From Candidatus Woesearchaeota archaeon (GTDB lineage: Archaea; Nanobdellota; Nanobdellia; Woesearchaeales; UBA9642), in the NCBI GenBank assembly GCA_003599145.1, contig QZIT01000005.1:512330-576329 (forward strand): 64,000 nt of DNA, written 5' to 3'. Within the stretch, counting starts at the first letter, position 1, and the number at the start of each line of letters is the position of its first letter. This document shows positions 1 through 64,000 of this stretch, piece by piece. The position numbers were made by a program, and so were the translations under genes. The notes below the pieces were generated by a model that did not search any database, was not told the DNA's origin, and was given only the letters and a program-made list of their open reading frames with translations.

Positions 1-2214
1 AGGGTCGACGCTTAGCGCTAAAGCAGGCAGTCCATCAGTTATCAGATTCAACCATAAAAGCATGACTGCCGTTAAGGGCAAATTTTGGACTCCGAATAAA
101 AGCAACGCAAAAAAGATGATGAATACCTCTCCTAAATTGCAGGATAATAAGTAATTGACAAATTTCTTGATGTTTTCAAAAATGCCTCGGCCCTCTTCAA
201 CCGCATGAACAATGCTTGCAAAATTATCATCAGTTAAAACCATTTGGCTTGATTCTTTGGCAACATCGGTTCCTGTTATGCCCATAGCAATTCCCAAATC
301 CGCTTTTTTCAATGCAGGAGCATCATTGACGCCATCGCCTGTCATGGCAACGATTTCTCCCTTGCTCTGCAACAATTCAACAATCAGCATTTTATGACTA
401 GGCTCGACTCTTGAAAAAATAGATGTTGTTTCTAAAAACTTTAATTGTTGTTCTTTAGGCAGTTGCGCAAAAGTCAATCCTTCCATGGCATCCCCAAAAA
501 TGCCAACTTCTTTTGCAATGGCCTCTGCAGTCAATTTATTATCTCCTGTAATCATGATGACCCTGATACCTGCTTTCCTACAGGTAGCTATAGCTTCTTT
601 TACTTCAGGATGAGGCGGGTCTATCATTGCTTGCAATCCGACAAAAATCAAATTTTCTTCAAGAGCTTTCTTATCCTGCTCCTTGTAGGCGAATGCCAAC
701 ACTCTTAAAGCGCCTTTTGCAAATTCATTATTTTTTTCAAGAATGCTCTTTTTTACTGCAGGAGTCATTTTGATAATTTTTCCGTTAATCAATATTCTTG
801 TGCAATGCTCTATGACTTTTTCAGGAGCTCCTTTGGTAAAAATAAGCTTTTTCTTTGTTTTAGGATCTATATTTACCGTAGTCATCATTTTTCTGATAGC
901 ATCAAAAGGCTCTTCAGAAACTCTTTTCCAGGTTTTTTGCAGTACGTCATGCTTGACGCCTGCTTTTTCTGCGCTTACCAGCAAAGCAGCTTCTGTTGGG
1001 TCTCCTGAAACTTTCAGTTGGTTATTTTCAACATACAGCGTTGCGTCATTGCACAATACACCAATCTGAAATAACAGATTGTCTGCTTTTCCCAGTATCT
1101 GGCCTTGTATAGCATAGCCCTCTCCGGTAACAGCACATTCTTTATTGCTTGAAAAAACTTTTCTTACCGTCATCTCATTTTTCGTTAATGTTCCTGTTTT
1201 ATCAGAACAAATAACGGTTGTTTCTCCGAGTGTTTCAACAGAGGGAAGATTTCTCATCAGTGCATTTCTTCTGATCATCTTTTTTACGCCGATAGCCAAA
1301 GCTATGGTAACAATGGCAGGCAATCCCTCGGGAACAGCGGCAACAGCAAGAGCAACCGATAACAACAGCCAATGTTCCGCGCCTTTGATAAACGCAGCAG
1401 TATCTGAAAAAAGAATGTTCCACAGTCCTGTTGAAAACAGCCCTACAAGCAAAACAACAATGCAGATAGCAATAGTGCCCATGCCTATTTTTTTTCCCAA
1501 GTCATCGAGTTTTTTCTGCAACGGCGTTAACTGTTCTTCAACTTTTGAAAGCAAGTCTGCTATTTTTCCTATTTCAGCATGCATGCCTGTAGCAGTAACA
1601 ACAACTTTTGCCCTTCCTTTGGTTACGACAGTACCTGAAAATACCATATTTTTTTGGTCTGCCAAAGGCAGTTCTCCCTGCAACAGTTCTGCTGTTTTTT
1701 CAACAGGAACACTTTCTCCTGTAAGCGATGCTTCAGAAACGTGAAAAACCGCAGCTTCGATAATTCTTCCATCGGCAGGAATTTTATTGCCTTCTTCTAA
1801 AAAAAGAATGTCCCCTGGAACAATCTCCTTTGTTTCTATCATAACGAGATTGCCGTTTCTTAAAACTTTAGCCTTTAACCCTGAAAGTTTCTTCAGTGCA
1901 GCAATGGCCTTTTCTGCTCTATACTCTTGAACAAAACCAATAATGGCATTCAACAGCAAAATAAAAAGAATGATGATGGCATCAACGTATTCTTTTTGTA
2001 TCAGCGATAGAATAATGGCAAAAAAAAGAATGTAGATGATGAAGCTTCTAAACTGGCTTATGAAGATAATAAACGCGCTTTTTTTCTTTTTTTCCTGCAG
2101 TTCATTCCAGCCGTATTTTTTTCTGCTTTCGTCTATTTGAGATTCTTTTAAACCTAAAATAGGATCAACAGAAAAAGACTGCATAATCTCTTGGCTGGAT
2201 TGATTATAAAACAT
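1..2214 (-). CDS. P-type cation-transporting ATPase (P2, Ca2+-ATPase-like), 3' end truncated by window edge
   Basis: Minus-strand translation shows DKTGTLT phosphorylation motif (~1150-1200) and GDGVNDAPAL hinge motif (~320-360); N-terminus MFYNQSSQEIMQSFSV starts at ATG 2214; C-terminal ~250 aa lie beyond position 1. ORF-track + frames here (212..397, 1145..1744) are antisense artefacts. Confidence 0.85.
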   Translation of the reverse strand, partial: MFYNQSSQEIMQSFSVDPILGLKESQIDESRKKYGWNELQEKKKKSAFIIFISQFRSFIIYILFFAIILSLIQKEYVDAIIILFILLLNAIIGFVQEYRAEKAIAALKKLSGLKAKVLRNGNLVMIETKEIVPGDILFLEEGNKIPADGRIIEAAVFHVSEASLTGESVPVEKTAELLQGELPLADQKNMVFSGTVVTKGRAKVVVTATGMHAEIGKIADLLSKVEEQLTPLQKKLDDLGKKIGMGTIAICIVVLLVGLFSTGLWNILFSDTAAFIKGAEHWLLLSVALAVAAVPEGLPAIVTIALAIGVKKMIRRNALMRNLPSVETLGETTVICSDKTGTLTKNEMTVRKVFSSNKECAVTGEGYAIQGQILGKADNLLFQIGVLCNDATLYVENNQLKVSGDPTEAALLVSAEKAGVKHDVLQKTWKRVSEEPFDAIRKMMTTVNIDPKTKKKLIFTKGAPEKVIEHCTRILINGKIIKMTPAVKKSILEKNNEFAKGALRVLAFAYKEQDKKALEENLIFVGLQAMIDPPHPEVKEAIATCRKAGIRVIMITGDNKLTAEAIAKEVGIFGDAMEGLTFAQLPKEQQLKFLETTSIFSRVEPSHKMLIVELLQSKGEIVAMTGDGVNDAPALKKADLGIAMGITGTDVAKESSQMVLTDDNFASIVHAVEEGRGIFENIKKFVNYLLSCNLGEVFIIFFALLLFGVQNLPLTAVMLLWLNLITDGLPALALSVDP

Positions 2215-2265
2215 GCACACCCCTTTTTAATTATAGGGCAGAAAACAGTATATAAAGATTTCGAA

Positions 2266-2745
2266 TTATGCCAAAGCAGATTGCCGTTCTACAATGATTT
2301 TTTTATCCTGATGCCAAAAAGCAATCCTTGTCTTTGTTCGTTCATCAACCACCTTATGCACTTCAACAGAAAATCCTAGTCTTTGCAAAAGAGCAATGCA
2401 CTTTTTTTGCTTCTTGCTCAGGGATTCATAAACTAGTTTGCATTCGACAAAGAGGAATTTATTGTTTCTCATGCAGATAAAATCAGGCAGTCCATGATGC
2501 ACTGCGTTGATATAATGAAGCTGTTCAAGGTGACGAGGGCAATATTTTTTTAACAGCAAGTGCAGTTGTTGATATTTTTTGGCTACTGCAGGATACTCTG
2601 GATAAGGATTTTCCATGCCTATTAATCCTGCTCTCCAAACACTCCATCCATTTTTTTCAAGCCTTTTTTTCAATGCTTTTTCTGCAAAACCTCTTCTGTT
2701 TTTAGGAATAGCTAAAGGAACAAAAACATATTTCACCTTGTGCAC
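2266..2745 (-). CDS. VRR-NUC domain PD-(D/E)xK nuclease; start uncertain (no in-frame ATG covers the whole domain; GTG at 2745 proposed)
   Basis: C-terminal part GLPDFICMR...FLFVECKLVYESLSKKQKKCIALLQRLGFSVEV matches VRR-NUC motifs (G-x-PD, E-x-K, S..Q). Upstream segment EKALKKRLEKNGWSVWR also resembles the VRR-NUC N-terminal element, so the first ATG (2616) would truncate the domain; the long ORF to 2955 has an implausible hydrophobic N-terminus. Confidence 0.5.
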   Translation of the reverse strand: MHKVKYVFVPLAIPKNRRGFAEKALKKRLEKNGWSVWRAGLIGMENPYPEYPAVAKKYQQLHLLLKKYCPRHLEQLHYINAVHHGLPDFICMRNNKFLFVECKLVYESLSKKQKKCIALLQRLGFSVEVHKVVDERTKTRIAFWHQDKKIIVERQSALA

Positions 2746-2867
2746 GAATTCCAAAAGAGTCGTCTGTCTCACCAAAACAGGAAAAAAGAACTCGTTAAAA
2801 TAGACTTTGCGAGAATGTCCAGTGCTTAATGAAAAACATTTATAAAGAACGAAAAGAAAAATAAAGC

Positions 2868-3803
2868 ATGTATCTGGCCAGAAAAGAAAAATTCGGAAAA
2901 GGAGAAAAAATAACCCTGCTGAATGAAGCGACAAGAGAATCTGCAACGTTTGCACTTTGGGGCGCTACGCTATTGGATCTTGTACTGAAGAAGGGAAAGA
3001 ACAATCACCGCATCATCGATGGCTATAAGCATCCTGAAGAACTGCTCAAGCATCATCTTTCTAAAAATATAAAACTCATTCCCTTCCCCAACAGAATCAA
3101 GGATGGAAAGTATCTCTTTGAAAAAAAAGAGTACCAACTGCCCATCAATTTTCCTGCTCAGCATCACGCCATTCACGGATTGCTGTTCCAGAGAAAATTT
3201 TTTGTGCAAAAAATGAGTGCAGATAAAAATCATGCAGCGGCAGTTCTGCATTATCACTATAGACGGGAGAATGCGGGCTATCCCTTTCTTATGGACGTAA
3301 ATCTAGAGTATAGTTTAGACAAGAAGGGATTTTCCTGCACAACCACCATAGAAAACAAGGACAGCAAAAATATACCTATAGCCGATGGATGGCACCCTTA
3401 TTTCACATTGGGAAAAAGAGCAGATGACTGGTTATTGCTGATTCCCTCTCACAAAAAAATCGAAGTCGATGAACGAATGATTCCCACCGGAAAAAAAATC
3501 ACGCTCAGCAAATTCCAAAAGCTTGAAAAGATCAATAACGAACAGTTTGACACTGGATTCATCATTAAAAAAAAAGGAACAGCCATAACCAAACTGAAAC
3601 ACAAAGAATTAACCATTAATCTCTGGCAAGAAACAGGGAAAAGCAAATACAACTATCTACAGGTCTTTATTCCGCCTTTAAGAAACGCCATCGCCCTAGA
3701 GCCGATGACCTGCAGCACTGATGCGTTTAACAATAAAGAAGGGCTGATTGTTTTAAAACCAAAGCAAAAATTCACTGCAAGTTACGGCGTGTTTCTTTCT
3801 TAA
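2868..3803 (+). CDS. aldose 1-epimerase (galactose mutarotase-like) family protein
   Basis: 311 aa; motifs GWHPYF and EPMTCSTDAFN typical of the aldose 1-epimerase fold. Confidence 0.7.
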   Translation: MYLARKEKFGKGEKITLLNEATRESATFALWGATLLDLVLKKGKNNHRIIDGYKHPEELLKHHLSKNIKLIPFPNRIKDGKYLFEKKEYQLPINFPAQHHAIHGLLFQRKFFVQKMSADKNHAAAVLHYHYRRENAGYPFLMDVNLEYSLDKKGFSCTTTIENKDSKNIPIADGWHPYFTLGKRADDWLLLIPSHKKIEVDERMIPTGKKITLSKFQKLEKINNEQFDTGFIIKKKGTAITKLKHKELTINLWQETGKSKYNYLQVFIPPLRNAIALEPMTCSTDAFNNKEGLIVLKPKQKFTASYGVFLS

Positions 3804-3811
3804 GCGAGTTC

Positions 3812-5236
3812 TTAACGCTGCTTTTTGTCATGCGCAAAAAACGCTTTTGCATCATCAGAAACCATAACAGGATAACTTCCGGTTAAACAAGCAGTGCATA
3901 AATTCTTTCTTATTGCTTTTTCCAAATCCTCAACAGTTGCATAAATAAGCTTATCTGCACCAATAAACTCTCTGATTTCTTCAAGGGATTTATCGTTTGC
4001 AATGAGCTCTCGCGCCGTTGGCATGTCAATGCCATAAAAACAGGGATGTTTAATAGGAGGGCAGGAAGAAACAAAAATTATTTTTTTAGCGCCCGCATCC
4101 CTTAACAGCTTGATGATCCTTTTTGAAGTTGTTGCTCTGACAATGCTGTCATCGACTACGGCAACAATTTTATCTTTAACGGCGCTGATGATGACATTCA
4201 ACTTGATGTTGACAGAGTCTTTTCTTGAATCCTGAGAGGGCATGATGAAGGTTCTTGCAATGTATCTGTTTTTAATCAGCCCCTCTCTGTATTTTACTCC
4301 CAAGACTTCTGCAAGTTTCGCTGCAGAGGCTCTTGCGGTGTCAGGAACAGGGATAACTACATCGATAAGGTCATCTCTTAAATGCTCAGCGAGCGTTGCT
4401 CCTAAAGCCAATCTTGCCTTATACACGGCACGCTCTTCAATCATAGACTCAGGCCTGGCAAAATACACCCACTCAAACATGCAGTGGGCTCTGTGTTTTT
4501 CCAAAAGCACTTTGCTCTGCACGCGGAATTGTTCGTCAATAAACATCGCCTCTCCTGGAGCAATATCCCTCACAAATTCATACCCCAAGGTTTGCAAGGC
4601 TACAGACTCTGAAGCAAAAACATAGCTGCTATTTTTTTTGCCCAATACCAGAGGCCTTATGCCATGAGGGTCCCGAATGGCAAACATCCCTTTATCGCTG
4701 ATAAATCCAACAATAGAATAAGAGCCTTCAAGAGTTTGCAAAACATGTTTCGCTGATGCAAAGAAATCCTTTGTTTTTTCATACTTGGCTGCAAAAAGGT
4801 GCAGTGCTGGTTCAATATCGATAGTGGTAGTCAAAAAAACTCCTTTTTCTGATAAGTTCGCTTTTAATTCGAGGTAATTCGTGATATTTCCATTGTGCGC
4901 CATGGCTATCTTATTGGTTGCATTAACAAAGAGCGGTTGTGCATTGATTGATGAAGCATGGCCTATGGTAGAATATCTTGTTTGGGCAATACCCATAGTT
5001 CCCTGCAATTTTTGAAGTTCCTGTTCAGGAAATATTTGCTGTACAAGCCCTGTCGATTTTTTCACAAAAACAGTGTTGTCATTGCTGGTAATGATGCCGG
5101 CAGCATCCTGGCCTCTGTGCTGTAAAGCCATTAATCCACAGAACAATTGAAAGCTTACCTGTTCGCTATCAACAATTCCAATAACCCCGCACATAGTTGC
5201 AGGATTGTTTAAGATTATATAAAAATTGCTTTTCAT
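3812..5236 (-). CDS. purF: amidophosphoribosyltransferase (glutamine PRPP amidotransferase)
   Basis: 474 aa; MCGVIGI N-terminal nucleophile Cys (possible 14-aa propeptide or alternative start at 5194), class-II glutamine amidotransferase domain, PRTase motif VVDDSIVRATT. Confidence 0.9.
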   Translation of the reverse strand: MKSNFYIILNNPATMCGVIGIVDSEQVSFQLFCGLMALQHRGQDAAGIITSNDNTVFVKKSTGLVQQIFPEQELQKLQGTMGIAQTRYSTIGHASSINAQPLFVNATNKIAMAHNGNITNYLELKANLSEKGVFLTTTIDIEPALHLFAAKYEKTKDFFASAKHVLQTLEGSYSIVGFISDKGMFAIRDPHGIRPLVLGKKNSSYVFASESVALQTLGYEFVRDIAPGEAMFIDEQFRVQSKVLLEKHRAHCMFEWVYFARPESMIEERAVYKARLALGATLAEHLRDDLIDVVIPVPDTARASAAKLAEVLGVKYREGLIKNRYIARTFIMPSQDSRKDSVNIKLNVIISAVKDKIVAVVDDSIVRATTSKRIIKLLRDAGAKKIIFVSSCPPIKHPCFYGIDMPTARELIANDKSLEEIREFIGADKLIYATVEDLEKAIRKNLCTACLTGSYPVMVSDDAKAFFAHDKKQR

Positions 5237-5248
5237 TGCTCAAAAACA

Positions 5249-5258
5249 GTTTATAAAC
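5249..5258. promoter_or_regulatory. palindromic TATA-like element GTTTATAAAC upstream of purF (minus); identical element at 20179..20188 upstream of TrmB gene (minus)
   Basis: two exact copies, each 12-30 nt upstream of a minus-strand ATG. Confidence 0.4.
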
Positions 5259-5357
5259 GGTCTCGAACATGAATTCTTGTGTTATAGCCTTTTTCAGATG
5301 TTATTTTTCAGGGAATGGTATTTATAACAAGGCATCTTTCTTAAAGCAGGTGAAAAC

Positions 5358-5558
5358 ATGAAAACACTTACCTTAAAAGTAAAGGGAATGCATTGCAAAA
5401 GCTGTGAAATGCTAATAGCAGATACTGTTGGAGAAATTGAAGGCGTAAAAAAAGTGCAAAGCTCCTTTAAAGATGGAAAAGTAACGGTTATTGCAGAAGA
5501 CTCTACAAGTGAAAATGCTATAAAACAAGCAATAGAAAAAGAAGGTTACAAACTTTGA
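5358..5558 (+). CDS. copZ: heavy-metal-associated (HMA) copper chaperone, CopZ-like
   Basis: 66 aa; GMHCKSCE metal-binding CxxC in ferredoxin-like HMA fold; AGGTGA Shine-Dalgarno 8 nt upstream. Confidence 0.85.
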   Translation: MKTLTLKVKGMHCKSCEMLIADTVGEIEGVKKVQSSFKDGKVTVIAEDSTSENAIKQAIEKEGYKL

Positions 5559-6469
5559 AAACCACGATTTACGTTCCGGATATCGAATGTGAAAGCTGTT
5601 CTAAGTTAATCAGCAGAAAATTAAAGCATAAGGAAGGCATCAACCAGATTTCAATAAAGCCAGATAGTGTGGATATTGATTATGATGAAAGCAAAATAAA
5701 GCCAGAGCAGCTAGTGCAAACGATAAAAGATGCTGAGTTTAGAGCAGGGCTAGAGCCGTTTGAAAGAAAAACATTCAAAGAGCGATGGAGAGATTTTAAA
5801 GAAAATAAAAAAAAATATCATCTGGAATTAAAAGGAATAGAATATGCAGCATTCATCTTTTTAATACTCACTGCCTTGGAAGCAATTGCTTACTTTGGCT
5901 TTCTCAAAACACCCACGTTCTTAACCAACTATGGCTGGTGGTTTTTTTACCTCAATATTTCCATTACAGCCATAAGTTTTGGTTTATGGCACATTTTTGC
6001 GTATAAAACAAAAATTACCTGCATGGTAGGCATGATGATAGGAATGACTCTAGGCATGCAAACAGGCATGATGATAGGTGCTATTTTGGGAGCAACAAAC
6101 GGCTTCTTTATAGGCGCAATGACTGGCATGATTTTAGGGGTAACCGTTGGCATCATTGCGGGAAAATGCTGCGGCATTATGGGCATTATGGAAGGCATGA
6201 TGGCAGGCCTTATGGGCGGTACGATGGGCCCGATGATATCGCTCATGATGTTTTCAGACCACTTGCTCTGGTTTATGCCGGCATATATGATCATTAACCT
6301 GCTGATTATTGCTGGATTGTCATATATGATGTACGAAGAAGTGGTTGAGTATAAAGAAGTAAGAAAACAACCGCTTGACTTTTTAACCATTGCATCGCTT
6401 TGCATTATCGTTGCATTTGTATTAATTATGATTATATTATACGGGCCAAAGGCGGCATTTTTGAGGTGA
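5555..6469 (+). CDS. HMA domain fused to Met-rich polytopic membrane domain (candidate copper permease)
   Basis: 304 aa; N-terminal HMA with CESC; TTG start overlapping copZ stop (tTTGA); TM region with period-4 Met/Gly repeats GMMIGMTLGMQTGMMIGAILG...GIMGIMEGMMAGLMGGTMGPMISLMM plus a CC pair. Confidence 0.65.
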   Translation: MKTTIYVPDIECESCSKLISRKLKHKEGINQISIKPDSVDIDYDESKIKPEQLVQTIKDAEFRAGLEPFERKTFKERWRDFKENKKKYHLELKGIEYAAFIFLILTALEAIAYFGFLKTPTFLTNYGWWFFYLNISITAISFGLWHIFAYKTKITCMVGMMIGMTLGMQTGMMIGAILGATNGFFIGAMTGMILGVTVGIIAGKCCGIMGIMEGMMAGLMGGTMGPMISLMMFSDHLLWFMPAYMIINLLIIAGLSYMMYEEVVEYKEVRKQPLDFLTIASLCIIVAFVLIMIILYGPKAAFLR

Positions 6470-6473
6470 TACA

Positions 6474-6977
6474 ATGAAAGGAAAAAAAATGATTTTATTT
6501 GGAGCAATTGCTATAGTGCTTTTTGTATTGGCGTTTTCATTAAAAAGCTATGTTATTGCAACACCATATTCTGCATATGCTGAGAACACAGAAAATCTGC
6601 AAAACACCGTGAGCAATGGAGAAGTGCAGACAGTTAAGCTAAGCTTCGATAATTACGGTTACGTGATGGAGCCATCTACCTTGAAAAAAGGAATTCCTGT
6701 AAGAATGGAAGTCGATTTAAGCACCGTTACTGGATGCATGAGGGATGTTGTTATTTCTGCATTTAATGTGAGAAGATATGTAAGCTCCGGAAACAATATC
6801 ATAGAATTTACGCCTGATAAGACAGGAACATTCAACATCATGTGTTCCATGGGCATGGGACGAGGAAAGTTTACGGTTGCTGAAGCTGATGGAACAGCAT
6901 CAAGCTACATCGAACAGGCTCCTCTTGGAGGAAGCTGTGCTGCTGCTGGCGGTGGATGCGGATGCGGAGCAAGGTAA
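6474..6977 (+). CDS. secreted cupredoxin-like beta-sandwich protein with C-terminal Cys/Gly-rich tail
   Basis: 167 aa; signal/TM anchor; EPSTLKKGIPVRMEV...FTPDKTGTFNIMCSMGMGRGKFTV resembles cupredoxin strands and Cys/Met loop; tail [16 protein letters not shown]; GAGGTGAT SD upstream. Confidence 0.5.
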   Translation: MKGKKMILFGAIAIVLFVLAFSLKSYVIATPYSAYAENTENLQNTVSNGEVQTVKLSFDNYGYVMEPSTLKKGIPVRMEVDLSTVTGCMRDVVISAFNVRRYVSSGNNIIEFTPDKTGTFNIMCSMGMGRGKFTVAEADGTASSYIEQAPLGGSCAAAGGGCGCGAR

Positions 6978-7294
6978 AGTATTTTGTTATTTTGATTATT
7001 TTACTCACAGCACTCCAAGCCTGTGAAAATAACCTCGATGAAAAAACAGTGCAAAGAGTGGATGTATTGTATGAGCACACCGTCTTGATGAAACAGTTGG
7101 GAACACCAAAACAACTAGAACGAATAGGTTTAAATGCAGACTACATATTGGACAGTTCTGGATTGGCACCTGAAGACAAAATAAATGCACTAGAAAACGC
7201 GTATAATATGCCTTCAAGCGGAAACTATAAAGAAAGGATAATAAAATTAGAAGAAAAAATGAGCATCATGATGCAAAATTGGGGTGTAGAATGA
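6956..7294 (+). CDS. small lipoprotein (lipobox LQAC)
   Basis: 112 aa; hydrophobic signal ending in Cys; overlaps neighbours by 22 and 16 nt, consistent with operon. Confidence 0.45.
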
Positions 7295-9444
7295 AAAAGG
7301 AATTTGCAATAACAGGAATGCATTGCGCAAGCTGCTCAACATTAGTTTCTAGAGCTTTAGAAAAAACACCCGGAGTGCAAAGCGCAAATGTTAATTTGAC
7401 AACAGCAAAAGCAACAGTAGAGTATGATGAAAAAACAGTTTCTGAAAAAGAACTCATTGCAGCTGTTGAAAGAAAAGGGTATGGAGCGCTTCCTTATAGC
7501 AAAGAAGGCCATGAAAAAAAACAAAAAAGAGACTTGCAAAAATTAAAAACAAAATTTTTGATAAGCTTAACCTTTGCAATACCTGCATTTTTGATAGGTA
7601 TGGTGTTTATGTGGCTTGGAATTATGATCCCCTTTCAAGAGTATATTCTCTGGTTTTTGGCAACGCCTGTACAATTTTTTGTAGGCTGGGAATTTTATAA
7701 AGGAACATTCACGGCAATAAAAAACAAAAGTGCAAATATGGATTCCTTAATAGCCATAGGGACAACTGCTGCATACGCATTCAGCGTCTATGCTGTTCTG
7801 TTCAATCCTGAACTCGGACAGTATTTTGAAATATCTGCCATTTTAATTACGCTTGTATTGATGGGCAAGCTTTTGGAAGCAAACGCAAAAGGAAAAACAT
7901 CTGATGCTATAAAAAAGCTCATGGCATTGTCTCCCAAAACAGCAACCGTTATCAGAAAAGGAAAAGAAATAGTTATTCCTGCAGAGCAAGTTATTGTTGG
8001 CGATATTATTATTGTAAAACCAGGAGAAAAAATTCCTGTAGACGGCATTGTTGTCGAGGGAAATTCTGCTGTTGATGAAAGCATGATAACAGGGGAAAGC
8101 ATTCCTGTGGAAAAGAAAAAAGGAGATAAGATTATAGGCGCAACTGTGAACAAGCATGGAAGCTTTATGTTTAAAGCTACATCCGTAGGAGAACACACTG
8201 CGCTTGCACAGATTATTAAATTAATAGAAGATGCCCAAGGAAAAAAAGCACCCATACAAAGATTTGCAGACACTATTTCTGCTTATTTTGTTCCTATGGT
8301 TATAGGCATAGCAGTTATTGTTTTTTTTAGCTGGCTTGCTCTTGGAAAAGAATTTTCTTTTGCATTGATAACTGCAGTAGCTGTTTTAGTTATTGCATGC
8401 CCTTGTGCATTAGGATTAGCTACACCTACTGCCATCATGGTAGGCACAGGAAAAGGCGCTAAAAAAGGCATTCTCATTAAAGGCGGTGATGCTCTGGAAA
8501 CAGCGCATAAACTAAAATACATTATTTTTGACAAAACAGGAACCATCACGCACGGAAAGCCTGAAGTTACTGAAATTTTAGGAAGCAAAACATTGCAGAT
8601 AGCTGCATCTATAGAAAAAAATTCAGAGCATCCTCTCGCTGAAGCCATAGTAAAAAAAGCAATGGATGAAAAAGTAGTGCTTACCAAAGTAAAACAGTTC
8701 AAGGCAATTCCTGGTTATGGAGTGCAGGGAATGCTAGGAAAGCAGTATTTTCTAGGCAATCAAAAACTCATGCAGATGAAAAAAATCAGCATTGAAAAAT
8801 TTCAGAAAAATATTGATGAGCTTGAAGAGCAGGGAAAAACAGTCATGATTCTTGCTGATAGCAAAAATGTTTTAGGAATTATTGCTGTTGCAGACACCAT
8901 AAAAGAAACATCACGAGAAGCAATAAGAAGATTGCAGGAAATAGGCTTGCAGGTGTATATGATAACAGGCGACAATCAAAAAACAGCAGCGGCAATTGCA
9001 AAACAGGCAGGAATAAACAATGTTTTTGCAGAAGTTTTGCCTGAGGATAAGGCAAAGTATGTAAAACAACTGCAACAAAAAGGAAAAGTTGCCATGGTTG
9101 GAGATGGCATCAACGATGCTCCTGCTCTTGCCCAGGCAGATATAGGCATAGCCATGGGCTCTGGAACAGATGTTGCCATGGAATCAGGCAATATTGTTTT
9201 GATGAGGAATGATTTACTCGATGTTCCTCGTGCAATAACGTTAAGCAGGCAAACCATGAAAAAAATAAAACAGAATATGTTCTGGGCATTGTTTTACAAT
9301 GTGTTAGGCATACCTATTGCAGCAGGATTATTATATCCATTTACCGGTTGGCTATTGTCGCCTATTATTGCAGGAGGAGCAATGGCATTGAGCAGTGTAA
9401 GCGTTGTTTCAAATTCCCTGTTATTGCAGCATAAAAGATTATAA
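7279..9444 (+). CDS. copA: Cu+-exporting P1B-type ATPase
   Basis: 721 aa; N-terminal [14 protein letters not shown] motif in TM6, [15 protein letters not shown]; likely true start ATG 7291 (MKKEFAITG). Confidence 0.92.
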
Positions 9445-9483
9445 TACCATAAACTTTTTGAATAAACACACGTTTTAAACAGC

Positions 9484-10023
9484 ATGAACCAAAAACAGAT
9501 AGGCATGATTGTTATTTTGCTTGGTATTCTCTTGGGCATTTTTGTATACGCTGCAAAAGTACGCTCTGACAACGCAGCAGAGGCATTGACAGCAGCAACA
9601 GGAAGCTGTTTTTTAGAAGATGGCACTTGCCTGCACGAATCAGGAAGCACCTTTTTTCTTTTAGGGGGTATCATTGCAGCGGCATTGCTGATTTTAGGAG
9701 TGTATCTGTTCTTTTTTGACAAAACTCAGACACTATTGGTAAAACAACATGCCATGGTATCGACTGCATTAAAAGAAGCGAAAAAACATGAAAAAGCAAA
9801 GGATGAATTTAAGGCATTTTTATCAGGATTTACAGACGAAGAACAAAAGATTATTTTAGCGATTCATGAACAGGAAGGCGTACAGCAGTCAACCTTGCGG
9901 TATAGATTGGGAATGTCAAAGGCAACGTTGTCTTTGTTACTGCAATCACTAGAGAAAAAGGACATCATTTCTAAAAAAGCAGAAGGAAAAACCAATAAAC
10001 TGTATTTAAGGAAGAAATTTTAG
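9484..10023 (+). CDS. membrane-tethered winged-helix transcriptional regulator with extracytoplasmic Cys-x6-Cys-x-His loop (candidate metal sensor)
   Basis: 179 aa; two TM helices flanking GSCFLEDGTCLHESGS; C-terminal MarR/TrmB-like wHTH (QQSTLRYRLGMSKATLSLLLQSLEKKDII). Confidence 0.55.
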   Translation: MNQKQIGMIVILLGILLGIFVYAAKVRSDNAAEALTAATGSCFLEDGTCLHESGSTFFLLGGIIAAALLILGVYLFFFDKTQTLLVKQHAMVSTALKEAKKHEKAKDEFKAFLSGFTDEEQKIILAIHEQEGVQQSTLRYRLGMSKATLSLLLQSLEKKDIISKKAEGKTNKLYLRKKF

Positions 10024-10973
10024 TCTGCAATGACATGCAATGCAGGAAATCCCGTATATCCAAAATATTCATAGTACCTTAAAACATCTTTGAATAATTT
10101 TGCAATTTTTTCCAACTCATCAAGCAAATGCACCAAATTTTCAACAATAATTTCTGTTTCAAAATCTGCTCCGCCTATGGAATCATTTATTTGATAAAAA
10201 TAGCGGTGATTTTTCAGATATTCAAAAAGCTCCTTGTTTCTTTTTGTAGAACGCAGATAAAAATCAACTCTATATCCCTGATAGCCTAATTTAGTAAGGT
10301 TCATATCTGTTTTATAGCCTACAATGACCTGTTCAACCTCTAATTTTTTTATTCTTTTTCTCACGGTTTCAACAGAAACACCGACTGCTTTTGCAACTTC
10401 ATGCAAGGGCTGCCGTACATCTTTTCCGTAAGCATGAATTATTTTTTCATCAATGTCGTCGTGGTGTATCTCCTGATTATCCCCAGAAGTTCTTTGAATT
10501 TTATAATTAAAATTATCGAGAAGAAACGTTTTATTGAAATTGTGGACAGGAGAGTAAATGGCAATTTTGTATTCTGCTATTTGTTCTTTGTAGAGTGCTT
10601 CTATCTGATCCCAAATAGGAGGAAATTCTTTCGTGTGCTTTATTCCTACAAAAAATGCCAAATCCCATTTTCCGTGCAATTTGGCAATAGTCCATATTTG
10701 TGGTATTTGCAAAAGATACGTGTAAAAATCATTTTTTTCTTTAAGCGTCATGTACTGCCATTTGATATACACTCTAAAGGTCATATAGCCAAATTTGGAC
10801 ATATCTGCTATTAAGTGCGTTTTTCTTAGAATATCCTGCTGCTGAAGTCTTTGAATTCTGTAAGACGTTGTTTCAGGGCTCTTGCCTATTCGCTTTGCTA
10901 GCTTATTCAAAGGTATGGCTGAATTCAATTCCAATTCTGTCAAAATCTTCTTATCTATCAAGTCTACAGACAT
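10020..10973 (-). CDS. tandem-duplicated Lrp/AsnC-family transcriptional regulator
   Basis: 317 aa; two HTH_AsnC-like segments (IDKKILTELELNSAIPLNKLAKRIGKSPETTSYRIQRLQQQDIL and IDEKIIHAYGKDVRQPLHEVAKAVGVSVETVRKRIKKLEVEQVI), each followed by a RAM-like domain. Confidence 0.7.
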   Translation of the reverse strand: MSVDLIDKKILTELELNSAIPLNKLAKRIGKSPETTSYRIQRLQQQDILRKTHLIADMSKFGYMTFRVYIKWQYMTLKEKNDFYTYLLQIPQIWTIAKLHGKWDLAFFVGIKHTKEFPPIWDQIEALYKEQIAEYKIAIYSPVHNFNKTFLLDNFNYKIQRTSGDNQEIHHDDIDEKIIHAYGKDVRQPLHEVAKAVGVSVETVRKRIKKLEVEQVIVGYKTDMNLTKLGYQGYRVDFYLRSTKRNKELFEYLKNHRYFYQINDSIGGADFETEIIVENLVHLLDELEKIAKLFKDVLRYYEYFGYTGFPALHVIAD

Positions 10974-11130
10974 AATACTAGAAATATACTAAGTTATTTA
11001 TTAAATTTTCTGTTTTTTTCTTAAATTTAGCTTTTTTTCTCTTAATATGTAATTTTAAAGTTCTTTATTTTAAAATATCCATAAATATAGCTAAAATTCT
11101 TGAAAAAACAAAATAAAACAATCAAAAGTT

Positions 11131-11179
11131 TAATATAGTAATAATCACAACTATATAGTAATAACAAAGAAGAGGTGAT
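11131..11179 (+). promoter_or_regulatory. duplicated TATA-like element (TAATATAGTAATAA / CTATATAGTAATAA) and GAGGTGAT SD
   Basis: direct 12-nt repeat ATATAGTAATAA at 11134 and 11154; SD 11172..11179. Confidence 0.45.
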
Positions 11180-11184
11180 ATCAA

Positions 11185-11472
11185 ATGAGCAAAACTCCAA
11201 TAAGCAAAACTCTCGAAGTAATGGTTTATAGTGGTGCGTCAGGCTTCTACGGAGCAGTGGCTGTAGGCGAGCTATTAAGCCACTATTTCCAAAAAGCAAC
11301 AAGTGTTTATGCAGAATTAGCAAAAGAACCCATAATTACAGAAAAAGTGTACCAAACAGCAATGGAAGCATCAAAAGTTGCTGCCGGAGACTACTATTTT
11401 GCTATTGCCACGGGAGCAGTGGCAGGACTATTTGCAGGATTAGCACTCTTGCGTGCACATTACAAAGACTAA
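11185..11472 (+). CDS. small hypothetical protein with hydrophobic Gly/Ala-rich N- and C-terminal segments
   Basis: 95 aa; preceded by GAGGTGAT SD and duplicated TATA-like element; paralogous N-terminus to 20265..20660. Confidence 0.45.
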   Translation: MSKTPISKTLEVMVYSGASGFYGAVAVGELLSHYFQKATSVYAELAKEPIITEKVYQTAMEASKVAAGDYYFAIATGAVAGLFAGLALLRAHYKD

Positions 11473-11501
11473 AAATAAATTTCAAAAAAGGGGGGAGAAA
11501 A

Positions 11502-12539
11502 ATGAGATACTCGAACAATCAAAAAGGCAAAGAAGCATATTTAGGATGGAAGGGAGCGGTTAGTTTCAACCACACGCCAAACAGCGTAATAACGTGTGGT
11601 GAAACACAAGAAGTTATCAATGAAGACAGAGAAGCAATTCATGCCAAGAGGCGCAAGCTGGAAGAAGGCGTAAGAAATGGAATCATTACGCATCAAGATC
11701 TAGAAGAGTTCATTGAGAAGAATAGCGGCTCGCTGGAAGCAGGCCTTGCCAGTACGGTGAGATACACTACTGCAACAGATTTTAAAGACATGGCCAGAGC
11801 AACAGAAATTGCGCTAGACCAGTATCATGGATTTCTTGGCTGTATAGGCGAGATCAGCGGCTTATCAGAAAGGCAAGGCTGGTACGCACAACTAGACTAT
11901 GCTGAGAACGCGCAAGGAAATTCATTGCGATATGCCGTAGTGAAAGAGGCTGTTGATTTTTCTGAGTCTGCAGGGTATGAAATGACAGCAGATATTGCGC
12001 ATGGTTTTAAAGATTATGCGGGGTCTGACATGAAAGCAACGTATGCAGTAGCATTTAAAGGAAAAGCTGGGCATGGCATGCAAGCAGAATACGCTGCAAA
12101 TTTTGGTGATCGTGCAGGACAAAACATGACGGTAAAAGTCGCCCAAGGATTTTCAGACATGGCAGGAAAAGAAATGATAGCAGAATACGCAACGCATTTT
12201 TTTGACCACGCAGGATTGGCAATGATTGCGGATACTGCAAACCGATTTCAAGACGATGCAGGAGCGCGCATGATTGCCAGAGTCGCAACTTCCTTCAGAG
12301 CGTATGCAGGACAGTACATGCAAGCATTTTCCTGTCAGGATTTTTATGAGCCTGCAGGACAGGGAAGAACATTGCCTACCGTAAAAAGCTTAAGACGAGA
12401 AGATTACTGGCTTGAACGTCTTAGAGAGGAAATCTTAAGACGAGAATACGAACGTTTAGAAGCGCCGGAAACACCATCTTCCATTAGCCAGCCTGAAAGT
12501 TCACAACGCCAACCAAAAAAATGGTGGCAGATTTTTTAA
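11502..12539 (+). CDS. hypothetical protein with eight tandem 16-aa repeats (AGxxMxAxYAxxFxDx)
   Basis: 345 aa; repeats AGYEMTADIAHGFKDY/AGSDMKATYAVAFKGK/AGHGMQAEYAANFGDR/AGQNMTVKVAQGFSDM/AGKEMIAEYATHFFDH/AGLAMIADTANRFQDD/AGARMIARVATSFRAY/AGQYMQAF...; SD GGGGGGAGAAAA upstream. Confidence 0.5.
   Translation: MRYSNNQKGKEAYLGWKGAVSFNHTPNSVITCGETQEVINEDREAIHAKRRKLEEGVRNGIITHQDLEEFIEKNSGSLEAGLASTVRYTTATDFKDMARATEIALDQYHGFLGCIGEISGLSERQGWYAQLDYAENAQGNSLRYAVVKEAVDFSESAGYEMTADIAHGFKDYAGSDMKATYAVAFKGKAGHGMQAEYAANFGDRAGQNMTVKVAQGFSDMAGKEMIAEYATHFFDHAGLAMIADTANRFQDDAGARMIARVATSFRAYAGQYMQAFSCQDFYEPAGQGRTLPTVKSLRREDYWLERLREEILRREYERLEAPETPSSISQPESSQRQPKKWWQIF
11970..12330 (+). repeat. eight in-frame ~48-nt repeats encoding the 16-aa units of CDS 11502..12539
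   Basis: periodicity visible at protein level; nucleotide copies are diverged. Confidence 0.5.
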
Positions 12540-12563
12540 TTTTTTCCTTTTCTTTGGAAAACA

Positions 12564-12580
12564 AAACTATATAAAATAAG
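12564..12580 (+). promoter_or_regulatory. TATA box AAAACTATATAAAATAA ~30 nt upstream of ATG 12597
   Basis: same AAAACTATATA core as the other two modules. Confidence 0.45.
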
Positions 12581-12596
12581 AAATATTCACAAAGGC

Positions 12597-12941
12597 ATGA
12601 TCATCCAGGACCTAACCATTATACAGATATTCATCATTGCCTTTGCAGTCTTTGCCTTAAGCAGGGTTTTCATTATGTATAAAGGCAAAAGAATAACCAT
12701 TTATGAACTGTTATTGTGGTGTGTTGTCTGGATTGCACTGATTGTTTTGTCAGTGATACCTGTTATCAGCGGTTTTCTTTCTAAATTAGTGGGCGTTGAG
12801 CGAGGAACAGATTTGATTGTCTATTTAAGCATCATTGCCCTATTCTATCTTGTTTACCGAATACACATGAAAGCAGAAAAGCTCGATGCTCAGATAACCA
12901 AACTCGTAAGACAAATAGCTATTGATAAAAAAAAGAAATAG
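12597..12941 (+). CDS. small 3-TM membrane protein (DUF2304-like, commonly adjacent to glycosyltransferases)
   Basis: 114 aa; three hydrophobic helices, K-rich C-terminus; TATA AAAACTATATAAAATAA ~30 nt upstream of ATG. Confidence 0.45.
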   Translation: MIIQDLTIIQIFIIAFAVFALSRVFIMYKGKRITIYELLLWCVVWIALIVLSVIPVISGFLSKLVGVERGTDLIVYLSIIALFYLVYRIHMKAEKLDAQITKLVRQIAIDKKKK

Positions 12942-12992
12942 GACATTCTTAAAAATCAAAAACTTTAAAAAAAAACAGTTCTGTACAGTAAA

Positions 12993-14201
12993 GTGATACC
13001 TAAACTTGAACAATACGCTACTTATGTCGGAAAGGCGCAGATAAGAAAGCTCAAAGAAGAAGCAAAGCCGCTCAAAGGCAGGCATATTTCTCACATCAAC
13101 TCTGTAGCCACAGGAGGAGGTGTAGCAGAGATTCTTAACTCTCTCGTGCTGTTGATGAATACTGCAGGCATAAAAACAGGATGGAGACTGTTCAAAGCGT
13201 CAGAATCATTTTTTCAGGTAACCAAAAAGTTTCACAATGCGCTTCAGGGAGAAAAAATAAACTTTTCTGCAAGGAAAAAAAGAATTTATCTCGAAGAAAT
13301 TGAAAAAAACAGCATCATGAACCATTTTGATGATCACGATCTTATCGTCGTTCATGATCCCCAGCCTCTTGCAATGATCAAGCATCTGAAAAAAAAGCAG
13401 ACATGGCTCTGGCGGTGCCACATAGATATTAAGCACGCTTACCCTCCTGTTTGGAACTTTATTTCCCGATATATAAGACAGTATGACGGCATGCTTATAT
13501 CCATGGAAAAATACAAGCACAGCAATATCAGCATACCCAACTTCATCGTGCAGCCATCTATTGACCCTTTATCGTTTAAGAATAGAGACTTATCACAGAA
13601 AGAGATTTCAAGACTGCTTTGGAAGCAAAACATCGACAGTGATAAGCCCATAGTGTGCATGATTAGCAGGTTTGACAAGTGGAAAAACCATGATGGAGTT
13701 CTCAAAACGTATGCAAAAGTCAGAAAAAAGGCAAAATGCCAGCTGGTGTTGATGGGCAGCAGCGCAAGTGACGACCCTGAATCCCTGCAAATCTTTGCAG
13801 ACGTCAATCACAAAGTGAAAAAAATGAAAGATGTAACCTTAATAACGCATCATGATGATTTTTTAGTAAACGCCCTGCAGAGAGAAGCAAAGCTGGTTTA
13901 TCAAATGTCCTTGCGCGAAGGCTTTGGGTTAACCGTATCAGAAGCGCTGTGGAAAAAGACGCCTGTTATTGCAACGAACAGAGGAGGAATCCCTCTGCAG
14001 GTTATTGACGGAAAGACAGGCTTCATAGTGCACAGCCCTGGTCAGGCAGCGGATGCAACCTTGAAGCTTCTCAAAAATCCAAAACTACAAGAAGACATGG
14101 GAGCTGCAGGCAGGGAACATGTCAAAAATAATTTCTTGATAACGAGACACTTACATGATTATTTAAGGATCTTTAACCAGTATCTTCCTGCTGAAAAATA
14201 G
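12993..14201 (+). CDS. treT: trehalose glycosyltransferring synthase-like GT4 glycosyltransferase
   Basis: 402 aa; N-terminal LKGRHISHINSVATGGGVAEILNSLV and TKKFHNALQG closely recall Thermococcus/Pyrococcus TreT; C-terminal GT4 E-x7-E region (REGFGLTVSEALWKKTPVIAT). Confidence 0.75.
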   Translation: MIPKLEQYATYVGKAQIRKLKEEAKPLKGRHISHINSVATGGGVAEILNSLVLLMNTAGIKTGWRLFKASESFFQVTKKFHNALQGEKINFSARKKRIYLEEIEKNSIMNHFDDHDLIVVHDPQPLAMIKHLKKKQTWLWRCHIDIKHAYPPVWNFISRYIRQYDGMLISMEKYKHSNISIPNFIVQPSIDPLSFKNRDLSQKEISRLLWKQNIDSDKPIVCMISRFDKWKNHDGVLKTYAKVRKKAKCQLVLMGSSASDDPESLQIFADVNHKVKKMKDVTLITHHDDFLVNALQREAKLVYQMSLREGFGLTVSEALWKKTPVIATNRGGIPLQVIDGKTGFIVHSPGQAADATLKLLKNPKLQEDMGAAGREHVKNNFLITRHLHDYLRIFNQYLPAEK

Positions 14202-14235
14202 CAATTTTTATAATAGGCGTTAGTATTCTGCCCTC

Positions 14236-15327
14236 ATGTTTCACCTAAGCCCTATTGTCGTATTCCCCCACAGCAATTTGTTATTGCATGATGCTGGATT
14301 AGAGGAAATGATAAAAAGAGGAAAAATAAAGATAGTTCCTAAACCAGGCGATGTTCAGCGGCAGCCTGCTTCTCTTGATATACGCATAGGCATGACCCGA
14401 GTCTATGATGCAGAAGCTCAAGCGCAAACAGCAAGGCATTGGAATAAACATCATTTGGCAAAGCCCTCTGTTCATTTTGCAAAAATATTTCCTGACGAAA
14501 AAGACATTCCTATAGATATACCTCCCAAAAGCTTTACAGAGCTATTTTTTCATGAGCAACCTTATTTTGAAAGCAGTCGTTTTGATTTGGGTGTTGATTT
14601 ACGGAGCAGCAGAGGAAGATTAGGATTAAGTCTTGCCTCTCAAGAAACAGAAAAAGGAAACCGCCAGTATGTTTCTTTCTGGAACATGAATCCAAACACC
14701 ATTAGACTCTATGGACAGGATCCATTTACACAATTATTTTTCTATCCCAAAAGAGGATATGCCAATGGTCATATTGTTCAGGACCCCGATGAAGCAAAAG
14801 AGCTTGTTCAAGGAATAGCAGATGCTCAGATGTATGGCGCCTATATTATGTTTTTTGTCGGCGATCATGTAAGAAAATTCAGAGAAGATATTGGAATAAT
14901 CGATACCAGAGAAAAATATGCTGATGAAGTTTTATATAGGCAATTTTCAGCAGAAGAAGGCTGTCCTGTATTTGCCGAAGACGCGGTGATCATGCAATTG
15001 CATCCAAGAGTAAAGCTTCCTCCCAATCTAGGAATAAGAATACTACATTGCCTACCCTATGCACAGATTTCTGGATTGACAAAGCCTTCTCCTGAATATT
15101 TTTTTCTAGAATCCCACGTGGCAAATGCGGGATGGGTTGATCCTGGCTATGAAGGATTTGTTACTGCACACCCTATACGGAGAAAGTTTCCTGCAGTGTA
15201 CACCAAGGGAGATTTTATTGCACTGGGTGCATTATATCACTATGACACTCCTGTCAAAAGGCCTTATGGAAGTTCTACATTAAATAGTCATTATCAAAAA
15301 TCAGACGGTGTTGGAGCGAGAAGCTAA
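14236..15327 (+). CDS. long-form dCTP deaminase/dUTPase-superfamily protein (DCD-like, ~360 aa)
   Basis: 363 aa; motifs GKIKIVP...QPASLDIRIG, RSSRGRLGLSL, later AGWVDPGYEG and FIALGALYHY; trimeric-dUTPase-fold motifs spread over two halves. Confidence 0.55.
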   Translation: MFHLSPIVVFPHSNLLLHDAGLEEMIKRGKIKIVPKPGDVQRQPASLDIRIGMTRVYDAEAQAQTARHWNKHHLAKPSVHFAKIFPDEKDIPIDIPPKSFTELFFHEQPYFESSRFDLGVDLRSSRGRLGLSLASQETEKGNRQYVSFWNMNPNTIRLYGQDPFTQLFFYPKRGYANGHIVQDPDEAKELVQGIADAQMYGAYIMFFVGDHVRKFREDIGIIDTREKYADEVLYRQFSAEEGCPVFAEDAVIMQLHPRVKLPPNLGIRILHCLPYAQISGLTKPSPEYFFLESHVANAGWVDPGYEGFVTAHPIRRKFPAVYTKGDFIALGALYHYDTPVKRPYGSSTLNSHYQKSDGVGARS

Positions 15328-16040
15328 TTTTTATCTATCATGTTCTTATAAAAAACAGAAAAAGCCTTTACAGCATCTTTTGAATTTATTTCCAAAAATA
15401 AATGCTGAGACTGCCATAGATCCAAGATGACACTTTGAGAGGTTACGATAATATTGATGCCTTCAGCATCGTCCAGAAAAGTTGCCTTCTTACAGATTTT
15501 TGCAAATTGACGTAATTCTGCAGTATTTGCAAGGATGAAGTGATGTTTTTTCTTCATGACTCCCTTCAGAAAATGTTCAAACCTGTAGCTCAAGCAGGTT
15601 TTTACGTTTAAATTGATAAAATAAATATAAAAAAATTTTGAGTTCGCCAACGCTCTAATAAAAAGTTCCTTGAGCGCTTCTTTACTCGTAAAAAAGTTGA
15701 TGTTTGGAAATCCTGGTTTTGTGGGATTATCATAGAGACTGTTAAAGTATCTTGAAAGTTGCTGCAAGTCATAAATCTTTGAAGGAAAAACAGTCTTTGG
15801 GTCTATGGCAACAAATTTTTGAGTAACTCCCTTGGTAGGCATGGGAGGAACTTTCATCACATAACCTTTTTTTCTTAGCCGAGTAATCACTTCATAGGTT
15901 TTGGATCTAGCAACTTTTGACAATCTGCTTAACTCAACTGCGCTTTGAGGTCCATACGTTATGAGAATCATATATGCCGTTATTTCCCACTCGGATAATC
16001 CAAAATTCCGCAGGATTGCCTCTGCATGCTCCCTTTCCAT
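15324..16040 (-). CDS. TrmB-family transcriptional regulator
   Basis: 238 aa; N-terminal wHTH FGLSEWEITAYMILITYGPQSAVELSRLSKVARSKTYEVITRLRKKGYV; 4-nt overlap with upstream-strand gene end. Confidence 0.75.
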   Translation of the reverse strand: MEREHAEAILRNFGLSEWEITAYMILITYGPQSAVELSRLSKVARSKTYEVITRLRKKGYVMKVPPMPTKGVTQKFVAIDPKTVFPSKIYDLQQLSRYFNSLYDNPTKPGFPNINFFTSKEALKELFIRALANSKFFYIYFINLNVKTCLSYRFEHFLKGVMKKKHHFILANTAELRQFAKICKKATFLDDAEGINIIVTSQSVILDLWQSQHLFLEINSKDAVKAFSVFYKNMIDKN

Positions 16041-16124
16041 AAACCCCGAAATGCAGGAAAGTATATAAGTGTTACTATTACGGTGACAACTTACCTATAC
16101 ATAGCGCTGGACACATCCAAGAGT

Positions 16125-16997
16125 ATGACCTGGAAAACCATTGCAAGGCCTGGATACTTTGGAAAAACACGCGACGAAAAACTCAAGATGTACGATGAGG
16201 AATTTGGATTAGGAAACTGGAGAATTGCATGGATGTGGAACGAAGCAAGCATAGACTATCACGTTGCCTGCACGCTTTATGAAGATGCCTATTATGCGGA
16301 TTCATTTCAAAGGCAAGCAATATGGATGGAACTCACTCATCAAGCAAAAGATGTTTTTGATATTCATGAGTCCGACATACAATCAACGTTAGATTACACA
16401 ATACAAACAGGAACTGCAACCCATCTTCAAGACATAGCGATACGAAGAGTTGTTCTCAGAAGAGGATGGACATTTTCAGGAAGAGAGTATGTTCAAATAA
16501 GAGGACATAAAACCTATTGGGGGTTGCAGTTAAGTCCTGGAAAAATCCCATTTCAAGTATCGCGAAACATACAAAAACCAAACCTGCAAGGCTGGTGGGA
16601 TGAAAACAGCGTTGAAGATTTTTACCAGAGCAATAAAGTATTGCAAGTAAGGGACTGGGATGATTTTCATCATGCAGCATACGAACTGACTGGCTATAGA
16701 CGACAACAGACTGATGCTGAAAAAAGAGCAAACGCACTTGAATCTGCCTTGGAAAAACAAATCAATCAGCTCTGTAAAAAAATGATTCCTGCCATCAACA
16801 AGAAATTAAAAGGAAAAGCTCCTCAAATCATTAGCTATCGCGTGCGTTTTCCCTTTATAGGAATTGAGCTTGATTGCTATGACGAAGATTTGATGGAGGA
16901 AGGAAGGATTATTCAAGAAATTGCACAAGCTGAACTAGATAGCCATGGCTTAAACATGATGAAAGTCTCTATTCCTGCAAAGTATTATGCAAAGTGA
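16125..16997 (+). CDS. hypothetical protein (Trp/Tyr-rich), divergent from TrmB gene
   Basis: ORF 16026..16997; first plausible Met at 16125 (MTWKTIARPGYFGK); no recognisable motif. Confidence 0.45.
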   Translation: MTWKTIARPGYFGKTRDEKLKMYDEEFGLGNWRIAWMWNEASIDYHVACTLYEDAYYADSFQRQAIWMELTHQAKDVFDIHESDIQSTLDYTIQTGTATHLQDIAIRRVVLRRGWTFSGREYVQIRGHKTYWGLQLSPGKIPFQVSRNIQKPNLQGWWDENSVEDFYQSNKVLQVRDWDDFHHAAYELTGYRRQQTDAEKRANALESALEKQINQLCKKMIPAINKKLKGKAPQIISYRVRFPFIGIELDCYDEDLMEEGRIIQEIAQAELDSHGLNMMKVSIPAKYYAK

Positions 16998-17007
16998 ACG
17001 AACCAAA

Positions 17008-17574
17008 TCACTCTTTCTGGTTCAACCAAATAGCTAAATTTCGATGTCCTGTGGAATATCTCGTGACGGTTATCGGATAATCAATTTCTTTACCATCTTC
17101 TCCAAAAATGTGCACACCCGAGTTAGAATCAATAGAGCTTATTACTCTTTCTTCTAATAGTTCTTCTTTGCTTGCCTTCACGAGTCTTTGAAATAAATTC
17201 TGTGCGAACTTCTCATCGAGAAATATTGACTCCTCGTTCATATCAGTCCAATCAATCATGTTTATGTGAGAATTCTTGTACAAGTCAGGGTTCATTAAGT
17301 ACTTTCCTCTTCCATCAGGAGAAAGATATACAGAAACATCATCCATGACACCATCTTCGTTTTTGTCATAGAATCTGTATTCATCTAAACAAAATTGTAC
17401 TCGAGCTCCTGGTTTCTGCTCCCACTCGTAACGTTCAAGTATTGTTGCTGTTGGTTTCACAGAATAATCAATAGGAACAAGCCCTGCATTCACATATTGC
17501 GCAAAGCTGAGAGTTGCGATGGCGCAGATAACTGCATTTTTGATGCTTTTTAATTGTATCATTTTTATCACCAA
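17008..17574 (-). CDS. secreted hypothetical protein (N-terminal signal peptide)
   Basis: 188 aa; hydrophobic leader AVICAIATLSFAQYVNA. Confidence 0.45.
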   Translation of the reverse strand: MVIKMIQLKSIKNAVICAIATLSFAQYVNAGLVPIDYSVKPTATILERYEWEQKPGARVQFCLDEYRFYDKNEDGVMDDVSVYLSPDGRGKYLMNPDLYKNSHINMIDWTDMNEESIFLDEKFAQNLFQRLVKASKEELLEERVISSIDSNSGVHIFGEDGKEIDYPITVTRYSTGHRNLAIWLNQKE

Positions 17575-17667
17575 ATAGTAAATAGTAGTTTAATATTATA
17601 AACTTTTGGAGTTAAATTTTGTCTTTTTCATCAATAAATTTAAATATATTGACATTATTGTAATATT

Positions 17668-18642
17668 ATGCCTCTTGACTTACTTGACAGAAAGCTTTTG
17701 TATGAACTTGACTCAAATAGCAGAAAGCCAATCAACCAAATTGCCAAGAAACTGAGGATAAATCGGACAGTCGCAGCATATAGGATAGATAGACTAAAAA
17801 AAGAAGGAATCATCAAGGGAACGTACACGCAAATCAATAATTTCTCACTCAAATATTACAGCTTCAGGATGTTCATCAAACTTGGCAATTTTACAGAAGA
17901 TAAGGAAAGCTCGCTCATCAACAACCTCGTAAAAGAAAAAAAATTGTTATGGCTTGCACGAGTGTTAGGAAAGTGGGACATTGATCTTATCTACATGACA
18001 AAAAGCATTTTTGAATTTGATACTTTTCAAAAGAATTTGTTGCTCAAATATAACGACATCATTGAAGAATATCAAACTGCACTCTTAACAAAAATAAATG
18101 ATTATCCGAAAGATTATTTGATTAACAAAGAACGCACACCTTTGAGCTTGAAGAAATCAATTAAGGAATCTTCATTTGAGCCAGACGGACTACATGAAAA
18201 GATTCTATTCTATCTCTCAGAAAATGCAAGCATGAATATCATTCATCTTGGGCAGAAAGTCGGAGCAAGCACAAATACTGTTAAGAAAAAGATGAAGGAA
18301 TTAATTCGTAACAAGATAATACTAGCATTTCGCCTTTTTATAGACACCAATAAGCTAGGTTATCAGTATTACAAACTCCACCTCACTTTGAGACATTATC
18401 GAGAAAAAGATTTGTATGAATTAACATCGTTTTTGGAATCAAAAAACTTCATGATAAGCACAGATCATTATCTTGGAGGGGAACATTTCGAGATAGAACT
18501 CCATATCGCAACAGAAAAGGAATATATAGACTTCATCTCTGAATTAATGAAAAGATATGGAAAGATAATCAAAGACCATTACGTAATAAAGTTTTACAAA
18601 GAACTGACCTATCGATATCTTCCTGTTATCGATACTGCTTAG
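17668..18642 (+). CDS. tandem-duplicated Lrp/AsnC-family transcriptional regulator (paralog of 10020..10973)
   Basis: 324 aa; LDRKLLYELDSNSRKPINQIAKKLRINRTVAAYRIDRLKKEGII HTH; second HTH/RAM module in C-terminal half. Confidence 0.65.
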   Translation: MPLDLLDRKLLYELDSNSRKPINQIAKKLRINRTVAAYRIDRLKKEGIIKGTYTQINNFSLKYYSFRMFIKLGNFTEDKESSLINNLVKEKKLLWLARVLGKWDIDLIYMTKSIFEFDTFQKNLLLKYNDIIEEYQTALLTKINDYPKDYLINKERTPLSLKKSIKESSFEPDGLHEKILFYLSENASMNIIHLGQKVGASTNTVKKKMKELIRNKIILAFRLFIDTNKLGYQYYKLHLTLRHYREKDLYELTSFLESKNFMISTDHYLGGEHFEIELHIATEKEYIDFISELMKRYGKIIKDHYVIKFYKELTYRYLPVIDTA

Positions 18643-19376
18643 TCATTCTCAACTCTAGGCGCTAGAATAAAGCTTAGTTGAACTCTGTCAACAACAAAAT
18701 AATCCAATCGCAGAGGATAATCCTTGCTGAAATGGATTCTTACCGTATCAGAAATTTTAGAACCCTGAATCATTTTTTTTAGATATTCAATCGAATACTT
18801 GCTTTTTACTTTTTCCTTTACTGCAATTTTGGTTTCTGTACTAGGAACAAGTTCAATGGTTGCCTTATTCAAATCTCCTGCAGCAGAAATAGTGAATTTT
18901 TTATCATCGCCTATAAAGCTGACGCTTTCTCCCACAACATCAACATCGTCAATAGCATCATTTAATGAAGATGAGGGCATAGTGATGTCAGCTTTAAACT
19001 GCAAATCAGGGACTTTCTGGTCTTTTTCTTCCAAATCAATAATGGGAAGGTAAAAGGTTCGTACAGAATTGCTTTTCAGAGTTATTTTAAACTGGCTGTC
19101 CTCAACTTCTAAACTTAGCGTATCATTTGCCTTTATTCTTCTTAAAACCTGCTTTAAATTGCTTAAGTTGATGGCAATCACTTCTGTTTCATCAACAGCA
19201 TACTCAGTAAAGGTGGTATTGAACAATTTGAAGATAATCATGGCCACATTAGCAGGATCCATGGCAACTAATTCAACATACTCTTTGGTTATGATAAATC
19301 TTGATTCTGTAACTAAGTCTGAAATGATGCTGACTGGTTCCTTAAAGAATTTTGTATCAACAAGCGAAAGTTTCAT
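18639..19376 (-). CDS. pcn: DNA polymerase sliding clamp PCNA
   Basis: 245 aa from MKLSLVDTKFFKEPVSIISDLVTE; PCNA two-domain pattern and C-terminal acidic tail. Confidence 0.88.
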   Translation of the reverse strand: MKLSLVDTKFFKEPVSIISDLVTESRFIITKEYVELVAMDPANVAMIIFKLFNTTFTEYAVDETEVIAINLSNLKQVLRRIKANDTLSLEVEDSQFKITLKSNSVRTFYLPIIDLEEKDQKVPDLQFKADITMPSSSLNDAIDDVDVVGESVSFIGDDKKFTISAAGDLNKATIELVPSTETKIAVKEKVKSKYSIEYLKKMIQGSKISDTVRIHFSKDYPLRLDYFVVDRVQLSFILAPRVEND

Positions 19377-19408
19377 GTTACCCCCTTCAAGCATGAATGT
19401 TCAAAGAT

Positions 19409-20158
19409 TTATAAAAGTTTTGATTTAAACTTAGCAGGGGTTGCCTTATTCCAATACACATTGAAAATAAGCTTCATGGCTTCTGCAAAGTCTTTGTTTT
19501 TTATGATAAATCCAATCAAATCTGTTTTATGGGTAAACATCGATACTTTATCTCCATAAATGAAAATCATAACAGGAAAATCCTTCATGGCATCATGAAA
19601 TCTTAACTCGCTTACTTTTTGATACTCCTTAGTGTGCAGAATAGGCTCATCAGTGTAATCATACACCATTTTTGCAGGTATCTGTTTTTCTATCCTTACT
19701 TTTCTCACATAATTAGGAAGGTGTTTCAGCACTTTTAACGAATTCTGATAACCTCCAAAATAGTACACCTGCTGTTTTACTCTCACTAAATCTGAAAGAA
19801 TAGTATGAACGCCTTTAAATCCTTCATACATGACGATGCTTGAAGATGATTTTACTGATTTTGCCAAAGTATTGAGCTCAGGAAGAGCCTCTGCAATAAT
19901 CTGCTGTTTTTCAACAAGCTGGTCTCTCAGGGTTTCAGGCTCTGTTGTAGAATAATAGGTAACTTTTTCTTTGATGATGCTGGCAACCAATCCTTTATTC
20001 TTCAAGTATTCAAGAGTATGATAAACTGTCGAACGAGGATAGCTTAATCGCTTGGAAATATCGTGCAAAGTTACACTCCCTAAAGGAAGCAATTCCAAAT
20101 AGACTGCAATTTCTTTTTCGTTAAGGCCAAAGGCTTCAAGAGCATAGCGAATATCCAT
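19409..20158 (-). CDS. TrmB-family transcriptional regulator
   Basis: 249 aa; EAFGLNEKEIAVYLELLPLGSVTLHDISKRLSYPRSTVYHTLEYLKNKGLV wHTH; TATA GTTTATAAAC 21-30 nt upstream. Confidence 0.75.
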   Translation of the reverse strand: MDIRYALEAFGLNEKEIAVYLELLPLGSVTLHDISKRLSYPRSTVYHTLEYLKNKGLVASIIKEKVTYYSTTEPETLRDQLVEKQQIIAEALPELNTLAKSVKSSSSIVMYEGFKGVHTILSDLVRVKQQVYYFGGYQNSLKVLKHLPNYVRKVRIEKQIPAKMVYDYTDEPILHTKEYQKVSELRFHDAMKDFPVMIFIYGDKVSMFTHKTDLIGFIIKNKDFAEAMKLIFNVYWNKATPAKFKSKLL

Positions 20159-20210
20159 AGCGGAACAAAGTTATACATGTTTATAAACTTTGCCGTTCAT
20201 TTTGGACAGC

Positions 20211-20259
20211 AAAACTATATATATTTTAACCACTATTAAATAATAACAAAAGAGGTGAT
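20211..20259 (+). promoter_or_regulatory. TATA element AAAACTATATATATTTT plus 5'UTR with GAGGTGAT Shine-Dalgarno
   Basis: read directly; near-identical module at 11131..11179. Confidence 0.5.
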
Positions 20260-20264
20260 ACACA

Positions 20265-20660
20265 ATGAAAAACATAAAAAACAAGGTGAAAACAGGCATA
20301 GTATATGTATTATCCGCATTAGCAATAGGAGCATCTGCGTATCATGCAGGAAAAACAGTGCAAAAACAAGAAATAGCAGACAGACTTCATGAGGCATCAA
20401 GACAGGAATTGAATTGCGTAAGAAAAGAAGGACCTTATGCATTTATAGAAAGCTTTATCATATTGTCTGATCCTCAGTATGACACCCTTCCAAGATTGCC
20501 CTCAAGCCTTAAAGCATTAAACCTGCAGAACATCCCTACAGATATTGTTGAGACACTTGAAAGCGGAAAAAGCATTCCGGAAGGCGTTTATGCAACAAAG
20601 GAAGCTGGATACATTCAACAGGCGGCAAACTTAGAATTGCTTGCAAGAAACCTAGAATAA
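20265..20660 (+). CDS. small hypothetical protein, N-terminal paralog of 11185..11472
   Basis: 131 aa; same upstream module (AAAACTATATA...AATAACAAAAGAGGTGATACACA-ATG); hydrophobic N-terminal segment. Confidence 0.45.
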   Translation: MKNIKNKVKTGIVYVLSALAIGASAYHAGKTVQKQEIADRLHEASRQELNCVRKEGPYAFIESFIILSDPQYDTLPRLPSSLKALNLQNIPTDIVETLESGKSIPEGVYATKEAGYIQQAANLELLARNLE

Positions 20661-21365
20661 TTTTTTAAAATACTCCTCTGCTTTTTGCCTTAAAACAGGC
20701 TTTCCAATATCTGCCCAAAAACCCTTAGGAAGCCATGCGTGGAAGTCTTTAAACCACTCTCTGGCAAGCTGTTCTATAGGCGGAGCGTTGGGTCCTTTAT
20801 ACCTTACGAATCCAGGAATATGCTGTTTGTGCACACCGTAAATGTCTAAGATTACAAAAGGATGTTCTGTTCCTGGGTTAGCAAAGGAATAGCTTCCATC
20901 AATAAGTCTCCCTCCTTGAAGATTGCAGGTTGCAAAATTAAATTTTCCTGAAGGAAATCCTGAAAAATGACGAACAGCTACGGCATTTGACTGCACTCGT
21001 TCCATTTCCTTCAACAATCCTGCAAGAGAAAAATCAAACAAATTGTCATCTGCCAAAATCAAGGCATGTTCATCAATTCCCAATTGGCTTAAACCGCTGA
21101 CGTACATATTTACAGGGTCTGTAGGGCCAGAGGGAACTTGGATGTCTACAGGAACAGGTGTCTGGGAAAGCATTGCCCTATAAGACTGTTCATGCTCTTT
21201 ATTAACATAAACGAGCACAGGAGGAGTTATGTTTATATCTGCCAACCGTTCAAGCGTATGCTGTATAACCGGTTTACCTCCAAAATGCAATAACCCTCTA
21301 ATTTCAGAAACCCTGTCATTTCCTAGAGAATCTTTTGCTCCATACGCATTGATAAACGCCCTCAT
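20652..21365 (-). CDS. sugar-phosphate nucleotidyltransferase-fold protein
   Basis: 237 aa; NTP_transferase-like N-terminal signature LLHFGGKPVIQHTLERL, ILADDNLF. Confidence 0.55.
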   Translation of the reverse strand: MRAFINAYGAKDSLGNDRVSEIRGLLHFGGKPVIQHTLERLADINITPPVLVYVNKEHEQSYRAMLSQTPVPVDIQVPSGPTDPVNMYVSGLSQLGIDEHALILADDNLFDFSLAGLLKEMERVQSNAVAVRHFSGFPSGKFNFATCNLQGGRLIDGSYSFANPGTEHPFVILDIYGVHKQHIPGFVRYKGPNAPPIEQLAREWFKDFHAWLPKGFWADIGKPVLRQKAEEYFKKLF

Positions 21366-21397
21366 GGGCTGCAGAAGTATTTTTCAATTTATAAAAC

Positions 21398-22705
21398 TTA
21401 AGGAATCTTTACTCGTTCATTATTGCCTAAAATATACACATCGCTTTCCTTATAGCCTATTTCCAATGCAAGCTGTTTTAATGCAAGCAATTTGGGAAGC
21501 TCTGCATGGGCAGGAATAATTTTTTCAGGTTTTACCAATTGCAATAAGTCCCTTAAATCTTCCCTTGAACCATGGCCGCTGACATGAATATCTTTAAAGA
21601 TTCTGACCTTTCTTTTTCTCAATTCTTCTTCCAAAGACTCTCTGTTTTTGATACTGATGGGTGTTGGAATAATCTTGCAGGAAAAGATGACAACATCATC
21701 TGGTTTAAAGTTAAAAAATTTGAGCATTTTTGATAGCGTTGCTTTAGGCTCTCCCTGATGTCCTGTAACGACAAAGAGGTAATCTTGAGGGCGTTTTACG
21801 GTTTTAATGAACTTCTGTATTTTTTCTCCATATTTTACCATTTCAACTTCCTTGCTGAATTTGACCAATCCAACTTTTTCTGCAGCTTCAACATATTTTG
21901 ACAGAGACCTGCCTAAAAAAACAATTTTCCTGTTCAGTTGATTGCCAAAATCGATGATGGATTTCAATCGTTCAATATGAGAGGAAAAAGTGGTAACAAC
22001 AACGGCGTTGTTTTTTGCATTGGTTGAAATAAAAACATCTCGTAACATTTCTTTTGCAACTCGTTCACTGGGAGTTTTCATGGCTGCATCAGCGTATAAA
22101 GAATCAATAACCATGATTCTTGGCTTTAATGAACGCAATTTGTTAAATGATGGTGTTTTTCCAAGCACAGGAAACAAGTCTAACTTGAAATCGTTTGCAT
22201 AAAGCACCGTGCCGTATTTTGTATAAATGGCTATCAAGGCTGTTTGTGGTGTTGAATGCGTCATGCTGATTAATTCTACCGTAATGTTTTGAGACAGTTT
22301 GAAAGGCGTATCTAGCTTCTCTGTTTTTAACTGATTTCGCATGTAGGTTTTTTTATCATCCAGCATTGCTCTCAATACTTCAATAGTAAACGGAGAACCG
22401 TGAATGTCTGCCTTGAACTTATTAGCTAGAAAGGGAACTGCTCCTATATGGTCTAAATGAGCATGCCCTAAAATGATGCCTACAACCTTATCTTTCCAGT
22501 CTCCCATGACAAAAACATCAGGAGCTGCGTTATGCTCTATTAATTTTTTCCCTGAAATCTCAACAACATCCTCATCTTGGGTATAGGCAACATATTCTTC
22601 CATTTTCAATCCTAAATCCAGAATAACAACTTCATTATCCACTCTGACTGCAGTGCAGTTCCTTCCAACTTCCTTAAAACCGCCAAGGGTTAAAACTTCA
22701 ATCAT
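21398..22705 (-). CDS. rnj: archaeal RNase J (beta-CASP metallo-beta-lactamase ribonuclease)
   Basis: 435 aa; HAHLDHIGAVP (HxHxDH), beta-CASP region, C-terminal H motif HVSGHGS. Confidence 0.85.
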   Translation of the reverse strand: MIEVLTLGGFKEVGRNCTAVRVDNEVVILDLGLKMEEYVAYTQDEDVVEISGKKLIEHNAAPDVFVMGDWKDKVVGIILGHAHLDHIGAVPFLANKFKADIHGSPFTIEVLRAMLDDKKTYMRNQLKTEKLDTPFKLSQNITVELISMTHSTPQTALIAIYTKYGTVLYANDFKLDLFPVLGKTPSFNKLRSLKPRIMVIDSLYADAAMKTPSERVAKEMLRDVFISTNAKNNAVVVTTFSSHIERLKSIIDFGNQLNRKIVFLGRSLSKYVEAAEKVGLVKFSKEVEMVKYGEKIQKFIKTVKRPQDYLFVVTGHQGEPKATLSKMLKFFNFKPDDVVIFSCKIIPTPISIKNRESLEEELRKRKVRIFKDIHVSGHGSREDLRDLLQLVKPEKIIPAHAELPKLLALKQLALEIGYKESDVYILGNNERVKIP

Positions 22706-22744
22706 GCATGGATTGTTTCAGTGCAAGTATAAAAAGGTTTGGAA

Positions 22745-23329
22745 TTAACAAACTCCGTAGATTTCCTGGCATTTTGCTGTGTAATTATAGCCGGTATCTG
22801 CAAATGCAGTTTCTAAATTAGGACAAATTCCTGCAGTTTGAGCAACCTCGCAAAACCTTCTTGAAGGAGGAACTATGACAACGGTTTTAGTTTCCTTTCC
22901 TTTCAGTATTAACGTAAATACTGATGCATCTTCCAGGCAAAAAAAGTAAGGATAAGGAAGCTCCATGTCCTTAACAAAAAAAGAAGTAAATTCTTCATCG
23001 CTAAATAAAAATAAGTTTTCAGTCACATTTGCCCTTATCAAATTTCCAATAACAGGATAATTTCTCATCAAACCAGGATCAACATGCACGGTATCTGCAA
23101 AACAGATAGTGTTGTAAGATGAGGGAATGCTGTAGGTTTTTTCATCCAAAGCTCCAAATCCTAAATTCAAATTTTGTTCAAACGTTGTTTTAAACTGCAA
23201 TGCCTGCACTTCTTTATTGCGCTGGGAAAGCTTCTTAAAAGCGCTAAATCCTAAAAGCAAAATAACACCAACAACAATAATGACAAAAATGTAAATAATC
23301 AGATGACCCGTAACTTGTGATTTGCGCAT
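22745..23329 (-). CDS. membrane-anchored hypothetical protein
   Basis: 194 aa; single N-terminal TM helix. Confidence 0.4.
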   Translation of the reverse strand: MRKSQVTGHLIIYIFVIIVVGVILLLGFSAFKKLSQRNKEVQALQFKTTFEQNLNLGFGALDEKTYSIPSSYNTICFADTVHVDPGLMRNYPVIGNLIRANVTENLFLFSDEEFTSFFVKDMELPYPYFFCLEDASVFTLILKGKETKTVVIVPPSRRFCEVAQTAGICPNLETAFADTGYNYTAKCQEIYGVC

Positions 23330-23400
23330 AATAGATTTGTATGAAGAGTATTATTAAAGGTTTCGATAACTATTTATAACATGCTGAAAACAGATGCTCT

Positions 23401-23742
23401 ATGAGAATACCCAAGCAATACGGTTACAGTCATGTAGACAGATGCCCTTTTTGTTCTATGCAGGCAACAACGAAAAATAACCAAGGAATACCCGTATGCT
23501 CAAAGCATAAAAATGCGTCATTACAGGACATGAGATGTCTTTGCGGAGAATTGCTTGAATTAAAAGAAGGCAAATTCGGCATTTATTTCAGATGCGAACG
23601 CTGCGGCAATGTCAATGCAAAAAGAGTGTTTGAAACAAACAACATTAAGAATGATGTGGAAGATATATCGAGAGAAGCACCTAAAACCAGCAAAAGAGCA
23701 GAAATCACAACTACTTCTGATGATCCCTTGTATTTTGATTAA
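23401..23742 (+). CDS. zinc-ribbon protein (two CxxC pairs plus CxC)
   Basis: 113 aa; CPFC...CSKH...CLCGE...CERCGN. Confidence 0.45.
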   Translation: MRIPKQYGYSHVDRCPFCSMQATTKNNQGIPVCSKHKNASLQDMRCLCGELLELKEGKFGIYFRCERCGNVNAKRVFETNNIKNDVEDISREAPKTSKRAEITTTSDDPLYFD

Positions 23743-24041
23743 GGGATTGCCACTTGGCACTCCATAACTATTCCACTCTTCACGCATTCGCACGAAGAAG
23801 CAGTATTTGCATTTGAAAAACCGCTGAAGAGCATTCTTTTAAAGTATTCCTGAGAATATTTATAATCAGTATTCCTGCAGTCACCTATTTCTTTGTAGTA
23901 AACACAGGGTTTTGATTCACAAGAATCATGACACCCATCAACGCCACAAGCACCATCAAAAATAAAGAAGTAAAGAAAGAGTAAGAATCCTAATATCACA
24001 AGTCCTAGAATGACGAACAGAGTTAGCTTCCAAAGCTTCAT
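23739..24041 (-). CDS. small Cys-rich membrane protein
   Basis: 100 aa; N-terminal TM helix then CGVDGCHDSCESKPC...CECVKSG. Confidence 0.35.
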   Translation of the reverse strand: MKLWKLTLFVILGLVILGFLLFLYFFIFDGACGVDGCHDSCESKPCVYYKEIGDCRNTDYKYSQEYFKRMLFSGFSNANTASSCECVKSGIVMECQVAIP

Positions 24042-24098
24042 CTTGTTTATTATGACAGAATATCCTTATAAAAGTATTGTTTTAACCAGAAAATAGGT

Positions 24099-24199
24099 GC
24101 GGGGGAGAGGATTTGAACCCCTGAACCCACTAAGGGACTAGATTCCTCATCAGTGGAACTTGAGTCTAGCGCATTTGACCAGACTTTGCATACCCCCGC
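24099..24199 (-). tRNA. tRNA-Leu (anticodon CAA) with 15-nt intron between positions 37/38
   Basis: Reverse complement folds as GCGGGGG acceptor stem/CCCCCGC, 3-bp D-stem with UGG D-loop, anticodon stem CUAGA/UCUAG, loop CUCAAG + intron UUCCACUGAUGAGGA (plus coords 24144..24158), long variable stem-loop CCCUUAGUGGG, T-loop GGGGUUCAAAUCCUC; mature length 86 nt, no encoded CCA. Confidence 0.8.
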
Positions 24200-24233
24200 T
24201 TAGTTTTGAGAAATAGATGTTTGTTTTTAAAGC

Positions 24234-24617
24234 TTACGCAAGTTTTTTTAGCTTCCCTTTTACATTTTGCAAGGCGCTTTTTACATCGACGCTTTTAGAA
24301 GATCCTGTTTTTTTCTCTTGAACTTTCTTTTGAACTGTTTTTTTCTTTGGTTCTAGTTTAACTTGCTTTCCGTCCTTAGGAGCAAAGTGATAGTCAGGCA
24401 AATGCTCTGCAAGTTTGGATGCTAACAAATTAATTTCTCCTACCTGCACTTTTAATTTGTTCATCAGTTCGACTTTTTGCTTTCTTACCTGCTGTATTTT
24501 ATCTAGATTTTGCATGCTGGTTAAAACATCCTGGGAGCATTCCAAGATATTCCTTCGTAGTTCAGAAGGTTTCTTGACATGCACATACAATTCTTGTTCT
24601 GGTTTTTTCTCGTTCAT
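24234..24617 (-). CDS. coiled-coil K/Q-rich hypothetical protein (3rd gene of coupled operon)
   Basis: 127 aa; ATGA overlap with upstream gene. Confidence 0.45.
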   Translation of the reverse strand: MNEKKPEQELYVHVKKPSELRRNILECSQDVLTSMQNLDKIQQVRKQKVELMNKLKVQVGEINLLASKLAEHLPDYHFAPKDGKQVKLEPKKKTVQKKVQEKKTGSSKSVDVKSALQNVKGKLKKLA

Positions 24618-24853
24618 ACGTTTGGCTCGAAAAGAGATTTATTAATGTACTCTATTTTTGCAGTTATCTGGTCTAAATGAGCAGACCAATCCTCTAATTC
24701 TCTGTCCTCTTCATCCTTTAAATCATTTATTCTATTCAATGTTTCCTGGGCATCCTTGACCTTTTTTTTAATAACGTCAACAATGTCTAGAATGTCCTTA
24801 TAGTCATTGATTTTTACAAATACCGGTGCAAATTCTTCATCCATTAGTCTCAC
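24614..24853 (-). CDS. small acidic coiled-coil hypothetical protein (2nd gene of coupled operon)
   Basis: 79 aa; overlaps both neighbours by 4 nt. Confidence 0.45.
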   Translation of the reverse strand: MRLMDEEFAPVFVKINDYKDILDIVDVIKKKVKDAQETLNRINDLKDEEDRELEDWSAHLDQITAKIEYINKSLFEPNV

Positions 24854-25437
24854 CTTTCAAAAAGCGTTGTATCCATATAGGTTAATCGATCGTTGATAAA
24901 AGCCAAATCGTCATGGTATTTTTGGTAAAGCTTATTCATGTTTCCCGAGATATCTTTAATGCGCAATACGGTTGTAAAGCTTTTTTGCGTCAATGCGTTG
25001 ATGTTTTTAATATCTCTGAAGACCTTGCCATAATCCCTGATGTCAATGAACATGTTAAACTCATTCATCTCCTTTTTTGGCTGCGCAGTAATAGGAACAG
25101 TGTCAAATTCAGGAAGCTGGTCTAAGTCAGGCTCTGCTGGTTGTTCGAATGATTGCTCAGGCTGTTGAACCGCCAAATCTGAAAGAGCAAACTGTTCATT
25201 TTTTTCTGGTTCAGGCGTTAAAAACCCCTCTTTTTGCTTTTCCGGCTCTCCAATTTGCTCAATCGCGTGCTCAATGGCATTCAGTTCAGGGTCATCAGAA
25301 AGATAAACTTCTTTTTGCTCCTGCAAACCTTCAACATGATCCGGGATATCCCAAGATAAATTCTGGTCTTTGGGAGGTTTGGGAGGCATAGGCATCTCTA
25401 CATCAAGCGTGGTCTTTTTTTTAAATAAGTCAAACAT
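24850..25437 (-). CDS. acidic Pro/Glu-rich hypothetical protein with conserved-looking C-terminal domain (1st gene of coupled operon)
   Basis: ORF to 25464; likely start MFDLFKKK at 25437. Confidence 0.45.
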   Translation of the reverse strand: MFDLFKKKTTLDVEMPMPPKPPKDQNLSWDIPDHVEGLQEQKEVYLSDDPELNAIEHAIEQIGEPEKQKEGFLTPEPEKNEQFALSDLAVQQPEQSFEQPAEPDLDQLPEFDTVPITAQPKKEMNEFNMFIDIRDYGKVFRDIKNINALTQKSFTTVLRIKDISGNMNKLYQKYHDDLAFINDRLTYMDTTLFER

Positions 25438-25582
25438 AGCTCTACCTCTGCTGAATACTAACAAAGAGACTATTAAAAGTTTTCTTATTATTTGAAAATG
25501 GTAAAAACACGTAAGCGTTACTCAACCATGCGTAAAATCTTCAGTTTTTCTGCCAAAACACATAATAAAGAGAAAAGCAACA

Positions 25583-27226
25583 TTGGTTTTCATGAAAAAA
25601 AGCATTTTCCTGTTGCTCTTGTTGATAATGCCTGTAGCAATGGCAGCACACATCAATGAAGTCATGTACAACCCATCAGGGGACGATAATAATAATGAAT
25701 TTGTAGAGATATTTGGAACAGACAATCTTTCAGGGTTCACTATAGGCGATAGCAATGCAAATGACAGTTTCGTGCTTTTGCAGCATGCTGATGGAAATTT
25801 CAGCTTGGTTGTTGAAGATGGCTTTAATTTTACAGGACTCAACTGCAGCATTTACAGCACTGGAGCAACTATAGGCGATAATCTAAACAACAATAATGAC
25901 GGCGTATTTCTTTATGAGCAGGAATTGATGGTGGACACTTTTTCTTACGACGGAAGCCTTGCAAACGGCAACGGAAAAAGCCTGAGTTTTATAGAAAATG
26001 AATGGAAAGAATCCTTGGCAATAGGAGGAACCCCTTGCAAAGAGAATACACTTGAAAACAGCCACATCAACAACACGAATCAGACCGCAAATGGCACGAT
26101 GAACAGTACCATCAATGATAGCATTAACCAATCCATAAATATCAGCTTGAATGTTACACTGAATGAAACCTTCAACAATACTGCAAACACAACCATCAAC
26201 AACACACAAAACATAACTATCAACATCACCATAAACACCACCCAAAATAACACGATGCATTCGTGCAACATCTCTATCTGGATAGAAACAGAAAAAAACA
26301 TCTATGAAAACAAAGAGACCGTTGCTTTTTACAACAAGCTTTCCAACAAATCAATAGACTTTGAAATAGAGTACTGGATTGAAGATGCCTTTGGGAATGT
26401 CATCAAGAAAAAAACAGTAACGCAAAACACAGACAAGAAGAGCTACACTCCAGATATCGAAGAGCACGATCTCGGACTCGTCATCAAAAGCAGATTGAAC
26501 GCGACGTCGTGCAGCAACGTTCAGCAAAATGACGCTGAAAAAGCAATCATAGTGCGCAAACCCGATTATCAACCCATTGTGTGTAATGCAACCCCCCATG
26601 TCACCTGCCCCATTTGCCCTACGGGTGAAAGGCAACAAAGATACATCACGTCCTTTTACACGAGGGCAAAGAAAGCAGGAATGATAAATATCTATGCTAA
26701 CATACAAGCAAACGGCAATGTTGATGTCGTTTTGTATACGGGGAATGAAAGCAGAAAGTTTGAAAAGCTCTTTAACGGTTCAGAAACACTGGACTTTTCA
26801 GTAAATAGCAAAGCGGGAAAAAATTATTATTTTCTTGAAGTGCAAAAGGACAACCAGACGCTTGACTTCAAGCAATTAATAGTATCCTTTCCTGAAAACA
26901 ATGCCAGTGCTCTTATCGAGCGTGCACCTATGGGCATATCAGAAAACAGGCAAAACAACCAATCTCATCTTATTACGGGAAGCGTTATCTATAGCTCAAG
27001 CAACGCAAAATTAAGAAACTATTTAAAATACGGGCTAATTGTCATAGGTATTGCAGGCGTGATTGTCTATGCCAAACATAAACATCAAAGAAAAGATAGA
27101 AAATGGATGGGTAAGAAGCAATATCATCTTCGAGGTAGTTGGCAATCCAAAAGAACACGTGGCAAAAACCCTGCAAGGGTATATCGAAAATTTGAAGAAA
27201 AACAAGGGCATCATTGTCCTGCATGA
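25583..27226 (+). CDS. secreted lamin-tail-domain (LTD) surface glycoprotein with C-terminal TM anchor
   Basis: 547 aa; signal peptide, INEVMYNPSGDDNNNEFVEIFGT LTD signature, long N-x-S/T sequon-rich low-complexity segment, C-terminal helix YGLIVIGIAGVIVY then basic tail. Confidence 0.65.
   Translation: MVFMKKSIFLLLLLIMPVAMAAHINEVMYNPSGDDNNNEFVEIFGTDNLSGFTIGDSNANDSFVLLQHADGNFSLVVEDGFNFTGLNCSIYSTGATIGDNLNNNNDGVFLYEQELMVDTFSYDGSLANGNGKSLSFIENEWKESLAIGGTPCKENTLENSHINNTNQTANGTMNSTINDSINQSINISLNVTLNETFNNTANTTINNTQNITINITINTTQNNTMHSCNISIWIETEKNIYENKETVAFYNKLSNKSIDFEIEYWIEDAFGNVIKKKTVTQNTDKKSYTPDIEEHDLGLVIKSRLNATSCSNVQQNDAEKAIIVRKPDYQPIVCNATPHVTCPICPTGERQQRYITSFYTRAKKAGMINIYANIQANGNVDVVLYTGNESRKFEKLFNGSETLDFSVNSKAGKNYYFLEVQKDNQTLDFKQLIVSFPENNASALIERAPMGISENRQNNQSHLITGSVIYSSSNAKLRNYLKYGLIVIGIAGVIVYAKHKHQRKDRKWMGKKQYHLRGSWQSKRTRGKNPARVYRKFEEKQGHHCPA
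26030..26260 (+). repeat. low-complexity Asn/Thr/Ile-rich (N-glycosylation sequon) coding segment
   Basis: NNTNQTANGTMNSTINDSINQSINISLNVTLNETFNNTANTTINNTQNITINITINTTQNNT. Confidence 0.6.
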
Positions 27227-27656
27227 AGAGTTTGGAAAGCCAGAAGAAAACAACAAGCTGTGGAGTACGTTTGCAGAGCTTGAATTGCTTGTTGAGGGTA
27301 TAGAAAAATTCGTCTACATCTGCGTCAACTTCACGCCATCATCGATAGAAATTCTCGAACCAAAAGAATTGACGTTTACTGATAAAAACATGACCGACTG
27401 GCTCAATGAGCTTCTTTCGTTAATGCATGAGATAGGTATGAATTACAAGGAAACGAAAATAAACAACGAGCTTTACTTGAAAAGCATGAATGCGCTAGTA
27501 AGAAACTGCGTCCTGCTTGCACTCGAGAAGCCCTTAGCCGCAAGAGACTTAAGCAAAAAAACAGGCGTGGACGAAAAAACGCTCACTCCTTTTTTGGAAG
27601 CAATGGAAAAAGAAAAAAGAATACATAAACAGGGAGCGCTGTATGCAAAAAAATGA
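27063..27656 (+). CDS. hypothetical protein upstream of and coupled to scpB (candidate kleisin-like partner, unproven)
   Basis: 197 aa; 14-nt overlap with scpB start; overlaps upstream gene tail by 164 nt. Confidence 0.4.
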   Translation: MSMPNINIKEKIENGWVRSNIIFEVVGNPKEHVAKTLQGYIENLKKNKGIIVLHEEFGKPEENNKLWSTFAELELLVEGIEKFVYICVNFTPSSIEILEPKELTFTDKNMTDWLNELLSLMHEIGMNYKETKINNELYLKSMNALVRNCVLLALEKPLAARDLSKKTGVDEKTLTPFLEAMEKEKRIHKQGALYAKK

Positions 27657-28755
27657 TTTAAAAAATAAAATTGAAGCACTACTGTTCAGCTCTGGAAAAT
27701 TCATGACAGAGGAAAATTTATCATTACTCATAGGAGCAGATATCCGAGAAGTCAAAAAAACAGTGAGAGATCTAGAAAAAGAGTATGCTGAAAGAGACCA
27801 CAGCTTGATGCTTGTACAGGAAGGTGACAGCTGGAAAATCAACGTCAGAGAACTTTATCTTGATTTAGTGAGAAAAATAGTTGCAGACACTGAACTGCCA
27901 AAGGGAGTTTTGGAAACCCTTGCAGTCATTGCATGGAAGAGTCCCATACTGCAGAGTGAAGTGGTGAGAATCAGGAGTAATAAAGCCTATGAGCACATTG
28001 CGCAACTGGAAGAAATGGGCTTCGTCATCAAAGATAAATTCGGCAGGAGCTTTAAGATAAAAGTAACGGAGAAGTTCTTTGAATATTTTGATGTTTCGGG
28101 AAAGAATTTAAAAGAAGTTTTTAAGGACGCAAAAATGCCTGAAAAACAGGCAACGTTAGATGGACAGCCAGAAGAAGTCACACCTTCTGATACTGAACAA
28201 CCAGAACCAACAGTTGAACCTGAAAAAGAATTTGCAGACGAAGTTGAAAAAATGCAGGAAGAAGAAATTGAAGCAGAAGAAACTCCTGCTCAAGAAAAGG
28301 AACCTGTGAAAGAAAGAACTAAACCAGTAAAAAATCGAGAAGAAGCTGAGGACGAGGAAAAAGAGACAGAAGGAAGCGAAGAAGAAACAGAAGTTGAAAT
28401 TCCTAAACAAAGAGAAAAAATGCCTGAAAAAAAAGAAAGTTTCAAGGAAGCAACGAGAAGAGCACCTCCAAAAATGGAGGGAAAAATCATCAAAACTGCA
28501 AAACAGAAAGTTCCTAAAAAAAGTATAAGGGAAGTAGAAAAATCAGGAAAAGATAAAAGAGAGGAAGAAAAGATAAAAAAAGGCGATAAGACAAAAGAAA
28601 AAAAGATTAGACTTCAGGAGAAAACATTGCCTTTAAAAAAAGCAAAAAAAAATTCAAAATCACCTAAAAAAATAATAAAAAATGCTAAAAGTAAGCTGCC
28701 CAAAGTGCAAAAACGCAATGTTATACCAGCCAAAAAAAGGAAGCTTAGGCGATAA
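27643..28755 (+). CDS. scpB: segregation and condensation protein B-like with long Lys/Glu-rich C-terminal tail
   Basis: 370 aa; N-terminal IEALLFSSGKFMTEENLSLL...VLETLAVIAWKSPILQSEV winged helices typical of ScpB; residues ~170-370 low-complexity K/E. Confidence 0.65.
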   Translation: MQKNDLKNKIEALLFSSGKFMTEENLSLLIGADIREVKKTVRDLEKEYAERDHSLMLVQEGDSWKINVRELYLDLVRKIVADTELPKGVLETLAVIAWKSPILQSEVVRIRSNKAYEHIAQLEEMGFVIKDKFGRSFKIKVTEKFFEYFDVSGKNLKEVFKDAKMPEKQATLDGQPEEVTPSDTEQPEPTVEPEKEFADEVEKMQEEEIEAEETPAQEKEPVKERTKPVKNREEAEDEEKETEGSEEETEVEIPKQREKMPEKKESFKEATRRAPPKMEGKIIKTAKQKVPKKSIREVEKSGKDKREEEKIKKGDKTKEKKIRLQEKTLPLKKAKKNSKSPKKIIKNAKSKLPKVQKRNVIPAKKRKLRR

Positions 28756-28840
28756 AGTAAAAAAATGCGTTTATTGCGGCCATTCCTTTAAAGTGCATAG
28801 CAATTTAGAAAAAAGCAGAATTGTTAAGATAATGCGATAG
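28682..28840 (+). CDS. small zinc-ribbon protein (52 aa; CPKC...CVYCGH)
   Basis: MLKVSCPKCKNAMLYQPKKGSLGDKVKKCVYCGHSFKVHSNLEKSRIVKIMR in alternate frame over end of scpB; not in ORF track (<60 aa). Confidence 0.3.
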   Translation: MLKVSCPKCKNAMLYQPKKGSLGDKVKKCVYCGHSFKVHSNLEKSRIVKIMR

Positions 28841-29405
28841 ACAATAATTTCTTCTTGCACGTGCAACCGCTTCCTAAATGAAAGACGGCAAGTTCCTTGC
28901 AGCGCTGTTTCTCAGGAAAGCGTTCCGCTTCAGCTTCACAACACTGCAGAGTTATGTGCGGCCAGTAGTTTTCAAAAGCATAGTCATCAGCGTAGCGTTC
29001 AACGACACTCAATGCATGTTCACTTACCGGCTCTAAAAACATCTCTTGCACAGGACGAATGAACAAAGGCTTGAGACCCGTCACGAGAAACTCATGAAGT
29101 CTTTGAAGTTCAGGAGAGTTTTGTATGCATAAGGATGATTCTTTTTTTTCTCGCTGGTACTTGAATTTGTCGACAGAAACCAAAATGCTTCCTGTACTGC
29201 GCGCTGCTTGGCCTATGAGGTCCTGGACGGCAGAAAGGTCTTTTTCATCAATACTTCCTAAAGCGAGCGAGATGTGAGGCAGGTTTTCCTGCATGTTTAA
29301 ATGTCGTATGCCTTTCCCGTTTTTCCACGCTAGTTCATTTAATGAAATGCTGAAGTCTCTCAATGCGTCAGGGGGGATCAAAACAACGCCTATTGCAAGA
29401 GCCAT
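28824..29405 (-). CDS. 2H phosphoesterase superfamily protein (LigT/2'-5' RNA ligase-like)
   Basis: 193 aa; two H-x-T/S-x motifs PHISLA and PHITLQ. Confidence 0.6.
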   Translation of the reverse strand: MALAIGVVLIPPDALRDFSISLNELAWKNGKGIRHLNMQENLPHISLALGSIDEKDLSAVQDLIGQAARSTGSILVSVDKFKYQREKKESSLCIQNSPELQRLHEFLVTGLKPLFIRPVQEMFLEPVSEHALSVVERYADDYAFENYWPHITLQCCEAEAERFPEKQRCKELAVFHLGSGCTCKKKLLSIALS

Positions 29406-29435
29406 AGTTCGCAGAAAGAGACAATGTTTAAAAAG

Positions 29436-30512
29436 CTATCTTCCATAGATCTGCTGCATAAATGATGTAACCATGTCTATTTTTTTCTCAACCAAAGAGT
29501 CGCTATCAGCGTAATGATGCTCACCAAGAATATATGCAAACGTTTCCGCAAGGTCTTCCTTGACGCTGGACTCCTCTGATGAAGGATGAGGGTTTTCCAA
29601 TCCAAAGGTTACGGTCAAAATAGTCTGATCAATAATCTGGTAACGTTCGAGGGTATATTTGCGAAGGTGAACGTCTTTTCCAAACTCGCGCCCCAATATG
29701 AAAATGCTGTCCCGTTCGACAGCCGTTATTCCTCCTGCGAGCGAAGCTTGCATGTAGGGCAATACCGAGGGAATCACTAAAGAACTGTCCTGCAGAGATT
29801 GCAAAAACTGAGCATAATCCAGCACACTAAACGTGTTGTTTAAAGACTGAATAAAGCAATCATTAACCTCTCGCAGCTCTGCAAGTTTCGCAAAAGCCTG
29901 TTGATAGTAGACTTCTTTTTGATCGTAAAGCAAATCGCCGTAATACTGCATATACCTTCCATTGTCAGCGTAACTGCTGACGAATCCAATCTGCCTTTCT
30001 CGCAAAGCAGGGTCATACAAAGGAACTTGTTTATTGAGTTCGGCAAAAGAGGATTTTAATCGCTGAACATGGGCAAATTCTGCAGATGCGCTGTCAAACC
30101 GGTCAAGAAAATAATGAGCGCACTCATGGGCAATCACATCGTCGTAATTTCTGATGACTTCTGTAGGGTCTCGTCCTCGAAAATAGTCTATGGTTTCAGA
30201 AGGGACTAGTTTAATAAGAAAATCTGCAGGGCCTCGCTTTATTTTCAGACCAGAGGCAAAGCGAGATTCCGCAATAGTATCAACTTTTTCGATGGTAAGC
30301 TCGCCTGGAGTGAATGCTTTAGGATAAGCGTCAGAAATAGTTTCCACAACACACTCTAGCAAGGACGTTTCATGAGAAGTAAATTCGCCAACAAGATCAA
30401 TGCCGTGCCTCAGTTCAAAAGAAGTGGTCTTTCCTACTTCATAAGGAGCTGCCGCCATGTTGAGCGCTGCAATGAAAGGCAGCGCCAATTTGGCTAAAAC
30501 AGTGCTTTTCAT
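29436..30512 (-). CDS. secreted putative zinc metallopeptidase (HExxH)
   Basis: 358 aa; signal peptide ALPFIAALNMAAAP; IAHECAHYFLD zincin motif. Confidence 0.5.
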   Translation of the reverse strand: MKSTVLAKLALPFIAALNMAAAPYEVGKTTSFELRHGIDLVGEFTSHETSLLECVVETISDAYPKAFTPGELTIEKVDTIAESRFASGLKIKRGPADFLIKLVPSETIDYFRGRDPTEVIRNYDDVIAHECAHYFLDRFDSASAEFAHVQRLKSSFAELNKQVPLYDPALRERQIGFVSSYADNGRYMQYYGDLLYDQKEVYYQQAFAKLAELREVNDCFIQSLNNTFSVLDYAQFLQSLQDSSLVIPSVLPYMQASLAGGITAVERDSIFILGREFGKDVHLRKYTLERYQIIDQTILTVTFGLENPHPSSEESSVKEDLAETFAYILGEHHYADSDSLVEKKIDMVTSFMQQIYGR

Positions 30513-30702
30513 AAGCTTGAGAAATAACAGAAACTATAAATATATTACTGTAAAGTGATTATCTTTAAGCGAAAAGACACGGCAAAACCGTAACCTTTAA
30601 AAGTGCAGAATTCTGCATTTATAGCGCCTATAAAGCCATTTCAATAATCAAAAAACTTATAAATAACCGCCTATTCTGAAACAGAGAGGAGATTCTAAAA
30701 AA

Positions 30703-33147
30703 ATGGATGATAATGCAAAGCATAGTGCGAAAAATCACGAGCAAAATAGCAGGATTATTCCCCAAGTTATTGAAGATGAGATGAAAAAGGCATATCTAGA
30801 TTATGCCATGTCTGTTATTGTGGGAAGGGCATTGCCTGATGTGAGAGACGGATTAAAACCAGTCCATAGAAGGATTCTTTACGGCATGAGCGATTTGGGA
30901 TTGCAAAGCTCTAAAACATTTAAAAAATGCGCAAGAATAGTAGGAGAAATCTTAGGAAAATATCATCCGCATGGTGATGTCGCTGTTTATGATTCCTTGG
31001 TCAGAATGGCGCAGGATTTTTCTCTGCGATATCCTCTAGTGCACGGTCAGGGAAATTTTGGTTCTATAGATGGAGACCCTCCTGCAGCAATGAGGTATAC
31101 CGAAGCAAAGTTAACCAAATTGAGTGAAGAAATTTTGGAAGACTTAGAAAAAGAAACAGTAGACTTTGTTCCTAATTTTGATGATTCCTTAAAAGAACCA
31201 ACAGTCTTACCATCGAAGATTCCTAATCTTTTGATTAACGGAAGCTCGGGCATTGCCGTAGGCATGGCAACCAATATACCACCCCATAACATGACAGAAG
31301 TCTGCAGTGCAGTTATTGCATTGATCCGCAATCCAGATATGTCACTATCAGAATTATTAACCTACGTTAAAGGCCCTGATTTTCCTACTGGGGCAGAAAT
31401 TGCAGGCAGAAGCGGCATCATAAAAGCGTATGGAACAGGACACGGCATTATCACGGTAAAAGCAAAGATGCACGTAGAGGATAAAAAAGGAAGAAAAGTC
31501 ATCATCGTTACAGAAATTCCCTATCAGCTCAATAAATCTTTATTAATAGAGCAAATTGCAGAGCTTGTAAAAGATAAAAAAATTCCGGACATCAGCGATT
31601 TAAGAGATGAAAGCGCGAAAAAAGGAGTACGCATTGTTATAGAATTAAAAAAAGACGCAAATGCAGAAGTAGTCCAGAATTTACTGTACACCCATTCAAA
31701 ACTGCAATCAAACTTTAGCATCATTTTTCTCGCCTTAGTCAACAACGAGCCGAAAGTGCTCCCTTTGAAAGATTGCTTGGTACATTTCCTGCATCACCGG
31801 CAATCTGTTGTAAGAAAAAGAACAGAATATGATTTGAAAAAGGCAAAAGAAAGAGCACATCTTCTCGAAGGGTTATTAATTGCCCTTCACCATATCGATC
31901 CTGTTATTGCATTGATTAAAAAATCTGCAAACGCCGACGAAGCAAAAACAGGATTGATAAAAGTATATGCGCTGACAGAAATTCAAAGCCAGGCAATTTT
32001 AGATATGAGACTGCAAAGGCTTGCTGTTTTAGAGCAGGAAAAAATCAAAACAGAGCATACAGATTTACTCGTCCAGATAAAAAGCTATCAGGAAATCTTG
32101 GCAGATGAACAGAAAATACTGGGCATTATCAAATCAGAATTAGAAGAAATACGGCAAAAATATGGAGACAACAGACTCACCAGCATCTCTGACAGCGAAG
32201 AACTCTTAGATATGGAAGATTTAATTGCTGATGAACCTGTTGTAGTTACCGTTACTCGCTCAGGATATATCAAAAGAATGCTCTTGGAAACCTATAAAGT
32301 GCAGAAGAGAGGTGGAAAGGGAGTAACAGGAGCTGAAACAAAAGAAGAAGACCAAGTTGAGCAGTTATTTGTAAGCAACAATCATGCGTATTTACTCGTG
32401 TTTACCAATACAGGACAGATGCATTGGCTGAAGGTTTATCAAATTCCAGAAGCAGGAAGATATGCCATGGGAAAAGCCATTGTGAATCTGTTAGCATTAA
32501 AAGATGAAAAAATAAAAACAATTATTCCTGTTAAAGAATTTGATGACAAACATTTTTTGGTGTTAGTAACCAAAAAAGGACTGATTAAGAAAACAAATTT
32601 GTCTTCCTATGCAAGACCAAGAAAAGGAGGCATTATTGGCATCGATATTCAGGAAAATGATGCGCTGGTTAATGCATTATTAACGGATGGCACTAAACAA
32701 ATTTTAATTGCCACTAAAAATGGACTCGCAGTGAAGTTTGAAGAATCTGATGTTAGAGCAGTGGGAAGAAATGCAAAAGGAGTTACAGGAGTAAGGTTAA
32801 AAGATCACGATGAAGTTATGGGAATGGTTATTGCAGATGACCAGAAAAAATTATTGACCATTACAGAGAACGGCTACGGAAAACGAACCATGATTTCAGA
32901 ATACCGCCTGATTAATAGAGGAGGAACTGGAGTTATTAACATTCAGTGCACCGAAAGAAACGGAAAAGTAGCTGCAATCAAAGAAGTCAATGATGTCGAT
33001 GAACTGATGTTTATCAGCAAAAAAGGCATTATTATCAGAACGCTTGCAAGCCACATTTCTGTTATTGGAAGAAACACGCAAGGAGTTAGGTTGATGAAGT
33101 TACAAGCAGACGATAAAGTTGTTGCTGCTGCAAAGATTGTCAACTAA
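30703..33147 (+). CDS. gyrA: DNA gyrase subunit A
   Basis: 814 aa; [28 protein letters not shown] active-site region, C-terminal beta-pinwheel repeats; GAGGAG SD. Confidence 0.92.
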
Positions 33148-34370
33148 GCGCATAACTGAGAAACCCACTCACTGTATTTCGAATAGTACATTCTCACAAG
33201 CGCTTGCTTTTCTGCATCAGAAGTTATTTGCGATGGCTTTGGCCTATTTAATGCCCATCGGTGCAAATCCGCCCCCCAAATAAAGCCTGCGCCAAAAGCA
33301 ACTTTTGCAAGCAATCTTCCGGGATAAAGATGACCGCCCACATGTAACTCATCTTGAGCAACCATATAGGTTCCCAAAGAATTGTTGCCGTATTTCTTTA
33401 TTCCTTCTGCATAGACTTGTTCAGGGGCAAAAGGCGTTCTTTTTCTTACTGCGTCAACAATTCTCCAATTTGCCTGATGAGGGTCTATCATCATTTGCGA
33501 GTATTCAGGACTTGATTTGTCAATATGTTCTTGCTCTACAATCTTTTCAAAAGCTTCTGTCATCATTCTCACTGCTGGTTTAAAGACAACCTGTCCATCC
33601 ATGTGAAAATCAGGCCTCTTTACCTGTGCTTCATGCCCGCCATAAGTCAAGTTTCCATCGACGCTAGAAAACTGAGGTCCTACTCCTGATTTCCACCAAA
33701 GATTAGGTCCTAAAGAACCGTCTGCATTAAGGTAACATCCCAAGAATCCGTATTTTTTTTCTAAAACCGTTTGGTCAAGTGAAAATTGCAATACTGCAGC
33801 GCCAACACCATCAGACAAGAGAATGCATGTTGCCCTGTCTTTATAATTTAAAACATGTGATAAAGTATCTCCTGCAAGAACCAGCACTTTAAAGTTTAAA
33901 ACATCGTGAGGAATTTCCTCTTCAGGATTTCTCATTAGGTGTGCATAAAGTTTTCCTGCGAGCGCATTATAACCTGCGCTTTCTGCAATAATGCCTCCTG
34001 TACAACCTCCGTTTTGGTCGTGTGCAGGACATTCTGCTCCCAATAAATACTGGACAATGGTTGCGTTATCAGGAACTGCAAATGTGCCTGATTTATGATT
34101 TGCAAAAATAATCAACCCTATATCTTTGGCAGTGAGACCTGCACTCTTTAATGCCACATGGCCTGCTACAGCTCCTAAAACAGGCAGAGGTTCATACTGA
34201 GTGCTTATAGCTCGCTCGCTAATTCCTGTTCGTTCAATGATCCAATCATTACTGGTATCGACCATTTTTTCTAAATCAGGATTAGAAAGTCTATGGGGTG
34301 GAACCGCGCTTCCTGTGCCAGAAATAATAATTCTAGGTAGTTGTTGAGTGTACACCATAGCAAACCTCAA
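33144..34370 (-). CDS. 3-oxoacyl-ACP synthase III (FabH)-like thiolase-fold condensing enzyme, extended form
   Basis: 408 aa; [14 protein letters not shown] (FabH HQAN-RI motif), active-site Cys region, GxGF C-terminus; 4-nt overlap with gyrA stop. Confidence 0.7.
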
Positions 34371-34433
34371 AAAGTTGGAAAGTATTCTGTTTATATAAAT
34401 ATAATGGAAGAATAAAGGAAGAAGAGTGAATAT

Positions 34434-34459
34434 CCCTAGCCCTTTTCAGGGCTAAGGGG
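34434..34459. other. GC-rich hairpin CCCTAGCCC-TTTTCA-GGGCTAAGGGG in 284-nt intergenic spacer
   Basis: near-perfect 9-10 bp stem read directly; no flanking oligo-T run. Confidence 0.4.
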
Positions 34460-34654
34460 TGGAATTAATGAGGTTCTTCTGGAATCACTTTTCCAGTGGT
34501 TGTTTCTTCGCCTCTTTTTCCGCGGGCTTTTCTTCTGATTCCAGAGTGTGAAAGTATGTTAGTATACATAATTATATACTAATTGGCATTTGACTAATAT
34601 CATAAGTTATATATAAACCTTTCGAAAATGAATTTTTTTCCATATAGAAATAAT

Positions 34655-35542
34655 TTATAAAATTGGATAGAATTTCCTTTTTTTTCCTCTTCCATGGCTT
34701 AAATTCCAGTATTTTCTAAATTCGCAGAGTGCATGTTCAATATTTCGGAGAGATAAAAAAGGCCTGTTTGAAAGCGCTTCTTTAAAGGAAATATGCGCCC
34801 AAGCATACTGGTGAGAAAGCGCAGGAAGGACCTCTTTTTGTTTTTTGTGGAGATAAGCAATCTTTTCCATTTGTTTCTTTCTCGAAAGTTTTTCCTGAAA
34901 AATAATTTCCAAGCCCCAGACAGCTCCGGGGCCTATGTTCACAAAATCATCATCGGTCCACTTTTGCTTGAAAAATGCAAAATAGGTAAGATCTGTCCAG
35001 ATTTCATACGCTAAAAAATTGCCCACCAGAGGAATCTTTTTTATGGCTTGCAGACTCTCATAAGGAATTCGTGCATGATCTAGTTCACAGATAATCCTAT
35101 CACCATGTGCACCAACAAAAAAAACGCTCTGCAATACAGAAAGATACTTTGGTTCGCCCTGTTTTCCTGCAATTAAATAGGCGTCATTGAAAAGCGTTTT
35201 GCCTTGCTTTTGCAAAGCGATCATTTTTTTCCGCAGTGCTTCTTCGAGAGCAGTATCAAAAACAGAGAATGGCTTTATGTTCAAGGCTTCATAAAGAAGA
35301 TGTTTATTAAAGAACCTATAAAAAACCACATTAAGCAATATTTTTTTTCTGTTTCGTATATGTCTGAGCGTATCAATAATATACGCTGTGCCTTTATCTA
35401 ACTCACGATAAACGTTGCAAAACTTGTACTTTTGCAATACATCATCTTTTGTCCAAGGAGGCTTTTCCTTTAAAAAAAATCGCCTATACCAAACAACCTG
35501 TCTTCGGTAAATAAATTCAAAAAAATCACGTTCTAAAGCCAT
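34655..35542 (-). CDS. conserved hypothetical protein; N-terminal motif PPWT...YKFCNVYRELDKGT (possibly thymidine-hypermodification aGPT-Pplase-like, unverified)
   Basis: 295 aa, no TM; motif recollection only. Confidence 0.45.
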   Translation of the reverse strand: MALERDFFEFIYRRQVVWYRRFFLKEKPPWTKDDVLQKYKFCNVYRELDKGTAYIIDTLRHIRNRKKILLNVVFYRFFNKHLLYEALNIKPFSVFDTALEEALRKKMIALQKQGKTLFNDAYLIAGKQGEPKYLSVLQSVFFVGAHGDRIICELDHARIPYESLQAIKKIPLVGNFLAYEIWTDLTYFAFFKQKWTDDDFVNIGPGAVWGLEIIFQEKLSRKKQMEKIAYLHKKQKEVLPALSHQYAWAHISFKEALSNRPFLSLRNIEHALCEFRKYWNLSHGRGKKRKFYPIL

Positions 35543-35576
35543 GACAAGAGAAAGGCAATACTTTTATAAATAACCT

Positions 35577-36071
35577 TTGTTCAAAATCAGCATGCACATC
35601 AACCCATATACCCTGAAAGAAAAAGGCTGGTCTGCAAAAGAAATAGATCACGCAGCGGGCATTGTCGAAAAACACAAAAAGAAATGGGATCAGGCAGCCT
35701 ATTGGGTTTTGCTCATAGTTACGATCGTAGGAAATTTCCTGCTTTCAACAGCACTGTTGCCCATGATGCTCCTTATGAATGACTTGAGTTTTCTAGCACT
35801 GATTGGTGTTCTTGGCATTATTCTGGGAGTTTTAATAACAGGCGTCATTAAAGGAATGGACCTGCATTTTCATCATCATACCGCAATCCTCTTCATTGTT
35901 CCGCTCATAGCGTTTATCAGTTTTTTTTTCATAACCGGCACTGCCAACTTGATAGCACTGCAAACCAATATTGCTTATTATCATAATCCAGGCATTGTTG
36001 GCCTGGTGTACATTGTAGCATACTTATTGCCCTACATCCAGTTTTTGATAACAAGACACCTGACAAAATGA
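35577..36071 (+). CDS. polytopic membrane protein (4 TM), hypothetical
   Basis: 164 aa; 4-nt overlap with next gene. Confidence 0.45.
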   Translation: MFKISMHINPYTLKEKGWSAKEIDHAAGIVEKHKKKWDQAAYWVLLIVTIVGNFLLSTALLPMMLLMNDLSFLALIGVLGIILGVLITGVIKGMDLHFHHHTAILFIVPLIAFISFFFITGTANLIALQTNIAYYHNPGIVGLVYIVAYLLPYIQFLITRHLTK

Positions 36072-36457
36072 ACCTTCTTGAATGGACGAAAATATTTGTA
36101 GAGCAGAAAGACTTACTGCACCGAAAGCTTTTGAGTTCCCAAGTAAAAGAACGAACTATTTCATTTGTTTTTAAAGATAGAACGCACGAATATTTCATCG
36201 AGGAAATTCTTGATGAGCAGATACTGAAAAAAATAGAACCGCATGAATATAAAACAATAGTATGCCTGTACAAAAAAGAAAACTTGAATTTCTTGATAAA
36301 ACACTGGAAAGCAATAGCTGCCATACTCAATCTCAGTTTTATTTTTGTTGATATCGCGCAGGATAGAAAATGGATTATTAATCCTCACACACACAATAGC
36401 ATAGCAGACAACGCATCTCTAGAACTAGGCTTAAAGACGATGTTTGAGAATGCCTAA
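36068..36457 (+). CDS. hypothetical protein translationally coupled to membrane protein
   Basis: 129 aa. Confidence 0.4.
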   Translation: MNLLEWTKIFVEQKDLLHRKLLSSQVKERTISFVFKDRTHEYFIEEILDEQILKKIEPHEYKTIVCLYKKENLNFLIKHWKAIAAILNLSFIFVDIAQDRKWIINPHTHNSIADNASLELGLKTMFENA

Positions 36458-37147
36458 TTTCCATAAAAATTCAAAGTGATTTCTGTAGCTTTCTGCAACC
36501 AGTCTGTTTTTAATCACGACTGCGAAAGGATTTGCAGCCCAAAGGATAATGGCAACTTTATCGCCATAAATATTCGTGGCAACATCTGAACGATAGCTTG
36601 AGGGAAAGTATTTTATTTCTGATAAAGGTATAGCATAATCAAGCGCTTCGTGGAAAATTGCTTTGATGGCGATGTTATTTTTTTTTCTCAAAGCATCATA
36701 TTTGGGGAAGTAATACTGAACAATGTCCTTCGCTCCTTTTGCAGCCCCGAAAATATAGATTGTTTTCTTTGTTGCAATCTGGTCATCAAAAACAGATTTT
36801 AATCCCTGTTTGCCTTTGAAAAAAACAGTTTCCTGTTTTTCCTTGTTCAAGGAAAAAAGCAAAGACAACTCGGGGAGTATGTTTTTCACTGATTGTTGGG
36901 TTTCATCAATAATCTCCAACATTCTCTTTGGATCAACAGGCTGATAGTGTTTCCTATTATTTTCTGTCATATAGGAAACAAGCCCTTTTGAAATAAGTCT
37001 TTCTAATGCATCATAAACACTTCTTCTGTGCAAGCCTGATTTTTGCGCTATTTTTCCTGCAAGAGACGTTCCTAATTCCAAAAGAGCAAGATACACTTTA
37101 GATTCATTTGCAGTCATTCCTGTTCTTACCAATGCTTCAGTGTTCAT
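36431..37147 (-). CDS. TrmB-family transcriptional regulator
   Basis: ORF to 37225; plausible start MNTEALVRTGMTANESKVYLALLELGTSLAGKIAQKSGLHRRSVYDALERLISKGLV at 37147. Confidence 0.7.
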   Translation of the reverse strand: MNTEALVRTGMTANESKVYLALLELGTSLAGKIAQKSGLHRRSVYDALERLISKGLVSYMTENNRKHYQPVDPKRMLEIIDETQQSVKNILPELSLLFSLNKEKQETVFFKGKQGLKSVFDDQIATKKTIYIFGAAKGAKDIVQYYFPKYDALRKKNNIAIKAIFHEALDYAIPLSEIKYFPSSYRSDVATNIYGDKVAIILWAANPFAVVIKNRLVAESYRNHFEFLWKLGILKHRL

Positions 37148-37245
37148 AGTGTAAAAGAGCAACACCTCTATAAAAATATTGTGGTAAAATATATCACCAC
37201 AAAAATATAAATAGCTTGCGTACATTATCTATGCTAGGTGAAAAA

Positions 37246-38226
37246 ATGAAAACACAATACTTATTGCAAAGGTTTTTTCAAGAAAAGAAACCTGGTGAAA
37301 TAAGAGATTCCTATAAAAAAGTAGAGGTTTCTCCAAGAGCAGGAGAAAATACCATCAGGAGAGAAGATATCGTTGATGCTGTAAGGCATCTTTGGAAAGA
37401 CCAATACATACGTTTAACGGCTCCTGCAGATATACTTCCTGAAGATGTCCCTAATTTTAAAAAAAGAGGCTCTTTTCTCAATTTGCGAGTTCCCACAACA
37501 AGAAGGGAATTGCTGGAAGATAGAGTAACCATTCAAGAAAGAGCTGCAGAACGTTTAGAATCCATTGACGAACAAGCCCACCCTGGTGCATATTACTGGG
37601 GCATCAGAGCAAGACATAGAAAATTATGGTCTTTAGTAACGATTATCGATGGATTGACTGCGTATGCACTCATCAGAAGCAAGGCAGTTATTGGGCAGGC
37701 TGTCCCAGAAGTTGTGGCTCTAAGAGACTACGGCGATGATATTGCGTTTCATACAGAATCATTTACTGATTTGGGAGTAACCTATAAAGGGTATATTAAA
37801 CATCTTGCAATGGACCAAAAAACAATGCACGCAGACGCCGTTGAAATATCGGGAAGATGCAGTTGCGACGATGATTTATGGAGCACCATGGCAAATCCGA
37901 GAATTGTTGATGATTACCGATTCTGCAAGCATGAAGTTGCCGCTTTACTGCTGGCTGCAGATATGAAACGAAAAATGAAAAAGTCTATTGCATTAAACCC
38001 TTTGCCGTTTACACCAACAGTTGCATTAGTGCAGGACAGGGAAAAAACTAAAAGGATACTGACTAAAGAAGGCAAATTGCTCTCGGGCATAAGGCAGGAA
38101 GTATTGCTTTGGGATTTAGTAAGAATAAACGAGGGAAGAAACCTGCATTATGATACAAACTTCACCAGCGCAAGAGAGGTTGCAGGGTATATTGCAATGA
38201 AAGCTTATTCCTCTTCTCCAGAATAA
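37246..38226 (+). CDS. SWIM zinc-finger protein
   Basis: CSCDDDLWSTMANPRIVDDYRFCKHEVAALLLA = CxCx(n)CxH SWIM motif; AGGTGA SD before ATG 37246 (ORF opens 37216). Confidence 0.55.
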   Translation: MKTQYLLQRFFQEKKPGEIRDSYKKVEVSPRAGENTIRREDIVDAVRHLWKDQYIRLTAPADILPEDVPNFKKRGSFLNLRVPTTRRELLEDRVTIQERAAERLESIDEQAHPGAYYWGIRARHRKLWSLVTIIDGLTAYALIRSKAVIGQAVPEVVALRDYGDDIAFHTESFTDLGVTYKGYIKHLAMDQKTMHADAVEISGRCSCDDDLWSTMANPRIVDDYRFCKHEVAALLLAADMKRKMKKSIALNPLPFTPTVALVQDREKTKRILTKEGKLLSGIRQEVLLWDLVRINEGRNLHYDTNFTSAREVAGYIAMKAYSSSPE

Positions 38227-38480
38227 GAAGGGACAGCCTGCTTGCTAATCAGCATAACATCGCCGATGCTTTTTACCAATTGATGGGGCACAATAACTCC
38301 TTTTGCGCTTCCCAAAACTTTATTCAAGAAAGAATTTTTCGTTGCCTTGACTCTCCATCCGAAAATTTTGCTTTGGGCAATGATTGCTTCTTCAACATCT
38401 CCAAAGTATTCACCGCTGTCAGTAAAAACTCTCATATCGTAGACTTCGCTTACTTTTTTCATTTTTAGCATGAAGATCAC
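38205..38480 (-). CDS. PRC-barrel domain protein
   Basis: 91 aa; MKKVSEVYDMRVFTDSGEYFGDVEEAII...KGVIVPHQLVKSIGDVMLI. Confidence 0.55.
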   Translation of the reverse strand: MIFMLKMKKVSEVYDMRVFTDSGEYFGDVEEAIIAQSKIFGWRVKATKNSFLNKVLGSAKGVIVPHQLVKSIGDVMLISKQAVPSYSGEEE

Positions 38481-38589
38481 CTGTGTATTTTTAAAAAAAA
38501 ATAAGGTGTTACTAATTTAAATATGTTTCGTTTTAGTAAAGAAACCTGTTTGTTATTACAAAGTAACTAAACTGAGAAGATTTATAAAT

Positions 38590-39006
38590 ATGAGTGCACT
38601 TAAAGGTAAAATGGTTGCAGCGCTTGAAGTTCAAGTGTATGAATCAGGGAAAAAAGGACAGCCACTGGCACAGTACCACACCAATACGGTCTATGTTATA
38701 GAACTGAAAGGAACTTTAAGAGACGTAACCAGTCCTGTTCTCATCGAAGAAACAGCAATGCTTTCTGCACTGAAACCGTTATGGCATCAAATTATCTTTG
38801 ATGTCTCTCAAGTTATCAATATGAGCACAGGAGGATTAGGGGGATTATTGCAGCTCTACCATAAATCAGACAAAACTGCGGAAAAAGCCAGGCTTGCAGG
38901 CGCAAATGAAAAAATACTCACCGTCCTTAGCACCACCAAGCTAAAGACAGAACTATTTGACACCTATGCAACGTTAGAAGATGCTATTGCTTCTTACCAA
39001 AGATAA
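38590..39006 (+). CDS. STAS-domain protein (anti-sigma-factor-antagonist fold)
   Basis: 138 aa; IIFDVSQVINMSTGGLGGLLQL...ARLAGANEKILTVLSTTKL...TLEDAIAS. Confidence 0.6.
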   Translation: MSALKGKMVAALEVQVYESGKKGQPLAQYHTNTVYVIELKGTLRDVTSPVLIEETAMLSALKPLWHQIIFDVSQVINMSTGGLGGLLQLYHKSDKTAEKARLAGANEKILTVLSTTKLKTELFDTYATLEDAIASYQR

Positions 39007-39400
39007 TCAGTTCTTTCTCAAGTTTTTTCAACAAGTCACTGATAGATCTATAATAAATTACCTTTTTTACGTTGGGAATTCCTAAAATCATGATAGAAAC
39101 AGAAATTCCCTCTTTTGCAATGGCAATAACAGGTATTTTCTTTTCATAAGCCATCTGAAATTCCATGCCCACTCCGTGAGATGGACTGCTCACTTCCCCA
39201 ATAAACAAATCGCATTTGGTAATGGTTTTAAGCGTCCTTTCGTAAAATTCCTTGGGCTTTTCCTTTGTTTTCCAAAAGTCAGGATATGTGCCCAGAACCT
39301 TGTCAAAGTATTTTTCACAAAGAGCCATCAACTTCTTATAAACAGGAAGATAGTCCTGTCCAAAAAGATGGATGGGTCCAAACACATAAGCGCTCTTCAT
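38984..39400 (-). CDS. nucleoside 2-deoxyribosyltransferase-like (flavodoxin-like fold) protein
   Basis: 138 aa; CDLFIGEVSSPSHGVGMEFQMAYEKKIPVIAI. Confidence 0.45.
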   Translation of the reverse strand: MKSAYVFGPIHLFGQDYLPVYKKLMALCEKYFDKVLGTYPDFWKTKEKPKEFYERTLKTITKCDLFIGEVSSPSHGVGMEFQMAYEKKIPVIAIAKEGISVSIMILGIPNVKKVIYYRSISDLLKKLEKELIIFGKKQ

Positions 39401-39497
39401 ACGTCTAAGGAAGCTGTTGAGAATAAAAATCTTGCCTTTATAAATCGAAAAGTATATAAATCAAAAACAGCACTATTCCTTAAAAAGAGGTGTTACC

Positions 39498-39704
39498 ATG
39501 GCATTTGATACGGTTATACTGGCGATTATCATAGGAACCTTAGCAGCAATAGTGTACAGCCTGCGCATTCTTGTTTTGCTTGAACGAAGAATTGCAAGGA
39601 TGGATTATAATATTGAAAGAATAACAGAAAGAGTCGCCAAAGAGGAAAGGCAGATTCTTGCAGAAGAAAAAAAGATTGAGATGCAGTTTAAGAGAAAAAA
39701 ATAA
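39498..39704 (+). CDS. small single-TM protein with charged coiled tail
   Basis: 68 aa; GAGGTG SD. Confidence 0.35.
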   Translation: MAFDTVILAIIIGTLAAIVYSLRILVLLERRIARMDYNIERITERVAKEERQILAEEKKIEMQFKRKK

Positions 39705-39710
39705 ATTTTT

Positions 39711-40097
39711 TTATTTTACTATTTCTTCAAAGGAGAATCCTTTTAAAGTAGCATCTTCAAAAGAAATCATGTAGCTTTTTTCAGTCAACTTTAAATCTTC
39801 GATACCTACAAATAACCAATGATGCCCTTTGAATTTTATGGCAACCCATGGCTCCGCTCCAAAGGTTTTTCCAAACAAAACCAGCTCGTCAACTTCTTTT
39901 TGAGTAAAATACTTGGCACTGCCTCTCGTGGTTTTGCACTCAATAACCATTCTTTTGAGGTTATTGCCTGCGATGACATCAGGACTGGGATATTTTGAAG
40001 AACCAGACCCTGCTATTCTTGCGCTTACCCAGCCGACTGCGTTGAATTTATGCACTAAATCTCTTTCTGCCGTGATGCCTATAGATTTTCTTGACAT
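39711..40097 (-). CDS. hjc: Holliday junction resolvase Hjc
   Basis: SIGITAERDLVHKFNAVGWVSARIAGSGSSKYPSPDVIAGNNLKRMVIECKTT: archaeal Hjc catalytic motifs (E, SG, PD, ExK). Confidence 0.85.
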   Translation of the reverse strand: MSRKSIGITAERDLVHKFNAVGWVSARIAGSGSSKYPSPDVIAGNNLKRMVIECKTTRGSAKYFTQKEVDELVLFGKTFGAEPWVAIKFKGHHWLFVGIEDLKLTEKSYMISFEDATLKGFSFEEIVK

Positions 40098-40186
40098 GGT
40101 TTTGTTAAGGAAAGGGTGTTTATAAGCATTATGCTTCATGATAAACTTTATAAAAACAGCTTCTTTTCCCAGAAAAAGGTGATATT

Positions 40187-40396
40187 ATGAAAAAATCCAT
40201 TCCTTTGGCTGCAATTGAGCGCCTTATTAAAAACAGCGGTGCGAAAAGGGTTGCAGATGATGCAAAAGCTGAAATGAGAGACGTTTTAGAGGAAATAGCT
40301 GCAGAGCTGTCAAAAAGCGCGATCAATTTTGCAAAACACGCAGGAAGAACGACCATAAAAGCAGAAGATGTCAAATTAGCTGCAAAACAGCTATAG
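40187..40396 (+). CDS. archaeal histone (HMf-like histone fold)
   Basis: 69 aa; IPLAAIERLIKNSGAKRVADDAKAEMRDVLEEIAAELSKSAINFAKHAGRTTIKAEDVKLA; AGGTGAT SD. Confidence 0.9.
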   Translation: MKKSIPLAAIERLIKNSGAKRVADDAKAEMRDVLEEIAAELSKSAINFAKHAGRTTIKAEDVKLAAKQL

Positions 40397-41290
40397 CTTA
40401 ATTTTCATAAAGTCAAAGGCAACTTCGACATTGGGAAAAACTGCCCGTGCATCTTCAAGCACTTCTTCATTGGTTTTATATCTCTGAGAAAGATGGGTTA
40501 AAATCAATTTTTTTACATTTGCCTTATTTGCTATAATGCCTGCCTGCTGGCTAGTCATATGCTTATATTGCGTTGCCTTTTCTTCAAGGCTTGAGCTATA
40601 GGTTGATTCTGAAATAAAAACATCTGCATCCTTTGCAAGCTCATAGCAATTATTGCAAAGCAAGGTATCAAAGACAAATGCTATTTTTTTTCCTTTCGTC
40701 ATGGTGCTTACGTCATCAGGAGTTACTGTTTTGCCCTTAACAGCGACAGATTTTCCTTTTTGCAATTGTCCTATCAAATGTCCCGTTACCCCCAGAGCTT
40801 TTAATTTCTGAGGAAGCATAGTTCTTCTATCTTTTTCAATGAACGAATATCCTAAACAGGGAATGCTATGTTTTAAAGGAGCGCATTGCAATGCAAAATT
40901 TTCTGTTTCAAAAAATGTTTTTAATTTTTGATAAGGTAATTCTTTTATCTGCAAGTCAACTTTATTTTCAAAAGAACAGCTTTGCAGCAAGTGCTTCATT
41001 TTTGTCTTCGTGCCTTTTGGACCGTACAAATACAATGTTTTTTGTTCAGGGTTATTTCCCAACGTTTGTATTAGCCCTATCAAGCCTGAAACATGGTCTC
41101 CATGCCAGTGGCTTATCAAAATTCTGGTTATTCTATTTCTGTTAATGCCTAAAATATTCATCTGCCTTTGAGTTCCCTCACCACAATCAATTAAAATGCC
41201 TTCATTCTGGTAACTAAGAAAAATGCCCTGAACGTTTCTCTCCTTGGTGGGAACCATGGATGAGGTTCCTAAAAAACACACTTCTATCAT
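40391..41290 (-). CDS. rnz: ribonuclease Z (tRNA 3'-processing endonuclease)
   Basis: start MIEVCFLGTSSMVP; ILISHWHGDHVSGL HxHxDH; C-terminal THLSQRY. Confidence 0.85.
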   Translation of the reverse strand: MIEVCFLGTSSMVPTKERNVQGIFLSYQNEGILIDCGEGTQRQMNILGINRNRITRILISHWHGDHVSGLIGLIQTLGNNPEQKTLYLYGPKGTKTKMKHLLQSCSFENKVDLQIKELPYQKLKTFFETENFALQCAPLKHSIPCLGYSFIEKDRRTMLPQKLKALGVTGHLIGQLQKGKSVAVKGKTVTPDDVSTMTKGKKIAFVFDTLLCNNCYELAKDADVFISESTYSSSLEEKATQYKHMTSQQAGIIANKANVKKLILTHLSQRYKTNEEVLEDARAVFPNVEVAFDFMKIKL

Positions 41291-41370
41291 AGGAATATGG
41301 AAAAAAGGGCAGTTTATAATTATTGTGGAAATATGACAAAAAATATAAACAAACAAAAACAACAAGGACT

Positions 41371-41883
41371 ATGAAACTCATAGTCTATATGGCAATGTCT
41401 GTCAACGGCTACATCGCAAGAACAGACAATGCAACAGACTTTGTTTCTAAGACAGAATGGAAAAGCTTTAAAAAAATGATAGGTAAAACAGGAAACATGG
41501 TTGTAGGAAGAAAGACCTATGGGATAATGAAAGCAGGAAAAGAATTTAAAGGATTACAAAACATAAGAGTTGTTGTTGTTTCTAAAACAGGCAACGTGAT
41601 GTTGGCAAATAAAAAACATGCAACCGTAACTACACCTAACGATGCAATAGCGTTGCTCAAAAAGGAAAAATTCAAGACAGCCTTAATTGCAGGAGGAGGC
41701 AAACTCAACGCCTCGTTTATGAAACAAAACCTTGTTGATGAAATGTATCTGGATATTGAGTCTGTTGCTTTAGGAAAAGGCGTTCCGTTATTTTCAGATG
41801 AAGATTTTTTTATGCAGTTGAAGCTCGAAGGAGTCAAAAAGCTCTCTGCAAACGAAGTGCAACTGCACTATAAAAAGCGGTAA
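41371..41883 (+). CDS. dihydrofolate reductase-like / RibD C-terminal domain reductase
   Basis: MKLIVYMAMSVNGYIA...VVGRKTY...LIAGGGKLNASFM. Confidence 0.6.
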   Translation: MKLIVYMAMSVNGYIARTDNATDFVSKTEWKSFKKMIGKTGNMVVGRKTYGIMKAGKEFKGLQNIRVVVVSKTGNVMLANKKHATVTTPNDAIALLKKEKFKTALIAGGGKLNASFMKQNLVDEMYLDIESVALGKGVPLFSDEDFFMQLKLEGVKKLSANEVQLHYKKR

Positions 41884-41914
41884 GTATTTAAAAAGACCTT
41901 TTGTTCTTTATACC

Positions 41915-42598
41915 ATGGCAAAAAAAGCTGTAAAGAAAAAAACTGAACAGAAAAAGCAGGTAAAAATAGAAAAGATTGAAGTGAAAAAAGTAGTTGAAAA
42001 AGCGGATATAAAAAAAGAAGAGAAAAAAGAAACAGAACAAAAGAAAAAGACAGAAGTAAAAGAAGACAAGCCAAAAAAGAAAGTAAAGTCTTTTTTAGTT
42101 GATGAACTTGTCTTAACCGATAGCTCTGATGAAGCAAAGGAACTTTATAATCAAAGCAGGTATGGAGTTTTATTAGAAGAAGGAAAAGTGCAGTTATCTC
42201 TTCTTGAAGCCTTGTTCTTAATAGAAAAAAACAAGCTTGATGTCTATGATAACAAGAAAATCTTAAATTTTGAAGAATTTTTAAAAAAAGCAACGCTCAA
42301 AGAGCCTAATTTCTGGATACGATACTCTGTATTTAAAGACATGCGTAACAGGGGCTACATTATTAAAACAGCGCTGAAGTTTGGTGCAGATTTTCGTGTT
42401 TATGACCGAGGGGTAAAACCAGGAGAAGACCATGCAAAATGGGTTGTTTTTCCTGTCAATGAAGCATCTACCTTGACCTGGTACGAGTTCAGTGCAAAAA
42501 ACAGGGTTGCGCACAGCACGAAAAAAAGGCTTCTCTTGGGAATCGTCGATGCAGAAGGCGATGTAACCTATTACGAATGCAAGTGGATGCGACCATAA
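41915..42598 (+). CDS. endA: tRNA-splicing endonuclease subunit with K/E-rich N-terminal extension
   Basis: 227 aa; C-terminal catalytic domain ALKFGADFRVYDRG...HAKWVVFPV...AHSTKKRLLLGIVD (conserved Tyr, His, Lys). Confidence 0.7.
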   Translation: MAKKAVKKKTEQKKQVKIEKIEVKKVVEKADIKKEEKKETEQKKKTEVKEDKPKKKVKSFLVDELVLTDSSDEAKELYNQSRYGVLLEEGKVQLSLLEALFLIEKNKLDVYDNKKILNFEEFLKKATLKEPNFWIRYSVFKDMRNRGYIIKTALKFGADFRVYDRGVKPGEDHAKWVVFPVNEASTLTWYEFSAKNRVAHSTKKRLLLGIVDAEGDVTYYECKWMRP

Positions 42599-42630
42599 GG
42601 TATATAAACGCATTTTCCTTTCTGCAGTCC

Positions 42631-43671
42631 ATGCTGAAAAACATTCCCAAAGAAGATGTTTTGAAAGTGGTAAGGCAAATAGGACCCACTATCCCCAATA
42701 AAATTGTTAAGCAGCTAGGCGGAGACACGTTTCTCATCGGTGCAATTCTTTCAGATTTAGCTAACAGCAAATTAGTCAAAATCACCAACGTCAAGCTTGG
42801 CGGAAGCCCTTTTTACTATGCAGAAGGCCAGGAATCAAAATTACAGGAGCTCTATCCTCATCTCAATAGCAAAGACAAAGAAACCTATGACCTTCTGAAA
42901 AAAGAGAAAGTTCTCAAAGACACTGAACAGAGCCCTTTAATACGGGTAAGCTTAAGGCAGATAAAAGATTTTGCAAAGCCTGTTGAAGTTACTATAAGAG
43001 AAAAGCAGGAATTGTTCTGGAAATTCTATTTGGTTTCCAGCGATGAAGTCAAGGACATTCTTAAGAAACAGTACTTGCAAAAGCCTGAAGCAAAAATAGA
43101 AAAAAAGGAAGCTACGAAACAAGAACCTGACAAAATAATACAGCGAGTTGACGACAGAAAAGAAGAAAAAATTGAGAAAACGGCTGAAGAAAAAAGCGAG
43201 GAGAAAAAACCAAAAATCGAAGAAAAGAAAAGATCAGTTGAAAAAGCAGAGATAAAAGAAGAACAAGTAAAAATAGAGCAAAAGAAAAAAATAGAGCAAA
43301 AAGAAGTGCAGGAAGTCATTTATGAAGTTAAGAAAGCAAAAAAAGAATCTCCAAAAGAAGAAAAGGGCAGCTTTACGGAAAAGCTGCAGCAGTATTTCGG
43401 CAAGAAGAATATAGAGATTGCAGAAAAAACCGTTGCAAAAAAAGGAGAAATTGATTTCATTTTAAAAGTACCCAGCGCCGTCGGCTTTGTCCAGTATTAC
43501 TGCAAGGCAAAAGACAAGAAAAAATGCAATGAGGGCGATTTGGCAACAGCTTTTGTACAGGGTCAGAACAAAAAGCTTCCCGTATTATTTTTAACAACAG
43601 GAGAAATCAGCAAAAAGGCAAAGGAAATGCTTGAGCAAGAGTTTAAGGGCATGATTGCAAATAGCATTTAA
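42631..43671 (+). CDS. hypothetical protein: N-terminal wHTH-like domain, K/E low-complexity linker, C-terminal Cys-containing domain
   Basis: ORF opens 42577; Met at 42631. Confidence 0.4.
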   Translation: MLKNIPKEDVLKVVRQIGPTIPNKIVKQLGGDTFLIGAILSDLANSKLVKITNVKLGGSPFYYAEGQESKLQELYPHLNSKDKETYDLLKKEKVLKDTEQSPLIRVSLRQIKDFAKPVEVTIREKQELFWKFYLVSSDEVKDILKKQYLQKPEAKIEKKEATKQEPDKIIQRVDDRKEEKIEKTAEEKSEEKKPKIEEKKRSVEKAEIKEEQVKIEQKKKIEQKEVQEVIYEVKKAKKESPKEEKGSFTEKLQQYFGKKNIEIAEKTVAKKGEIDFILKVPSAVGFVQYYCKAKDKKKCNEGDLATAFVQGQNKKLPVLFLTTGEISKKAKEMLEQEFKGMIANSI

Positions 43672-43710
43672 AATCAACAACTTTATTAATTGTTCTTCAT
43701 CTTAAAAAGC

Positions 43711-44742
43711 ATGGGAAATAAAATCAACGAGCTGTTTAAAGCAACTCCTATTAAAATAGATGACTTGCAAAACAAAACGCTCGTTGTTGATTCCTACAAC
43801 CAATTGTACATGTTTCTGAGTTCCATACGGCAAAGCGATGGAGGTTTGTTAACGGACAGCAGGGGAAATGTCACCAGCCATTTGAGCGGCTTATTCAACA
43901 GGTTTACCCGGTTAATGAAGCATGGTGTAAACTTTATTTTTGTGTTCGACGGAAAGGCTCCTGCACTAAAACAAAAAGAACGAGAAAGAAGAAAATCAAT
44001 AAAATTACAAGCAGAGAAACAGTACGAAGCTGCAAAAGAAAAAGAAAACCTGAAGGAAATGAAAAAGTACGCTGCCAGAACGTCGGTGTTAACAAAAGAA
44101 ATGATTGACGAAGCAAAAAAACTGATTATCGCATTAGGATTTCCTGTTGTTCAGGCAAAAGGTGAAGGAGAAGCCCAAGCAGCATTCCTGCTGAAACAGG
44201 GAAAAGGCTATGCTCTTTTAAGCCAGGATGCAGACGCTTTTTTATTCGGGGCTCCTTTAGTCATAAAAAACCTGACCATAACGGGAAAAAGAAAACAACC
44301 AGGAGTTTATAGCTACAGCATAGTCACTCCTGAAAAGATCTCTCTAACAGAAAACTTAAGTCTACTCAATATTGATCAAGATCAGTTAATAGCGGCTGCA
44401 TTGCTGACAGGAACCGATTACGATATAGGAGGTATTAAGGGCATAGGCCCAAAAAAAGCATTAGCCCTTATCAAGCAACATGGAAAGGATTTTGATACAC
44501 TGTTTAACAGCGTAAAATGGAATGATTACTTTGAACAGCCCTGGAAAGAAGTCTTTAATGCCATCAAGCAATGCGAAGTTAATGAACAGTATGAACTTTC
44601 AGTCTCTAAACTAGACAAGAATGCAATACTGGAACTGCTCGTGCAGGAGCATGACTTTAATAAAGAACGCGTTGAAAAAACGCTTGATGAACTTAATAGC
44701 GTACAGCAAAAACCTAAAGAGGATTTGACAAAATGGTTTTAA
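43711..44742 (+). CDS. fen: flap endonuclease 1
   Basis: MGNKINELFKATPIKIDDLQNKTLVVDSYNQLYMFL...FVFDGKAP; XPG N/I domains, C-terminal PIP-like box. Confidence 0.9.
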   Translation: MGNKINELFKATPIKIDDLQNKTLVVDSYNQLYMFLSSIRQSDGGLLTDSRGNVTSHLSGLFNRFTRLMKHGVNFIFVFDGKAPALKQKERERRKSIKLQAEKQYEAAKEKENLKEMKKYAARTSVLTKEMIDEAKKLIIALGFPVVQAKGEGEAQAAFLLKQGKGYALLSQDADAFLFGAPLVIKNLTITGKRKQPGVYSYSIVTPEKISLTENLSLLNIDQDQLIAAALLTGTDYDIGGIKGIGPKKALALIKQHGKDFDTLFNSVKWNDYFEQPWKEVFNAIKQCEVNEQYELSVSKLDKNAILELLVQEHDFNKERVEKTLDELNSVQQKPKEDLTKWF

Positions 44743-45608
44743 GTTGGCTATTCTTTGCATTTGCAAGCGCAGCGCTTATTTCTATTTTCACCATTGTTGA
44801 AAAGAAAAGCCTGTTGAAAGAACACGCGATGAAGTTTGCGACAGTTCTTGCTTTATTCAATGCACTGCTGTCCTTTTTTTATATCAGCAAAGTAGATTTT
44901 TCTATTTCACCAAAGTTTATTTTCATTATTTTTCTGCTGGCAATTATCAACGCTGTAGCGTTTCTGCTCATGGCAAAGGCAATCAGGCATATGGAAATTT
45001 CAGTATCTACGCCCATACTCAATTTCGGCCCAGCAATAACAGCAATGTTTGCGTTTCTTTTTTTAGGAGAAAGCATTGGCCTTTCGCAGATTGGAGGGAT
45101 TCTTTTGCTTATTGCAGGGGTGTATATTGTTGAGGTTGACCATGACTGGACGAATTTAAAAAATCCATTGGTCAAGATGCTGCATTCAAAGTATATCCAT
45201 TTTTTGTTTTTTTCCATGGCCTTATATGCAATAGGGACAGTTGCAGATAAATATGTATTGAACCAAGGCGTTGACAAATTCACGCTTCTGTTTTTTGCAC
45301 ACATTTTCATAGCCATTATTTACATCATCTTCATCAGTGCGTATTACAACGGAGCAAGCGACATCGTTTCAGGGATACGGGAAAGTGGAAAATACATTTT
45401 TGTTATTGCCGTCCTGATGAGCTTGTCAAGAATATTCTACCTTGAAGCGATTTCACTGGCAATGGTGTCCTTGGTTATCCCTATCAGGAGATTATCGACG
45501 TTGTTCGTGACCTTTTTTGGGGGAAATTTCTTCCATGAAAACGGACTAAAAATAAAAATCATCGGCTGTTGCATAACGCTCTTAGGAGTTGCCCTTATAG
45601 TACTATGA
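44733..45608 (+). CDS. EamA/DMT-superfamily membrane transporter
   Basis: 291 aa; ~10 TM helices. Confidence 0.6.
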   Translation: MVLSWLFFAFASAALISIFTIVEKKSLLKEHAMKFATVLALFNALLSFFYISKVDFSISPKFIFIIFLLAIINAVAFLLMAKAIRHMEISVSTPILNFGPAITAMFAFLFLGESIGLSQIGGILLLIAGVYIVEVDHDWTNLKNPLVKMLHSKYIHFLFFSMALYAIGTVADKYVLNQGVDKFTLLFFAHIFIAIIYIIFISAYYNGASDIVSGIRESGKYIFVIAVLMSLSRIFYLEAISLAMVSLVIPIRRLSTLFVTFFGGNFFHENGLKIKIIGCCITLLGVALIVL

Positions 45609-46603
45609 AAACACTCAAAGTTCCTTTGAAGGAAGCGGAAAAAGCAAAGCAACAGTTCAAAGATAGTTTTGATAGAAAGTACACTGCAACTAAAGACGAG
45701 CAGTTCATTTATTTTCCTTTGCTGAAAGCTGTTAAAAGCAAATACGCCATCTGCAACAAAAGGCTGAAAAACAGAGAAAAAGAAACAACAGAAAGCTATT
45801 GGGCAAAACATCTAACGAAAAAAGAATTACGCCAGCTCAAAAAGGCCTATGATCTTGTGGGCACTATTGCCATCATAGAAATTCCTGCTGCGCTACTGCA
45901 GAAGGAAAAAACCATTGCCAAGGCAATGCTCCTGCATAGAAACATTAAAACTGTTTTAAAAAAAGGCTCTGCCCATGAGGGAGTCTTTAGAGCTCAAAAA
46001 ATGAAATACCTTGCAGGCATAAAAACAACAGAAGCACTGCACAAAGAAAATAAGACACGCATCAGTGTTGATGTTGAAAAAGTATACTTTTCGGTGAGGC
46101 TTGCAGAAGAAAGAAAAAGAATAGCTCAACTGGTGCAGCCTGGAGAATCTATTTTAGTCATGTTTTCAGGGTGCGGCGTTTATCCTGCGGTGCTTGCAAG
46201 AAACACCAATGCAAAAGAAATTATTGGCGTAGAAATCAATCCGGAAGGTCATGCATATGGATTAAAAAACATCAAACTCAACAGGCTAAGGAATGTGACG
46301 TTATACTGCGGCGATGCAAAAACAGCAACTCCTCAAAAAACATTTGACAGAATCATCATGCCTTTGCCTAAAACAGCAGAAACCTTTCTCGATGTTGCCC
46401 TTGCAAGAGCAAAAGAAGGCACCGCCATCCATCTTTATCAGTTTGAAAAAGAAGAAAATTTTGCAAAAGCTGCAGAAAACATAAAGAGCATTTGCAGAAA
46501 ACAAGGATGGACTGCAAATATTCTTCATATTCAAAAAGTAGGCCAACAATCGCCAAGGGTGTATAGAATTTGTATCGATATGACCTTAACCAAACATAGC
46601 TAA
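45605..46603 (+). CDS. Met-10/Trm5-family tRNA methyltransferase (tRNA m1G37 or wybutosine Taw2-type)
   Basis: class-I SAM fold with VMFSGCGVYPAVLA and NPEGHAYGLKN. Confidence 0.7.
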   Translation: MKTLKVPLKEAEKAKQQFKDSFDRKYTATKDEQFIYFPLLKAVKSKYAICNKRLKNREKETTESYWAKHLTKKELRQLKKAYDLVGTIAIIEIPAALLQKEKTIAKAMLLHRNIKTVLKKGSAHEGVFRAQKMKYLAGIKTTEALHKENKTRISVDVEKVYFSVRLAEERKRIAQLVQPGESILVMFSGCGVYPAVLARNTNAKEIIGVEINPEGHAYGLKNIKLNRLRNVTLYCGDAKTATPQKTFDRIIMPLPKTAETFLDVALARAKEGTAIHLYQFEKEENFAKAAENIKSICRKQGWTANILHIQKVGQQSPRVYRICIDMTLTKHS

Positions 46604-47728
46604 ATGTTCTCTATCATTGCCATTAGCTTTTCTAAGCTTGGTAACTGCCTCAAAGAAGTCCTGCTGCTGCACGACAGAGCGTCCTTTTCTTATGGCCACA
46701 TACCCTGCCTCAGTAACCACTGACTTTATTTCTGCGCCAGTAGAATTCTGCAACATGGTAATAATTTCTTTTTTATCTATTTTTTCCATAGTTAACTGTT
46801 TAGTATGAATGTCAAAAATTTCGGCAACGCCTCTTTGGTCAGGAACAGGAACATAAATCAATCTATCCAGCCTTCCGGGCCTTAAAATGGCAGGATCAAG
46901 AATGTCTATTCTGTTAGTGCATCCTATAATTTTAACCTCATCCAATTCCTGAAAGCCATCGATTTCAGAGAGCAGCTGCATAAACGTTCGTTGCACTTCT
47001 CGTTCTCCACTCGTGCCTATATCGACTCTTCTTGAACCTAATGCATCAAGTTCGTCAATAAAAACTACTGCAGGCGCCCTCTCACGGGCAAGGGCAAATA
47101 TTTCTTTTACTAATTTTGCTCCTTCTCCTATGAATTTTTGGACCAATTCAGAACCCACCACCTGAATAAACGTAGAATTTGTTGAATGCGCGACTGCCTT
47201 TCCCAAAAGAGTCTTTCCTGTTCCAGGAGGGCCATAAAGTAAAATTCCTTTAGGAGGCTTAATGCCTATCTGCTTGAACAGTTCAGGCTGCAGAAGGGGA
47301 AGTTCTATAACTTCTCTCACAAGCTCACACTGCTCTTTTAACCCTCCTATGTCATGCCATGAAGCGCGAGGCTTTTCCATAACTACAAAACGCTCAACTT
47401 CAAAATTCTTGAACTGATTGAGCTTTTTTACAATCGTAAGGTTTCTTTGCTCGACGGCAACGCAGTCTCCAGGTTTTAAGTCTGCAATGTGCTGAGAGAT
47501 ATTGACTAAAAATTTGTTTCCGTTAGGTATTCTAATAACGGCACTGTCATTATTGATTTCAAAAACTTCTGCAAGCATCAACGCAGGGCTTTTGTATCGC
47601 TCCATTTCTTCTTTTAATTTTGAAATAGTATGGCGCAAAACAGAATTTTCCTCTCGAGCAAAATCCTCATAGGAATCATAAGAGAACTCTTGGCTTTGGG
47701 GGTTCTTCACCTTGTTATTTGAAGCCAT
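46586..47728 (-). CDS. pan: proteasome-activating nucleotidase
   Basis: 380 aa; coiled-coil N-term, OB domain, GILLYGPPGTGKT Walker A, DELDA Walker B, SRH. Confidence 0.92.
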   Translation of the reverse strand: MASNNKVKNPQSQEFSYDSYEDFAREENSVLRHTISKLKEEMERYKSPALMLAEVFEINNDSAVIRIPNGNKFLVNISQHIADLKPGDCVAVEQRNLTIVKKLNQFKNFEVERFVVMEKPRASWHDIGGLKEQCELVREVIELPLLQPELFKQIGIKPPKGILLYGPPGTGKTLLGKAVAHSTNSTFIQVVGSELVQKFIGEGAKLVKEIFALARERAPAVVFIDELDALGSRRVDIGTSGEREVQRTFMQLLSEIDGFQELDEVKIIGCTNRIDILDPAILRPGRLDRLIYVPVPDQRGVAEIFDIHTKQLTMEKIDKKEIITMLQNSTGAEIKSVVTEAGYVAIRKGRSVVQQQDFFEAVTKLRKANGNDREHLAMFG

Positions 47729-47854
47729 GAAAACAGTAATACGAATGTTATTTATATACTTTACTTTTTTTTATTTCAGAATAAAATAAAAAAAGAAGAG
47801 ATTTAATGGAAAAAGAGAATTTTCAGGTAAAAAAACAGATGGAAGCAAAAAAGT

Positions 47855-48862
47855 TTACGATTTTTCTGCCTTCATGTGTTTTTTATAGAAACGGTTAAGG
47901 TACTGTTTAATGGCGTTGCGCTGATATCTGAATCTGGCCAGCACTTTTTTTAGGTCAAGGGCCTGCCATCGCTGAATAGCAAGATCTGCGTGTTTATTTT
48001 TTCCAAAAATGCTTATTCCTCCCGTGTCCAAGTTATAATTTTTTAGCGCCTTGAATGATTTTTTTTCTGAAAGAAGAAATTGTTTTTCCACGTTGTGTAT
48101 GAGTTGTTTGTATTCCTGCATTTCTTCATCTGAAGGCAATGTAGGATTCACCAGCGCTGCAGGAACAGGTTTCTTCAGTAAAATTAAAAAAAAATGAACA
48201 GGAGGCATCAGCACATGCCTCACCAGCCACTGCAAAGCTCGTAAAACAGCATGTTTTGAGGGCAAGAGTCCTAAAACAGAAAACCCGAACGGAAGTTTTC
48301 TCATCCAGGGCGCTGTTTTTTCTACCGCAGAAAAGTTTTTCGCGCTAACATGATAGCAATAAACAGTAAAAAATGCATGTTGAATAATGTTTCCGTGTTT
48401 ACTGACGCTTCTTGATGGAAAGAGAATGTTCATGTGCTTCATAAAATCGTCCTCATGCATAATGCGAATGTCAAAGCCATACTCCAATCGAGTGTGGACT
48501 AATTTCGGCCTAAAATGAAATAAGTCATAGTCGTCTGGTTTAAAATTTTTGACTTGCTCAGAAACCTTTCTATTAATGAACGGGTGGATGAGAACATCTC
48601 CGTAAATGTGCAATAACCAACCATAGGCAAATGCCTTTTCTTCATCTGTTTTTGCGTTGCTCAGCATGTTCATGACCAAATCTTTGGAACGAACATAGTG
48701 GCATAAGTCTGAGAGAAAGGAATCTGTATTCGGAAAATAGCCCATATCAGGCCCTAAAACACCTGCAAGAAAATAGGGCAGAACATCTTTTTTGAACCAT
48801 CTCGTATGATGAGCATGATAGACGTTGTTGGCCATATACAAATGAGAGATGAATCCTGGCAT
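47855..48862 (-). CDS. zinc-dependent phospholipase C-like metallo-hydrolase fold protein
   Basis: start MPGFISHLYMAN; His/Asp-rich motifs GPDMGYF, HIYGDVLIHPF. Confidence 0.4.
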   Translation of the reverse strand: MPGFISHLYMANNVYHAHHTRWFKKDVLPYFLAGVLGPDMGYFPNTDSFLSDLCHYVRSKDLVMNMLSNAKTDEEKAFAYGWLLHIYGDVLIHPFINRKVSEQVKNFKPDDYDLFHFRPKLVHTRLEYGFDIRIMHEDDFMKHMNILFPSRSVSKHGNIIQHAFFTVYCYHVSAKNFSAVEKTAPWMRKLPFGFSVLGLLPSKHAVLRALQWLVRHVLMPPVHFFLILLKKPVPAALVNPTLPSDEEMQEYKQLIHNVEKQFLLSEKKSFKALKNYNLDTGGISIFGKNKHADLAIQRWQALDLKKVLARFRYQRNAIKQYLNRFYKKHMKAEKS

Positions 48863-48863
48863 G

Positions 48864-49907
48864 TTACACCACAATGAGCTGCTTTGGGCTTTTCGTGAGC
48901 ACAACAGCATTCTTTTTCAGGACAACATCATCCTCAATACGAATTCCTAATTTATGGGGGATATAGATCCCTGGCTCTATGGTGATAACCGTGTTTGTTT
49001 TAAAAATCGTTGCTGTTCTGAAAAAAGGAGGTTCATGAACATCGATACCCAAACCATGACCCAAAGAATGGATGAAATACTTTGCATACTTGCCTAATTG
49101 CTGCTTGGCAAATGCGTTAATTTTTGAAACGTCACGAGTCTTTTCTAGAAAATCTATAGTTTTCTGCTGAGCTTGAAGAACAAGGTCATAGAATTTCTTT
49201 TCTTTTTCAGACGGTTTACCAATATAAACAGTTCTGGTCATATCACTGCAATAGCCTTTATACTGCAATCCAAAATCAATCACCAGAAAGCCTCTAGCAA
49301 AAGTTTTACTGATTTCTGCGTGAGGGCTTGCCGCATCTTTTCCTGATGCAAGAATAGGTTTAAAGGCGGGCTTTGCATCTGCATCAATAATTTTTTTTAG
49401 AATAAAGCGATACGCTTCCTGAGGACTATGAAGCTTTTCTTCTTGCAATTGCCGTAATAATTCTAAAAAAATGGTGTCCGTCAATTTGCATGCTTTTGCA
49501 ATAGTGTCTAGTTCGCTTTCTGTTTTTGTTTCACGAAGTTCTGAAAGAAGCGCAGCTATGTTTATCACTTCAGTTTTAGAAGTTCTTATTTTTTCATGCT
49601 CTGCAACCGAAACAAAATCCATGTTAAGTCCTGCTGTTTTTTTGCCTTTAAGCAACGGCGTCAGCGCTTGAAAGATATCTTGAACAGCAACTGCTTTTTT
49701 TATGCGGGATTTTCTAGCTCTCAGTAACTCCATAGGAGGCACGAGTAATATCGCGTCAGAAGGAGTTATAAACAGACCCCCATACGCAAAGGTCATGCCT
49801 GAAAAATAATTAAGGTTAGAATCCTGCTTTGAAAGGGACGTATTAAAAATAAAACAGCAATCGATGTGTTCATCGCGCAGCTTTTTTTGAAGTATGGCAA
49901 GTTTCAT
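48864..49907 (-). CDS. M24-family Xaa-Pro aminopeptidase/dipeptidase
   Basis: 347 aa; HSLGHGLGIDVHEPP and IEPGIYIP...GIRIEDDV pita-bread motifs. Confidence 0.85.
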   Translation of the reverse strand: MKLAILQKKLRDEHIDCCFIFNTSLSKQDSNLNYFSGMTFAYGGLFITPSDAILLVPPMELLRARKSRIKKAVAVQDIFQALTPLLKGKKTAGLNMDFVSVAEHEKIRTSKTEVINIAALLSELRETKTESELDTIAKACKLTDTIFLELLRQLQEEKLHSPQEAYRFILKKIIDADAKPAFKPILASGKDAASPHAEISKTFARGFLVIDFGLQYKGYCSDMTRTVYIGKPSEKEKKFYDLVLQAQQKTIDFLEKTRDVSKINAFAKQQLGKYAKYFIHSLGHGLGIDVHEPPFFRTATIFKTNTVITIEPGIYIPHKLGIRIEDDVVLKKNAVVLTKSPKQLIVV

Positions 49908-49993
49908 AGGCTATTTTGCAATAGTCTATGCTCTTTTATATGTTTTATGAAAATTTTAAAAAGATTTATAAAGATTTTAAGTTACAAAACAGC

Positions 49994-50605
49994 ATGAAAA
50001 AAGAGGTGCACCATAAAATAGAACTCTATATCCGAAAAAGCATTTCAAAAGGCATTCCTATTGAAAAGATAATCGGAAAGCTTTCAGAGCTGGGCGTTTC
50101 TCAAGAGACTACGAAAGAAATGCTGCACCACCTCGAATTGGAAAAATATTTTCTATTGCATACTGAAAAATTGACTGAAGAAAAAGCAAAGCTTGAACGC
50201 ATCCACCAAGAGCTGGGAAAAGGCCACGCACTCATGGTAAGAGATTTCATGAGCTCCCCTATCATCAGCATTGAAAAGCACCAGCCGCTGTCATCTGCAA
50301 TCAAGCTCATGGATGAAAGAGATATCGGTTCGCTCGTCATCACAGAGCATCAGATTCCTGTCGGAATTATAACAGAAAGAGATCTCTTAAAAAAAGTGCT
50401 TGCCCATAATCTCACTGCGCAGCAAATAGCGATAGCAGACATCATGAGCAGCCCTCTCATCACAGGAGAGGTCACTGAGAAACTTCTTGAGGTAGAGACC
50501 AAGATGAAACTCAACAACATCAGAAGAATGCCTTTATTGGAAAATGACAAACTCGTCGGCATCATAACCTCAAGCGATATTATCCGCATTATGGCCTTTA
50601 TGTAA
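49994..50605 (+). CDS. CBS-pair domain protein
   Basis: two CBS repeats (MVRDFMSSPIISI / DIGSLVI...GIITERDLL and IADIMSSPLITG...PLLEND.LVGIITSSDII). Confidence 0.6.
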   Translation: MKKEVHHKIELYIRKSISKGIPIEKIIGKLSELGVSQETTKEMLHHLELEKYFLLHTEKLTEEKAKLERIHQELGKGHALMVRDFMSSPIISIEKHQPLSSAIKLMDERDIGSLVITEHQIPVGIITERDLLKKVLAHNLTAQQIAIADIMSSPLITGEVTEKLLEVETKMKLNNIRRMPLLENDKLVGIITSSDIIRIMAFM

Positions 50606-50618
50606 GAGGAACATAGCT

Positions 50619-51461
50619 ATGGGAACGCTCATCAGAAGTTTTGATTTGGTAAGGACAACATTTGCTGTTTTGCAGAAAGATAAAGAACTCCTTGTTTTTC
50701 CTCTGTTTTCCTTTTTCTTTTCAGCGATTGCATTTTTAGTTTTTCTCCTACCTATTTTTTTGAGCATGAATAAACTGGAAGCCGCGAATCCATTAAATAC
50801 ACTCATAGGGTTCCACCTCTATTTTTTTGCATACTACGTTATTACGTATTTCATCACTTACTTTTTTACTGCAGGCGTCATTAGTTGCGCTTACATGAGA
50901 TTAGAAGGAAAAAATCCGAATGTTAAAGACGGGTTGCGCATAGCGTTTAAAAATACAGGAAAAATTTTTCTCTGGTCCTTGATTTCTGCAACAGTGGGAT
51001 TTATTTTAAAACAAATTGCTGAGCGTTCAAAGCTTATTGGAAAAATTATTGCTGCAGTGTTAGGATTGATGTGGAGCTTGCTTACTTTTTTTGTCATACC
51101 TGTTATGATTATAGAACAAAAAGGGGTTTTTTCTTCTATCAAGCGTTCAGCAGCATTGTTCAAAGACACGTGGGGAGAAAACATCGTCGGACAAATCTCC
51201 ATAGGTATTTTCTTTTTTGCTGTTGGCATTATAGGCATCATCGCAGGAGTTATTCTCGTCATACTTCTTTATCCAATCTTCGGAGGATACTTCACCATCG
51301 TCATGTGGATATTTTTAATGCTTTATATCACCTTTTTAAGCCTTGTCAGCACAACGCTACAGGGCATTTTTGTTGCTGCATTATATCGCTATGCTACAAC
51401 CAAAAAAATATCTCTTGATTTTGACACAGAACTTTTGCAGAGCGCATTTACTAAAAATTAA
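50619..51461 (+). CDS. polytopic membrane protein, hypothetical
   Basis: 280 aa; ~6 TM. Confidence 0.45.
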   Translation: MGTLIRSFDLVRTTFAVLQKDKELLVFPLFSFFFSAIAFLVFLLPIFLSMNKLEAANPLNTLIGFHLYFFAYYVITYFITYFFTAGVISCAYMRLEGKNPNVKDGLRIAFKNTGKIFLWSLISATVGFILKQIAERSKLIGKIIAAVLGLMWSLLTFFVIPVMIIEQKGVFSSIKRSAALFKDTWGENIVGQISIGIFFFAVGIIGIIAGVILVILLYPIFGGYFTIVMWIFLMLYITFLSLVSTTLQGIFVAALYRYATTKKISLDFDTELLQSAFTKN

Positions 51462-52477
51462 GGATACGCTCTTTTTATTAAATCTGCATGCTTTTCAAAT
51501 GTTTTTCTGACGGGGTTTAACAGAAGATTGATTTCTTGGGCAACAGCCTTTTTTAAATCCGCTGGGTGCAGTTTTTTTGCATCGAAATCTGCTTTCAATG
51601 CTGCTATAGAAGCATACTCTACTGTTCCTCCAAATTTTTCAGGCCTCTCCACGCGCAGTGATTTTCCATTGTCTGTTAAAAAGGGCAAAAGAACGTATTC
51701 GCAAAAAGCAACAACGCCGTTATTGCTGTCTCCTTCAACGCATTGAGCTTTATTTATTTTGGCAATGACTGTTTTTTCATCATCCAGAATATCTATTTTT
51801 GAGTTTGGATCTGATGCACTCATTTTTGCACCTGTAATTCCTGGAAGCAAAGGAGTGAAAACGCAGGAATATTTCTCCCTGCCGAAGGCGTCTAGCAATT
51901 CCCTTCCCAACATATAAATTCCTCTCTGGTCAATACCTCCAAACGTAACATCTGCCTGCAACGCCTTTGCGTCTTCTATCTGCAATAAGGGATAAATGAA
52001 TCCTCCTAGTTTGGGATCTTCCTTAAAACGCACAACTTCAGACGCTGCTCTCTTTGATCTATTCAAGGTGACATCACCAACCATTTTAAAAACATTGATG
52101 ATGTAATCTCTTTTGAACTGGAAATCTGTGCCTTTGACAAACTCTATTTTTGTAGTGTCGACATCGAATGATTTTAGAAGTGCAGTAATGGCAAGTTTGT
52201 AATATTCGTATCTTTGATCGAGCAATTCCCAGGGAGTTTTTTCATCATCTAAGTATGCATGCAAGTCTGCAATTAAAAAAGTAAATTTAAACCCTAATGC
52301 GATAAAATCTCTTATCTTATAGAGCGGAATCATATAGCCAATATGAATTCTGCCTGTCGGCGCAAATCCTATATACGCCCCCGGATTTTTCTTTTTCAGA
52401 ATTTCCTTTAGCTCGTCTTCTTTTACTAATTCCTGCGTGTTTCGTTTCAGCAACGCAAATTTCTCTTCAAGGTCCAT
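51458..52477 (-). CDS. tyrS: tyrosyl-tRNA synthetase (archaeal type)
   Basis: class I HIGH-like FAPTGRIHIGY and KMSASD (KMSKS). Confidence 0.85.
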   Translation of the reverse strand: MDLEEKFALLKRNTQELVKEDELKEILKKKNPGAYIGFAPTGRIHIGYMIPLYKIRDFIALGFKFTFLIADLHAYLDDEKTPWELLDQRYEYYKLAITALLKSFDVDTTKIEFVKGTDFQFKRDYIINVFKMVGDVTLNRSKRAASEVVRFKEDPKLGGFIYPLLQIEDAKALQADVTFGGIDQRGIYMLGRELLDAFGREKYSCVFTPLLPGITGAKMSASDPNSKIDILDDEKTVIAKINKAQCVEGDSNNGVVAFCEYVLLPFLTDNGKSLRVERPEKFGGTVEYASIAALKADFDAKKLHPADLKKAVAQEINLLLNPVRKTFEKHADLIKRAYP

Positions 52478-52585
52478 ACAAACAGTAAACAACACTTCTT
52501 TTTATAGGTTTTGGAAATAGGGGCTGTGAAGATGCACAGGACAAGAACACAAAACTGTTTTAAAGGACATCTGCTTTCAAACATC

Positions 52586-53428
52586 ATGCTCTCAGTAACC
52601 AACCTTGCAACAGCGTTGTACTGCAAAAGAAAGCTCTTTATCGAAAAAGTTCTTCGTTTAAAAAAGATACCAAAGGAATCTCTAGCCAAAGGCAAAGTTA
52701 GACATGCAGCTTACGAGCTGGTAAACAAAGAGGACGAGAGTATTGTCAGAACTATCAGAAAAAAAACAGAGTTTCCAGAATTATTGCTATTTTATAAGAA
52801 GAAACACCTGCAATGCCTGCAAAATGCACTCCTTCAACATAAAGGAGAGCTGAAGGAAGTCAACCTTGCACTTCCAGACGTTTTTAAGCAAAGCTGGCCA
52901 TCCCTCTATCGGGAAACGAAAGAGCGAGCATTCCATGTATTTTCGTTCATGGAAAAGCATCAAGTTTATGGTGAGGAGTTATGGCAATTACTGACTCCAA
53001 AAATAGATTCTGAAGTAAAAATAGTCTCTGAAGAGCTCCTGTTAACAGGAATTATAGATCAAGTATGGCACTATGAAGATGAAACCATTCCTTATGAGCT
53101 TAAAACAGGTAGTGCACCATTAAAAGGCGTTTGGCCAAGCCACAGTATTCAAATAGGAAGCTATATTTTAATGCTCCAAAACATCCAGGAAAACGCCAAA
53201 AAAGGCTATGTAAAGTATCTTGACATCCAGGAATCCCGAGAAGTATTTTTAAATCCTTTCTTAGAGGATAAAATTCTTGCAACAAGGGACGCCGTTGTTA
53301 CGATGATAGAGACCCGTGAATTGCCAGATCGCACTTCCAACAAAAAAAAGTGCGATTCCTGCGAATTCAAGGCGCAGTGCTACGATGAAAAAGTTATGGA
53401 TGCTGAGATGAAAAAGCTGCAGAATTAA
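52586..53428 (+). CDS. Cas4-like/RecB-family PD-(D/E)xK exonuclease with 4-Cys cluster (no CRISPR context)
   Basis: N-terminal Cys (ALYCKRK), GIIDQVW (D), ELKTG (ExK), C-terminal CDSCEFKAQC. Confidence 0.55.
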   Translation: MLSVTNLATALYCKRKLFIEKVLRLKKIPKESLAKGKVRHAAYELVNKEDESIVRTIRKKTEFPELLLFYKKKHLQCLQNALLQHKGELKEVNLALPDVFKQSWPSLYRETKERAFHVFSFMEKHQVYGEELWQLLTPKIDSEVKIVSEELLLTGIIDQVWHYEDETIPYELKTGSAPLKGVWPSHSIQIGSYILMLQNIQENAKKGYVKYLDIQESREVFLNPFLEDKILATRDAVVTMIETRELPDRTSNKKKCDSCEFKAQCYDEKVMDAEMKKLQN

Positions 53429-53499
53429 TTTCGAAAGCTTTTTATATAAGAAGGCTTTTAGAATTCATTATCTACTCATGAATAAGGAAAGGTGAAAGC

Positions 53500-53763
53500 A
53501 TGGCAGAAGACGAAAAAAAGTTTTCAAAACAACTGATGGGCAAGACTGTCGTTTCCAAAGCTGGTAAAAAATTCGGAGAAGTTGGAGACCTTATTTTTGA
53601 AACCAGAACAGGGGAATTAATTCACTTACTCTTGGTCAATCCAACAAGCTACACAGAAAAGCTTGAACTGGAAAAAACAAAGGAAGGAGACATCTTAATA
53701 CCGTTCAGCTCAGTCATTGCAATGGGAGACTTTCTCGTTGTGGCTGAAGAAGATATTATTTAA
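53500..53763 (+). CDS. PRC-barrel domain protein
   Basis: 87 aa; LMGKTVVSKAGKKFGEVGDLIFETRTGELIHLLL; AGGTGA SD. Confidence 0.55.
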   Translation: MAEDEKKFSKQLMGKTVVSKAGKKFGEVGDLIFETRTGELIHLLLVNPTSYTEKLELEKTKEGDILIPFSSVIAMGDFLVVAEEDII

Positions 53764-53816
53764 TTTTTTTCTACTTTCTACAAACCTTTTTAAACACAAA
53801 ATAGTTCCACTGTTGC

Positions 53817-54773
53817 ATGGATGAATCTGCCATTTGGACAGAAAAATACAGGCCGTCTACATTTGAAGAAATAGTAGGCCAAACTGAAATAGTAAAGAGA
53901 ACAAAGGCATTTGTCGAACAGAGGAACATGCCTCACTTGCTTTTCTCAGGTCCTGCAGGAGTTGGAAAAACCACGCTTTCACTGGTTATTGCAAGACAGT
54001 TATTTAAAGAGTCCTGGAAAGAAAACTTTCTTGAACTGAACGCCAGCGATGAAAGAGGCATTGATGTTGTCAGGGTCAAGGTAAAAGAGTTTGCGAGAAC
54101 AAGGGCAATAGGCGATGTTCCCTTTAAGATAATCTACTTGGATGAATGCGATGCCTTAACCAAAGAGGCGCAGCAGGCATTGCGAAGGACTATGGAAAAT
54201 TACACGCACACCTGCAGATTTATTCTAAGCTGCAACTACAGCAGCAAAATCATAGATCCTATTCAAAGCAGATGCACGATATTTAGGTTTAAGCTTTTAA
54301 CAGAAAAGGAAATGGAAAAGATTATCGAGACTATCGCGAAGAAAGAGCAATTAACCATAGATGAAAAGGCAAAGAAGGCGCTGTTTGTTATAAGTGAAGG
54401 GGATGTAAGAAGGGTTGAAAATATCCTGCAGAGCAGCGCCGCATCAAATCAGAATATAACAGAAGACACAATATATAGTATTGCATCTATGGCAAGACCA
54501 AAAGAAATCGTTCAAGTCTTAGAGTTTGCCATGAAAAGAGACTTCAAAAATGCAAAAGACTTGCTTTTAAAAACAATGCTTGAACACGGACTCTCCGGAA
54601 GCGATGTTATCAAGCAGATTCAAAAAGAAATCTGGCAGCTCAAGGCAGAAGATAAAAAAAAGCTTGAAATGGTCAAGGAGTGTGGTGAAATAGAATTTAG
54701 AATGGTTGAAGGCAGCGATGAGTTTATCCAGTTAGAAGCGTTGCTGGCCAAATTCTGCGTTCTACATTCGTAA
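53817..54773 (+). CDS. rfcS: replication factor C small subunit
   Basis: 318 aa; WTEKYRP, GPAGVGKTT, DECD, SRC motif. Confidence 0.92.
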   Translation: MDESAIWTEKYRPSTFEEIVGQTEIVKRTKAFVEQRNMPHLLFSGPAGVGKTTLSLVIARQLFKESWKENFLELNASDERGIDVVRVKVKEFARTRAIGDVPFKIIYLDECDALTKEAQQALRRTMENYTHTCRFILSCNYSSKIIDPIQSRCTIFRFKLLTEKEMEKIIETIAKKEQLTIDEKAKKALFVISEGDVRRVENILQSSAASNQNITEDTIYSIASMARPKEIVQVLEFAMKRDFKNAKDLLLKTMLEHGLSGSDVIKQIQKEIWQLKAEDKKKLEMVKECGEIEFRMVEGSDEFIQLEALLAKFCVLHS

Positions 54774-54805
54774 GTTTTCTAGAAAAAGGATAAAAAAAGA
54801 AAAAA

Positions 54806-55765
54806 TTAGCCTGCACTGACATCTTTAATAATGATGTCTTTCTCTATGTATTCTCCGTACAGGTAATCTAGCGTTACCAAGAATACAGGCTCATAGATCT
54901 TTCCTTCGTTTCCCATGGTTACCGTACAGGTAACTGTTCTTGGAGCGCCGTTGTATAAATTAACATAACCAGCAACTCCTCCTTCTGAAAGGGCAGGGCA
55001 GTTAACGGTTGCATCAGTATCTTCTGGCAAGCTCACCGTAACGTAAACAATGTTCTTATCGACATTCGTTACAGAATCGTCACAGAACCTCTGGCTGCCT
55101 TTCTTGTAGATTTGCCCTGTTCCGACGTGTGATATAACCAAAAGCAAAGATGCCTTATTTTGCCCCGCGGGATTTTGCGATAAGGAGGTTATTTGAACAG
55201 GGGCTCCTGAATTCTTAGGGCTTTTTACTTCATTGAGCTTGCAAATCTTATCTGCATCCTTTGAGGTTTCGATGACGTTTTCTTTAATGCATATTTTTGT
55301 CGACACCCTAGTCTGATAGTCGTAGCAGGCTTCAGCTCTTAATGTAAAGAAATCATTTCCAAAAATATCCTGCTGGTAATTGAAGTTTTCAAAGTTTATG
55401 CTGGTAATGTCTCCATCAATAATGGTTCCTTCGAAGTTTTTTCGCTTGCCCTTGACATCGACATCTATAGCCTTTGAGGTTTCAGGATTTCCAAAATACG
55501 CAGAATTCAGCCCTATAAGCGACACTTTTCCATAATCTCTTGAAGCAACAAAGTCATACTCTCCTTTGTTTTCAATAATGACACCTATGCCAAAAGGATA
55601 TTGACCTGCATCAAATATTTCTTCAGGCGGATTTCCTTCCTGAAAGGAAAGCGCTAATCCTGTATTGCCTCCTGCATACGGGTCAAAAGCACTTGTGACC
55701 TGTTTTTGACCACAGCTAACCACAAAAAAAGCAAGTAATAAGACTGCAAAGAGTATTTTTCTCAT
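54806..55765 (-). CDS. lipoprotein, paralog family member with shared Cys-rich C-terminal domain
   Basis: 319 aa; lipobox VVSCGQ; ACYDYQTRVSTKICI...CKLNEVKSPKNSGAPVQITSL. Confidence 0.55.
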   Translation of the reverse strand: MRKILFAVLLLAFFVVSCGQKQVTSAFDPYAGGNTGLALSFQEGNPPEEIFDAGQYPFGIGVIIENKGEYDFVASRDYGKVSLIGLNSAYFGNPETSKAIDVDVKGKRKNFEGTIIDGDITSINFENFNYQQDIFGNDFFTLRAEACYDYQTRVSTKICIKENVIETSKDADKICKLNEVKSPKNSGAPVQITSLSQNPAGQNKASLLLVISHVGTGQIYKKGSQRFCDDSVTNVDKNIVYVTVSLPEDTDATVNCPALSEGGVAGYVNLYNGAPRTVTCTVTMGNEGKIYEPVFLVTLDYLYGEYIEKDIIIKDVSAG

Positions 55766-55829
55766 TTTGAAACCTCCTGTTTTTCCATACGCTTATTAAC
55801 GGGATGAACCCCTTTATATTATTTTCCTT

Positions 55830-57164
55830 TTATGTCACTCTTTTAATCGTGACTGATTTCTGAACAGTTTGAGAGTAGCCATAGGCCATCTCGATAATCA
55901 AATTGTCGGGATATGCTGTATTTGGAGCATTATCTGGGATGTCGTACTCGCAGGTAACCATGCCCTGTCCGTTAGTCAATCTTACCAATCTATTAGGATT
56001 GCACTTCATGCTATAAGGGTCTCCTGTTCCCAGGTTGATATAATTTATCCAAACGAGGTTCAAGTCTTTCTCTGTTACCCTGTCAGGATTCCAAGGGTTG
56101 CATTTTTGCAATGCAAATGGACTATAGACAGTACCTTTGCCTACATTTCTAATGTAAATCTTAAAAAGTATTTTTCTAGGCGTATTTTCCTGCTCTATTC
56201 TGGTTATGGCAACAGGAGCTCCCTGGCTTTTCCATGATTGCGCTCTTACTGTGCAAACTTTTCTGCCTCCATCATAAGGATACTTGTCTATGCAAACAGA
56301 GGGAGTTGCGTGGGTAACATATGCATAACATGCTGTTGCAGTGATGGGCTGTATGGTTTCGTCTAAACCTTGAGGCCATTGCATGACCGTCGCCTTGAAG
56401 TTCAAATAATCTTTTTCTCCACCAGGATAATAATGATTATCGCCTAAAAGCAAAAAGGGAATCCCATATCTCTTATCTGGAAACTGTATTCCTACACCCT
56501 GATAAAACTGACTTAATTGGGTCATGGCCATTCTACCGTAATAGGCATTTTCAACACTCACTGCCTGCAGGTCAAGCGCAGAGTCAAAATTGCAGTGTAT
56601 CTTATTGACGTTTTGATCAAGATTTTCACAGTTAAGATTGAGAGTTCCAAAAAGCTGGGTGTCTTCATCAAACCAATCTTTTCCTGTAATGCTATCAAGC
56701 AGCTCTCCAAGGTTTCCATCGACATGAAGATTTCCAAATTCACCAAAAACTCCTCCTCCAACACCATAGCCTTGTCCAAAAAAGCAGTCAAAGGCAATAT
56801 TTTCATTGCCTGAAACGCTACCTGCAGCAATATCGCAGGAATTTATACCGTAGAGATTCTGCTCTTGCGCAAACGGAGGAATAGATAGAATGCTTGGATT
56901 ATATCCTGAAATGTAAACAGAGCCCATAGCATAATTCGCTCCTTGATTGTCTAATTTAACATTGATATCAAACGTATTATCATTAACATTGCCATCTGAA
57001 TAGAAATAGACTCTTGAAGGGGGCGTATTATCTTCAAAGGTCATCCTAACTCCTTCTGTGCCTACATAATACTTTTCTGTTTTTGGATTATTGGGATTGC
57101 TTACGAAACTGCAAGAAGCCAAAAAAAGCGATAAAAGAATAAAGACTGGTAATAATTTTCTCAT
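55830..57164 (-). CDS. lipoprotein, paralog family member
   Basis: 444 aa; lipobox LASCS; ACYAYVTHATPSVCIDK...CTVRAQSWKSQGAPVAITRIEQ. Confidence 0.55.
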   Translation of the reverse strand: MRKLLPVFILLSLFLASCSFVSNPNNPKTEKYYVGTEGVRMTFEDNTPPSRVYFYSDGNVNDNTFDINVKLDNQGANYAMGSVYISGYNPSILSIPPFAQEQNLYGINSCDIAAGSVSGNENIAFDCFFGQGYGVGGGVFGEFGNLHVDGNLGELLDSITGKDWFDEDTQLFGTLNLNCENLDQNVNKIHCNFDSALDLQAVSVENAYYGRMAMTQLSQFYQGVGIQFPDKRYGIPFLLLGDNHYYPGGEKDYLNFKATVMQWPQGLDETIQPITATACYAYVTHATPSVCIDKYPYDGGRKVCTVRAQSWKSQGAPVAITRIEQENTPRKILFKIYIRNVGKGTVYSPFALQKCNPWNPDRVTEKDLNLVWINYINLGTGDPYSMKCNPNRLVRLTNGQGMVTCEYDIPDNAPNTAYPDNLIIEMAYGYSQTVQKSVTIKRVT

Positions 57165-57233
57165 GCTTCAATTTTTAGCTTTTGTATATATAAATATTAC
57201 TGTTTGCAGTATAGTTTGCAATACGCAAAACTG

Positions 57234-58154
57234 TCAGCGAACAATCTGAACATCTTTGCTGGAAGTCTGAAAGTACAAGTAATCTGTTTGGATGGTCAAA
57301 ATATCTGGTTGGCTGATGAACGTTAGCTCCAAAGGATCACCTATCAATTTGCAGTTCACGGTGCCTTCATTATTCATAAAATTCACAGGATTGGGATTAC
57401 AATCTAATGGTCTGTTGAAGAGACTTGCATTAATAATCAATTTACCCCATAGCTGAGTTGGAGACTCTTTAAGCACACACTGTTGCTGTATAGATTGCTC
57501 TGTTTTCTGAATCATAGTTCCCCCACCTACATTTTTAAGCGTGATGGCAAAAGAAGGCGTCACTCTATTATCTGAAACAGTCATTCTTGGCTCTACTCTC
57601 GTTATGGCAACAGGAGCTCCCTGATTTGCAAAGGTAAGCAGTTTTGCGCTGCAACTTTTTTTTCTTGCATCAAGATTAAAAGGATCTTTGTCTATGCAGA
57701 CATCTGCTGTTAATTTTGTTGTATAAGGATAGCAAACATTCATCAGTATTTTAGAAGACGGACTTTCCCTTTGACCTTCTATGGTCCTAGCATGGAACAA
57801 GTAACTATACGTTTCTAAAGAACCTTCTTGATTAAAGTAATGCTTACCAGGTAGCTCAATTTCTGTTGGTTCTTCAGAACCATTCAAGGTGAAGTAATAG
57901 CTATCATAGATGAAATAGAGATAGCCCTCTGTTTTTTCATCTTTGGATATATTAAAAGCCCCTGCATTTTGAACTTTGACAATAACATTAAAATCTTCTT
58001 CTTGAAATATTTTTGCAGGAGGCGCATTTTTCATAAACTCTGTTTTTAATCCATAAGGCCCTTTGTAAGGATTAAAAGACGATGGCTGCTTGGTTGTTGA
58101 AGTGCAAGCAGTAAGCAGCAACAAGGCAACCATGGCGATGAATACATATTTCAT
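57234..58154 (-). CDS. lipoprotein, paralog family member
   Basis: 306 aa; lipobox LTACTS; VCYPYTTKLTADVCIDK...CSAKLLTFANQGAPVAITRVEP. Confidence 0.55.
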   Translation of the reverse strand: MKYVFIAMVALLLLTACTSTTKQPSSFNPYKGPYGLKTEFMKNAPPAKIFQEEDFNVIVKVQNAGAFNISKDEKTEGYLYFIYDSYYFTLNGSEEPTEIELPGKHYFNQEGSLETYSYLFHARTIEGQRESPSSKILMNVCYPYTTKLTADVCIDKDPFNLDARKKSCSAKLLTFANQGAPVAITRVEPRMTVSDNRVTPSFAITLKNVGGGTMIQKTEQSIQQQCVLKESPTQLWGKLIINASLFNRPLDCNPNPVNFMNNEGTVNCKLIGDPLELTFISQPDILTIQTDYLYFQTSSKDVQIVR

Positions 58155-60682
58155 CTTGGAGCACCTATCTGTACAGATTTTGTTTTCGAAAGTTCATAAT
58201 CATAAGACGCTATAACGATAAACGTATTTACAGATATTCCTCCATCCCCAAGTAAATCATCTGCATAGGCTGTTTTATTTTCAGGATTAAGAACATACTC
58301 AGAAACAGCACAGGAGTAATATTCGTTAAGGAAGGCATTTTTATCAAAAACTTCAACGCCTGAAGGATTATAACTAAAGCGATAGATGCTGTGAATAGGT
58401 TTAGAGCCTCCTGGCAAATAGTGCGAGGGTATTGGCCCTTTTTTCAACCCCTGACCGGTAACAGACTCCATAATCATGCCATTGCCTGTGTAAAGGGCAA
58501 CATGACCAACACCATCTCCTTGAGGATTGGTAAAAACAATATCGCCTGGTTTTGCATTTGCATTTATTTCTGTTAAAGAACAATCTGGACTGGAAGGAGT
58601 TATCTGTTTATCTCCGCATATAAGTTTTGCATTCATGCTTCTCGCCAATCTTAAATAACCTGAAGCAGACAGCCGTTCTGAGAATCCAGGAACGCCTGCA
58701 TGACTCATAACCCAATAGGTCCATCCAGAGCAATCAAAACCTTCTTCCGGGCTTTCCCCTCCATATTGATAACAAGTATCTTCTCCTGTAGGACCGTATT
58801 TTTCATAATAGTAATTTGCAATGCCCATAACACATTGCGAGGTTTTGCAAGGAACTATGGGTTCTTCCGGCGTAATGCAAAATGTTGGTGTCTTTTGAAT
58901 AATAAACGTATCTGATGTATTTTCCATTTTTAATCTGCATCTGACGGTTAAATACTCTGAGTTCACATTTGCAGGTATATCAACAAACGTGTAATTGGTG
59001 TACTTTCCATCTTCTGCAACGTGAACATTCTGAAGGTTTTTAGGATCTTTGGTATTGCAGGTTGTTAAATCAAGCTGCAAAGGTTTGGGAATTCTAAACG
59101 TCAACTGGTTAATTTTAACAACTTTTCCCAAAGGATCACTGTTTTGAATGGTTATGCCAAAAACGGGCAGGATAGGATTTTCTTTGCTCACTGCCATTGG
59201 CTGTTCAGGAGGATTTCTGATATCAACTAATCCTAATTTTACAGGTCCATTGGTATAGACTGCTTCGGGATATCTTGCTATTTGATATAAGCTTACAGGG
59301 TCTTTATTTTCAGAGCGCAAATTTCTCAATAAATCTCTATCCATAAACGTGTAGGTAACATAGCCCCATGTCTGAAAGTTAAAGGTTGACTTGAATGTAA
59401 ACTGATGGCTTTGTTTAGTAAAATCAATAGTTGTTGGACCTAAAGCAGGTCCGATGTTGCATTGCAAATAATAAGTTTCTAACTCAGAAATGCCGAATCC
59501 TGCAGGGTCAACTAACCCTTCATAATCATCCAGAAAACACTTATTCGTTACTTTTGCTTCATCAACAAATGTTCTTCCTGTTACTGTAATATACCCCCCT
59601 ATAGGGTCTCCGTATTCAAAATAAGTATAATAAGGCTCTATCTCTCCAAACGTAACTCCTAACTGTACACCTTTATTTTTCTCAACTTCTGCTGCGTAAT
59701 AGGGATCTGCTGCAACTCTTATTTGATAGGTTACGTTTCCTGGTATTCCTAAAGCCACATTCATCATTCTTTTTGCAGCTTCCTTGATGACACTCCACAC
59801 TTTCTGCAAAGGAGACATGACATTTCCATCAGGTCCTGCTGCTGTTATCTGCCCAAAGTCAATAAAGCCAACAACTAAAAAGGAAACAAGAATAACGACC
59901 CAAATTGCTTTGATCGTTCCAAAGAAATAATCGAAGTGTTTTGCAGTATAAACAGGCCATGCAGGAACCAATACTAAAAACAGATTGAACAAATCTCCGT
60001 AGCTTAATCCTCCAAATGCATCTCCTGTAGGAATAACGGTTCTCAGTAAAGGAATGAAAATGCTTGCTGCAGAAATTGCAAAATATCCGAAAATGTGCCA
60101 TGCTCCGCCAAAATTTCCAGGCTGCCTAAAAACAAAAAACCAAGCAAGGATTGCAAAAATCAGATAAACAATATATGCATGATCATACAAGGCACCTGTT
60201 CTTTGAAATCCATAGCCAAAAGCATCAATCAAATGCCAAATTAACGTTAACCAAAAAAACCATTTGTACGCATTGTTTGTCCCTTGATTTTTTAACCAGC
60301 TTGCTGTTCCTCCAATACCTTGAGCTGTTTTTTGCACTGCACCTTTGCCCATTTGATAACCAACAGCTCCAACTGTTGCTCCTACTGCTGCAGTTGCCAA
60401 GGTTCCTCTACCCATAGCTTTTGTTCCTTTCCAAAGTCCTTTTCCTGTTGCCTTCATTCCTTTTTTAGTGTAATTACCATATCTTGCAAATCGTTCACGC
60501 ATACTTTCCTTTAACTGTTCTTCCACTTGCTCTTCTGACGGTTGCTGAGTTTGTTGAATAGGCTGTTCTATCCTGCTTTGCTTAGCAGGTTCTTCGTCCA
60601 TCTGAGAACTCGCCCTTCTATCTTTAATTTTAATCCGCGAGGCGTCTCTTTCCTGCTCATTGTAAGGGCTAACGTTAACCAT
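58151..60682 (-). CDS. large polytopic membrane protein with extracellular NlpC/P60-family cysteine peptidase domain
   Basis: 843 aa; cytoplasmic Gln/Gly-rich N-terminus, ~6 TM helices, extracellular region, FDCSGWTYWV (catalytic Cys) ... GHVALYTGNG (His) approx. 58376..58780; 4-nt overlap with downstream lipoprotein gene. Confidence 0.6.
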   Translation of the reverse strand: MVNVSPYNEQERDASRIKIKDRRASSQMDEEPAKQSRIEQPIQQTQQPSEEQVEEQLKESMRERFARYGNYTKKGMKATGKGLWKGTKAMGRGTLATAAVGATVGAVGYQMGKGAVQKTAQGIGGTASWLKNQGTNNAYKWFFWLTLIWHLIDAFGYGFQRTGALYDHAYIVYLIFAILAWFFVFRQPGNFGGAWHIFGYFAISAASIFIPLLRTVIPTGDAFGGLSYGDLFNLFLVLVPAWPVYTAKHFDYFFGTIKAIWVVILVSFLVVGFIDFGQITAAGPDGNVMSPLQKVWSVIKEAAKRMMNVALGIPGNVTYQIRVAADPYYAAEVEKNKGVQLGVTFGEIEPYYTYFEYGDPIGGYITVTGRTFVDEAKVTNKCFLDDYEGLVDPAGFGISELETYYLQCNIGPALGPTTIDFTKQSHQFTFKSTFNFQTWGYVTYTFMDRDLLRNLRSENKDPVSLYQIARYPEAVYTNGPVKLGLVDIRNPPEQPMAVSKENPILPVFGITIQNSDPLGKVVKINQLTFRIPKPLQLDLTTCNTKDPKNLQNVHVAEDGKYTNYTFVDIPANVNSEYLTVRCRLKMENTSDTFIIQKTPTFCITPEEPIVPCKTSQCVMGIANYYYEKYGPTGEDTCYQYGGESPEEGFDCSGWTYWVMSHAGVPGFSERLSASGYLRLARSMNAKLICGDKQITPSSPDCSLTEINANAKPGDIVFTNPQGDGVGHVALYTGNGMIMESVTGQGLKKGPIPSHYLPGGSKPIHSIYRFSYNPSGVEVFDKNAFLNEYYSCAVSEYVLNPENKTAYADDLLGDGGISVNTFIVIASYDYELSKTKSVQIGAPR

Positions 60683-60722
60683 TGCTTACTTTGAAGCTTG
60701 GTGGTATATAAATATTTAGAAA

Positions 60723-61919
60723 TTAGTCGTTCTCTTCAATGAAAACTTTTAAATCAACAATATCCAGCGTTGTTCTTGGCTCTAACTCGATGGCGTTGGT
60801 GCCGTGCCTTAGATAATTGTCAACGTTCTTCTCGTACTGTATTTTATCGGTGTCAAAGGTGAAGGAAATGCCGTTAAAGGTTATAGTTCCCTGCTTGTTA
60901 TCCCTGTCATTGACAAACCGCAGGCGTATGGTTGCATTATACTTGCTTTCCAAAACATCATCATCAGGGTCATCTTCATCAATAGTCTGAAAAAACTCAT
61001 CATCGACTTCAAAATAGTAAATAGGATATAACTGCTCCTTCATGCTCGTCCTCACTCTCAAATTATCAACCAAGTAAGAACCCCTGTCTGTCTTGAATTG
61101 CAAAATGTTGTCTCCTTGATAAATATCGTCAGGATTAAGCAAAACATCATTTTTTACGCCGCAATCTGCGATGGCCGAGTACACAATCTTATGGTTGAGC
61201 CATATCAGCAAGGTTCCTACTGCTTTGCTATCGCAGCGAGGGAAAAAAGTGAGGCTTCCTCTTTCGAGGTTTTGTTTTTCCACATCAGAAACAAAAAAGT
61301 GTTGTTCGCTTGCACTGGTCGTTACATCTTTAAAGTTCGCCGTTACCTTAATATTTTCAAAAGAATATTCGTTAATTCTCCAAAATGCCCATCCTGGACT
61401 GGAAACTCTAAACTCTAACGTATTTTTTCCCTTAATAAGGTCTGAAGGCAAAGGTATCGGTTCAGGGCTTCCTTTTTCCACTTCTCCATTAAAAATCTCG
61501 TTTCCATTCAAAAACAAGATAAGTCTTCCATCTGCAGCCTCGAGATTAAAGGACAATAAAAAGTCATTTAAGTTTTCCCCGGAGTCAAAAGACATGGTTG
61601 CGAAGGATTTTTCAAAAACACCATTTCTTGAATAGAGAGACTTCACTTCCTTCAGCACTTCTCCAGACTCTGTTGAGTACATCCTGAAGGATGGCAATTC
61701 ATGGCTTCGTTCGTCAAATTTCAAATAGTCAATTCTTCCAGGATGCTCCAGTAAAAGAGTCTTATTCAAGTTTGCATCACTGTTTCCATCGTCGTCAGTG
61801 CTGTTTTCACCTAACAAATCAGTCCTCACATCAGGAGGGAGGAACAGAATGTAAAGAATAATAGCGAGTGTTATTAAAGCAACCATAATTGCTGCATTCG
61901 AACCAGACTGTGCTTTCAT
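60723..61919 (-). CDS. membrane-anchored (N-terminal signal-anchor) secreted acidic protein, first gene of surface cluster
   Basis: 398 aa; MKAQSGSNAAIMVALITLAIILYILF, Asp-rich extracellular domain. Confidence 0.45.
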   Translation of the reverse strand: MKAQSGSNAAIMVALITLAIILYILFLPPDVRTDLLGENSTDDDGNSDANLNKTLLLEHPGRIDYLKFDERSHELPSFRMYSTESGEVLKEVKSLYSRNGVFEKSFATMSFDSGENLNDFLLSFNLEAADGRLILFLNGNEIFNGEVEKGSPEPIPLPSDLIKGKNTLEFRVSSPGWAFWRINEYSFENIKVTANFKDVTTSASEQHFFVSDVEKQNLERGSLTFFPRCDSKAVGTLLIWLNHKIVYSAIADCGVKNDVLLNPDDIYQGDNILQFKTDRGSYLVDNLRVRTSMKEQLYPIYYFEVDDEFFQTIDEDDPDDDVLESKYNATIRLRFVNDRDNKQGTITFNGISFTFDTDKIQYEKNVDNYLRHGTNAIELEPRTTLDIVDLKVFIEEND

Positions 61920-61967
61920 ATCGTTACATTAATAAGCTTTATATATATAAATTTTGTTGTTACTGTT

Positions 61968-62984
61968 ATGAGGATTCTTTCAAAGGACTTAAAAAAAGGA
62001 TATATCAAGCTTCAGGCTCAAACCAATGAAGATTTATGGTATTTAAGCCAGATCATTGAACAAGGAGACTTAGTTAAAGGAGAGGCTGAAAGAAAAATCA
62101 AGTTAGGGGGAAGCGAGGAAAAAACAACCGTTGTTAAAAAGAAGGTATTTGTGGAGATTCAAGCTGAAAAGATAGAGTACGATGTTGTTTTGAGGGTTTT
62201 AGGCACTATTGTAGAATGTCCTGATGATTTGCCAAAAGGAAGCCATCAAAATATAACCGTAGAACCCCATTCAGTCATTGCCATAACCAAAGAATGGCTG
62301 TCCATTCACTTAGAAAAATTAAAGCAGGCGCAGGAGCAAAAGATAAACATGCTCTTGGTTCTTTTTGACAGAGAGCATGCGTTGTTTGTTGTCTTGGATA
62401 ATACAGGAACAAAGATGCTTGCAGAGGTTTCAGGAAACGTGAACAAAAAAAACTATGAAAATTCTGGAAATGATTTTTTCAAAGAACTCGCAAAAGAAAT
62501 CGAGGCATATCAGAAAAGATTTGCAACGATTATTGCAGCAAGCCCTTCTTTTTGGAATGATTATTTGCTTAAAGAGCTGAAAAACAAGGAGGGCATCATT
62601 TTTGCCAGTTGTTCAGAAGTAAGCGAAAGCGCAGTGCGGGAAGTGCTCAAAAGACCTGAATTGAAAAATGCACTCGAGCAAAGCAGAATTGCAAGCGATG
62701 AAACGCTTATGCAACGGCTTCTTGGAGAGGTTGCAAAAAACAACGCATTTTATGGAGTCAAAGAAGCAGAAGAAAAAATCTCTTCAGGTAACGTTACTGT
62801 GCTGATGGTTAGCGAGCATTTCTTGAAAGAAGCTAGAGAAAAAAAAAACTACAAAGATATTGAACAGCTCATGAAAACTGCAGAAAAAATGCATGCAGAG
62901 CTTCACATTTTAGAAAGCAAACAGCTTGATGGCTTGGGAGGCATTGCAGGAATATTACGATGGAAAGACTACAAGAGCTCATAG
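61968..62984 (+). CDS. pelA: Pelota/Dom34 mRNA-surveillance factor
   Basis: 338 aa; N-terminal DLWYLSQIIEQGDLV, central and eRF1-like C-terminal domains. Confidence 0.8.
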   Translation: MRILSKDLKKGYIKLQAQTNEDLWYLSQIIEQGDLVKGEAERKIKLGGSEEKTTVVKKKVFVEIQAEKIEYDVVLRVLGTIVECPDDLPKGSHQNITVEPHSVIAITKEWLSIHLEKLKQAQEQKINMLLVLFDREHALFVVLDNTGTKMLAEVSGNVNKKNYENSGNDFFKELAKEIEAYQKRFATIIAASPSFWNDYLLKELKNKEGIIFASCSEVSESAVREVLKRPELKNALEQSRIASDETLMQRLLGEVAKNNAFYGVKEAEEKISSGNVTVLMVSEHFLKEAREKKNYKDIEQLMKTAEKMHAELHILESKQLDGLGGIAGILRWKDYKSS

Positions 62985-63805
62985 CGCTCATAAAGCAAAA
63001 AAGAGAATTGAAAAACCTCGATGATGATGTTGTTAGAGAAAAGATCATGCTCATCTTGAAAAAAAACAACAACACGAAAATAGAGTCTCTTGTTAAGAAG
63101 AAAGACATAAAAAAAATAATCAAGGAAACCAGGGCAGAATTAAGAAAAGTGTATGGCGTTTTTTTGCAGGACAAGTATGCGTCAAAAGATAAACTGCTAG
63201 AAGAGCTTGTTGCACTGTTGAAGGCAGAAAAAAGCCAGGAAAGAAAAAAAGAGATAGCCAAAACCTATTGCGATAAAATACTCCTGCTCCATCAATCAAC
63301 CAAAGAAAGGCTTCCTCACTATGAAGAGGTTTATAGCAGCATTTTCAAAATAACCAAAAAACCAAAAAGCATTTTAGATCTTGCCTGCGGTCTCAATCCT
63401 GCAAGCTATTTTTATTTGCACAGCACTCCGCATTATTTTGCGTCAGACCTAAACCAAGATGACAGCGATTTTCTGAATAGATTTTTTCAGGCTCTAAAAG
63501 TAAACGGCCATGCAGAAAAAAAAGATTTGTTGAAAGAGCAAACATATCAAAAAGCAGACGTCTGTTTTTTATTCAAGGCGCTTGATTCTTTAGAAAGAGT
63601 AAAAAGAAATGTCAGCAAAGAACTTTTGCAGAACATCCCCTCCAGCCACATCGTTGTTAGTTTTCCTAAAGCATCATTAAGCAGCAAAAAAACAATACGG
63701 TTGGAAAAAAGAAACTGGTTTTTTAGGTTGTTGAAAGAGCTTGCATGGGAATATCAAACTTTTGAAGTGCAAAATGAGCTTTTCTTCGTAGTGAAAAAGA
63801 AATAA
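62960..63805 (+). CDS. class I SAM-dependent methyltransferase (possibly rRNA methyltransferase)
   Basis: 281 aa; ILDLACGLNP motif I. Confidence 0.5.
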   Translation: MERLQELIALIKQKRELKNLDDDVVREKIMLILKKNNNTKIESLVKKKDIKKIIKETRAELRKVYGVFLQDKYASKDKLLEELVALLKAEKSQERKKEIAKTYCDKILLLHQSTKERLPHYEEVYSSIFKITKKPKSILDLACGLNPASYFYLHSTPHYFASDLNQDDSDFLNRFFQALKVNGHAEKKDLLKEQTYQKADVCFLFKALDSLERVKRNVSKELLQNIPSSHIVVSFPKASLSSKKTIRLEKRNWFFRLLKELAWEYQTFEVQNELFFVVKKK

Positions 63806-63926
63806 CACACCCCAATAGCAAAAACGTGAAACTATTGCAGGTGAGTGAAAAAACGTAACATATTTAAAGTAGTACACAATAAGTGGTTAAAAAGGGGTGA
63901 TTGACCCTAGAGGGGGGTTGAAGACT

Positions 63927-64000
63927 ATGATTGTAAAAGAAGAGTTTTTAAGTAAATTGAGAAGGTATTTTTCTTTGAACCTCTATGAGGTTAAGATTTG
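63927..64000 (+). CDS. 5' fragment of a fourth TrmB-like regulator gene (truncated by window end)
   Basis: MIVKEEFLSKLRRYFSLNLYEVKI matches TrmB N-terminal helix pattern seen in the three complete paralogs. Confidence 0.35.
   Translation, partial: MIVKEEFLSKLRRYFSLNLYEVKI

Follow-up and report, generated by a model that had tools for sequence, protein, structure and literature searches.

A seven-helix membrane protein with an N-terminal HMA domain in archaeal and bacterial copper loci: a probable new type of transmembrane Cu(I) pathway

The ways in which copper crosses the cytoplasmic membrane of prokaryotes are poorly known beyond P-type ATPases and RND pumps. A review from 2020 named as importers just the CcoA-like MFS proteins and the uncharacterised CopD/YcnJ type, and considered that further ones probably exist (PMC7558416). 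One locus in the window (the whole stretch of 64,000 nucleotides analysed here) bears on this question. It encodes, amid copper genes, a 304-aa protein in which an HMA domain is joined to membrane helices rich in Met and Gly, and the question is whether this protein carries Cu(I) through the bilayer and, if so, in which direction. The original prediction had regarded it as a candidate copper permease with a Ctr-like membrane domain. We infer that the protein binds and transports Cu(I), and the term permease appears plausible for it. In our view it probably represents a novel transmembrane route for Cu(I). It belongs to a large, widely conserved and previously undescribed family of membrane proteins, with a modelled seven-helix fold for which there is no solved relative.

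Gene order and copper setting

The gene of interest forms part of a string of genes on the same strand:

5358 to 5558, + strand: copZ, a 66-aa HMA metallochaperone (Pfam HMA E=4e-14, NCBIfam CopZ-type matches)
5555 to 6469, + strand: gene of the HMA and 7-TM Met/Gly-rich membrane protein, 304 aa, the window's member of the undescribed family
6474 to 6977, + strand: CupA-like cupredoxin, 167 aa, with an N-terminal signal anchor, the presumed extracellular partner
6956 to 7294, + strand: short ORF of 112 aa whose product has a lipoprotein-like signal (…LTALQAC); its place in the system is uncertain
7279 to 9444, + strand: copA, encoding a Cu(I)-exporting ATPase of the P1B-1 type whose N-terminal metal-binding domain is of the HMA type; start probably at ATG 7291
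9484 to 10023, + strand: membrane-anchored wHTH regulator (DUF7343/MarR-like; Pfam DUF7343 E=3.6e-9)

The ORF was recovered with exactly the coordinates and (+) orientation that had been claimed for it, and both peptides quoted at that time occur verbatim in its 304 residues. Its TTG start and the copZ stop share the overlap TTGA. The proposed coupled TTG start is well supported, because the same copZ junction reads ATGA, ATGA and GTGA in orthologous loci, a GAAGG-like purine run lies upstream, and the N-termini of homologues align to the TTG at 5555.

The gene had been placed between copZ and copA, which holds for its upstream side, where copZ directly adjoins, but not for its downstream side, where the CupA-like gene and the small ORF come before copA. 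The latter ORF has no Pfam match and no homologue in 84 related loci; its stop overlaps the probable copA ATG (7291) as ATGA. The copper setting itself is clear, since the operon holds CopZ together with a CopA that scores 666.8 bits against the TIGR01511 cutoff of 397 and shows the CPC, YN, MALSS and DKTGT motifs of the P1B-1 type in its translation. The wHTH protein is the probable regulator of the operon. It has two TM helices around a conserved outer loop C-x6-C-x-H, a motif kept in almost all of 21 aligned homologues.

This arrangement is recurrent. Among 81 related loci, a CupA-like gene adjoins the family gene in 68, CopA is encoded on the same strand at a distance of up to 4 kb in 66, and both are present in 57. 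In 52 loci a short CopZ gene is encoded no more than 1.5 kb away in the same orientation, and the wHTH regulator occurs within 5 kb in 23.

The downstream CupA-like gene is the strongest contextual clue and had been overlooked in the earlier analysis. A phmmer search against the PDB linked its product to Streptococcus pneumoniae CupA (2mry/4f2e, E=2e-8, with the Cys and the CxMxM aligned) and, at E=1e-6, to the CopA metal-binding domain 4f2f; Pfam Cupredoxin_1 reached 25.8 bits, slightly below its cutoff of 27. The putative site consists of Cys88 and Cys124-x-Met126-x-Met128 (nt 6735..6737 and 6843..6857), and these four residues are invariant in 66-67 neighbours. By homology, by the Cys ... 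Cys-x-Met-x-Met ligands and by the N-terminal anchor, the product of 6474..6977 is thus of the CupA type. It ends in a 16-residue Cys-rich tail (nt 6927..6974), and many copies bear a CGCG tail. A hydrophobic N-terminal segment occurs in 60 of 66 homologues, with more K/R on the N-flank than on the C-flank in 33 cases and the reverse in 9. This charge bias, together with the fusion proteins described below, predicts an extracellular cupredoxin domain.

The HMA domain, the membrane helices and the family

From the N- to the C-terminus, the 304-aa protein is composed of the following parts:

5555 to 5752, + strand: N-terminal HMA domain, aa 1-66, with the CxxC at C12/C15 (nt 5588..5599)
5753 to 6001, + strand: basic linker that includes an amphipathic helix (aa 74-83), TM1 (89-116) and TM2 (122-149), from DSSP on the AF2 model, conservation and covariation
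6020 to 6247, + strand: glycine-zipper and methionine-ladder core with TM3 (aa 156-182), TM4 (184-206) and TM5 (208-231)
6263 to 6442, + strand: TM6 (aa 237-264) and TM7 (276-296), then the conserved G297-P298-K299, from AF2 helices and conservation

The N-terminal CxxC domain that had been read from the sequence is a genuine HMA domain: Pfam HMA (PF00403) matches aa 4-62 with E=5e-9 and 36.8 bits, the cutoff being 24.8. Many family members without an HMA domain carry a mini CxxC in their N-terminal tail. The AF2 model (pLDDT 96.1, pTM 0.90) displays seven TM helices and a well-ordered HMA linker.

The core has the most unusual features. Glycines at 159, 163 and so on up to 207 form an unbroken run of 13 with strict period 4 (i+4), a length not reached in any of 20,000 composition-preserving shuffles of aa 156-235, in which the maximum was 7. 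The same segment contains 16 G-x3-G pairs (shuffle maximum 11) and 8 Met i/i+4 pairs, and the latter number was reached in 181 of the 20,000 shuffles. Hence, the helices do carry the predicted period-4 Met and Gly, but according to these statistics the Gly period is the extreme feature, whereas the Met period alone is modest. On the opposite strand, a 186-aa ORF (5947..6507, -) was rejected as a gene; it is the shadow of the periodic G/M codons and consists of PIIMP-type repeats. Antisense sequence of the same kind is also found in one database 'protein', P0242.

In an alignment of 110 homologues with 27-59% identity, seven Met and four Gly are invariant in all 110 (M161, G163, M164, M168, G183, G214, M220, M224, G225, M227 and M231), and M160, M209, M216, E213, N182 plus 14 further Gly are conserved to at least 90%; the three Met among them reach at least 98%. 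Met 172, 173, 212, 215 and 232 exchange freely for Leu, Phe or Ile. The core contains C156, M160, M161, M164 and M168 on the TM3 side, an outer turn N182-G183, an inner turn K204-C205-C206, and M209, E213, M216, M220, M224, M227 and M231 on TM5; before the core, E91, H146 and Y150 are conserved. Homologues lacking the Met periodicity had been named as the observation that would speak against the proposal; instead, the Met/Gly motifs are kept across the whole family. Moreover, ligand-type residues replace each other at two positions: of the 110 homologues, 93 have Cys and 7 have His at position 156, 103 have Glu and 7 have Gln at position 213, and the Methylococcus capsulatus homologue has His at both.

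On TM5, positions 209, 213, 216, 220, 224, 227 and 231 fall into an arc of about 80 degrees over 22 residues, assuming 100 degrees per residue, and the Gly stripe lies about 140 degrees away from this Met stripe. It is therefore conceivable that the Met face contacts lipid or another subunit. Covariation from a stricter mean-field DCA run (Meff ~286), a rough method that nevertheless gave self-consistent helix registers, indicated the contacts M168-I247, M172-Y244, C205/C206-M216 and G183/G187-M231, a TM2 parallel to TM6, and an outer-face cluster of I111-D235 with S234-I294/L295/Y296. In this register M168 and M172 pack on TM6, and M216 and M231 on C205/C206 and the TM3-4 turn. Several of the ladder Met are thereby placed at helix-helix interfaces within one subunit, which argues against lipid-facing Met.

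The Cys residues of the membrane domain could be taken to suggest a different function, namely a CcdA/DsbD-like thiol/disulfide electron relay, in which the HMA CxxC would maintain the CupA-like protein in a reduced state at its Cys sites and its CGCG tail. Such a relay would fit the Cys-rich extracellular partner as well as the cytoplasmic CxxC, C156 and C205-C206. But the membrane Cys are all situated at cytoplasmic helix ends and none is invariant (C156 85%, C205 64%, C206 77% of the 110 homologues), the residues that are invariant, Met and Gly, are incapable of carrying electrons, and no DsbD/CcdA profile match was obtained. We regard this function as very improbable.

The family is large. 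Searches returned 1273 homologues of the 304-aa protein at E<=1e-3, which fall into 648 clusters at the 50% identity level (115 are below 1e-30); at 90% identity there are more than 1200 family clusters, and members are present in 258 species-representative genomes. Their hosts are mainly DPANN archaea but include CPR bacteria and Methylococcaceae, among them M. capsulatus Bath (AAU90882.1 / Q602T0). Annotations do not go beyond 'hypothetical' or 'cation transporter', and literature searches by accession and on the topics DPANN/CupA/cupredoxin and 'methionine ladder/relay' returned no publication on the HMA-7TM family. The window protein matches none of the Pfam glycine-zipper families, though it contains the GxxxG motif; for 16 of 55 membrane-only members such families (YMGG, Omp, OmpA) gave weak matches only, the best at E=0.007. 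A PDB profile search with the membrane-only alignment yielded only a pyridoxal kinase (E=2e-4) and an ARID protein, which we discarded as low-complexity chance matches.

Domain fusions are informative about topology. In three proteins the membrane domain is followed by a C-terminal Cupredoxin_1 domain without an additional TM helix, and in one of them a SurA_N-like domain is inserted between the two; each of these fusions is a single cluster, and for one of them the search gave no close full-length relative. A further member joins an HMA domain and six TM Met/Gly helices to a histidine kinase (HisKA_3/HATPase_c). The C-terminus is likely outside because of the cupredoxin and SurA_N fusions, and the kinase fusion with its six helices fits the topology parity. 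Taken together, the 304-aa protein should adopt an N-in/C-out orientation, which would put its HMA domain on the cytoplasmic side. Members of the Methylococcaceae type, which lack a CupA-like neighbour, possess outer C-terminal tails with motifs such as EMACGAMM and GMGSMPSMPGMEGM.

The kinase fusion shows that the membrane domain can act as ligand-binding input, and it speaks in favour of a Cu(I) module that does not transport at all. Such a module might sense Cu(I) or regulate, for instance, CopA or the membrane-bound regulator, or it might be a buffer that traps Cu(I) entering the bilayer and passes it to CopZ. The many Met would also offer multi-site binding. We consider such a role improbable, as the window protein lacks an output domain, the operon already holds a regulator with a conserved extracellular Cys2His loop, and ladders through the full bilayer with metal sites on both faces would exceed the needs of a sensor. 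Furthermore, sensor kinases often borrow transporter-like domains.

Comparison with known metal transport systems

The similarity to Ctr proteins, from which the original prediction started, is limited to motifs. Ctr1 has three TM helices per subunit in an N-out/C-in orientation, and Met triads line its Cu(I) path (PMC6437178). M164-x3-M168 and M220-x3-M224 are invariant in the family, so that the combination of MX3M and glycine zipper known from Ctr is present in both. Likewise, Ctr1 relies, as the family protein probably does, on Met-rich extracellular capture, for which the CupA-like partner or the Met-rich tails may serve here, and on hand-over to Cys-based cytoplasmic chaperones without an energy module (PMC6437178). 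However, sequence and fold are unrelated, the protein has seven instead of three TM helices in the opposite orientation and a fused HMA domain, and where Ctr1 has two Met triads at the trimer mouth, bilayer-spanning ladders run along TM3 and TM5. The MxxxM and Gly motifs are located on different helices and are far more numerous. No match to PF04145 (Ctr) was found at E<=0.1 for the window protein or at E<=1 for 55 membrane-only members, and fold searches with the model revealed no structural similarity to Ctr1. As regards family membership, a divergent prokaryotic Ctr (SLC31), which the MxxxM and GxxxG motifs might suggest, is effectively refuted by helix count, topology, profile and fold searches, and 'Ctr-like' should no longer be read as a family assignment. 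That the protein is such a Ctr with a trimeric, central Met-ring pore is extremely unlikely.

CusA provides a second precedent. Its transmembrane Met pairs were proposed to shuttle Cu(I)/Ag(I) stepwise, for which the relay D405/E939/K984 is needed (PMC8092243). The Met series along TM helices and a dedicated extracytoplasmic Cu(I) chaperone are shared (PMC8092243), but CusA is a 12-TM RND trimer with a proton relay, whereas the family, which is not homologous to CusA, has seven TM helices and lacks a relay of this kind.

The general architecture resembles that of MerT/MerP (MerC/MerF), where a thiophilic metal passes from a binding protein on the outside over Cys pairs in the membrane to an HMA acceptor in the cytoplasm, and where the genes likewise belong to a resistance operon. 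MerT differs in its three TM helices with a CC pair in TM1, its reliance on Cys and its outer HMA protein, whereas here Met, an outer cupredoxin and no reductase are seen. This resemblance raises the possibility that the protein imports Hg(II) or another thiophilic metal and not copper. The HMA domain and the vicinal CC in the membrane part recall MerT/MerP, and NCBIfam MerTP_fusion matches with E=5e-5. That match covers nothing but the HMA part (aa 3-63, aligned to profile positions 122-184) and amounts to 23 bits against a cutoff of 180, so membership was rejected. Among the loci examined gene by gene, none showed merA or merR, the adjacent genes encode a CopA of the Cu(I) type and a homologue of CupA, and Met-only ladders would favour Cu(I)/Ag(I). 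Import of such a metal is therefore highly unlikely.

The CupA of S. pneumoniae is a structurally characterised Cu(I) chaperone without which copper resistance is lost. It is reported to work at the cytoplasmic face, to feed the cupredoxin-type metal-binding domain of CopA and to be confined to a few streptococci (PMC7558416). The proteins described here share its cupredoxin fold family, the C...CxMxM ligands, the N-terminal anchor and the placement in a cop operon with CopA (PMC7558416). They differ in their predicted extracellular location, in the HMA-type CopA encoded beside them, in the 7-TM protein as apparent partner and in the common CGCG tail. Finally, CopD/PcoD-YcnJ and CcoA (CalT) are comparable as candidate inner-membrane copper uptake proteins, and the gene of PcoD, too, belongs to a resistance operon, with the outer Cu-binding PcoC as the partner of its product (PMC7558416). 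Nevertheless, CopD (8 TM) and CcoA (12-TM MFS) are unrelated families; neither the window protein nor the membrane-only members gave CopD or CcoA profile matches.

A possible path of Cu(I) and its direction

That the 304-aa protein serves as a conduit for Cu(I) at all seems to us reasonably probable. This reading is based on the sulfur-specific conservation of Met, the one-face ladder, the ligand-for-ligand swaps at 156 and 213, the covariation inside the bundle and the confident AF2 model, furthermore on the locus linkage, the CupA homology, the fusions, the tail motifs and the mini CxxC, and on the precedents of Met-lined Cu(I) paths in the Ctr1 triads and CusA pairs.

In such a conduit, Cu(I) would move from station to station by stepwise ligand exchange. 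At the cytoplasmic face, the HMA CxxC may trade Cu(I) with CopZ, next to an inner cluster of ligand-type residues (C156, C205-C206, H146 and E213). Through the bilayer, the ion could follow the ladders C156/M160/M161/M164/M168 on TM3 and M209/E213/M216/M220/M224/M227/M231 on TM5, packed by the 13-Gly zipper. At the outer face, the path would meet the Cys2Met2 site of the secreted CupA-like cupredoxin, and in Methylococcaceae the Met/Cys-rich C-terminal tail might take the place of this protein.

Regarding direction, we lean towards inward movement, in which outer Met or mixed sites would release Cu(I) onto the Met ladder and cytoplasmic thiolates and CopZ would receive it, because no ATPase or energy-coupling module is visible, an invariant intramembrane proton-relay set is lacking, and the thiolate sites are inside. 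E213 is the only conserved intramembrane carboxylate, and Gln or His substitutes for it in some members. Inward hand-over would follow the logic of Ctr1/Atox1 and MerP/MerT. A conduit with passive inward hand-over has, in our estimation, somewhat less than an even chance of being correct. Similarly tentative is the more far-reaching proposal of a new class of prokaryotic Cu(I) channels or permeases, i.e. a functional analogue of Ctr1 with an unrelated 7-helix fold, Met ladders through the membrane and an extracellular CupA-like partner or, in methanotrophs, Met-rich tails, to which we give slightly less credit.

An importer within a copZ-copA detoxification operon is counter-intuitive, and this counts against inward movement. 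To our knowledge, DPANN and CPR organisms are not noted for a high copper demand, and their small genomes may make a dedicated copper importer hard to rationalise. The opposite direction has to be considered, in which the protein, as a secondary (H+/Cu+ antiport) exporter or an accessory subunit, would take Cu(I) from CopZ via the HMA domain to the extracellular CupA-like protein, alone or with CopA, and the CupA-like protein then holds or disposes of it. The close coupling of the gene to those of CopZ and the exporter CopA in the majority of loci, the need for CupA in copper resistance of S. pneumoniae (PMC7558416) and the conserved acidic residues E213 and D235 are in line with export. On the other hand, an energy-coupling module is absent, and E213 tolerates replacement, unlike the essential carriers D405/E939/K984 of CusA (PMC8092243). 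From coordination chemistry, the step from bis-thiolate Cu(I) in HMA/Cys sites to thioether-only sites would be uphill without energy. In addition, the Methylococcaceae members are located outside any cop operon. Altogether, we judge outward detoxification to be rather unlikely, and passive inward hand-over remains our preferred direction.

If the proposed function is true, one missing Cu(I) route across the cytoplasmic membrane of archaea and bacteria, including M. capsulatus, would be found, and CupA-type cupredoxin chaperones would be spread far beyond streptococci and placed outside the cell. The family offers a confident predicted fold, a sulfur-lined design and a conserved linkage to CopZ, the CupA-like protein and CopA. 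The hypothesis is directly testable, since the homologue AAU90882.1 belongs to M. capsulatus Bath, a cultivable, genetically tractable and copper-dependent methanotroph. A copper context is absent from the M. capsulatus locus, and from reading the translations we take the neighbouring genes to resemble Hsp33, MsrA and HAD-type genes.

The cop gene string of the window

The 7-TM protein is encoded in a string of copper-related genes that comprises the following features (window coordinates, strand where assigned).

5358..5558, copZ
5555..6469, + strand, 7-TM gene (304 aa)
6474..6977, + strand, 167-aa cupredoxin (CupA-like) gene
6956..7294, + strand, small unconserved ORF (112 aa)
7279..9444, copA, probable start ATG 7291
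9484..10023, + strand, membrane-anchored wHTH regulator

The original prediction placed the gene between copZ and copA, which holds for copZ directly upstream but was incomplete on the other side, where the CupA-like gene and the small ORF also precede copA. Both quoted peptide strings are present in the translation of ORF 5555..6469. The proposed coupled TTG start, which overlaps the copZ stop as TTGA, is sound, because the N-termini of homologues align to it; furthermore, the junctions in three orthologous loci read ATGA, ATGA and GTGA, each with a GAAGG-like run upstream. The N-terminal HMA domain was recovered by Pfam at aa 4-62 (36.8 bits vs cutoff 24.8). Pfam returned nothing beyond HMA, and matches in NCBIfam and PDB sequence searches were confined to the HMA part. 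An antisense ORF (5947..6507, - strand, 186 aa) full of PIIMP/PIMP repeats was rejected as a gene, since it mirrors the periodic Gly/Met codons of the + strand; antisense sequence of this kind is also part of database entry P0242, probably as an assembly or gene-calling artefact.

CopA scores 666.8 bits against TIGR01511 (cutoff 397) and carries the CPC, YN, MALSS and DKTGT motifs, which identify it at the sequence level as a P1B-1 Cu(I) pump; hence, the metal would be Cu(I) or perhaps Ag(I). By mechanical ORF calling, copA begins at TTG 7279; ATG 7291, preceded by GGGGTG, is the likelier start. ORF 6956..7294 has a lipoprotein-like signal; it begins within the 3' end of the CupA-like gene, and its stop codon shares the sequence ATGA with the probable copA start. 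It gave no Pfam match and no homologue in 84 related loci, and a 49-aa ORF occupies the matching place in the related locus L001. The regulator combines a DUF7343/MarR-like winged helix with two N-terminal TM helices flanking a loop, whose motif G-[ST]-C-x6-C-[LV]-H is kept in almost all of the 21 homologues taken from related cop loci. The protein resembles a one-component regulator that is bound to the membrane and may sense extracellular metal directly. Convergent with it lies a gene (10020..10973, - strand) whose 317-aa product has two HTH modules of AsnC type in an Lrp/AsnC-like tandem; no connection with the copper genes was apparent.

Conservation, predicted fold and topology of the membrane domain

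The period-4 arrangement of Met and Gly had been a central element of the original prediction. For Gly the register is statistically extreme, since the 13 consecutive Gly (159, 163, ... 207) were reached by none of 20,000 composition-preserving shuffles (maximum 7). The eight Met i/i+4 pairs (p ~0.009 in shuffles) carry less by periodicity, and the weight of Met comes from conservation instead. Homologues without the Met pattern had been named as an argument against the proposal; among 110 diverse family members with 27-59% identity to the window protein, seven Met (M161, M164, M168, M220, M224, M227, M231) are invariant together with G163, G183, G214 and G225, and M160, M209, M216, E213, N182, P298 and 14 further Gly are at least 90% conserved. 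M160, M161, M164, M168, M209, M216, M220, M224, M227 and M231 are essentially never Leu or Ile, although Met to Leu/Ile is the most conservative substitution, whereas M172, M173, M212, M215 and M232 are freely exchanged with Leu, Phe and Ile. We read this as probable selection for the thioether itself at the ten conserved positions. Moreover, positions 156 (Cys in 93/110, His in 7/110) and 213 (Glu or Gln; His in Methylococcus capsulatus, where 156 is His too) vary among ligand-type residues only. Cys is found at C205 in 70 and at C206 in 85 of the 110 members, and D235 is kept in 92/110, E91 in 96/108 and H146 in 81/110.

An AlphaFold2 model built with this alignment (mean pLDDT 96.1, pTM 0.90) consists of the HMA domain, a short amphipathic helix (aa 74-83) and seven long helices.

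Transmembrane helices in the AlphaFold2 model
TM1, aa 89-116
TM2, aa 122-149
TM3, aa 156-182
TM4, aa 184-206
TM5, aa 208-231
TM6, aa 237-264
TM7, aa 276-296

The seven predicted helices do not fit the proposed Ctr-like membership, and the window protein belongs to none of Ctr1, the CusA relay and MerT/MerP. Compared with Pfam, NCBIfam and solved structures, the membrane domain is without a described sequence family or structural relative. Mean-field DCA of 454 sequences, a rough method, gave top inter-helix couplings in clean registers.

Helix pairs in the DCA
TM2/TM6, parallel: 127-237, 131-241, 138-248, 145-255
TM3/TM6, antiparallel: 168-247, 172-244, 175-240
TM5/TM6, antiparallel: 212-254, 218-250
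TM4/TM5, antiparallel: 187-231, 205/206-216

An outer-face cluster (I111-D235 and S234-I294/L295/Y296) was found in addition. The couplings thus argue for the seven-helix bundle independently of AlphaFold2, and the same rough DCA places M168, M172, M216 and M231 at putative helix-helix interfaces within one subunit, not on lipid. By simple helical geometry, M209, E213, M216, M220, M224, M227 and M231 form a stripe on TM5 within an arc of ~80 degrees over 22 residues, whose length would suffice to cross the bilayer; on TM3, C156, M160, M164 and M168 make up another stripe, which rotates slowly.

The HMA domain should be cytoplasmic, because the protein has no signal peptide and a very basic linker follows the domain; with seven helices, the C-terminus would consequently lie outside. 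Three proteins, each a single cluster, carry Cupredoxin_1 after TM7 without an extra TM helix; in one, a SurA_N-like domain, typical of extracytoplasmic chaperones, lies in between, and for one the search found no close full-length relative. In the metagenomic protein P0233 (499 aa), HMA and the first five family helices are joined through one further TM helix to a HisKA_3/HATPase_c histidine kinase; as HMA and kinase are both cytoplasmic, an even TM count is required between them, and in this natural fusion the Met/Gly domain probably serves as sensor input. Furthermore, free-standing cupredoxins have an N-terminal signal-anchor-like segment in 60/66 cases, with the N-flank richer in K/R (33 vs 9). 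Linker, parity, fusion and charge data all agree, from which we infer HMA inside and C-terminus and cupredoxin outside. This topology would put the cluster of C156, K204-C205-C206, H146, E91, E262 and E213 at or near the cytoplasmic face, and N182-G183, D235 and G297-P298-K299 at the outer face.

The apparent cupredoxin partner and the proposed path of Cu(I)

The product of ORF 6474..6977 matches Streptococcus pneumoniae CupA (2mry/4f2e, E=2e-8) and the cupredoxin-type metal-binding domain of pneumococcal CopA (4f2f, E=1e-6), with its Cys and CxMxM ligands aligned to these structures; C88, C124, M126 and M128 do not vary among 66-67 neighbours. A Gly/Cys tail, GGSCGxxGGGCGCGG[R] (window 6927..6974; neighbours in L005-L081), closes many of these proteins and might bind additional metal, signal anchoring or act in redox chemistry. 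CupA itself is a Cu(I) chaperone anchored in the membrane; it has a bis-thiolate site (S1) and a Met-rich one (S2), and is described as cytoplasmic in action and limited to a few streptococci (PMC7558416). The partner here is predicted outside.

Of 81 distinct related loci, 68 have a CupA-like gene on the same strand at a distance of up to 1.5 kb, 66 have CopA within 4 kb and 57 have both; small CopZ accompanies 52 loci and the regulator 23. Two CupA-like genes lie near the 7-TM gene in L046 and L059 (Parcubacteria/Patescibacteria), L020, L021, L053 and L061. Neither CupA-like gene nor CopA was found nearby in four loci, the Methylococcaceae-type L055, L057 and L060 and the Woesearchaeota contig L075. 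The outer C-terminal tails of Methylococcaceae-type proteins are Met/Cys-rich (EMACGAMM, GMGSMPSMPGMEGM, MDAMPAMPGMGMPG); therefore, these proteins apparently provide the outer Cu(I)-binding element themselves, in cis.

The predicted anatomy is a cytoplasmic HMA domain and a 7-TM bundle with sulfur-specific Met ladders, a glycine zipper and ligand-type residues at both faces. It is accompanied by partnership (68/81) and occasional fusion with an outer Cys2Met2 cupredoxin, and by co-operonic CopZ and CopA. Cu(I) might move by ligand exchange from station to station, namely outer chaperone, Met ladder, inner Cys/His/Glu cluster, HMA domain and CopZ. Ctr1, with two Met triads forming the selectivity filter of the trimer (PMC6437178), and CusA, with three transmembrane Met pairs relaying Cu(I) (PMC8092243), are precedents that likewise use Met thioethers, and MerT/MerP is alike in layout. 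That the family protein is a Cu(I) conduit we consider probable; a non-transporting sensor or buffer, a thiol-redox relay or another metal share what probability the transport readings leave.

Direction is the weak point of this proposal. The genomic context speaks for detoxification. An outward or accessory role we regard as less likely, because the protein has no ATPase, its strongest (thiolate) sites are on the inside, and an invariant proton relay within the membrane is missing, as E213 gives way to Gln or His, while CusA needs D405/E939/K984 (PMC8092243). An unpowered path should for these reasons run inward, as in Ctr1/Atox1 and MerP/MerT. That a resistance operon encodes what looks like an importer has a precedent in PcoD/CopD (PMC7558416). 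Still, an inward conduit is proposed tentatively, at somewhat less than an even chance. Compared with the open-access literature and with solved structures, the family would represent a membrane pathway for Cu(I) that is lined by Met, has chaperones on either side and uses an undescribed fold.

Members and spread of the family

Homologues form 1273 clusters at 90% identity (E<=1e-3) and 648 at 50%, of which 115 are below 1e-30. They are named only 'hypothetical protein', 'cation transporter', 'HMA domain-containing protein', 'copper chaperone CopZ' or, mistakenly, 'P-type ATPase'; one 'cation transporter', from a Candidatus Woesearchaeota MAG, has the same sequence as the window protein. Members without HMA often retain CxxC in the N-terminal tail. 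In the M. capsulatus str. Texas homologue (L055:4722-5753), a ~100-aa N-terminal domain with a CC motif replaces HMA, the C156 and E213 positions are His and a EMACGARMMEGG tail is predicted to be periplasmic. Its gene lies outside any cop operon, beside what we take from the translations to be hslO and msrA. The Bath orthologue, AAU90882.1/Q602T0, is annotated as 'putative membrane protein', and we found no mention of it in the open-access literature. In the metagenomic P0135 (257 aa), HMA and TM1-4 of the family appear to be joined to the winged-helix C-terminus of the operon regulator, a chimera that arose either by a genuine deletion or through faulty assembly.

When one genome per species was scanned, 258 loci were confirmed; DPANN archaea (Woese-, Nano-, Pace-, Micr-, Aenigm- and Iainarchaeota) account for most of the best 80, which also include Patescibacteria/Parcubacteria, a few Proteobacteria MAGs and M. 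capsulatus. That DPANN archaea and CPR bacteria share the family suggests transfer between the domains among ultra-small organisms of groundwater.

Follow-up and report, generated by a model that had tools for sequence, protein, structure and literature searches.

Two small orphan genes of a Candidatus Woesearchaeota archaeon probably have ordinary leadered gene starts and not copies of one expression cassette

The window analyzed here is a 64-kb stretch of DNA from a MAG of Candidatus Woesearchaeota. Its two strongest Shine-Dalgarno (SD) sites are both located ahead of genes encoding small hydrophobic proteins, namely, orphan proteins of 95 and 131 amino acids (aa). The regions upstream of these two genes are similar and had been regarded, in a sequence-only reading, as one expression module present in two copies. 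We consider it likely that they are instead two independent cases of the ordinary leadered gene start of this archaeon and not a copied cassette; the upstream regions would then be alike because the same generic signals recur in AT-rich DNA.

The window has a GC content of 38% and contains, among others, genes for PCNA, RNase J, a histone, and regulators of the TrmB and Lrp types. Upstream regions were listed for 74 ORFs, and a de novo motif search was performed on 42 with a real intergenic region. A single dominant motif was found upstream of these 42 genes, AAAnTTTATAAA, in which an A-rich BRE-like element precedes a TATA box. The leaderless BRE/TATA promoters of Haloferax volcanii and Saccharolobus solfataricus follow the same grammar. 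In about half of the promoters (~22 genes) the motif starts at -32 to -37 from the ATG, as exemplified by the genes at 21398-22705 (-) and 53817-54773 (+); together with the usual archaeal distance from TATA box to transcription start site (TSS), this position implies leaderless mRNAs. Across archaea, the leaderless fraction varies from 1.4-72% (PMC8116511). In the remaining genes, e.g., 38205-38471 (-) and 40187-40396 (+), the motif is located at -41 to -65, and a purine-rich SD-like site was present in every one inspected, including the genes of the 95-aa and the 131-aa protein.

The 3′ end of archaeal 16S rRNA is conserved and reads ...GAUCACCUCCU; SD sequences are complementary to it. The diversity of SD sequences has reportedly been reviewed by Wen et al. 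in 2020 (cited in PMC8116511). The 16S rRNA 3′ end of the organism itself lies outside the window, and the conserved archaeal GAUCACCUCCU, which we take to be its anti-SD, was used for all calculations; the SD sites of the window tile to AGGAGGTGATC, in agreement with this assumption. A duplex with the anti-SD of -8 kcal/mol or stronger was formed by 16 of the 74 genes as compared to 3% of random positions. SD-led genes encode smaller proteins (median 121 aa versus 286 aa, p = 0.018), among them the histone, two PRC-barrel proteins, an HMA chaperone, and small hydrophobic proteins. The duplex energies form a continuous series of -13.1, -13.1, -12.9, -12.8, -12.2 kcal/mol and on, with the 95-aa and the 131-aa genes in the two top positions. 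Had the proposed module turned up ahead of most genes, it would have been a generic consensus; taken literally this is not the case, as most genes are leaderless and without an SD site, but in spirit it is, as the module corresponds to the consensus of the leadered class.

Both genes carry the SD site AAGAGGTGATA, which starts exactly 15 nt ahead of the ATG and extends over 11170..11180 (+) for the 95-aa gene and 20250..20260 (+) for the 131-aa gene. Its core GAGGTGAT (11172-11179 and 20252-20259, respectively) is separated from the ATG by 5 nt in either case and is perfectly complementary, over 8 nt, to AUCACCUC inside the assumed anti-SD. The bases that flank the core within AAGAGGTGATA are also identical in both leaders (AA before, A after). 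At -13.1 kcal/mol, the duplexes of both genes are the strongest among the 74 genes. With an 8-nt perfect complement placed 5 nt from the ATG and a duplex of this strength, the two genes would share the mechanism of SD-led initiation of archaea; as compared to archaeal SD-led genes in general, they seem to have very short leaders in which the SD site is near the predicted 5′ end.

The core GAGGTGAT occurs at three sites only on both strands of the window (128 kb), each 3-5 nt ahead of the ATG of a real ORF. The third site, which served as a control, is located at 6463-6470 (+), 3 nt ahead of a gene encoding a cupredoxin-like protein of 167 aa (6474-6977). The leader of this unrelated gene has the 11-mer GAGGTGATACA in common with the leader of the 131-aa gene, and this 11-mer is as long as the one common to the 95-aa and 131-aa genes. 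Since the anti-SD duplexes of these two genes are the two strongest in the window, their leaders should drive efficient translation. High-level expression, as had been proposed earlier, is supported to this extent, with the expression level itself being a prediction from the sequence.

The strings on which the proposed module was based are all present, namely, AACTATATA at 11149 and 20213, AATAACAAA at 11160 and 20242, and AAGAGGTGATA at 11170 and 20250, and the designation of the region as a promoter followed by a short 5′ leader agrees with the BRE/TATA consensus and the SD site found there. For the 95-aa gene, the best match to the promoter position weight matrix (PWM) that is placed suitably for an SD-containing leader is the distal BRE/TATA-like element AAGTTTAATATA at 11126..11137 (+); it starts at -59 with a predicted TSS near -24, yet the match is weak (3.6 bits), which speaks against an ordinary gene start. 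The proximal AACTATATA at 11149..11157 (+) extends from -36 to -28, a position typical of leaderless promoters, and its TATATA box scores below 2 bits. For the 131-aa gene, the BRE/TATA box AAACTATATATA at 20212..20223 (+) starts at -53 with a predicted TSS near -18 and reaches 7.9 bits, with ~0.06% of the window positions exceeding 7.5 bits; a proximal TATA-like element, ACCACTATTAAA, follows at 20229..20240 (+), starting at -36 with a score of 4.2 bits. As compared to the promoter type of H. volcanii and S. solfataricus, both genes belong to the minority leadered class with the best TATA motif 53-59 nt upstream. Unlike leaderless promoters, this arrangement leaves space for a leader of ~18-25 nt.

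The element AACTATATA is found at a further position, 12565, upstream of a third gene (12597). It fits the window-wide BRE/TATA consensus AAAnTTTATAAA and counts among the generic functional elements. Pairing of its occurrence at -36 in the first copy with that at -52 in the second, as had been done before, requires an offset of 16 nt; a colinear alignment pairs the distal TATA-like boxes with each other and the proximal boxes with each other instead. The duplication of a 12-mer in the first copy was found as described: ATATAGTAATAA forms a 12-nt exact direct repeat at 11133-11144 and 11153-11164 (+) with a period of 20 nt, and this repeat gives rise to two TATA-like boxes. A repeat of this length was matched in 1.25% of dinucleotide shuffles of its intergenic region, and nine other short-range exact repeats of at least 11 nt exist within the window. 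The duplication is real but unremarkable.

The A-rich AATAACAAA, located at 11160..11168 (+) in the first copy, about the predicted TSS or 5′ end of the leader, and at 20242..20250 (+) in the second, is the only common block without a functional explanation. Exact matches of at least 9 nt outside the SD zone, with positions differing by no more than 8 nt, were detected in 45 of 2701 upstream pairs (~2%), and chance should produce one or two such matches among the ~120 pairs formed by SD-led genes. All blocks common to the two regions are accounted for, either as generic functional elements or by the base rate of matches in A-rich upstream DNA. RNA folding of the leaders revealed no structure significant as compared to shuffled sequences (z of -0.5 to +0.8), and Rfam gave no match in either leader; a riboswitch or another structured RNA was rejected in view of these folding scores close to 0 and the missing Rfam match.

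The 70-nt upstream regions were compared by all-against-all local alignment, and the 95-aa and 131-aa genes ranked first of the 2701 pairs with a score of 37, followed by pairs with scores of 32, 32, 32, and 31 (mean 15, sd 3.3). That this is still the single best pair counts against two ordinary gene starts, as do the equal SD spacing, the identical SD flanks, the 9-mer, and the colinear distal and proximal TATA-like boxes. The same observations favor a true homology, in which a promoter and leader segment of ~35-57 nt was duplicated or transferred by recombination and the coding regions are unrelated or have diverged: the colinear alignment comprises ~41 identical columns of 58 and includes one exact block of 11 nt and one of 9 nt, and the distance from SD to ATG is the same. 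However, a Gumbel estimate based on the above mean and sd predicts ~0.3 pairs with a score of at least 37 among the 2701; as the pair had moreover been picked as the best-looking one, its top rank is not significant. Furthermore, the likeness is confined to functional elements; it stops at the ATG and fades beyond about -57, and no terminal repeats common to both upstream regions were found. The SD-centered 11-mer of the unrelated cupredoxin-like gene and the base rate of 9-mer matches given above argue in the same direction. We regard a small true homology of the regulatory region as rather unlikely; it is nevertheless the strongest competitor of the ordinary leadered start.

Additional copies would be expected of a duplicated or mobile cassette. 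No copies of the module beyond the two were detected in the 64-kb window, which is part of a 576-kb contig; together with the end of the similarity at the ATG and the generic nature of the common blocks, this speaks against the cassette proposed by the sequence-only reading. The pattern AATAACAA-N(1-3)-AGAGGTGATA was then searched in three public collections, none of which includes the source MAG. It was found at 109 places in species-representative genomes, within ~2-fold of the ~50 estimated for uniform composition, at 45 places in metagenome contigs, where the pattern was one base longer, and at 17 places in viral contigs. An ATG follows 3-9 nt downstream in 76 of these 171 places, and the matches are singletons spread across bacteria and archaea that are unrelated to each other. 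This spread and the downstream ATGs indicate that the motif recurs by convergence as the context of ribosome-binding sites. Neither a Woesearchaeota family nor any other multi-copy family of the motif was present in the three collections, the source MAG not being among them, which argues against true homology as well. The viral contig IMGVR_UViG_2595698880_000001 contains the motif twice (L160 13124-13142 and L162 457-475). The two occurrences agree fully in the 45 nt upstream and in the sequence that follows, which points to a repeated segment of this contig, e.g., a terminal repeat.

One genome illustrates what a duplication of this kind looks like. In the Candidatus Methanomethylicia MAG JZ-1_201705_bins_15, the A-rich block AATAACAAAATAGAGGTGATA with an ATG behind it is present in two copies located on different scaffolds (L003 5500-5800 and L005 6460-6760, both on the minus strand). 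These copies are ~90% identical over ~95 nt, comprising the upstream region, the leader, and the first five codons, and then diverge; by this measure, the pair is a truly duplicated module of promoter, 5′UTR, and N-terminus. Such duplication thus exists, which lends some credit to a homologous origin of the Woesearchaeota pair as well. The Woesearchaeota pair differs, however, in that only the TATA element, the 9-mer, and the SD site are alike and the similarity does not continue into the ORF but ends at the ATG.

The two ORFs were found with the sizes reported before, the 95-aa ORF C4573_04610 at 11185-11472 (+) and the 131-aa ORF C4573_04665 at 20265-20660 (+); their products are 100% identical to the hypothetical proteins of the MAG that bear these tags. 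Both ORFs show an in-frame codon advantage of 0.28 nats per codon, comparable to that of well-supported genes such as those of the cupredoxin-like protein (0.30) and the histone (0.21), and the ORFs antisense to the pair have no in-frame codon advantage. The strong SD sites together with the in-frame codon bias support calling both orphan ORFs real genes, which they probably are. Hydropathy analysis revealed a clear hydrophobic helix at the C-terminus of the 95-aa protein and a hydrophobic segment at the N-terminus of the 131-aa protein. The 95-aa protein was predicted to be all-helical by AlphaFold2 from its single sequence with moderate confidence (pLDDT 69); the model of the 131-aa protein obtained in the same way (pLDDT 39) is unusable for a fold comparison with it. 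Small, possibly membrane proteins, as they were called in the sequence-only reading, appears to be a reasonable label for both products in view of their hydrophobic segments.

The genes had also been described as paralogous. BLASTP gave no alignment between the 95-aa and 131-aa proteins at E ≤ 100, and Smith-Waterman alignment over the full length gave a score of 28 as compared to 26.8 ± 4.7 for shuffled sequences (p = 0.36). A common N-terminal pattern had been taken as a sign of kinship; alignment of the N-terminal 35 aa reached a score of 25 (p = 0.07), which is no better than for unrelated hydrophobic N-termini of the window, where scores up to 34 were obtained. At the level of their sequences, the two proteins are not detectably related, and paralogy is not supported. 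Only self-matches were obtained for both proteins among 5.8 billion clustered proteins, and an exhaustive phmmer search of the 131-aa protein against 1.84 billion representatives also yielded the self-match only.

A third orphan ORF of 345 aa (11502..12539, +) follows the 95-aa gene at a distance of 29 nt, and the two probably form an operon. The 345-aa protein contains eight consecutive 16-residue repeats, AGxxMxAxxAxxFxDx, at aa 157-284, and among 5.8 billion proteins it matched itself only. Pfam, NCBIfam, PHROGs, and PDB contained nothing credible for the 95-aa, 131-aa, and 345-aa orphans; the sole family-library match among the orphans, to one PHROG (E = 0.0046), concerned a hydrophobic N-terminus and was disregarded.

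The 95-aa gene is divergent from a gene for a tandem Lrp/AsnC-type regulator (10020..10973, -), which has a promoter of the leaderless type, and the 131-aa gene is divergent from a gene for a TrmB-family regulator (19409..20158, -). The stretch from 9484 to 20158 is dense in regulators interleaved with orphans of 95, 345, 323, 184, and 131 aa. It comprises a membrane-anchored MarR/DUF7343 protein (9484-10023), a second tandem Lrp/AsnC paralogue (17668-18642) which is 26% identical to the one at 10020-10973, TrmB-like genes at 15324-16040 and 19409-20158, and the further orphans of 323 aa (16026-16997) and 184 aa (17008-17562). A segmental duplication of a regulator together with its target was rejected: one of the flanking regulators is of the Lrp/AsnC family and the other of the TrmB family, no significant similarity was found between the two TrmB-like genes, and the Lrp paralogues share only the identity mentioned above. 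A compositional island was rejected as well, with the GC content being flat at 33-41% across 5-25 kb.

Two other features of the window were noted. What looks like a copper-handling cluster extends over 5358-9444 (+) with an HMA-domain chaperone (5358-5558, +), the 167-aa cupredoxin-like protein (6474-6977, +), which starts with a hydrophobic segment, and a P-type ATPase (7279-9444, +); the genes of the chaperone and the cupredoxin-like protein, the small ones of this cluster, are SD-led. A tRNA of 102 nt at 24098-24199 (-) was matched by Rfam (39 bits) and missed by ARAGORN; like many tRNAs of archaea, it probably has an intron.

The divergent regulator genes raise the question of a common transcription factor, possibly of the Lrp/AsnC or TrmB type, which would co-regulate both genes by means of ACTAT(A/T) boxes with a period of 18-20 nt and AATAACAAA at the predicted TSS; alternatively, tandem promoters may give rise to leadered and leaderless transcripts. 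The period of 20 nt of the 12-mer repeat, about two helical turns, and the second TATA-like box at about -36 in both genes, a typical leaderless position, are in favor of this reading. However, the neighboring regulators are of different families, the 12-mer repeat stands out only nominally as judged from the shuffles and the nine similar repeats of the window, the proximal boxes score poorly in both genes (<2 and 4.2 bits), and AT-rich intergenic DNA readily yields such patterns. Homologs that could lend comparative support were not found, the genes all being orphans. Taken together, we consider co-regulation or tandem promoters improbable. Less probable still is a small regulon that combines both, with the A-rich AATAACAAA and the regularly spaced ACTAT(A/T) boxes acting as operators for a common regulator and the tandem TATA boxes giving SD-dependent leadered as well as leaderless mRNAs; if it were true, the mode of translation initiation would be switched within one gene in a DPANN archaeon.

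The ordinary leadered gene start would account for both genes as follows. We infer from the sequences that a BRE/TATA promoter ~50-60 nt upstream of the ATG would direct transcription to start ~18-25 nt upstream of the ATG, a distance deduced from the position of the TATA element. The transcript would begin with a short, unstructured, A-rich leader which presents the near-perfect SD GAGGTGAT 5 nt ahead of the ATG. Pairing of GAGGTGAT with the 3′ end of 16S rRNA would then lead to efficient translation, and the product would be a small, lineage-specific, and probably membrane-associated protein.

The finding itself matters little: a textbook archaeal promoter with an SD leader was seen twice, and gene starts of this kind are already known. 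A modestly useful by-product is the distinction of two classes of gene start in the window, which helps to annotate the genomes of this uncultivated Woesearchaeota lineage.

What the first reader, a model, noticed from the sequence alone, without database searches (positions are those of the whole stretch)
54806..61919. Five-gene co-directional cell-surface cluster: NlpC/P60 polytopic membrane protein plus three paralogous lipoproteins and a membrane-anchored secreted protein
Five minus-strand genes with short spacers (one 4-nt overlap) appear to form an operon. Gene 1 is a signal-anchored acidic secreted protein. Gene 2 is an 843-aa protein with a cytoplasmic Gln/Gly-rich head, about six TM helices and a large extracellular part. 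That extracellular part ends in an NlpC/P60-type Cys/His peptidase domain: FDCSGW...GHVALY. Genes 3-5 are lipoproteins with divergent N-terminal halves. They share one C-terminal module: CY-Y-T...C-DK...C...QGAPV(A/Q)ITR. NlpC/P60 enzymes cut peptidoglycan stem peptides, and archaea lack murein. A membrane-embedded archaeal version with dedicated lipoprotein partners therefore suggests an apparatus that remodels or attacks a bacterial (or pseudomurein) wall. That would fit an episymbiotic or predatory small-genome archaeon. I do not recognise this gene combination as a described system
Basis: partly seen in the sequence, partly recalled or inferred. Interest (0 to 1): 0.78.

Follow-up and report, generated by a model that had tools for sequence, protein, structure and literature searches.

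The report
Woesearchaeal surface gene cluster with wall-cutting enzyme
Five neighbouring genes of an uncultured Woesearchaeota archaeon encode a conserved, undescribed set of cell-surface proteins, and different lineages have attached different bacterial-cell-wall-cutting enzymes to it (here an NlpC/P60 peptidase), which makes it a concrete candidate for how these tiny archaea engage bacteria.

Summary
The five minus-strand genes are real, and the NlpC/P60 call is correct (Pfam E 6.9e-14, Cys651 and His727 present). The window comes from a Candidatus Woesearchaeota MAG.

Two things change the picture.

First, the cluster is a vertically inherited module. The order W1, W2, W3, W4, W5 recurs in about 80 species-level Woesearchaeota/Nanoarchaeota genomes, often between Pelota and RFC. 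None of the core families matches Pfam, NCBIfam or PDB sequences.
- W1 has a prepilin-like N-terminus and three repeats.
- W2 is a membrane protein with five predicted TM helices.
- W3-W5 are three anciently diverged lipoproteins, each built of two beta-sandwiches.

Second, the NlpC/P60 domain is not conserved. It is a roughly 214-aa insertion just before the last beta-strand of W2, and the nearest relatives lack it. Other lineages carry SLT, Peptidase_M23, Amidase_2, Muramidase, Lysozyme_like or another NlpC/P60 at the W2 C-terminus. Two lineages carry SLT on the W3 lipoprotein instead. In total, 11 of about 67 loci have such an enzyme.

Repeated, independent recruitment of murein hydrolases to one surface module in an organism with no known murein argues that the module contacts bacterial walls. 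The core function is unknown. No assembly, activity or host has been shown.

The parts
60723..61919 (-). W1: acidic 398-aa surface protein. It has a prepilin-like N-terminus (MKA|QSGSNAA followed by a 20-residue hydrophobic helix ending in YILFLPP) and then three homologous repeats.
   Evidence: ORF. Orthologues are 31-51% identical in 80 loci. [KR][GA]Q lies 19-20 residues before YILF in 51 of 82 distinct N-termini, and a looser form occurs in 29 more. Internal repeats by hhalign: D1-D2 96% probability, D2-D3 91%. No Pfam, NCBIfam, PHROGs or PDB sequence match.
61839..61919 (-). W1 residues 1-27: class III (prepilin-like) signal-like segment.
   Evidence: It is the only ORF in the window with this pattern.
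58151..60682 (-). W2: 843-aa polytopic membrane scaffold protein that carries the NlpC/P60 insertion.
   Evidence: ORF. Identical to NCBI hypothetical protein C4573_04900 of a Candidatus Woesearchaeota archaeon. The core family has 1153 clusters at 50% identity with E<=1e-3. No recurrent Pfam family in 60 core members.
60281..60682 (-). W2 residues 1-134: low-complexity Gln/Glu/Lys/Gly-rich N-terminal head, predicted cytoplasmic.
   Evidence: Read directly from the sequence. Length and sequence vary widely among orthologues. There is no signal peptide, and the stretch before TM1 is Lys/Arg-rich. The cytoplasmic location is inferred.
59864..60280 (-). W2 residues 135-273: five predicted transmembrane helices, with a conserved P-x-W-P-[IV]-Y motif in TM4.
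   Evidence: Helices 135-156, 166-186, 192-216, 228-249 and 252-273 in the AF2 model, which has low confidence here. Hydropathy analysis. P240, W242 and P243 are conserved in the alignments.
58901..59725 (-). W2 residues 320-594: conserved Cys-containing beta-rich ectodomain, apparently two beta-sandwiches.
58259..58900 (-). W2 residues about 595-808: lineage-specific insertion holding the NlpC/P60 peptidase domain. The Pfam match is residues 637-752 (nt 58427-58774). Cys651 and His727 are present, and Glu739 is the probable third residue.
   Evidence: Pfam. Weak PDB sequence matches to Tn916-like cell-wall hydrolases. PHROGs tail-lysin families. The insertion is absent from all aligned homologues. 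GC3 is 0.29, the same as the rest of the gene.
58154..58258 (-). W2 residues 809-843: the final conserved beta-strand of the ectodomain (TF-V-A-YDY-L-K--SV), which resumes after the insertion.
   Evidence: Aligns to the C-terminus of every homologue.
57234..58154 (-). W3: 306-aa predicted lipoprotein (lipobox LTAC), first of three paralogues. Its start overlaps the W2 stop by 4 nt.
   Evidence: The first lipoprotein position is W3-like in 44 of 46 three-lipoprotein loci. Orthologues in L067 and L076 carry a C-terminal SLT domain.
55830..57164 (-). W4: 444-aa predicted lipoprotein (lipobox LASC), second paralogue, with a large insertion in the N-terminal domain.
   Evidence: The second position is W4-like in 36 of 46 loci.
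54806..55765 (-). W5: 319-aa predicted lipoprotein (lipobox VVSC), third paralogue, built of two tandem Ig-like beta-sandwich domains.
61920..61967 (-). 48-nt divergent intergenic region shared with Pelota. It holds a TTTATATATATAAA TATA-like box about 20 nt upstream of the W1 start. Similar TTTATATA boxes precede W2 (60683-60722) and W4 (57165-57233).
   Evidence: Sequence read directly. Promoter function is inferred.
54774..54805 (-). Oligo-T tract (TTTTTTCTTTTTTTATCCTTTTTC) after W5. It is the only strong T-run among the cluster's intergenic gaps and is a likely archaeal terminator.
   Evidence: Sequence read directly. Terminator function is inferred.

Best explanation
The five genes encode a lineage-specific cell-surface assembly of Woesearchaeota. 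In this organism it displays a peptidoglycan endopeptidase for contact-dependent action on a bacterial cell wall.

Shown:
- W2 is a membrane protein with five predicted TM helices whose beta-sandwich ectodomain lies C-terminal to the helices.
- W3, W4 and W5 are three anciently diverged paralogous proteins with conserved lipoboxes, each predicted to be two Ig-like beta-sandwiches.
- W1 has a conserved prepilin-like N-terminus and three repeats.
- The gene order is fixed across the clade.
- Murein hydrolases of at least six Pfam families have been fused to W2, or to W3, in different lineages.

Inferred:
- The five ectodomains assemble into one hetero-oligomeric structure on the outer face of the membrane.
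- The variable N-terminal head of W2 is cytoplasmic.
- The NlpC/P60 domain projects from a loop of the distal W2 sandwich and uses Cys651, His727 and probably Glu739 to cut stem peptides in the sacculus of a bacterium touching the archaeon. This would locally thin the wall for tight attachment, uptake of material or lysis.
- In hydrolase-free lineages the same module would act as the attachment or envelope structure alone.
For: Conserved module:
- The same order W1-W2-W3-W4-W5 occurs in L001 and L003-L006 and in essentially all of the 80 GTDB species loci that are long enough.
- Where the W2 profile failed, a large polytopic membrane ORF still occupies the slot.
- The lipoproteins show position-specific orthology: 44/46, 36/46 and 44/44.

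Chromosomal and vertically inherited:
- Pelota lies divergently upstream in 30 of 71 loci, and the RFC small subunit lies downstream in 33 of 45.
- No relatives were found in IMG/VR.

Surface location:
- Conserved lipobox Cys and conserved Cys patterns.
- High-confidence beta-sandwich model of W5.
- Five TM helices followed by the ectodomain in W2.

Link to peptidoglycan:
- NLPC_P60 in W2 here.
- SLT in the W2 of L015, L019, L029 and L062, and M23 in L074.
- Among 29 extended family representatives: SLT 9, Amidase_2 2, NLPC_P60 2, Muramidase 1, M23 1, Lysozyme_like 1, SLT_2 1.
- M23 on the divergent W2-slot proteins of L013 and L086, and SLT on the W3-position lipoproteins of L067 and L076.
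- Across all ORFs of the 86 loci, hydrolase hits fall only inside cluster genes.
- Carriers are scattered on a W1 tree, and the window's nearest relatives L007 and L009 have none, which implies repeated gain or loss.
- Catalytic motifs are intact: ES in the SLT domains, and HxxxD and HxH in M23, read from the sequences.

No own substrate is known. In archaea, pseudomurein is reported only from Methanobacteriales and Methanopyrales (PMC11915815, PMC10117817).

Membrane tethering, rather than free secretion, points to action on contact (inference).
Against: - No experiment or structure shows that the five proteins interact. Co-assembly rests only on synteny and paralogy.
- About 80-85% of clusters carry no hydrolase (60 non-extended W2 representatives have none; 11 of about 67 loci do). 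Peptidoglycan cleavage therefore cannot be the core function.
- No peptidoglycan-binding domain (LysM, SH3, PG_binding) was reported by Pfam in the proteins and family members scanned.
- The AF2 model of W2 is poor (pLDDT 50, below 50 across the NlpC/P60 region), so the fold and the position of the domain are not confirmed structurally.
- No host is known for any Woesearchaeota.
- The hydrolase could serve scavenging of wall debris or antagonism rather than attachment.
Confidence: 0.5

Rival explanations
1. General envelope scaffold. W1-W5 form a housekeeping surface layer or S-layer-anchoring structure needed for cell integrity or shape. Murein hydrolases are fused to it only because it is a convenient surface anchor, for scavenging peptidoglycan debris as food or for killing competitors. 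The module itself has no role in host contact.
For: - The cluster is near-universal in the clade and sits among housekeeping genes.
- Most copies lack any hydrolase.
- Archaeal peptidoglycan hydrolases that kill bacteria are documented (PMC12352652).
Against: - S-layers are normally built from one or two very abundant proteins, not five distinct ones kept in fixed order (general knowledge).
- W4 and W5 have no N-glycosylation sequons and W3 has three.
- Tethering a lytic enzyme to the producer's membrane is a poor design for scavenging or for killing at a distance.
- Hydrolases were recruited to two different members of this one cluster, and to no neighbouring gene.
Confidence: 0.27
2. Type IV pilus-related adhesion or uptake module. 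W1 is a large pilin-like adhesin processed by a prepilin peptidase and presented on, or at the base of, a pilus. W2-W5 are its membrane platform and accessory proteins.
For: The W1 N-terminus, [KR][GA]Q followed by about 20 hydrophobic residues, is conserved at fixed spacing. Type IV pili drive episymbiosis in Saccharibacteria (PMC9894109).
Against: - No assembly ATPase, PilC/TadC-type platform protein or prepilin peptidase appears in the cluster or in the annotated flanks of related loci.
- W2 does not match T2SSF or any other Pfam family.
- Many archaeal non-pilus surface proteins also carry class III signals (general knowledge).
- No other pilin-like ORF occurs in the window.
Confidence: 0.12
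3. Conjugation-like or type IV secretion-like transfer apparatus of a monoderm, with W2 as a VirB6-like channel protein fused to a VirB1/CwlT-like hydrolase.
For: The best PDB sequence hits of the NlpC/P60 part are Tn916-like conjugative-transposon wall hydrolases (E 0.002-0.017). Monoderm T4SSs combine a polytopic VirB6-like protein with NlpC/P60 or SLT hydrolases (general knowledge; PMC12102498 for Patescibacteria).
Against: - No VirB4 or VirD4 ATPase, relaxase or VirB8-like gene lies in or beside the cluster in any annotated locus.
- There is no TrbL/VirB6 Pfam match.
- The location is a fixed chromosomal site between housekeeping genes.
- Nothing was found in viral contigs.
- The PDB hits reflect only the shared enzymatic domain.
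Confidence: 0.04
4. Autolysin. The hydrolase remodels a murein-like wall made by the archaeon itself.
For: In bacteria, membrane-anchored NlpC/P60, SLT and M23 enzymes typically act on the producer's own wall (general knowledge).
Against: - Pseudomurein is reported only from Methanobacteriales and Methanopyrales, and no archaeal murein is known (PMC11915815, PMC10117817).
- A minority of lineages carry a hydrolase, and the enzymes have different bond specificities (glycosidic, amide, peptide), unlike an essential conserved autolysin.
- The library search for Woesearchaeota together with peptidoglycan-biosynthesis terms listed no paper describing such biosynthesis.
Confidence: 0.04

Closest known systems
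NlpC/P60 cell-wall endopeptidases, including phage tail-associated lysins and Tn916-Orf14-like conjugative-element hydrolases
   Same: W2 residues 637-752 match PF00877 above the gathering score, with the catalytic Cys and His. The domain also matches PHROGs tail-lysin families and, weakly, Tn916-like hydrolases in the PDB. As in phage tail lysins, a lytic domain is mounted on a larger structural protein, and different relatives carry different lytic domains.
   Different: The carrier is an archaeal polytopic membrane protein encoded in a conserved chromosomal cluster. The domain is inserted into a loop of a beta-sandwich rather than appended. Identity to any phage homologue is only 29-37%. 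No tail, capsid or conjugation genes are nearby.
[quoted passage not shown] 2021, PMC8204110) and GH23 genes of 'vampiristic' Woesearchaeota (Vigneron et al. 2022, PMC9723730)
   Same: The same clade and the same inference: archaeal surface enzymes aimed at bacterial peptidoglycan, with possible bacterial hosts. Some W2 orthologues carry SLT domains.
   Different: Those reports describe single large SLT proteins of up to 3000 aa, found by annotation. They do not describe the five-gene module, the W2 scaffold, the paralogous lipoproteins, or the interchange of SLT, M23, amidase, muramidase and NlpC/P60. Whether fam00969 overlaps the W2 family was not tested.
Monoderm (Gram-positive or Patescibacteria) type IV secretion: VirB6-like polytopic protein plus a CwlT/PrgK/TraG-type wall hydrolase
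   Same: A polytopic membrane protein with a large extracellular part, associated with NlpC/P60, SLT or muramidase domains that locally open peptidoglycan. One W2 relative (P0131) even has a muramidase + amidase pair, analogous to the two-domain hydrolase CwlT.
   Different: No sequence similarity outside the hydrolase domain. No VirB4 or VirD4 ATPases and no relaxase. Not on a mobile element. The wall to be opened is not the producer's own.
Secreted archaeal peptidoglycan hydrolases that kill bacteria (Woldo and Danwoldo of Halogranum; PMC12352652)
   Same: Archaeal enzymes that act on bacterial murein. That survey found peptidoglycan hydrolases especially prominent and diverse in Nanoarchaeota.
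   Different: Those are soluble, secreted, modular enzymes made of a catalytic domain plus a peptidoglycan-binding domain. Here the enzyme has no recognised binding domain and is fixed to the membrane inside a conserved multi-protein cluster.
Lipid-anchored, Ig-like-domain archaeal S-layer glycoproteins (for example Haloferax volcanii csg, PDB 7ptp)
   Different: No sequence relation. Five distinct proteins rather than one. An N-terminal lipobox rather than a C-terminal archaeosortase anchor. Few or no glycosylation sequons.

Membership tests
NlpC/P60 (PF00877) papain-like cell-wall peptidases | Significant match to the family profile | tested here: met
   E 6.9e-14, 52.1 bits against a gathering score of 23, residues 637-752. 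Several NCBIfam NlpC/P60 models also match, well below their full-length cut-offs.
NlpC/P60 (PF00877) papain-like cell-wall peptidases | Catalytic Cys at the start of a helix (DCSG motif) and catalytic His on a beta-strand | tested here: met
   FDC651SGW aligns to FDCSGL, and GH727VALY aligns to THVGIY, of the Tn916-like hydrolase 9ubf.
NlpC/P60 (PF00877) papain-like cell-wall peptidases | Third polar catalytic residue (His, Glu, Gln or Asn) about 12 residues after the His | tested here: inconclusive
   Glu739 lies at +12 from His727. It occupies the position of His131 of E. coli MepS/Spr in an alignment made from memory, not by a tool.
NlpC/P60 (PF00877) papain-like cell-wall peptidases | Papain-like alpha+beta fold in a structure or a confident model | tested here: inconclusive
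   The AF2 model of W2, built from a 4-sequence alignment, has pLDDT below 50 across most of residues 589-804.
NlpC/P60 (PF00877) papain-like cell-wall peptidases | Hydrolysis of peptidoglycan stem peptides | not testable with these tools
   Needs an enzyme assay on sacculi or muropeptides.
Lipobox lipoproteins (W3, W4, W5) | Sec-type signal peptide ending in [LVI][ASTVI][GAS]C | tested here: met
   LTAC, LASC and VVSC. The Cys is at least 90% conserved in 48 family members and invariant in the 7-sequence alignment.
Lipobox lipoproteins (W3, W4, W5) | Actual lipidation of the Cys (an AliA/AliB-type pathway in archaea, PMC13631571) | not testable with these tools
   Whether this genome encodes such a pathway was not checked.
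Archaeal class III (type IV prepilin-like) signal-peptide proteins (W1) | Short charged N-terminus, [KR][GA] cleavage motif, then a hydrophobic stretch of about 20 residues | tested here: met
   MKA|QSGSNAAIMVALITLAIILYILF in the window. [KR][GA]Q at a fixed distance in 51 of 82 distinct orthologue N-termini, with looser variants in 29.
Archaeal class III (type IV prepilin-like) signal-peptide proteins (W1) | Genetic association with a prepilin peptidase, an assembly ATPase and a PilC/TadC-like platform | tested here: not met
   None lies in the cluster or in the annotated flanks of related loci. The rest of the genome was not examined.
Monoderm type IV secretion or conjugation systems | VirB4-family ATPase and VirB6/TrbL-family membrane protein in the same locus | tested here: not met
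   No such Pfam families appear in W2 or among the neighbouring genes of L001-L006.
Phage or mobile element | Relatives on viral contigs, variable genomic location | tested here: not met
   No W1 relative in IMG/VR. Conserved Pelota and RFC flanks. The GC3 of the insertion equals that of the host gene.
Woesearchaeal/Pacearchaeal large SLT proteins (fam00969, PMC8204110) | SLT domain in a very large extracellular protein | tested here: not met
   The window's W2 has NlpC/P60 and no SLT. Some orthologues have SLT. Identity of the two families was not tested.

The most novel reading that the evidence does not exclude
W1-W5 are the structural genes of a previously unseen host-contact organelle specific to Woesearchaeota: a membrane-embedded, lipoprotein-braced surface complex. 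Its tip enzyme (NlpC/P60, SLT, M23, amidase or muramidase) is exchanged between lineages to match the wall chemistry of different bacterial hosts. That would make these archaea cross-domain episymbionts or predators of bacteria, and the hydrolase type would predict the kind of host.
Probability: 0.3. Interest if true: 0.9.

Novelty: categorically new. Interest (0 to 1): 0.72.

Why it matters
Woesearchaeota are among the most widespread uncultured archaea. Whether they have hosts, and whether those hosts are bacteria, is an open question (PMC8204110). For cultivated DPANN relatives with archaeal hosts, cryo-ET has revealed attachment organelles whose proteins are unknown (PMC11420986).

This cluster gives a concrete, conserved five-protein candidate for the contact machinery. 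It also supplies independent genomic evidence that the machinery meets peptidoglycan: unrelated murein hydrolases were recruited repeatedly to two of its members.

That makes the question testable in several ways:
- express the hydrolase domains and assay them on sacculi of co-occurring bacteria;
- raise antibodies or use proteomics for W1-W5 in enrichments;
- use the type of hydrolase to predict host wall chemistry.

Even if the host-contact reading is wrong, these are five abundant protein families with no Pfam, NCBIfam or PDB sequence match. They define the cell surface of a major archaeal clade.

Tried and rejected
- Exact look-up of W2 in the contig index found nothing.
- A word-indexed search with the W2 alignment returned only two proteins, because low-complexity words filled the candidate list.
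- A BFVD fold search with the lipoprotein model gave TM-scores of 0.31 or less, which are meaningless.
- The afdb50 library was unavailable.
- PDB profile searches with W1, the W2 core and the lipoproteins found nothing but compositional TM matches.
- Weak single hits were treated as noise: Ntox22 in W5, FlgH and LptM in W3/W5 signal peptides, O-antigen_lig in one W2, BcsB in one W1, TrwG in W1.
- The search for a donor of the NlpC/P60 domain among phages gave only 29-37% identity to uncultured human-gut phage records and to Listeria and Brochothrix phages. No donor was identified.
- The enlarged W1 and W3 orthologues tested carry no Pfam domain above threshold; SLT was found only on the W3-position proteins of L067 and L076.
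- Conjugation, phage and autolysin readings were considered and rejected, as set out under the rival explanations.

Full report
OBSERVATION

The five minus-strand ORFs are present exactly as described:
- W1, 60723-61919, 398 aa
- W2, 58151-60682, 843 aa
- W3, 57234-58154, 306 aa
- W4, 55830-57164, 444 aa
- W5, 54806-55765, 319 aa

The spacers are 40, -4, 69 and 64 nt. W2 is identical to the NCBI protein 'hypothetical protein C4573_04900 [Candidatus Woesearchaeota archaeon]', from a 576-kb contig.

The rest of the window is ordinary chromosome. It encodes gyrase A, RNase J, a P-type ATPase, tyrosyl-tRNA synthetase (judged from the translation alone, not tested), a Cas4-like nuclease, a PRC-barrel protein and the RFC small subunit on one side of the cluster, and Pelota and an FmrO-type methyltransferase on the other. 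GC content is uniform at about 38%.

W2 matches Pfam NLPC_P60 at residues 637-752 (E 6.9e-14, above the gathering score). The DC651SG cysteine and GH727V histidine align to a Tn916-like wall hydrolase of known structure. W3, W4 and W5 are paralogues (BLASTP 1e-19, 2e-11, 6e-12) with lipoboxes LTAC, LASC and VVSC.

- The lipoproteins are related along their whole length, not only in a C-terminal module.
- W2 has five predicted TM helices rather than six.
- The NlpC/P60 domain is an insertion, followed by one more conserved strand.
- The W1 anchor is prepilin-like.

THE CLUSTER IS A CONSERVED, VERTICALLY INHERITED MODULE

A homologue of W2 (P0002) lies in another Woesearchaeota MAG in a locus with one-to-one orthologues in the same order: W1 (36% identity), W2 (25%), W3 (30%), W4 (34%), and W5 (42%, plus a duplicate). 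The RFC small-subunit and PRC-barrel genes lie a few genes further downstream, whereas in the window RFC directly abuts W5. Loci found through lipoprotein homologues show the same layout, bracketed by FmrO-Pelota and RFC-PRC.

A scan of one genome per GTDB species with a W1 profile found 118 relatives. I kept 80 loci (L007-L086), and nearly all are titled Woesearchaeota, Nanoarchaeota or Nanoarchaeia. Profile searches over all their ORFs show W1, then W2, then three (sometimes four) lipoproteins, all co-directional, wherever the contig is long enough. In the loci inspected where a full-length ORF could be read but the W2 profile had failed (L013, L031, L033, L050, L086; L036 partly), a large polytopic membrane ORF still fills the slot; in L067, L075 and L076 only fragmented ORFs were seen.

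The three lipoproteins are ancient, position-specific paralogues. The first is W3-like in 44 of 46 three-lipoprotein loci, the second W4-like in 36 of 46, and the third W5-like in 44 of 44. Pelota is the divergent upstream neighbour in 30 of 71 loci, and RFC lies downstream in 33 of 45. No relative occurs in IMG/VR.

TATA-like TTTATATA boxes precede W1, W2 and W4. The only strong oligo-T run follows W5. This fits co-transcription with internal promoters, but that is an inference.

WHAT THE PROTEINS ARE

None of the core families matches Pfam, NCBIfam, PHROGs or PDB sequences.

The W1 family has a conserved N-terminus. [KR][GA]Q lies 19-20 residues before a YILF(L/I)PP motif in 51 of 82 distinct sequences, and looser variants occur in 29 more. 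This is the pattern of an archaeal class III (prepilin-like) signal. Three homologous repeats follow (hhalign 96% and 91%).

W2 consists of:
- a variable, low-complexity N-terminal head;
- five predicted TM helices containing a conserved PxWP(I/V)Y motif;
- a Cys-containing beta-rich ectodomain that is moderately confident in an otherwise poor model.

THE NLPC/P60 DOMAIN IS A LINEAGE-SPECIFIC INSERTION

All five aligned homologues pass directly from about residue 594 of W2 to the final strand (TFxVxAxYDY...). The roughly 214 residues in between exist only in the window's protein. The closest relative, L007 (W1 51% identical), has a W2-slot ORF of 629 codons (stop to stop) without the insertion. 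A phmmer search with the inserted segment hit no ORF in any of the 86 loci.

The GC3 of the insertion (0.29) equals that of the rest of the gene, so the acquisition is not recent. The nearest phage homologues are only 29-37% identical.

OTHER LINEAGES CARRY OTHER MUREIN HYDROLASES IN THE SAME CLUSTER

In the species loci:
- W2 orthologues with C-terminal extensions carry SLT in L015, L019, L029 and L062 (above the gathering score). L057 and L085 are weak in Pfam but are supported by phmmer at 7e-10 and 7e-7.
- L074 carries Peptidase_M23.
- The divergent W2-slot proteins of L013 and L086 also end in M23.
- In L067 and L076 the W3-position lipoprotein ends in an SLT domain (E 1e-21 and 6e-20).

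Among the 150 best W2 representatives, 23 have C-terminal extensions of at least 189 aa. Of 29 extended members scanned, the counts were SLT 9, Amidase_2 2, NLPC_P60 2, Muramidase 1, M23 1, Lysozyme_like 1, SLT_2 1 and PKD 1 (the same member also matched PKD_4). Individual cases include P0131 with Muramidase + Amidase_2, and P0160 with NlpC/P60 appended after the scaffold rather than inserted. Sixty non-extended members have no hydrolase.

Of about 67 loci in which the relevant genes are complete, 11 carry a hydrolase. Across all ORFs of the 86 loci, hydrolase hits fall only within cluster genes. On a W1 neighbour-joining tree the carriers are scattered among non-carriers. Catalytic motifs are intact in the sequences I read: ES in the SLT domains, and HxxxD and HxH in M23.

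INTERPRETATION

Enzymes that cut three different kinds of bond in murein (glycosidic, amide, peptide) have been recruited repeatedly and independently to two different components of one conserved surface module. The clade has no known murein: pseudomurein is confined to Methanobacteriales and Methanopyrales (PMC11915815, PMC10117817). The simplest reading is that the module sits where the archaeon meets bacterial peptidoglycan. Because the enzymes are membrane-tethered, they would act on contact.

Most lineages have no hydrolase, so the core role must be something else. I think the most likely role is attachment, or envelope architecture at the contact site. The fixed set of three paralogous lipoproteins, the W2 base and the prepilin-like W1 suggests a hetero-oligomeric assembly. 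I put about 0.5 on this combined model.

The main rival, at about 0.27, is that the module is a general envelope scaffold and the hydrolases merely use it as an anchor for scavenging or antagonism. Pilus-related (about 0.12), conjugation-like (about 0.04) and autolysin (about 0.04) readings are weaker, for the reasons listed under the rival explanations.

Nothing here demonstrates assembly, enzymatic activity or a host.

COMPARISON WITH WHAT IS KNOWN

The enzymatic domain is an ordinary NlpC/P60. The idea that some Woesearchaeota and Pacearchaeota attack or bind bacterial walls has been published on the basis of large SLT proteins and GH23 genes (PMC8204110, PMC9723730). Secreted archaeal peptidoglycan hydrolases that kill bacteria have been demonstrated in haloarchaea, with Nanoarchaeota noted as rich in such genes (PMC12352652).

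My library searches found no description of the following:
- the five-gene module itself;
- its near-universal, syntenic presence in the clade;
- the W2 scaffold family;
- the three position-specific lipoprotein paralogues;
- the prepilin-like three-repeat protein;
- the interchange of hydrolase 'warheads' on W2 and W3.

Functionally it resembles phage tail lysins and monoderm T4SS hydrolase/VirB6 pairs, in which a lytic domain is mounted on a structural or membrane protein and swapped between relatives. It fails their membership tests: there are no ATPases, no tail or capsid genes, no sequence relation outside the enzyme, and the chromosomal location is fixed.

VERDICT

I rate the module as lying outside any described system, while the NlpC/P60 domain itself is a new member of a known family. 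The interest is high because the module offers a testable molecular handle on whether and how Woesearchaeota interact with bacteria.

Noticed in passing
window 24098-24199 (-): Rfam finds a tRNA (39 bits, 102 nt, full model 1-71) that ARAGORN did not report. The extra length suggests an intron-containing archaeal tRNA.
   Followed up: no
window 30703-33147 (+): A complete bacterial-type DNA gyrase A subunit (DNA_topoisoIV E 8e-167 plus C-terminal beta-propeller repeats) in this archaeal genome.
   Followed up: no
window 33144-34370 (-): A FabH-like protein (ACP_syn_III N- and C-terminal domains). This fits the published note that Woesearchaeota carry bacterial-type fatty-acid synthesis genes (PMC8204110).
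   Followed up: no
window 25583-27226 (+): A 547-aa ORF with no Pfam match at E<=1e-5, another unannotated large protein.
   Followed up: no
window 52511-53428 (+): A stand-alone Cas4-like PD-(D/E)XK nuclease (Cas_Cas4 E 3e-14) between tyrosyl-tRNA synthetase and the PRC-barrel gene. No CRISPR array was noticed nearby.
   Followed up: no
L024-L027, L036-L038, L041, L048, L049, L055, L059-L061, L063, L065, L074, L075, L077, L079, L081 (W1 orthologues): A sub-clade of W1 proteins (about 560-600 aa) has an insertion of about 160 aa at profile position about 312, inside the third repeat. No Pfam match was found for it.
   Followed up: partly
L001 3235-4800; L037 13476-16202; L042 13137-16754: W3-position lipoproteins are often enlarged, to 521, 909 and 1206 aa. 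The L001 protein has a Cys-rich C-terminal extension ending in a poly-Ala/Thr tail. No Pfam domains were detected.
   Followed up: partly
L001 8744-10169; L003 11845-12618; L005 11183-13398: Related loci have a variable set of small secreted or hypothetical genes between the last lipoprotein and RFC. Two of the three L001 proteins have signal peptides and are rich in Gly, Tyr or Asn. The window has none: W5 abuts RFC with a 32-nt gap.
   Followed up: no
L026 (DASPMU010000053.1), L068 (DATILO010000022.1), and many 'uncultured Methanosarcinales archaeon' TPA records (for example L011, L013, L015): Contigs carrying this Woesearchaeota-type cluster are titled Alphaproteobacteria, Binatia or Methanosarcinales. 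These are probably mis-binned contigs or default or mistaken taxonomic labels.
   Followed up: no
L047 1124-3610; P0178: Some W2 orthologues end in PKD domains instead of a hydrolase (below the gathering score in L047). This suggests the C-terminal position also accepts adhesion-type modules.
   Followed up: partly
L036 about 7270-7390: The W2-slot ORF is interrupted by a long poly-Ala translation. This is probably a masked or low-complexity stretch or an assembly artefact.
   Followed up: no
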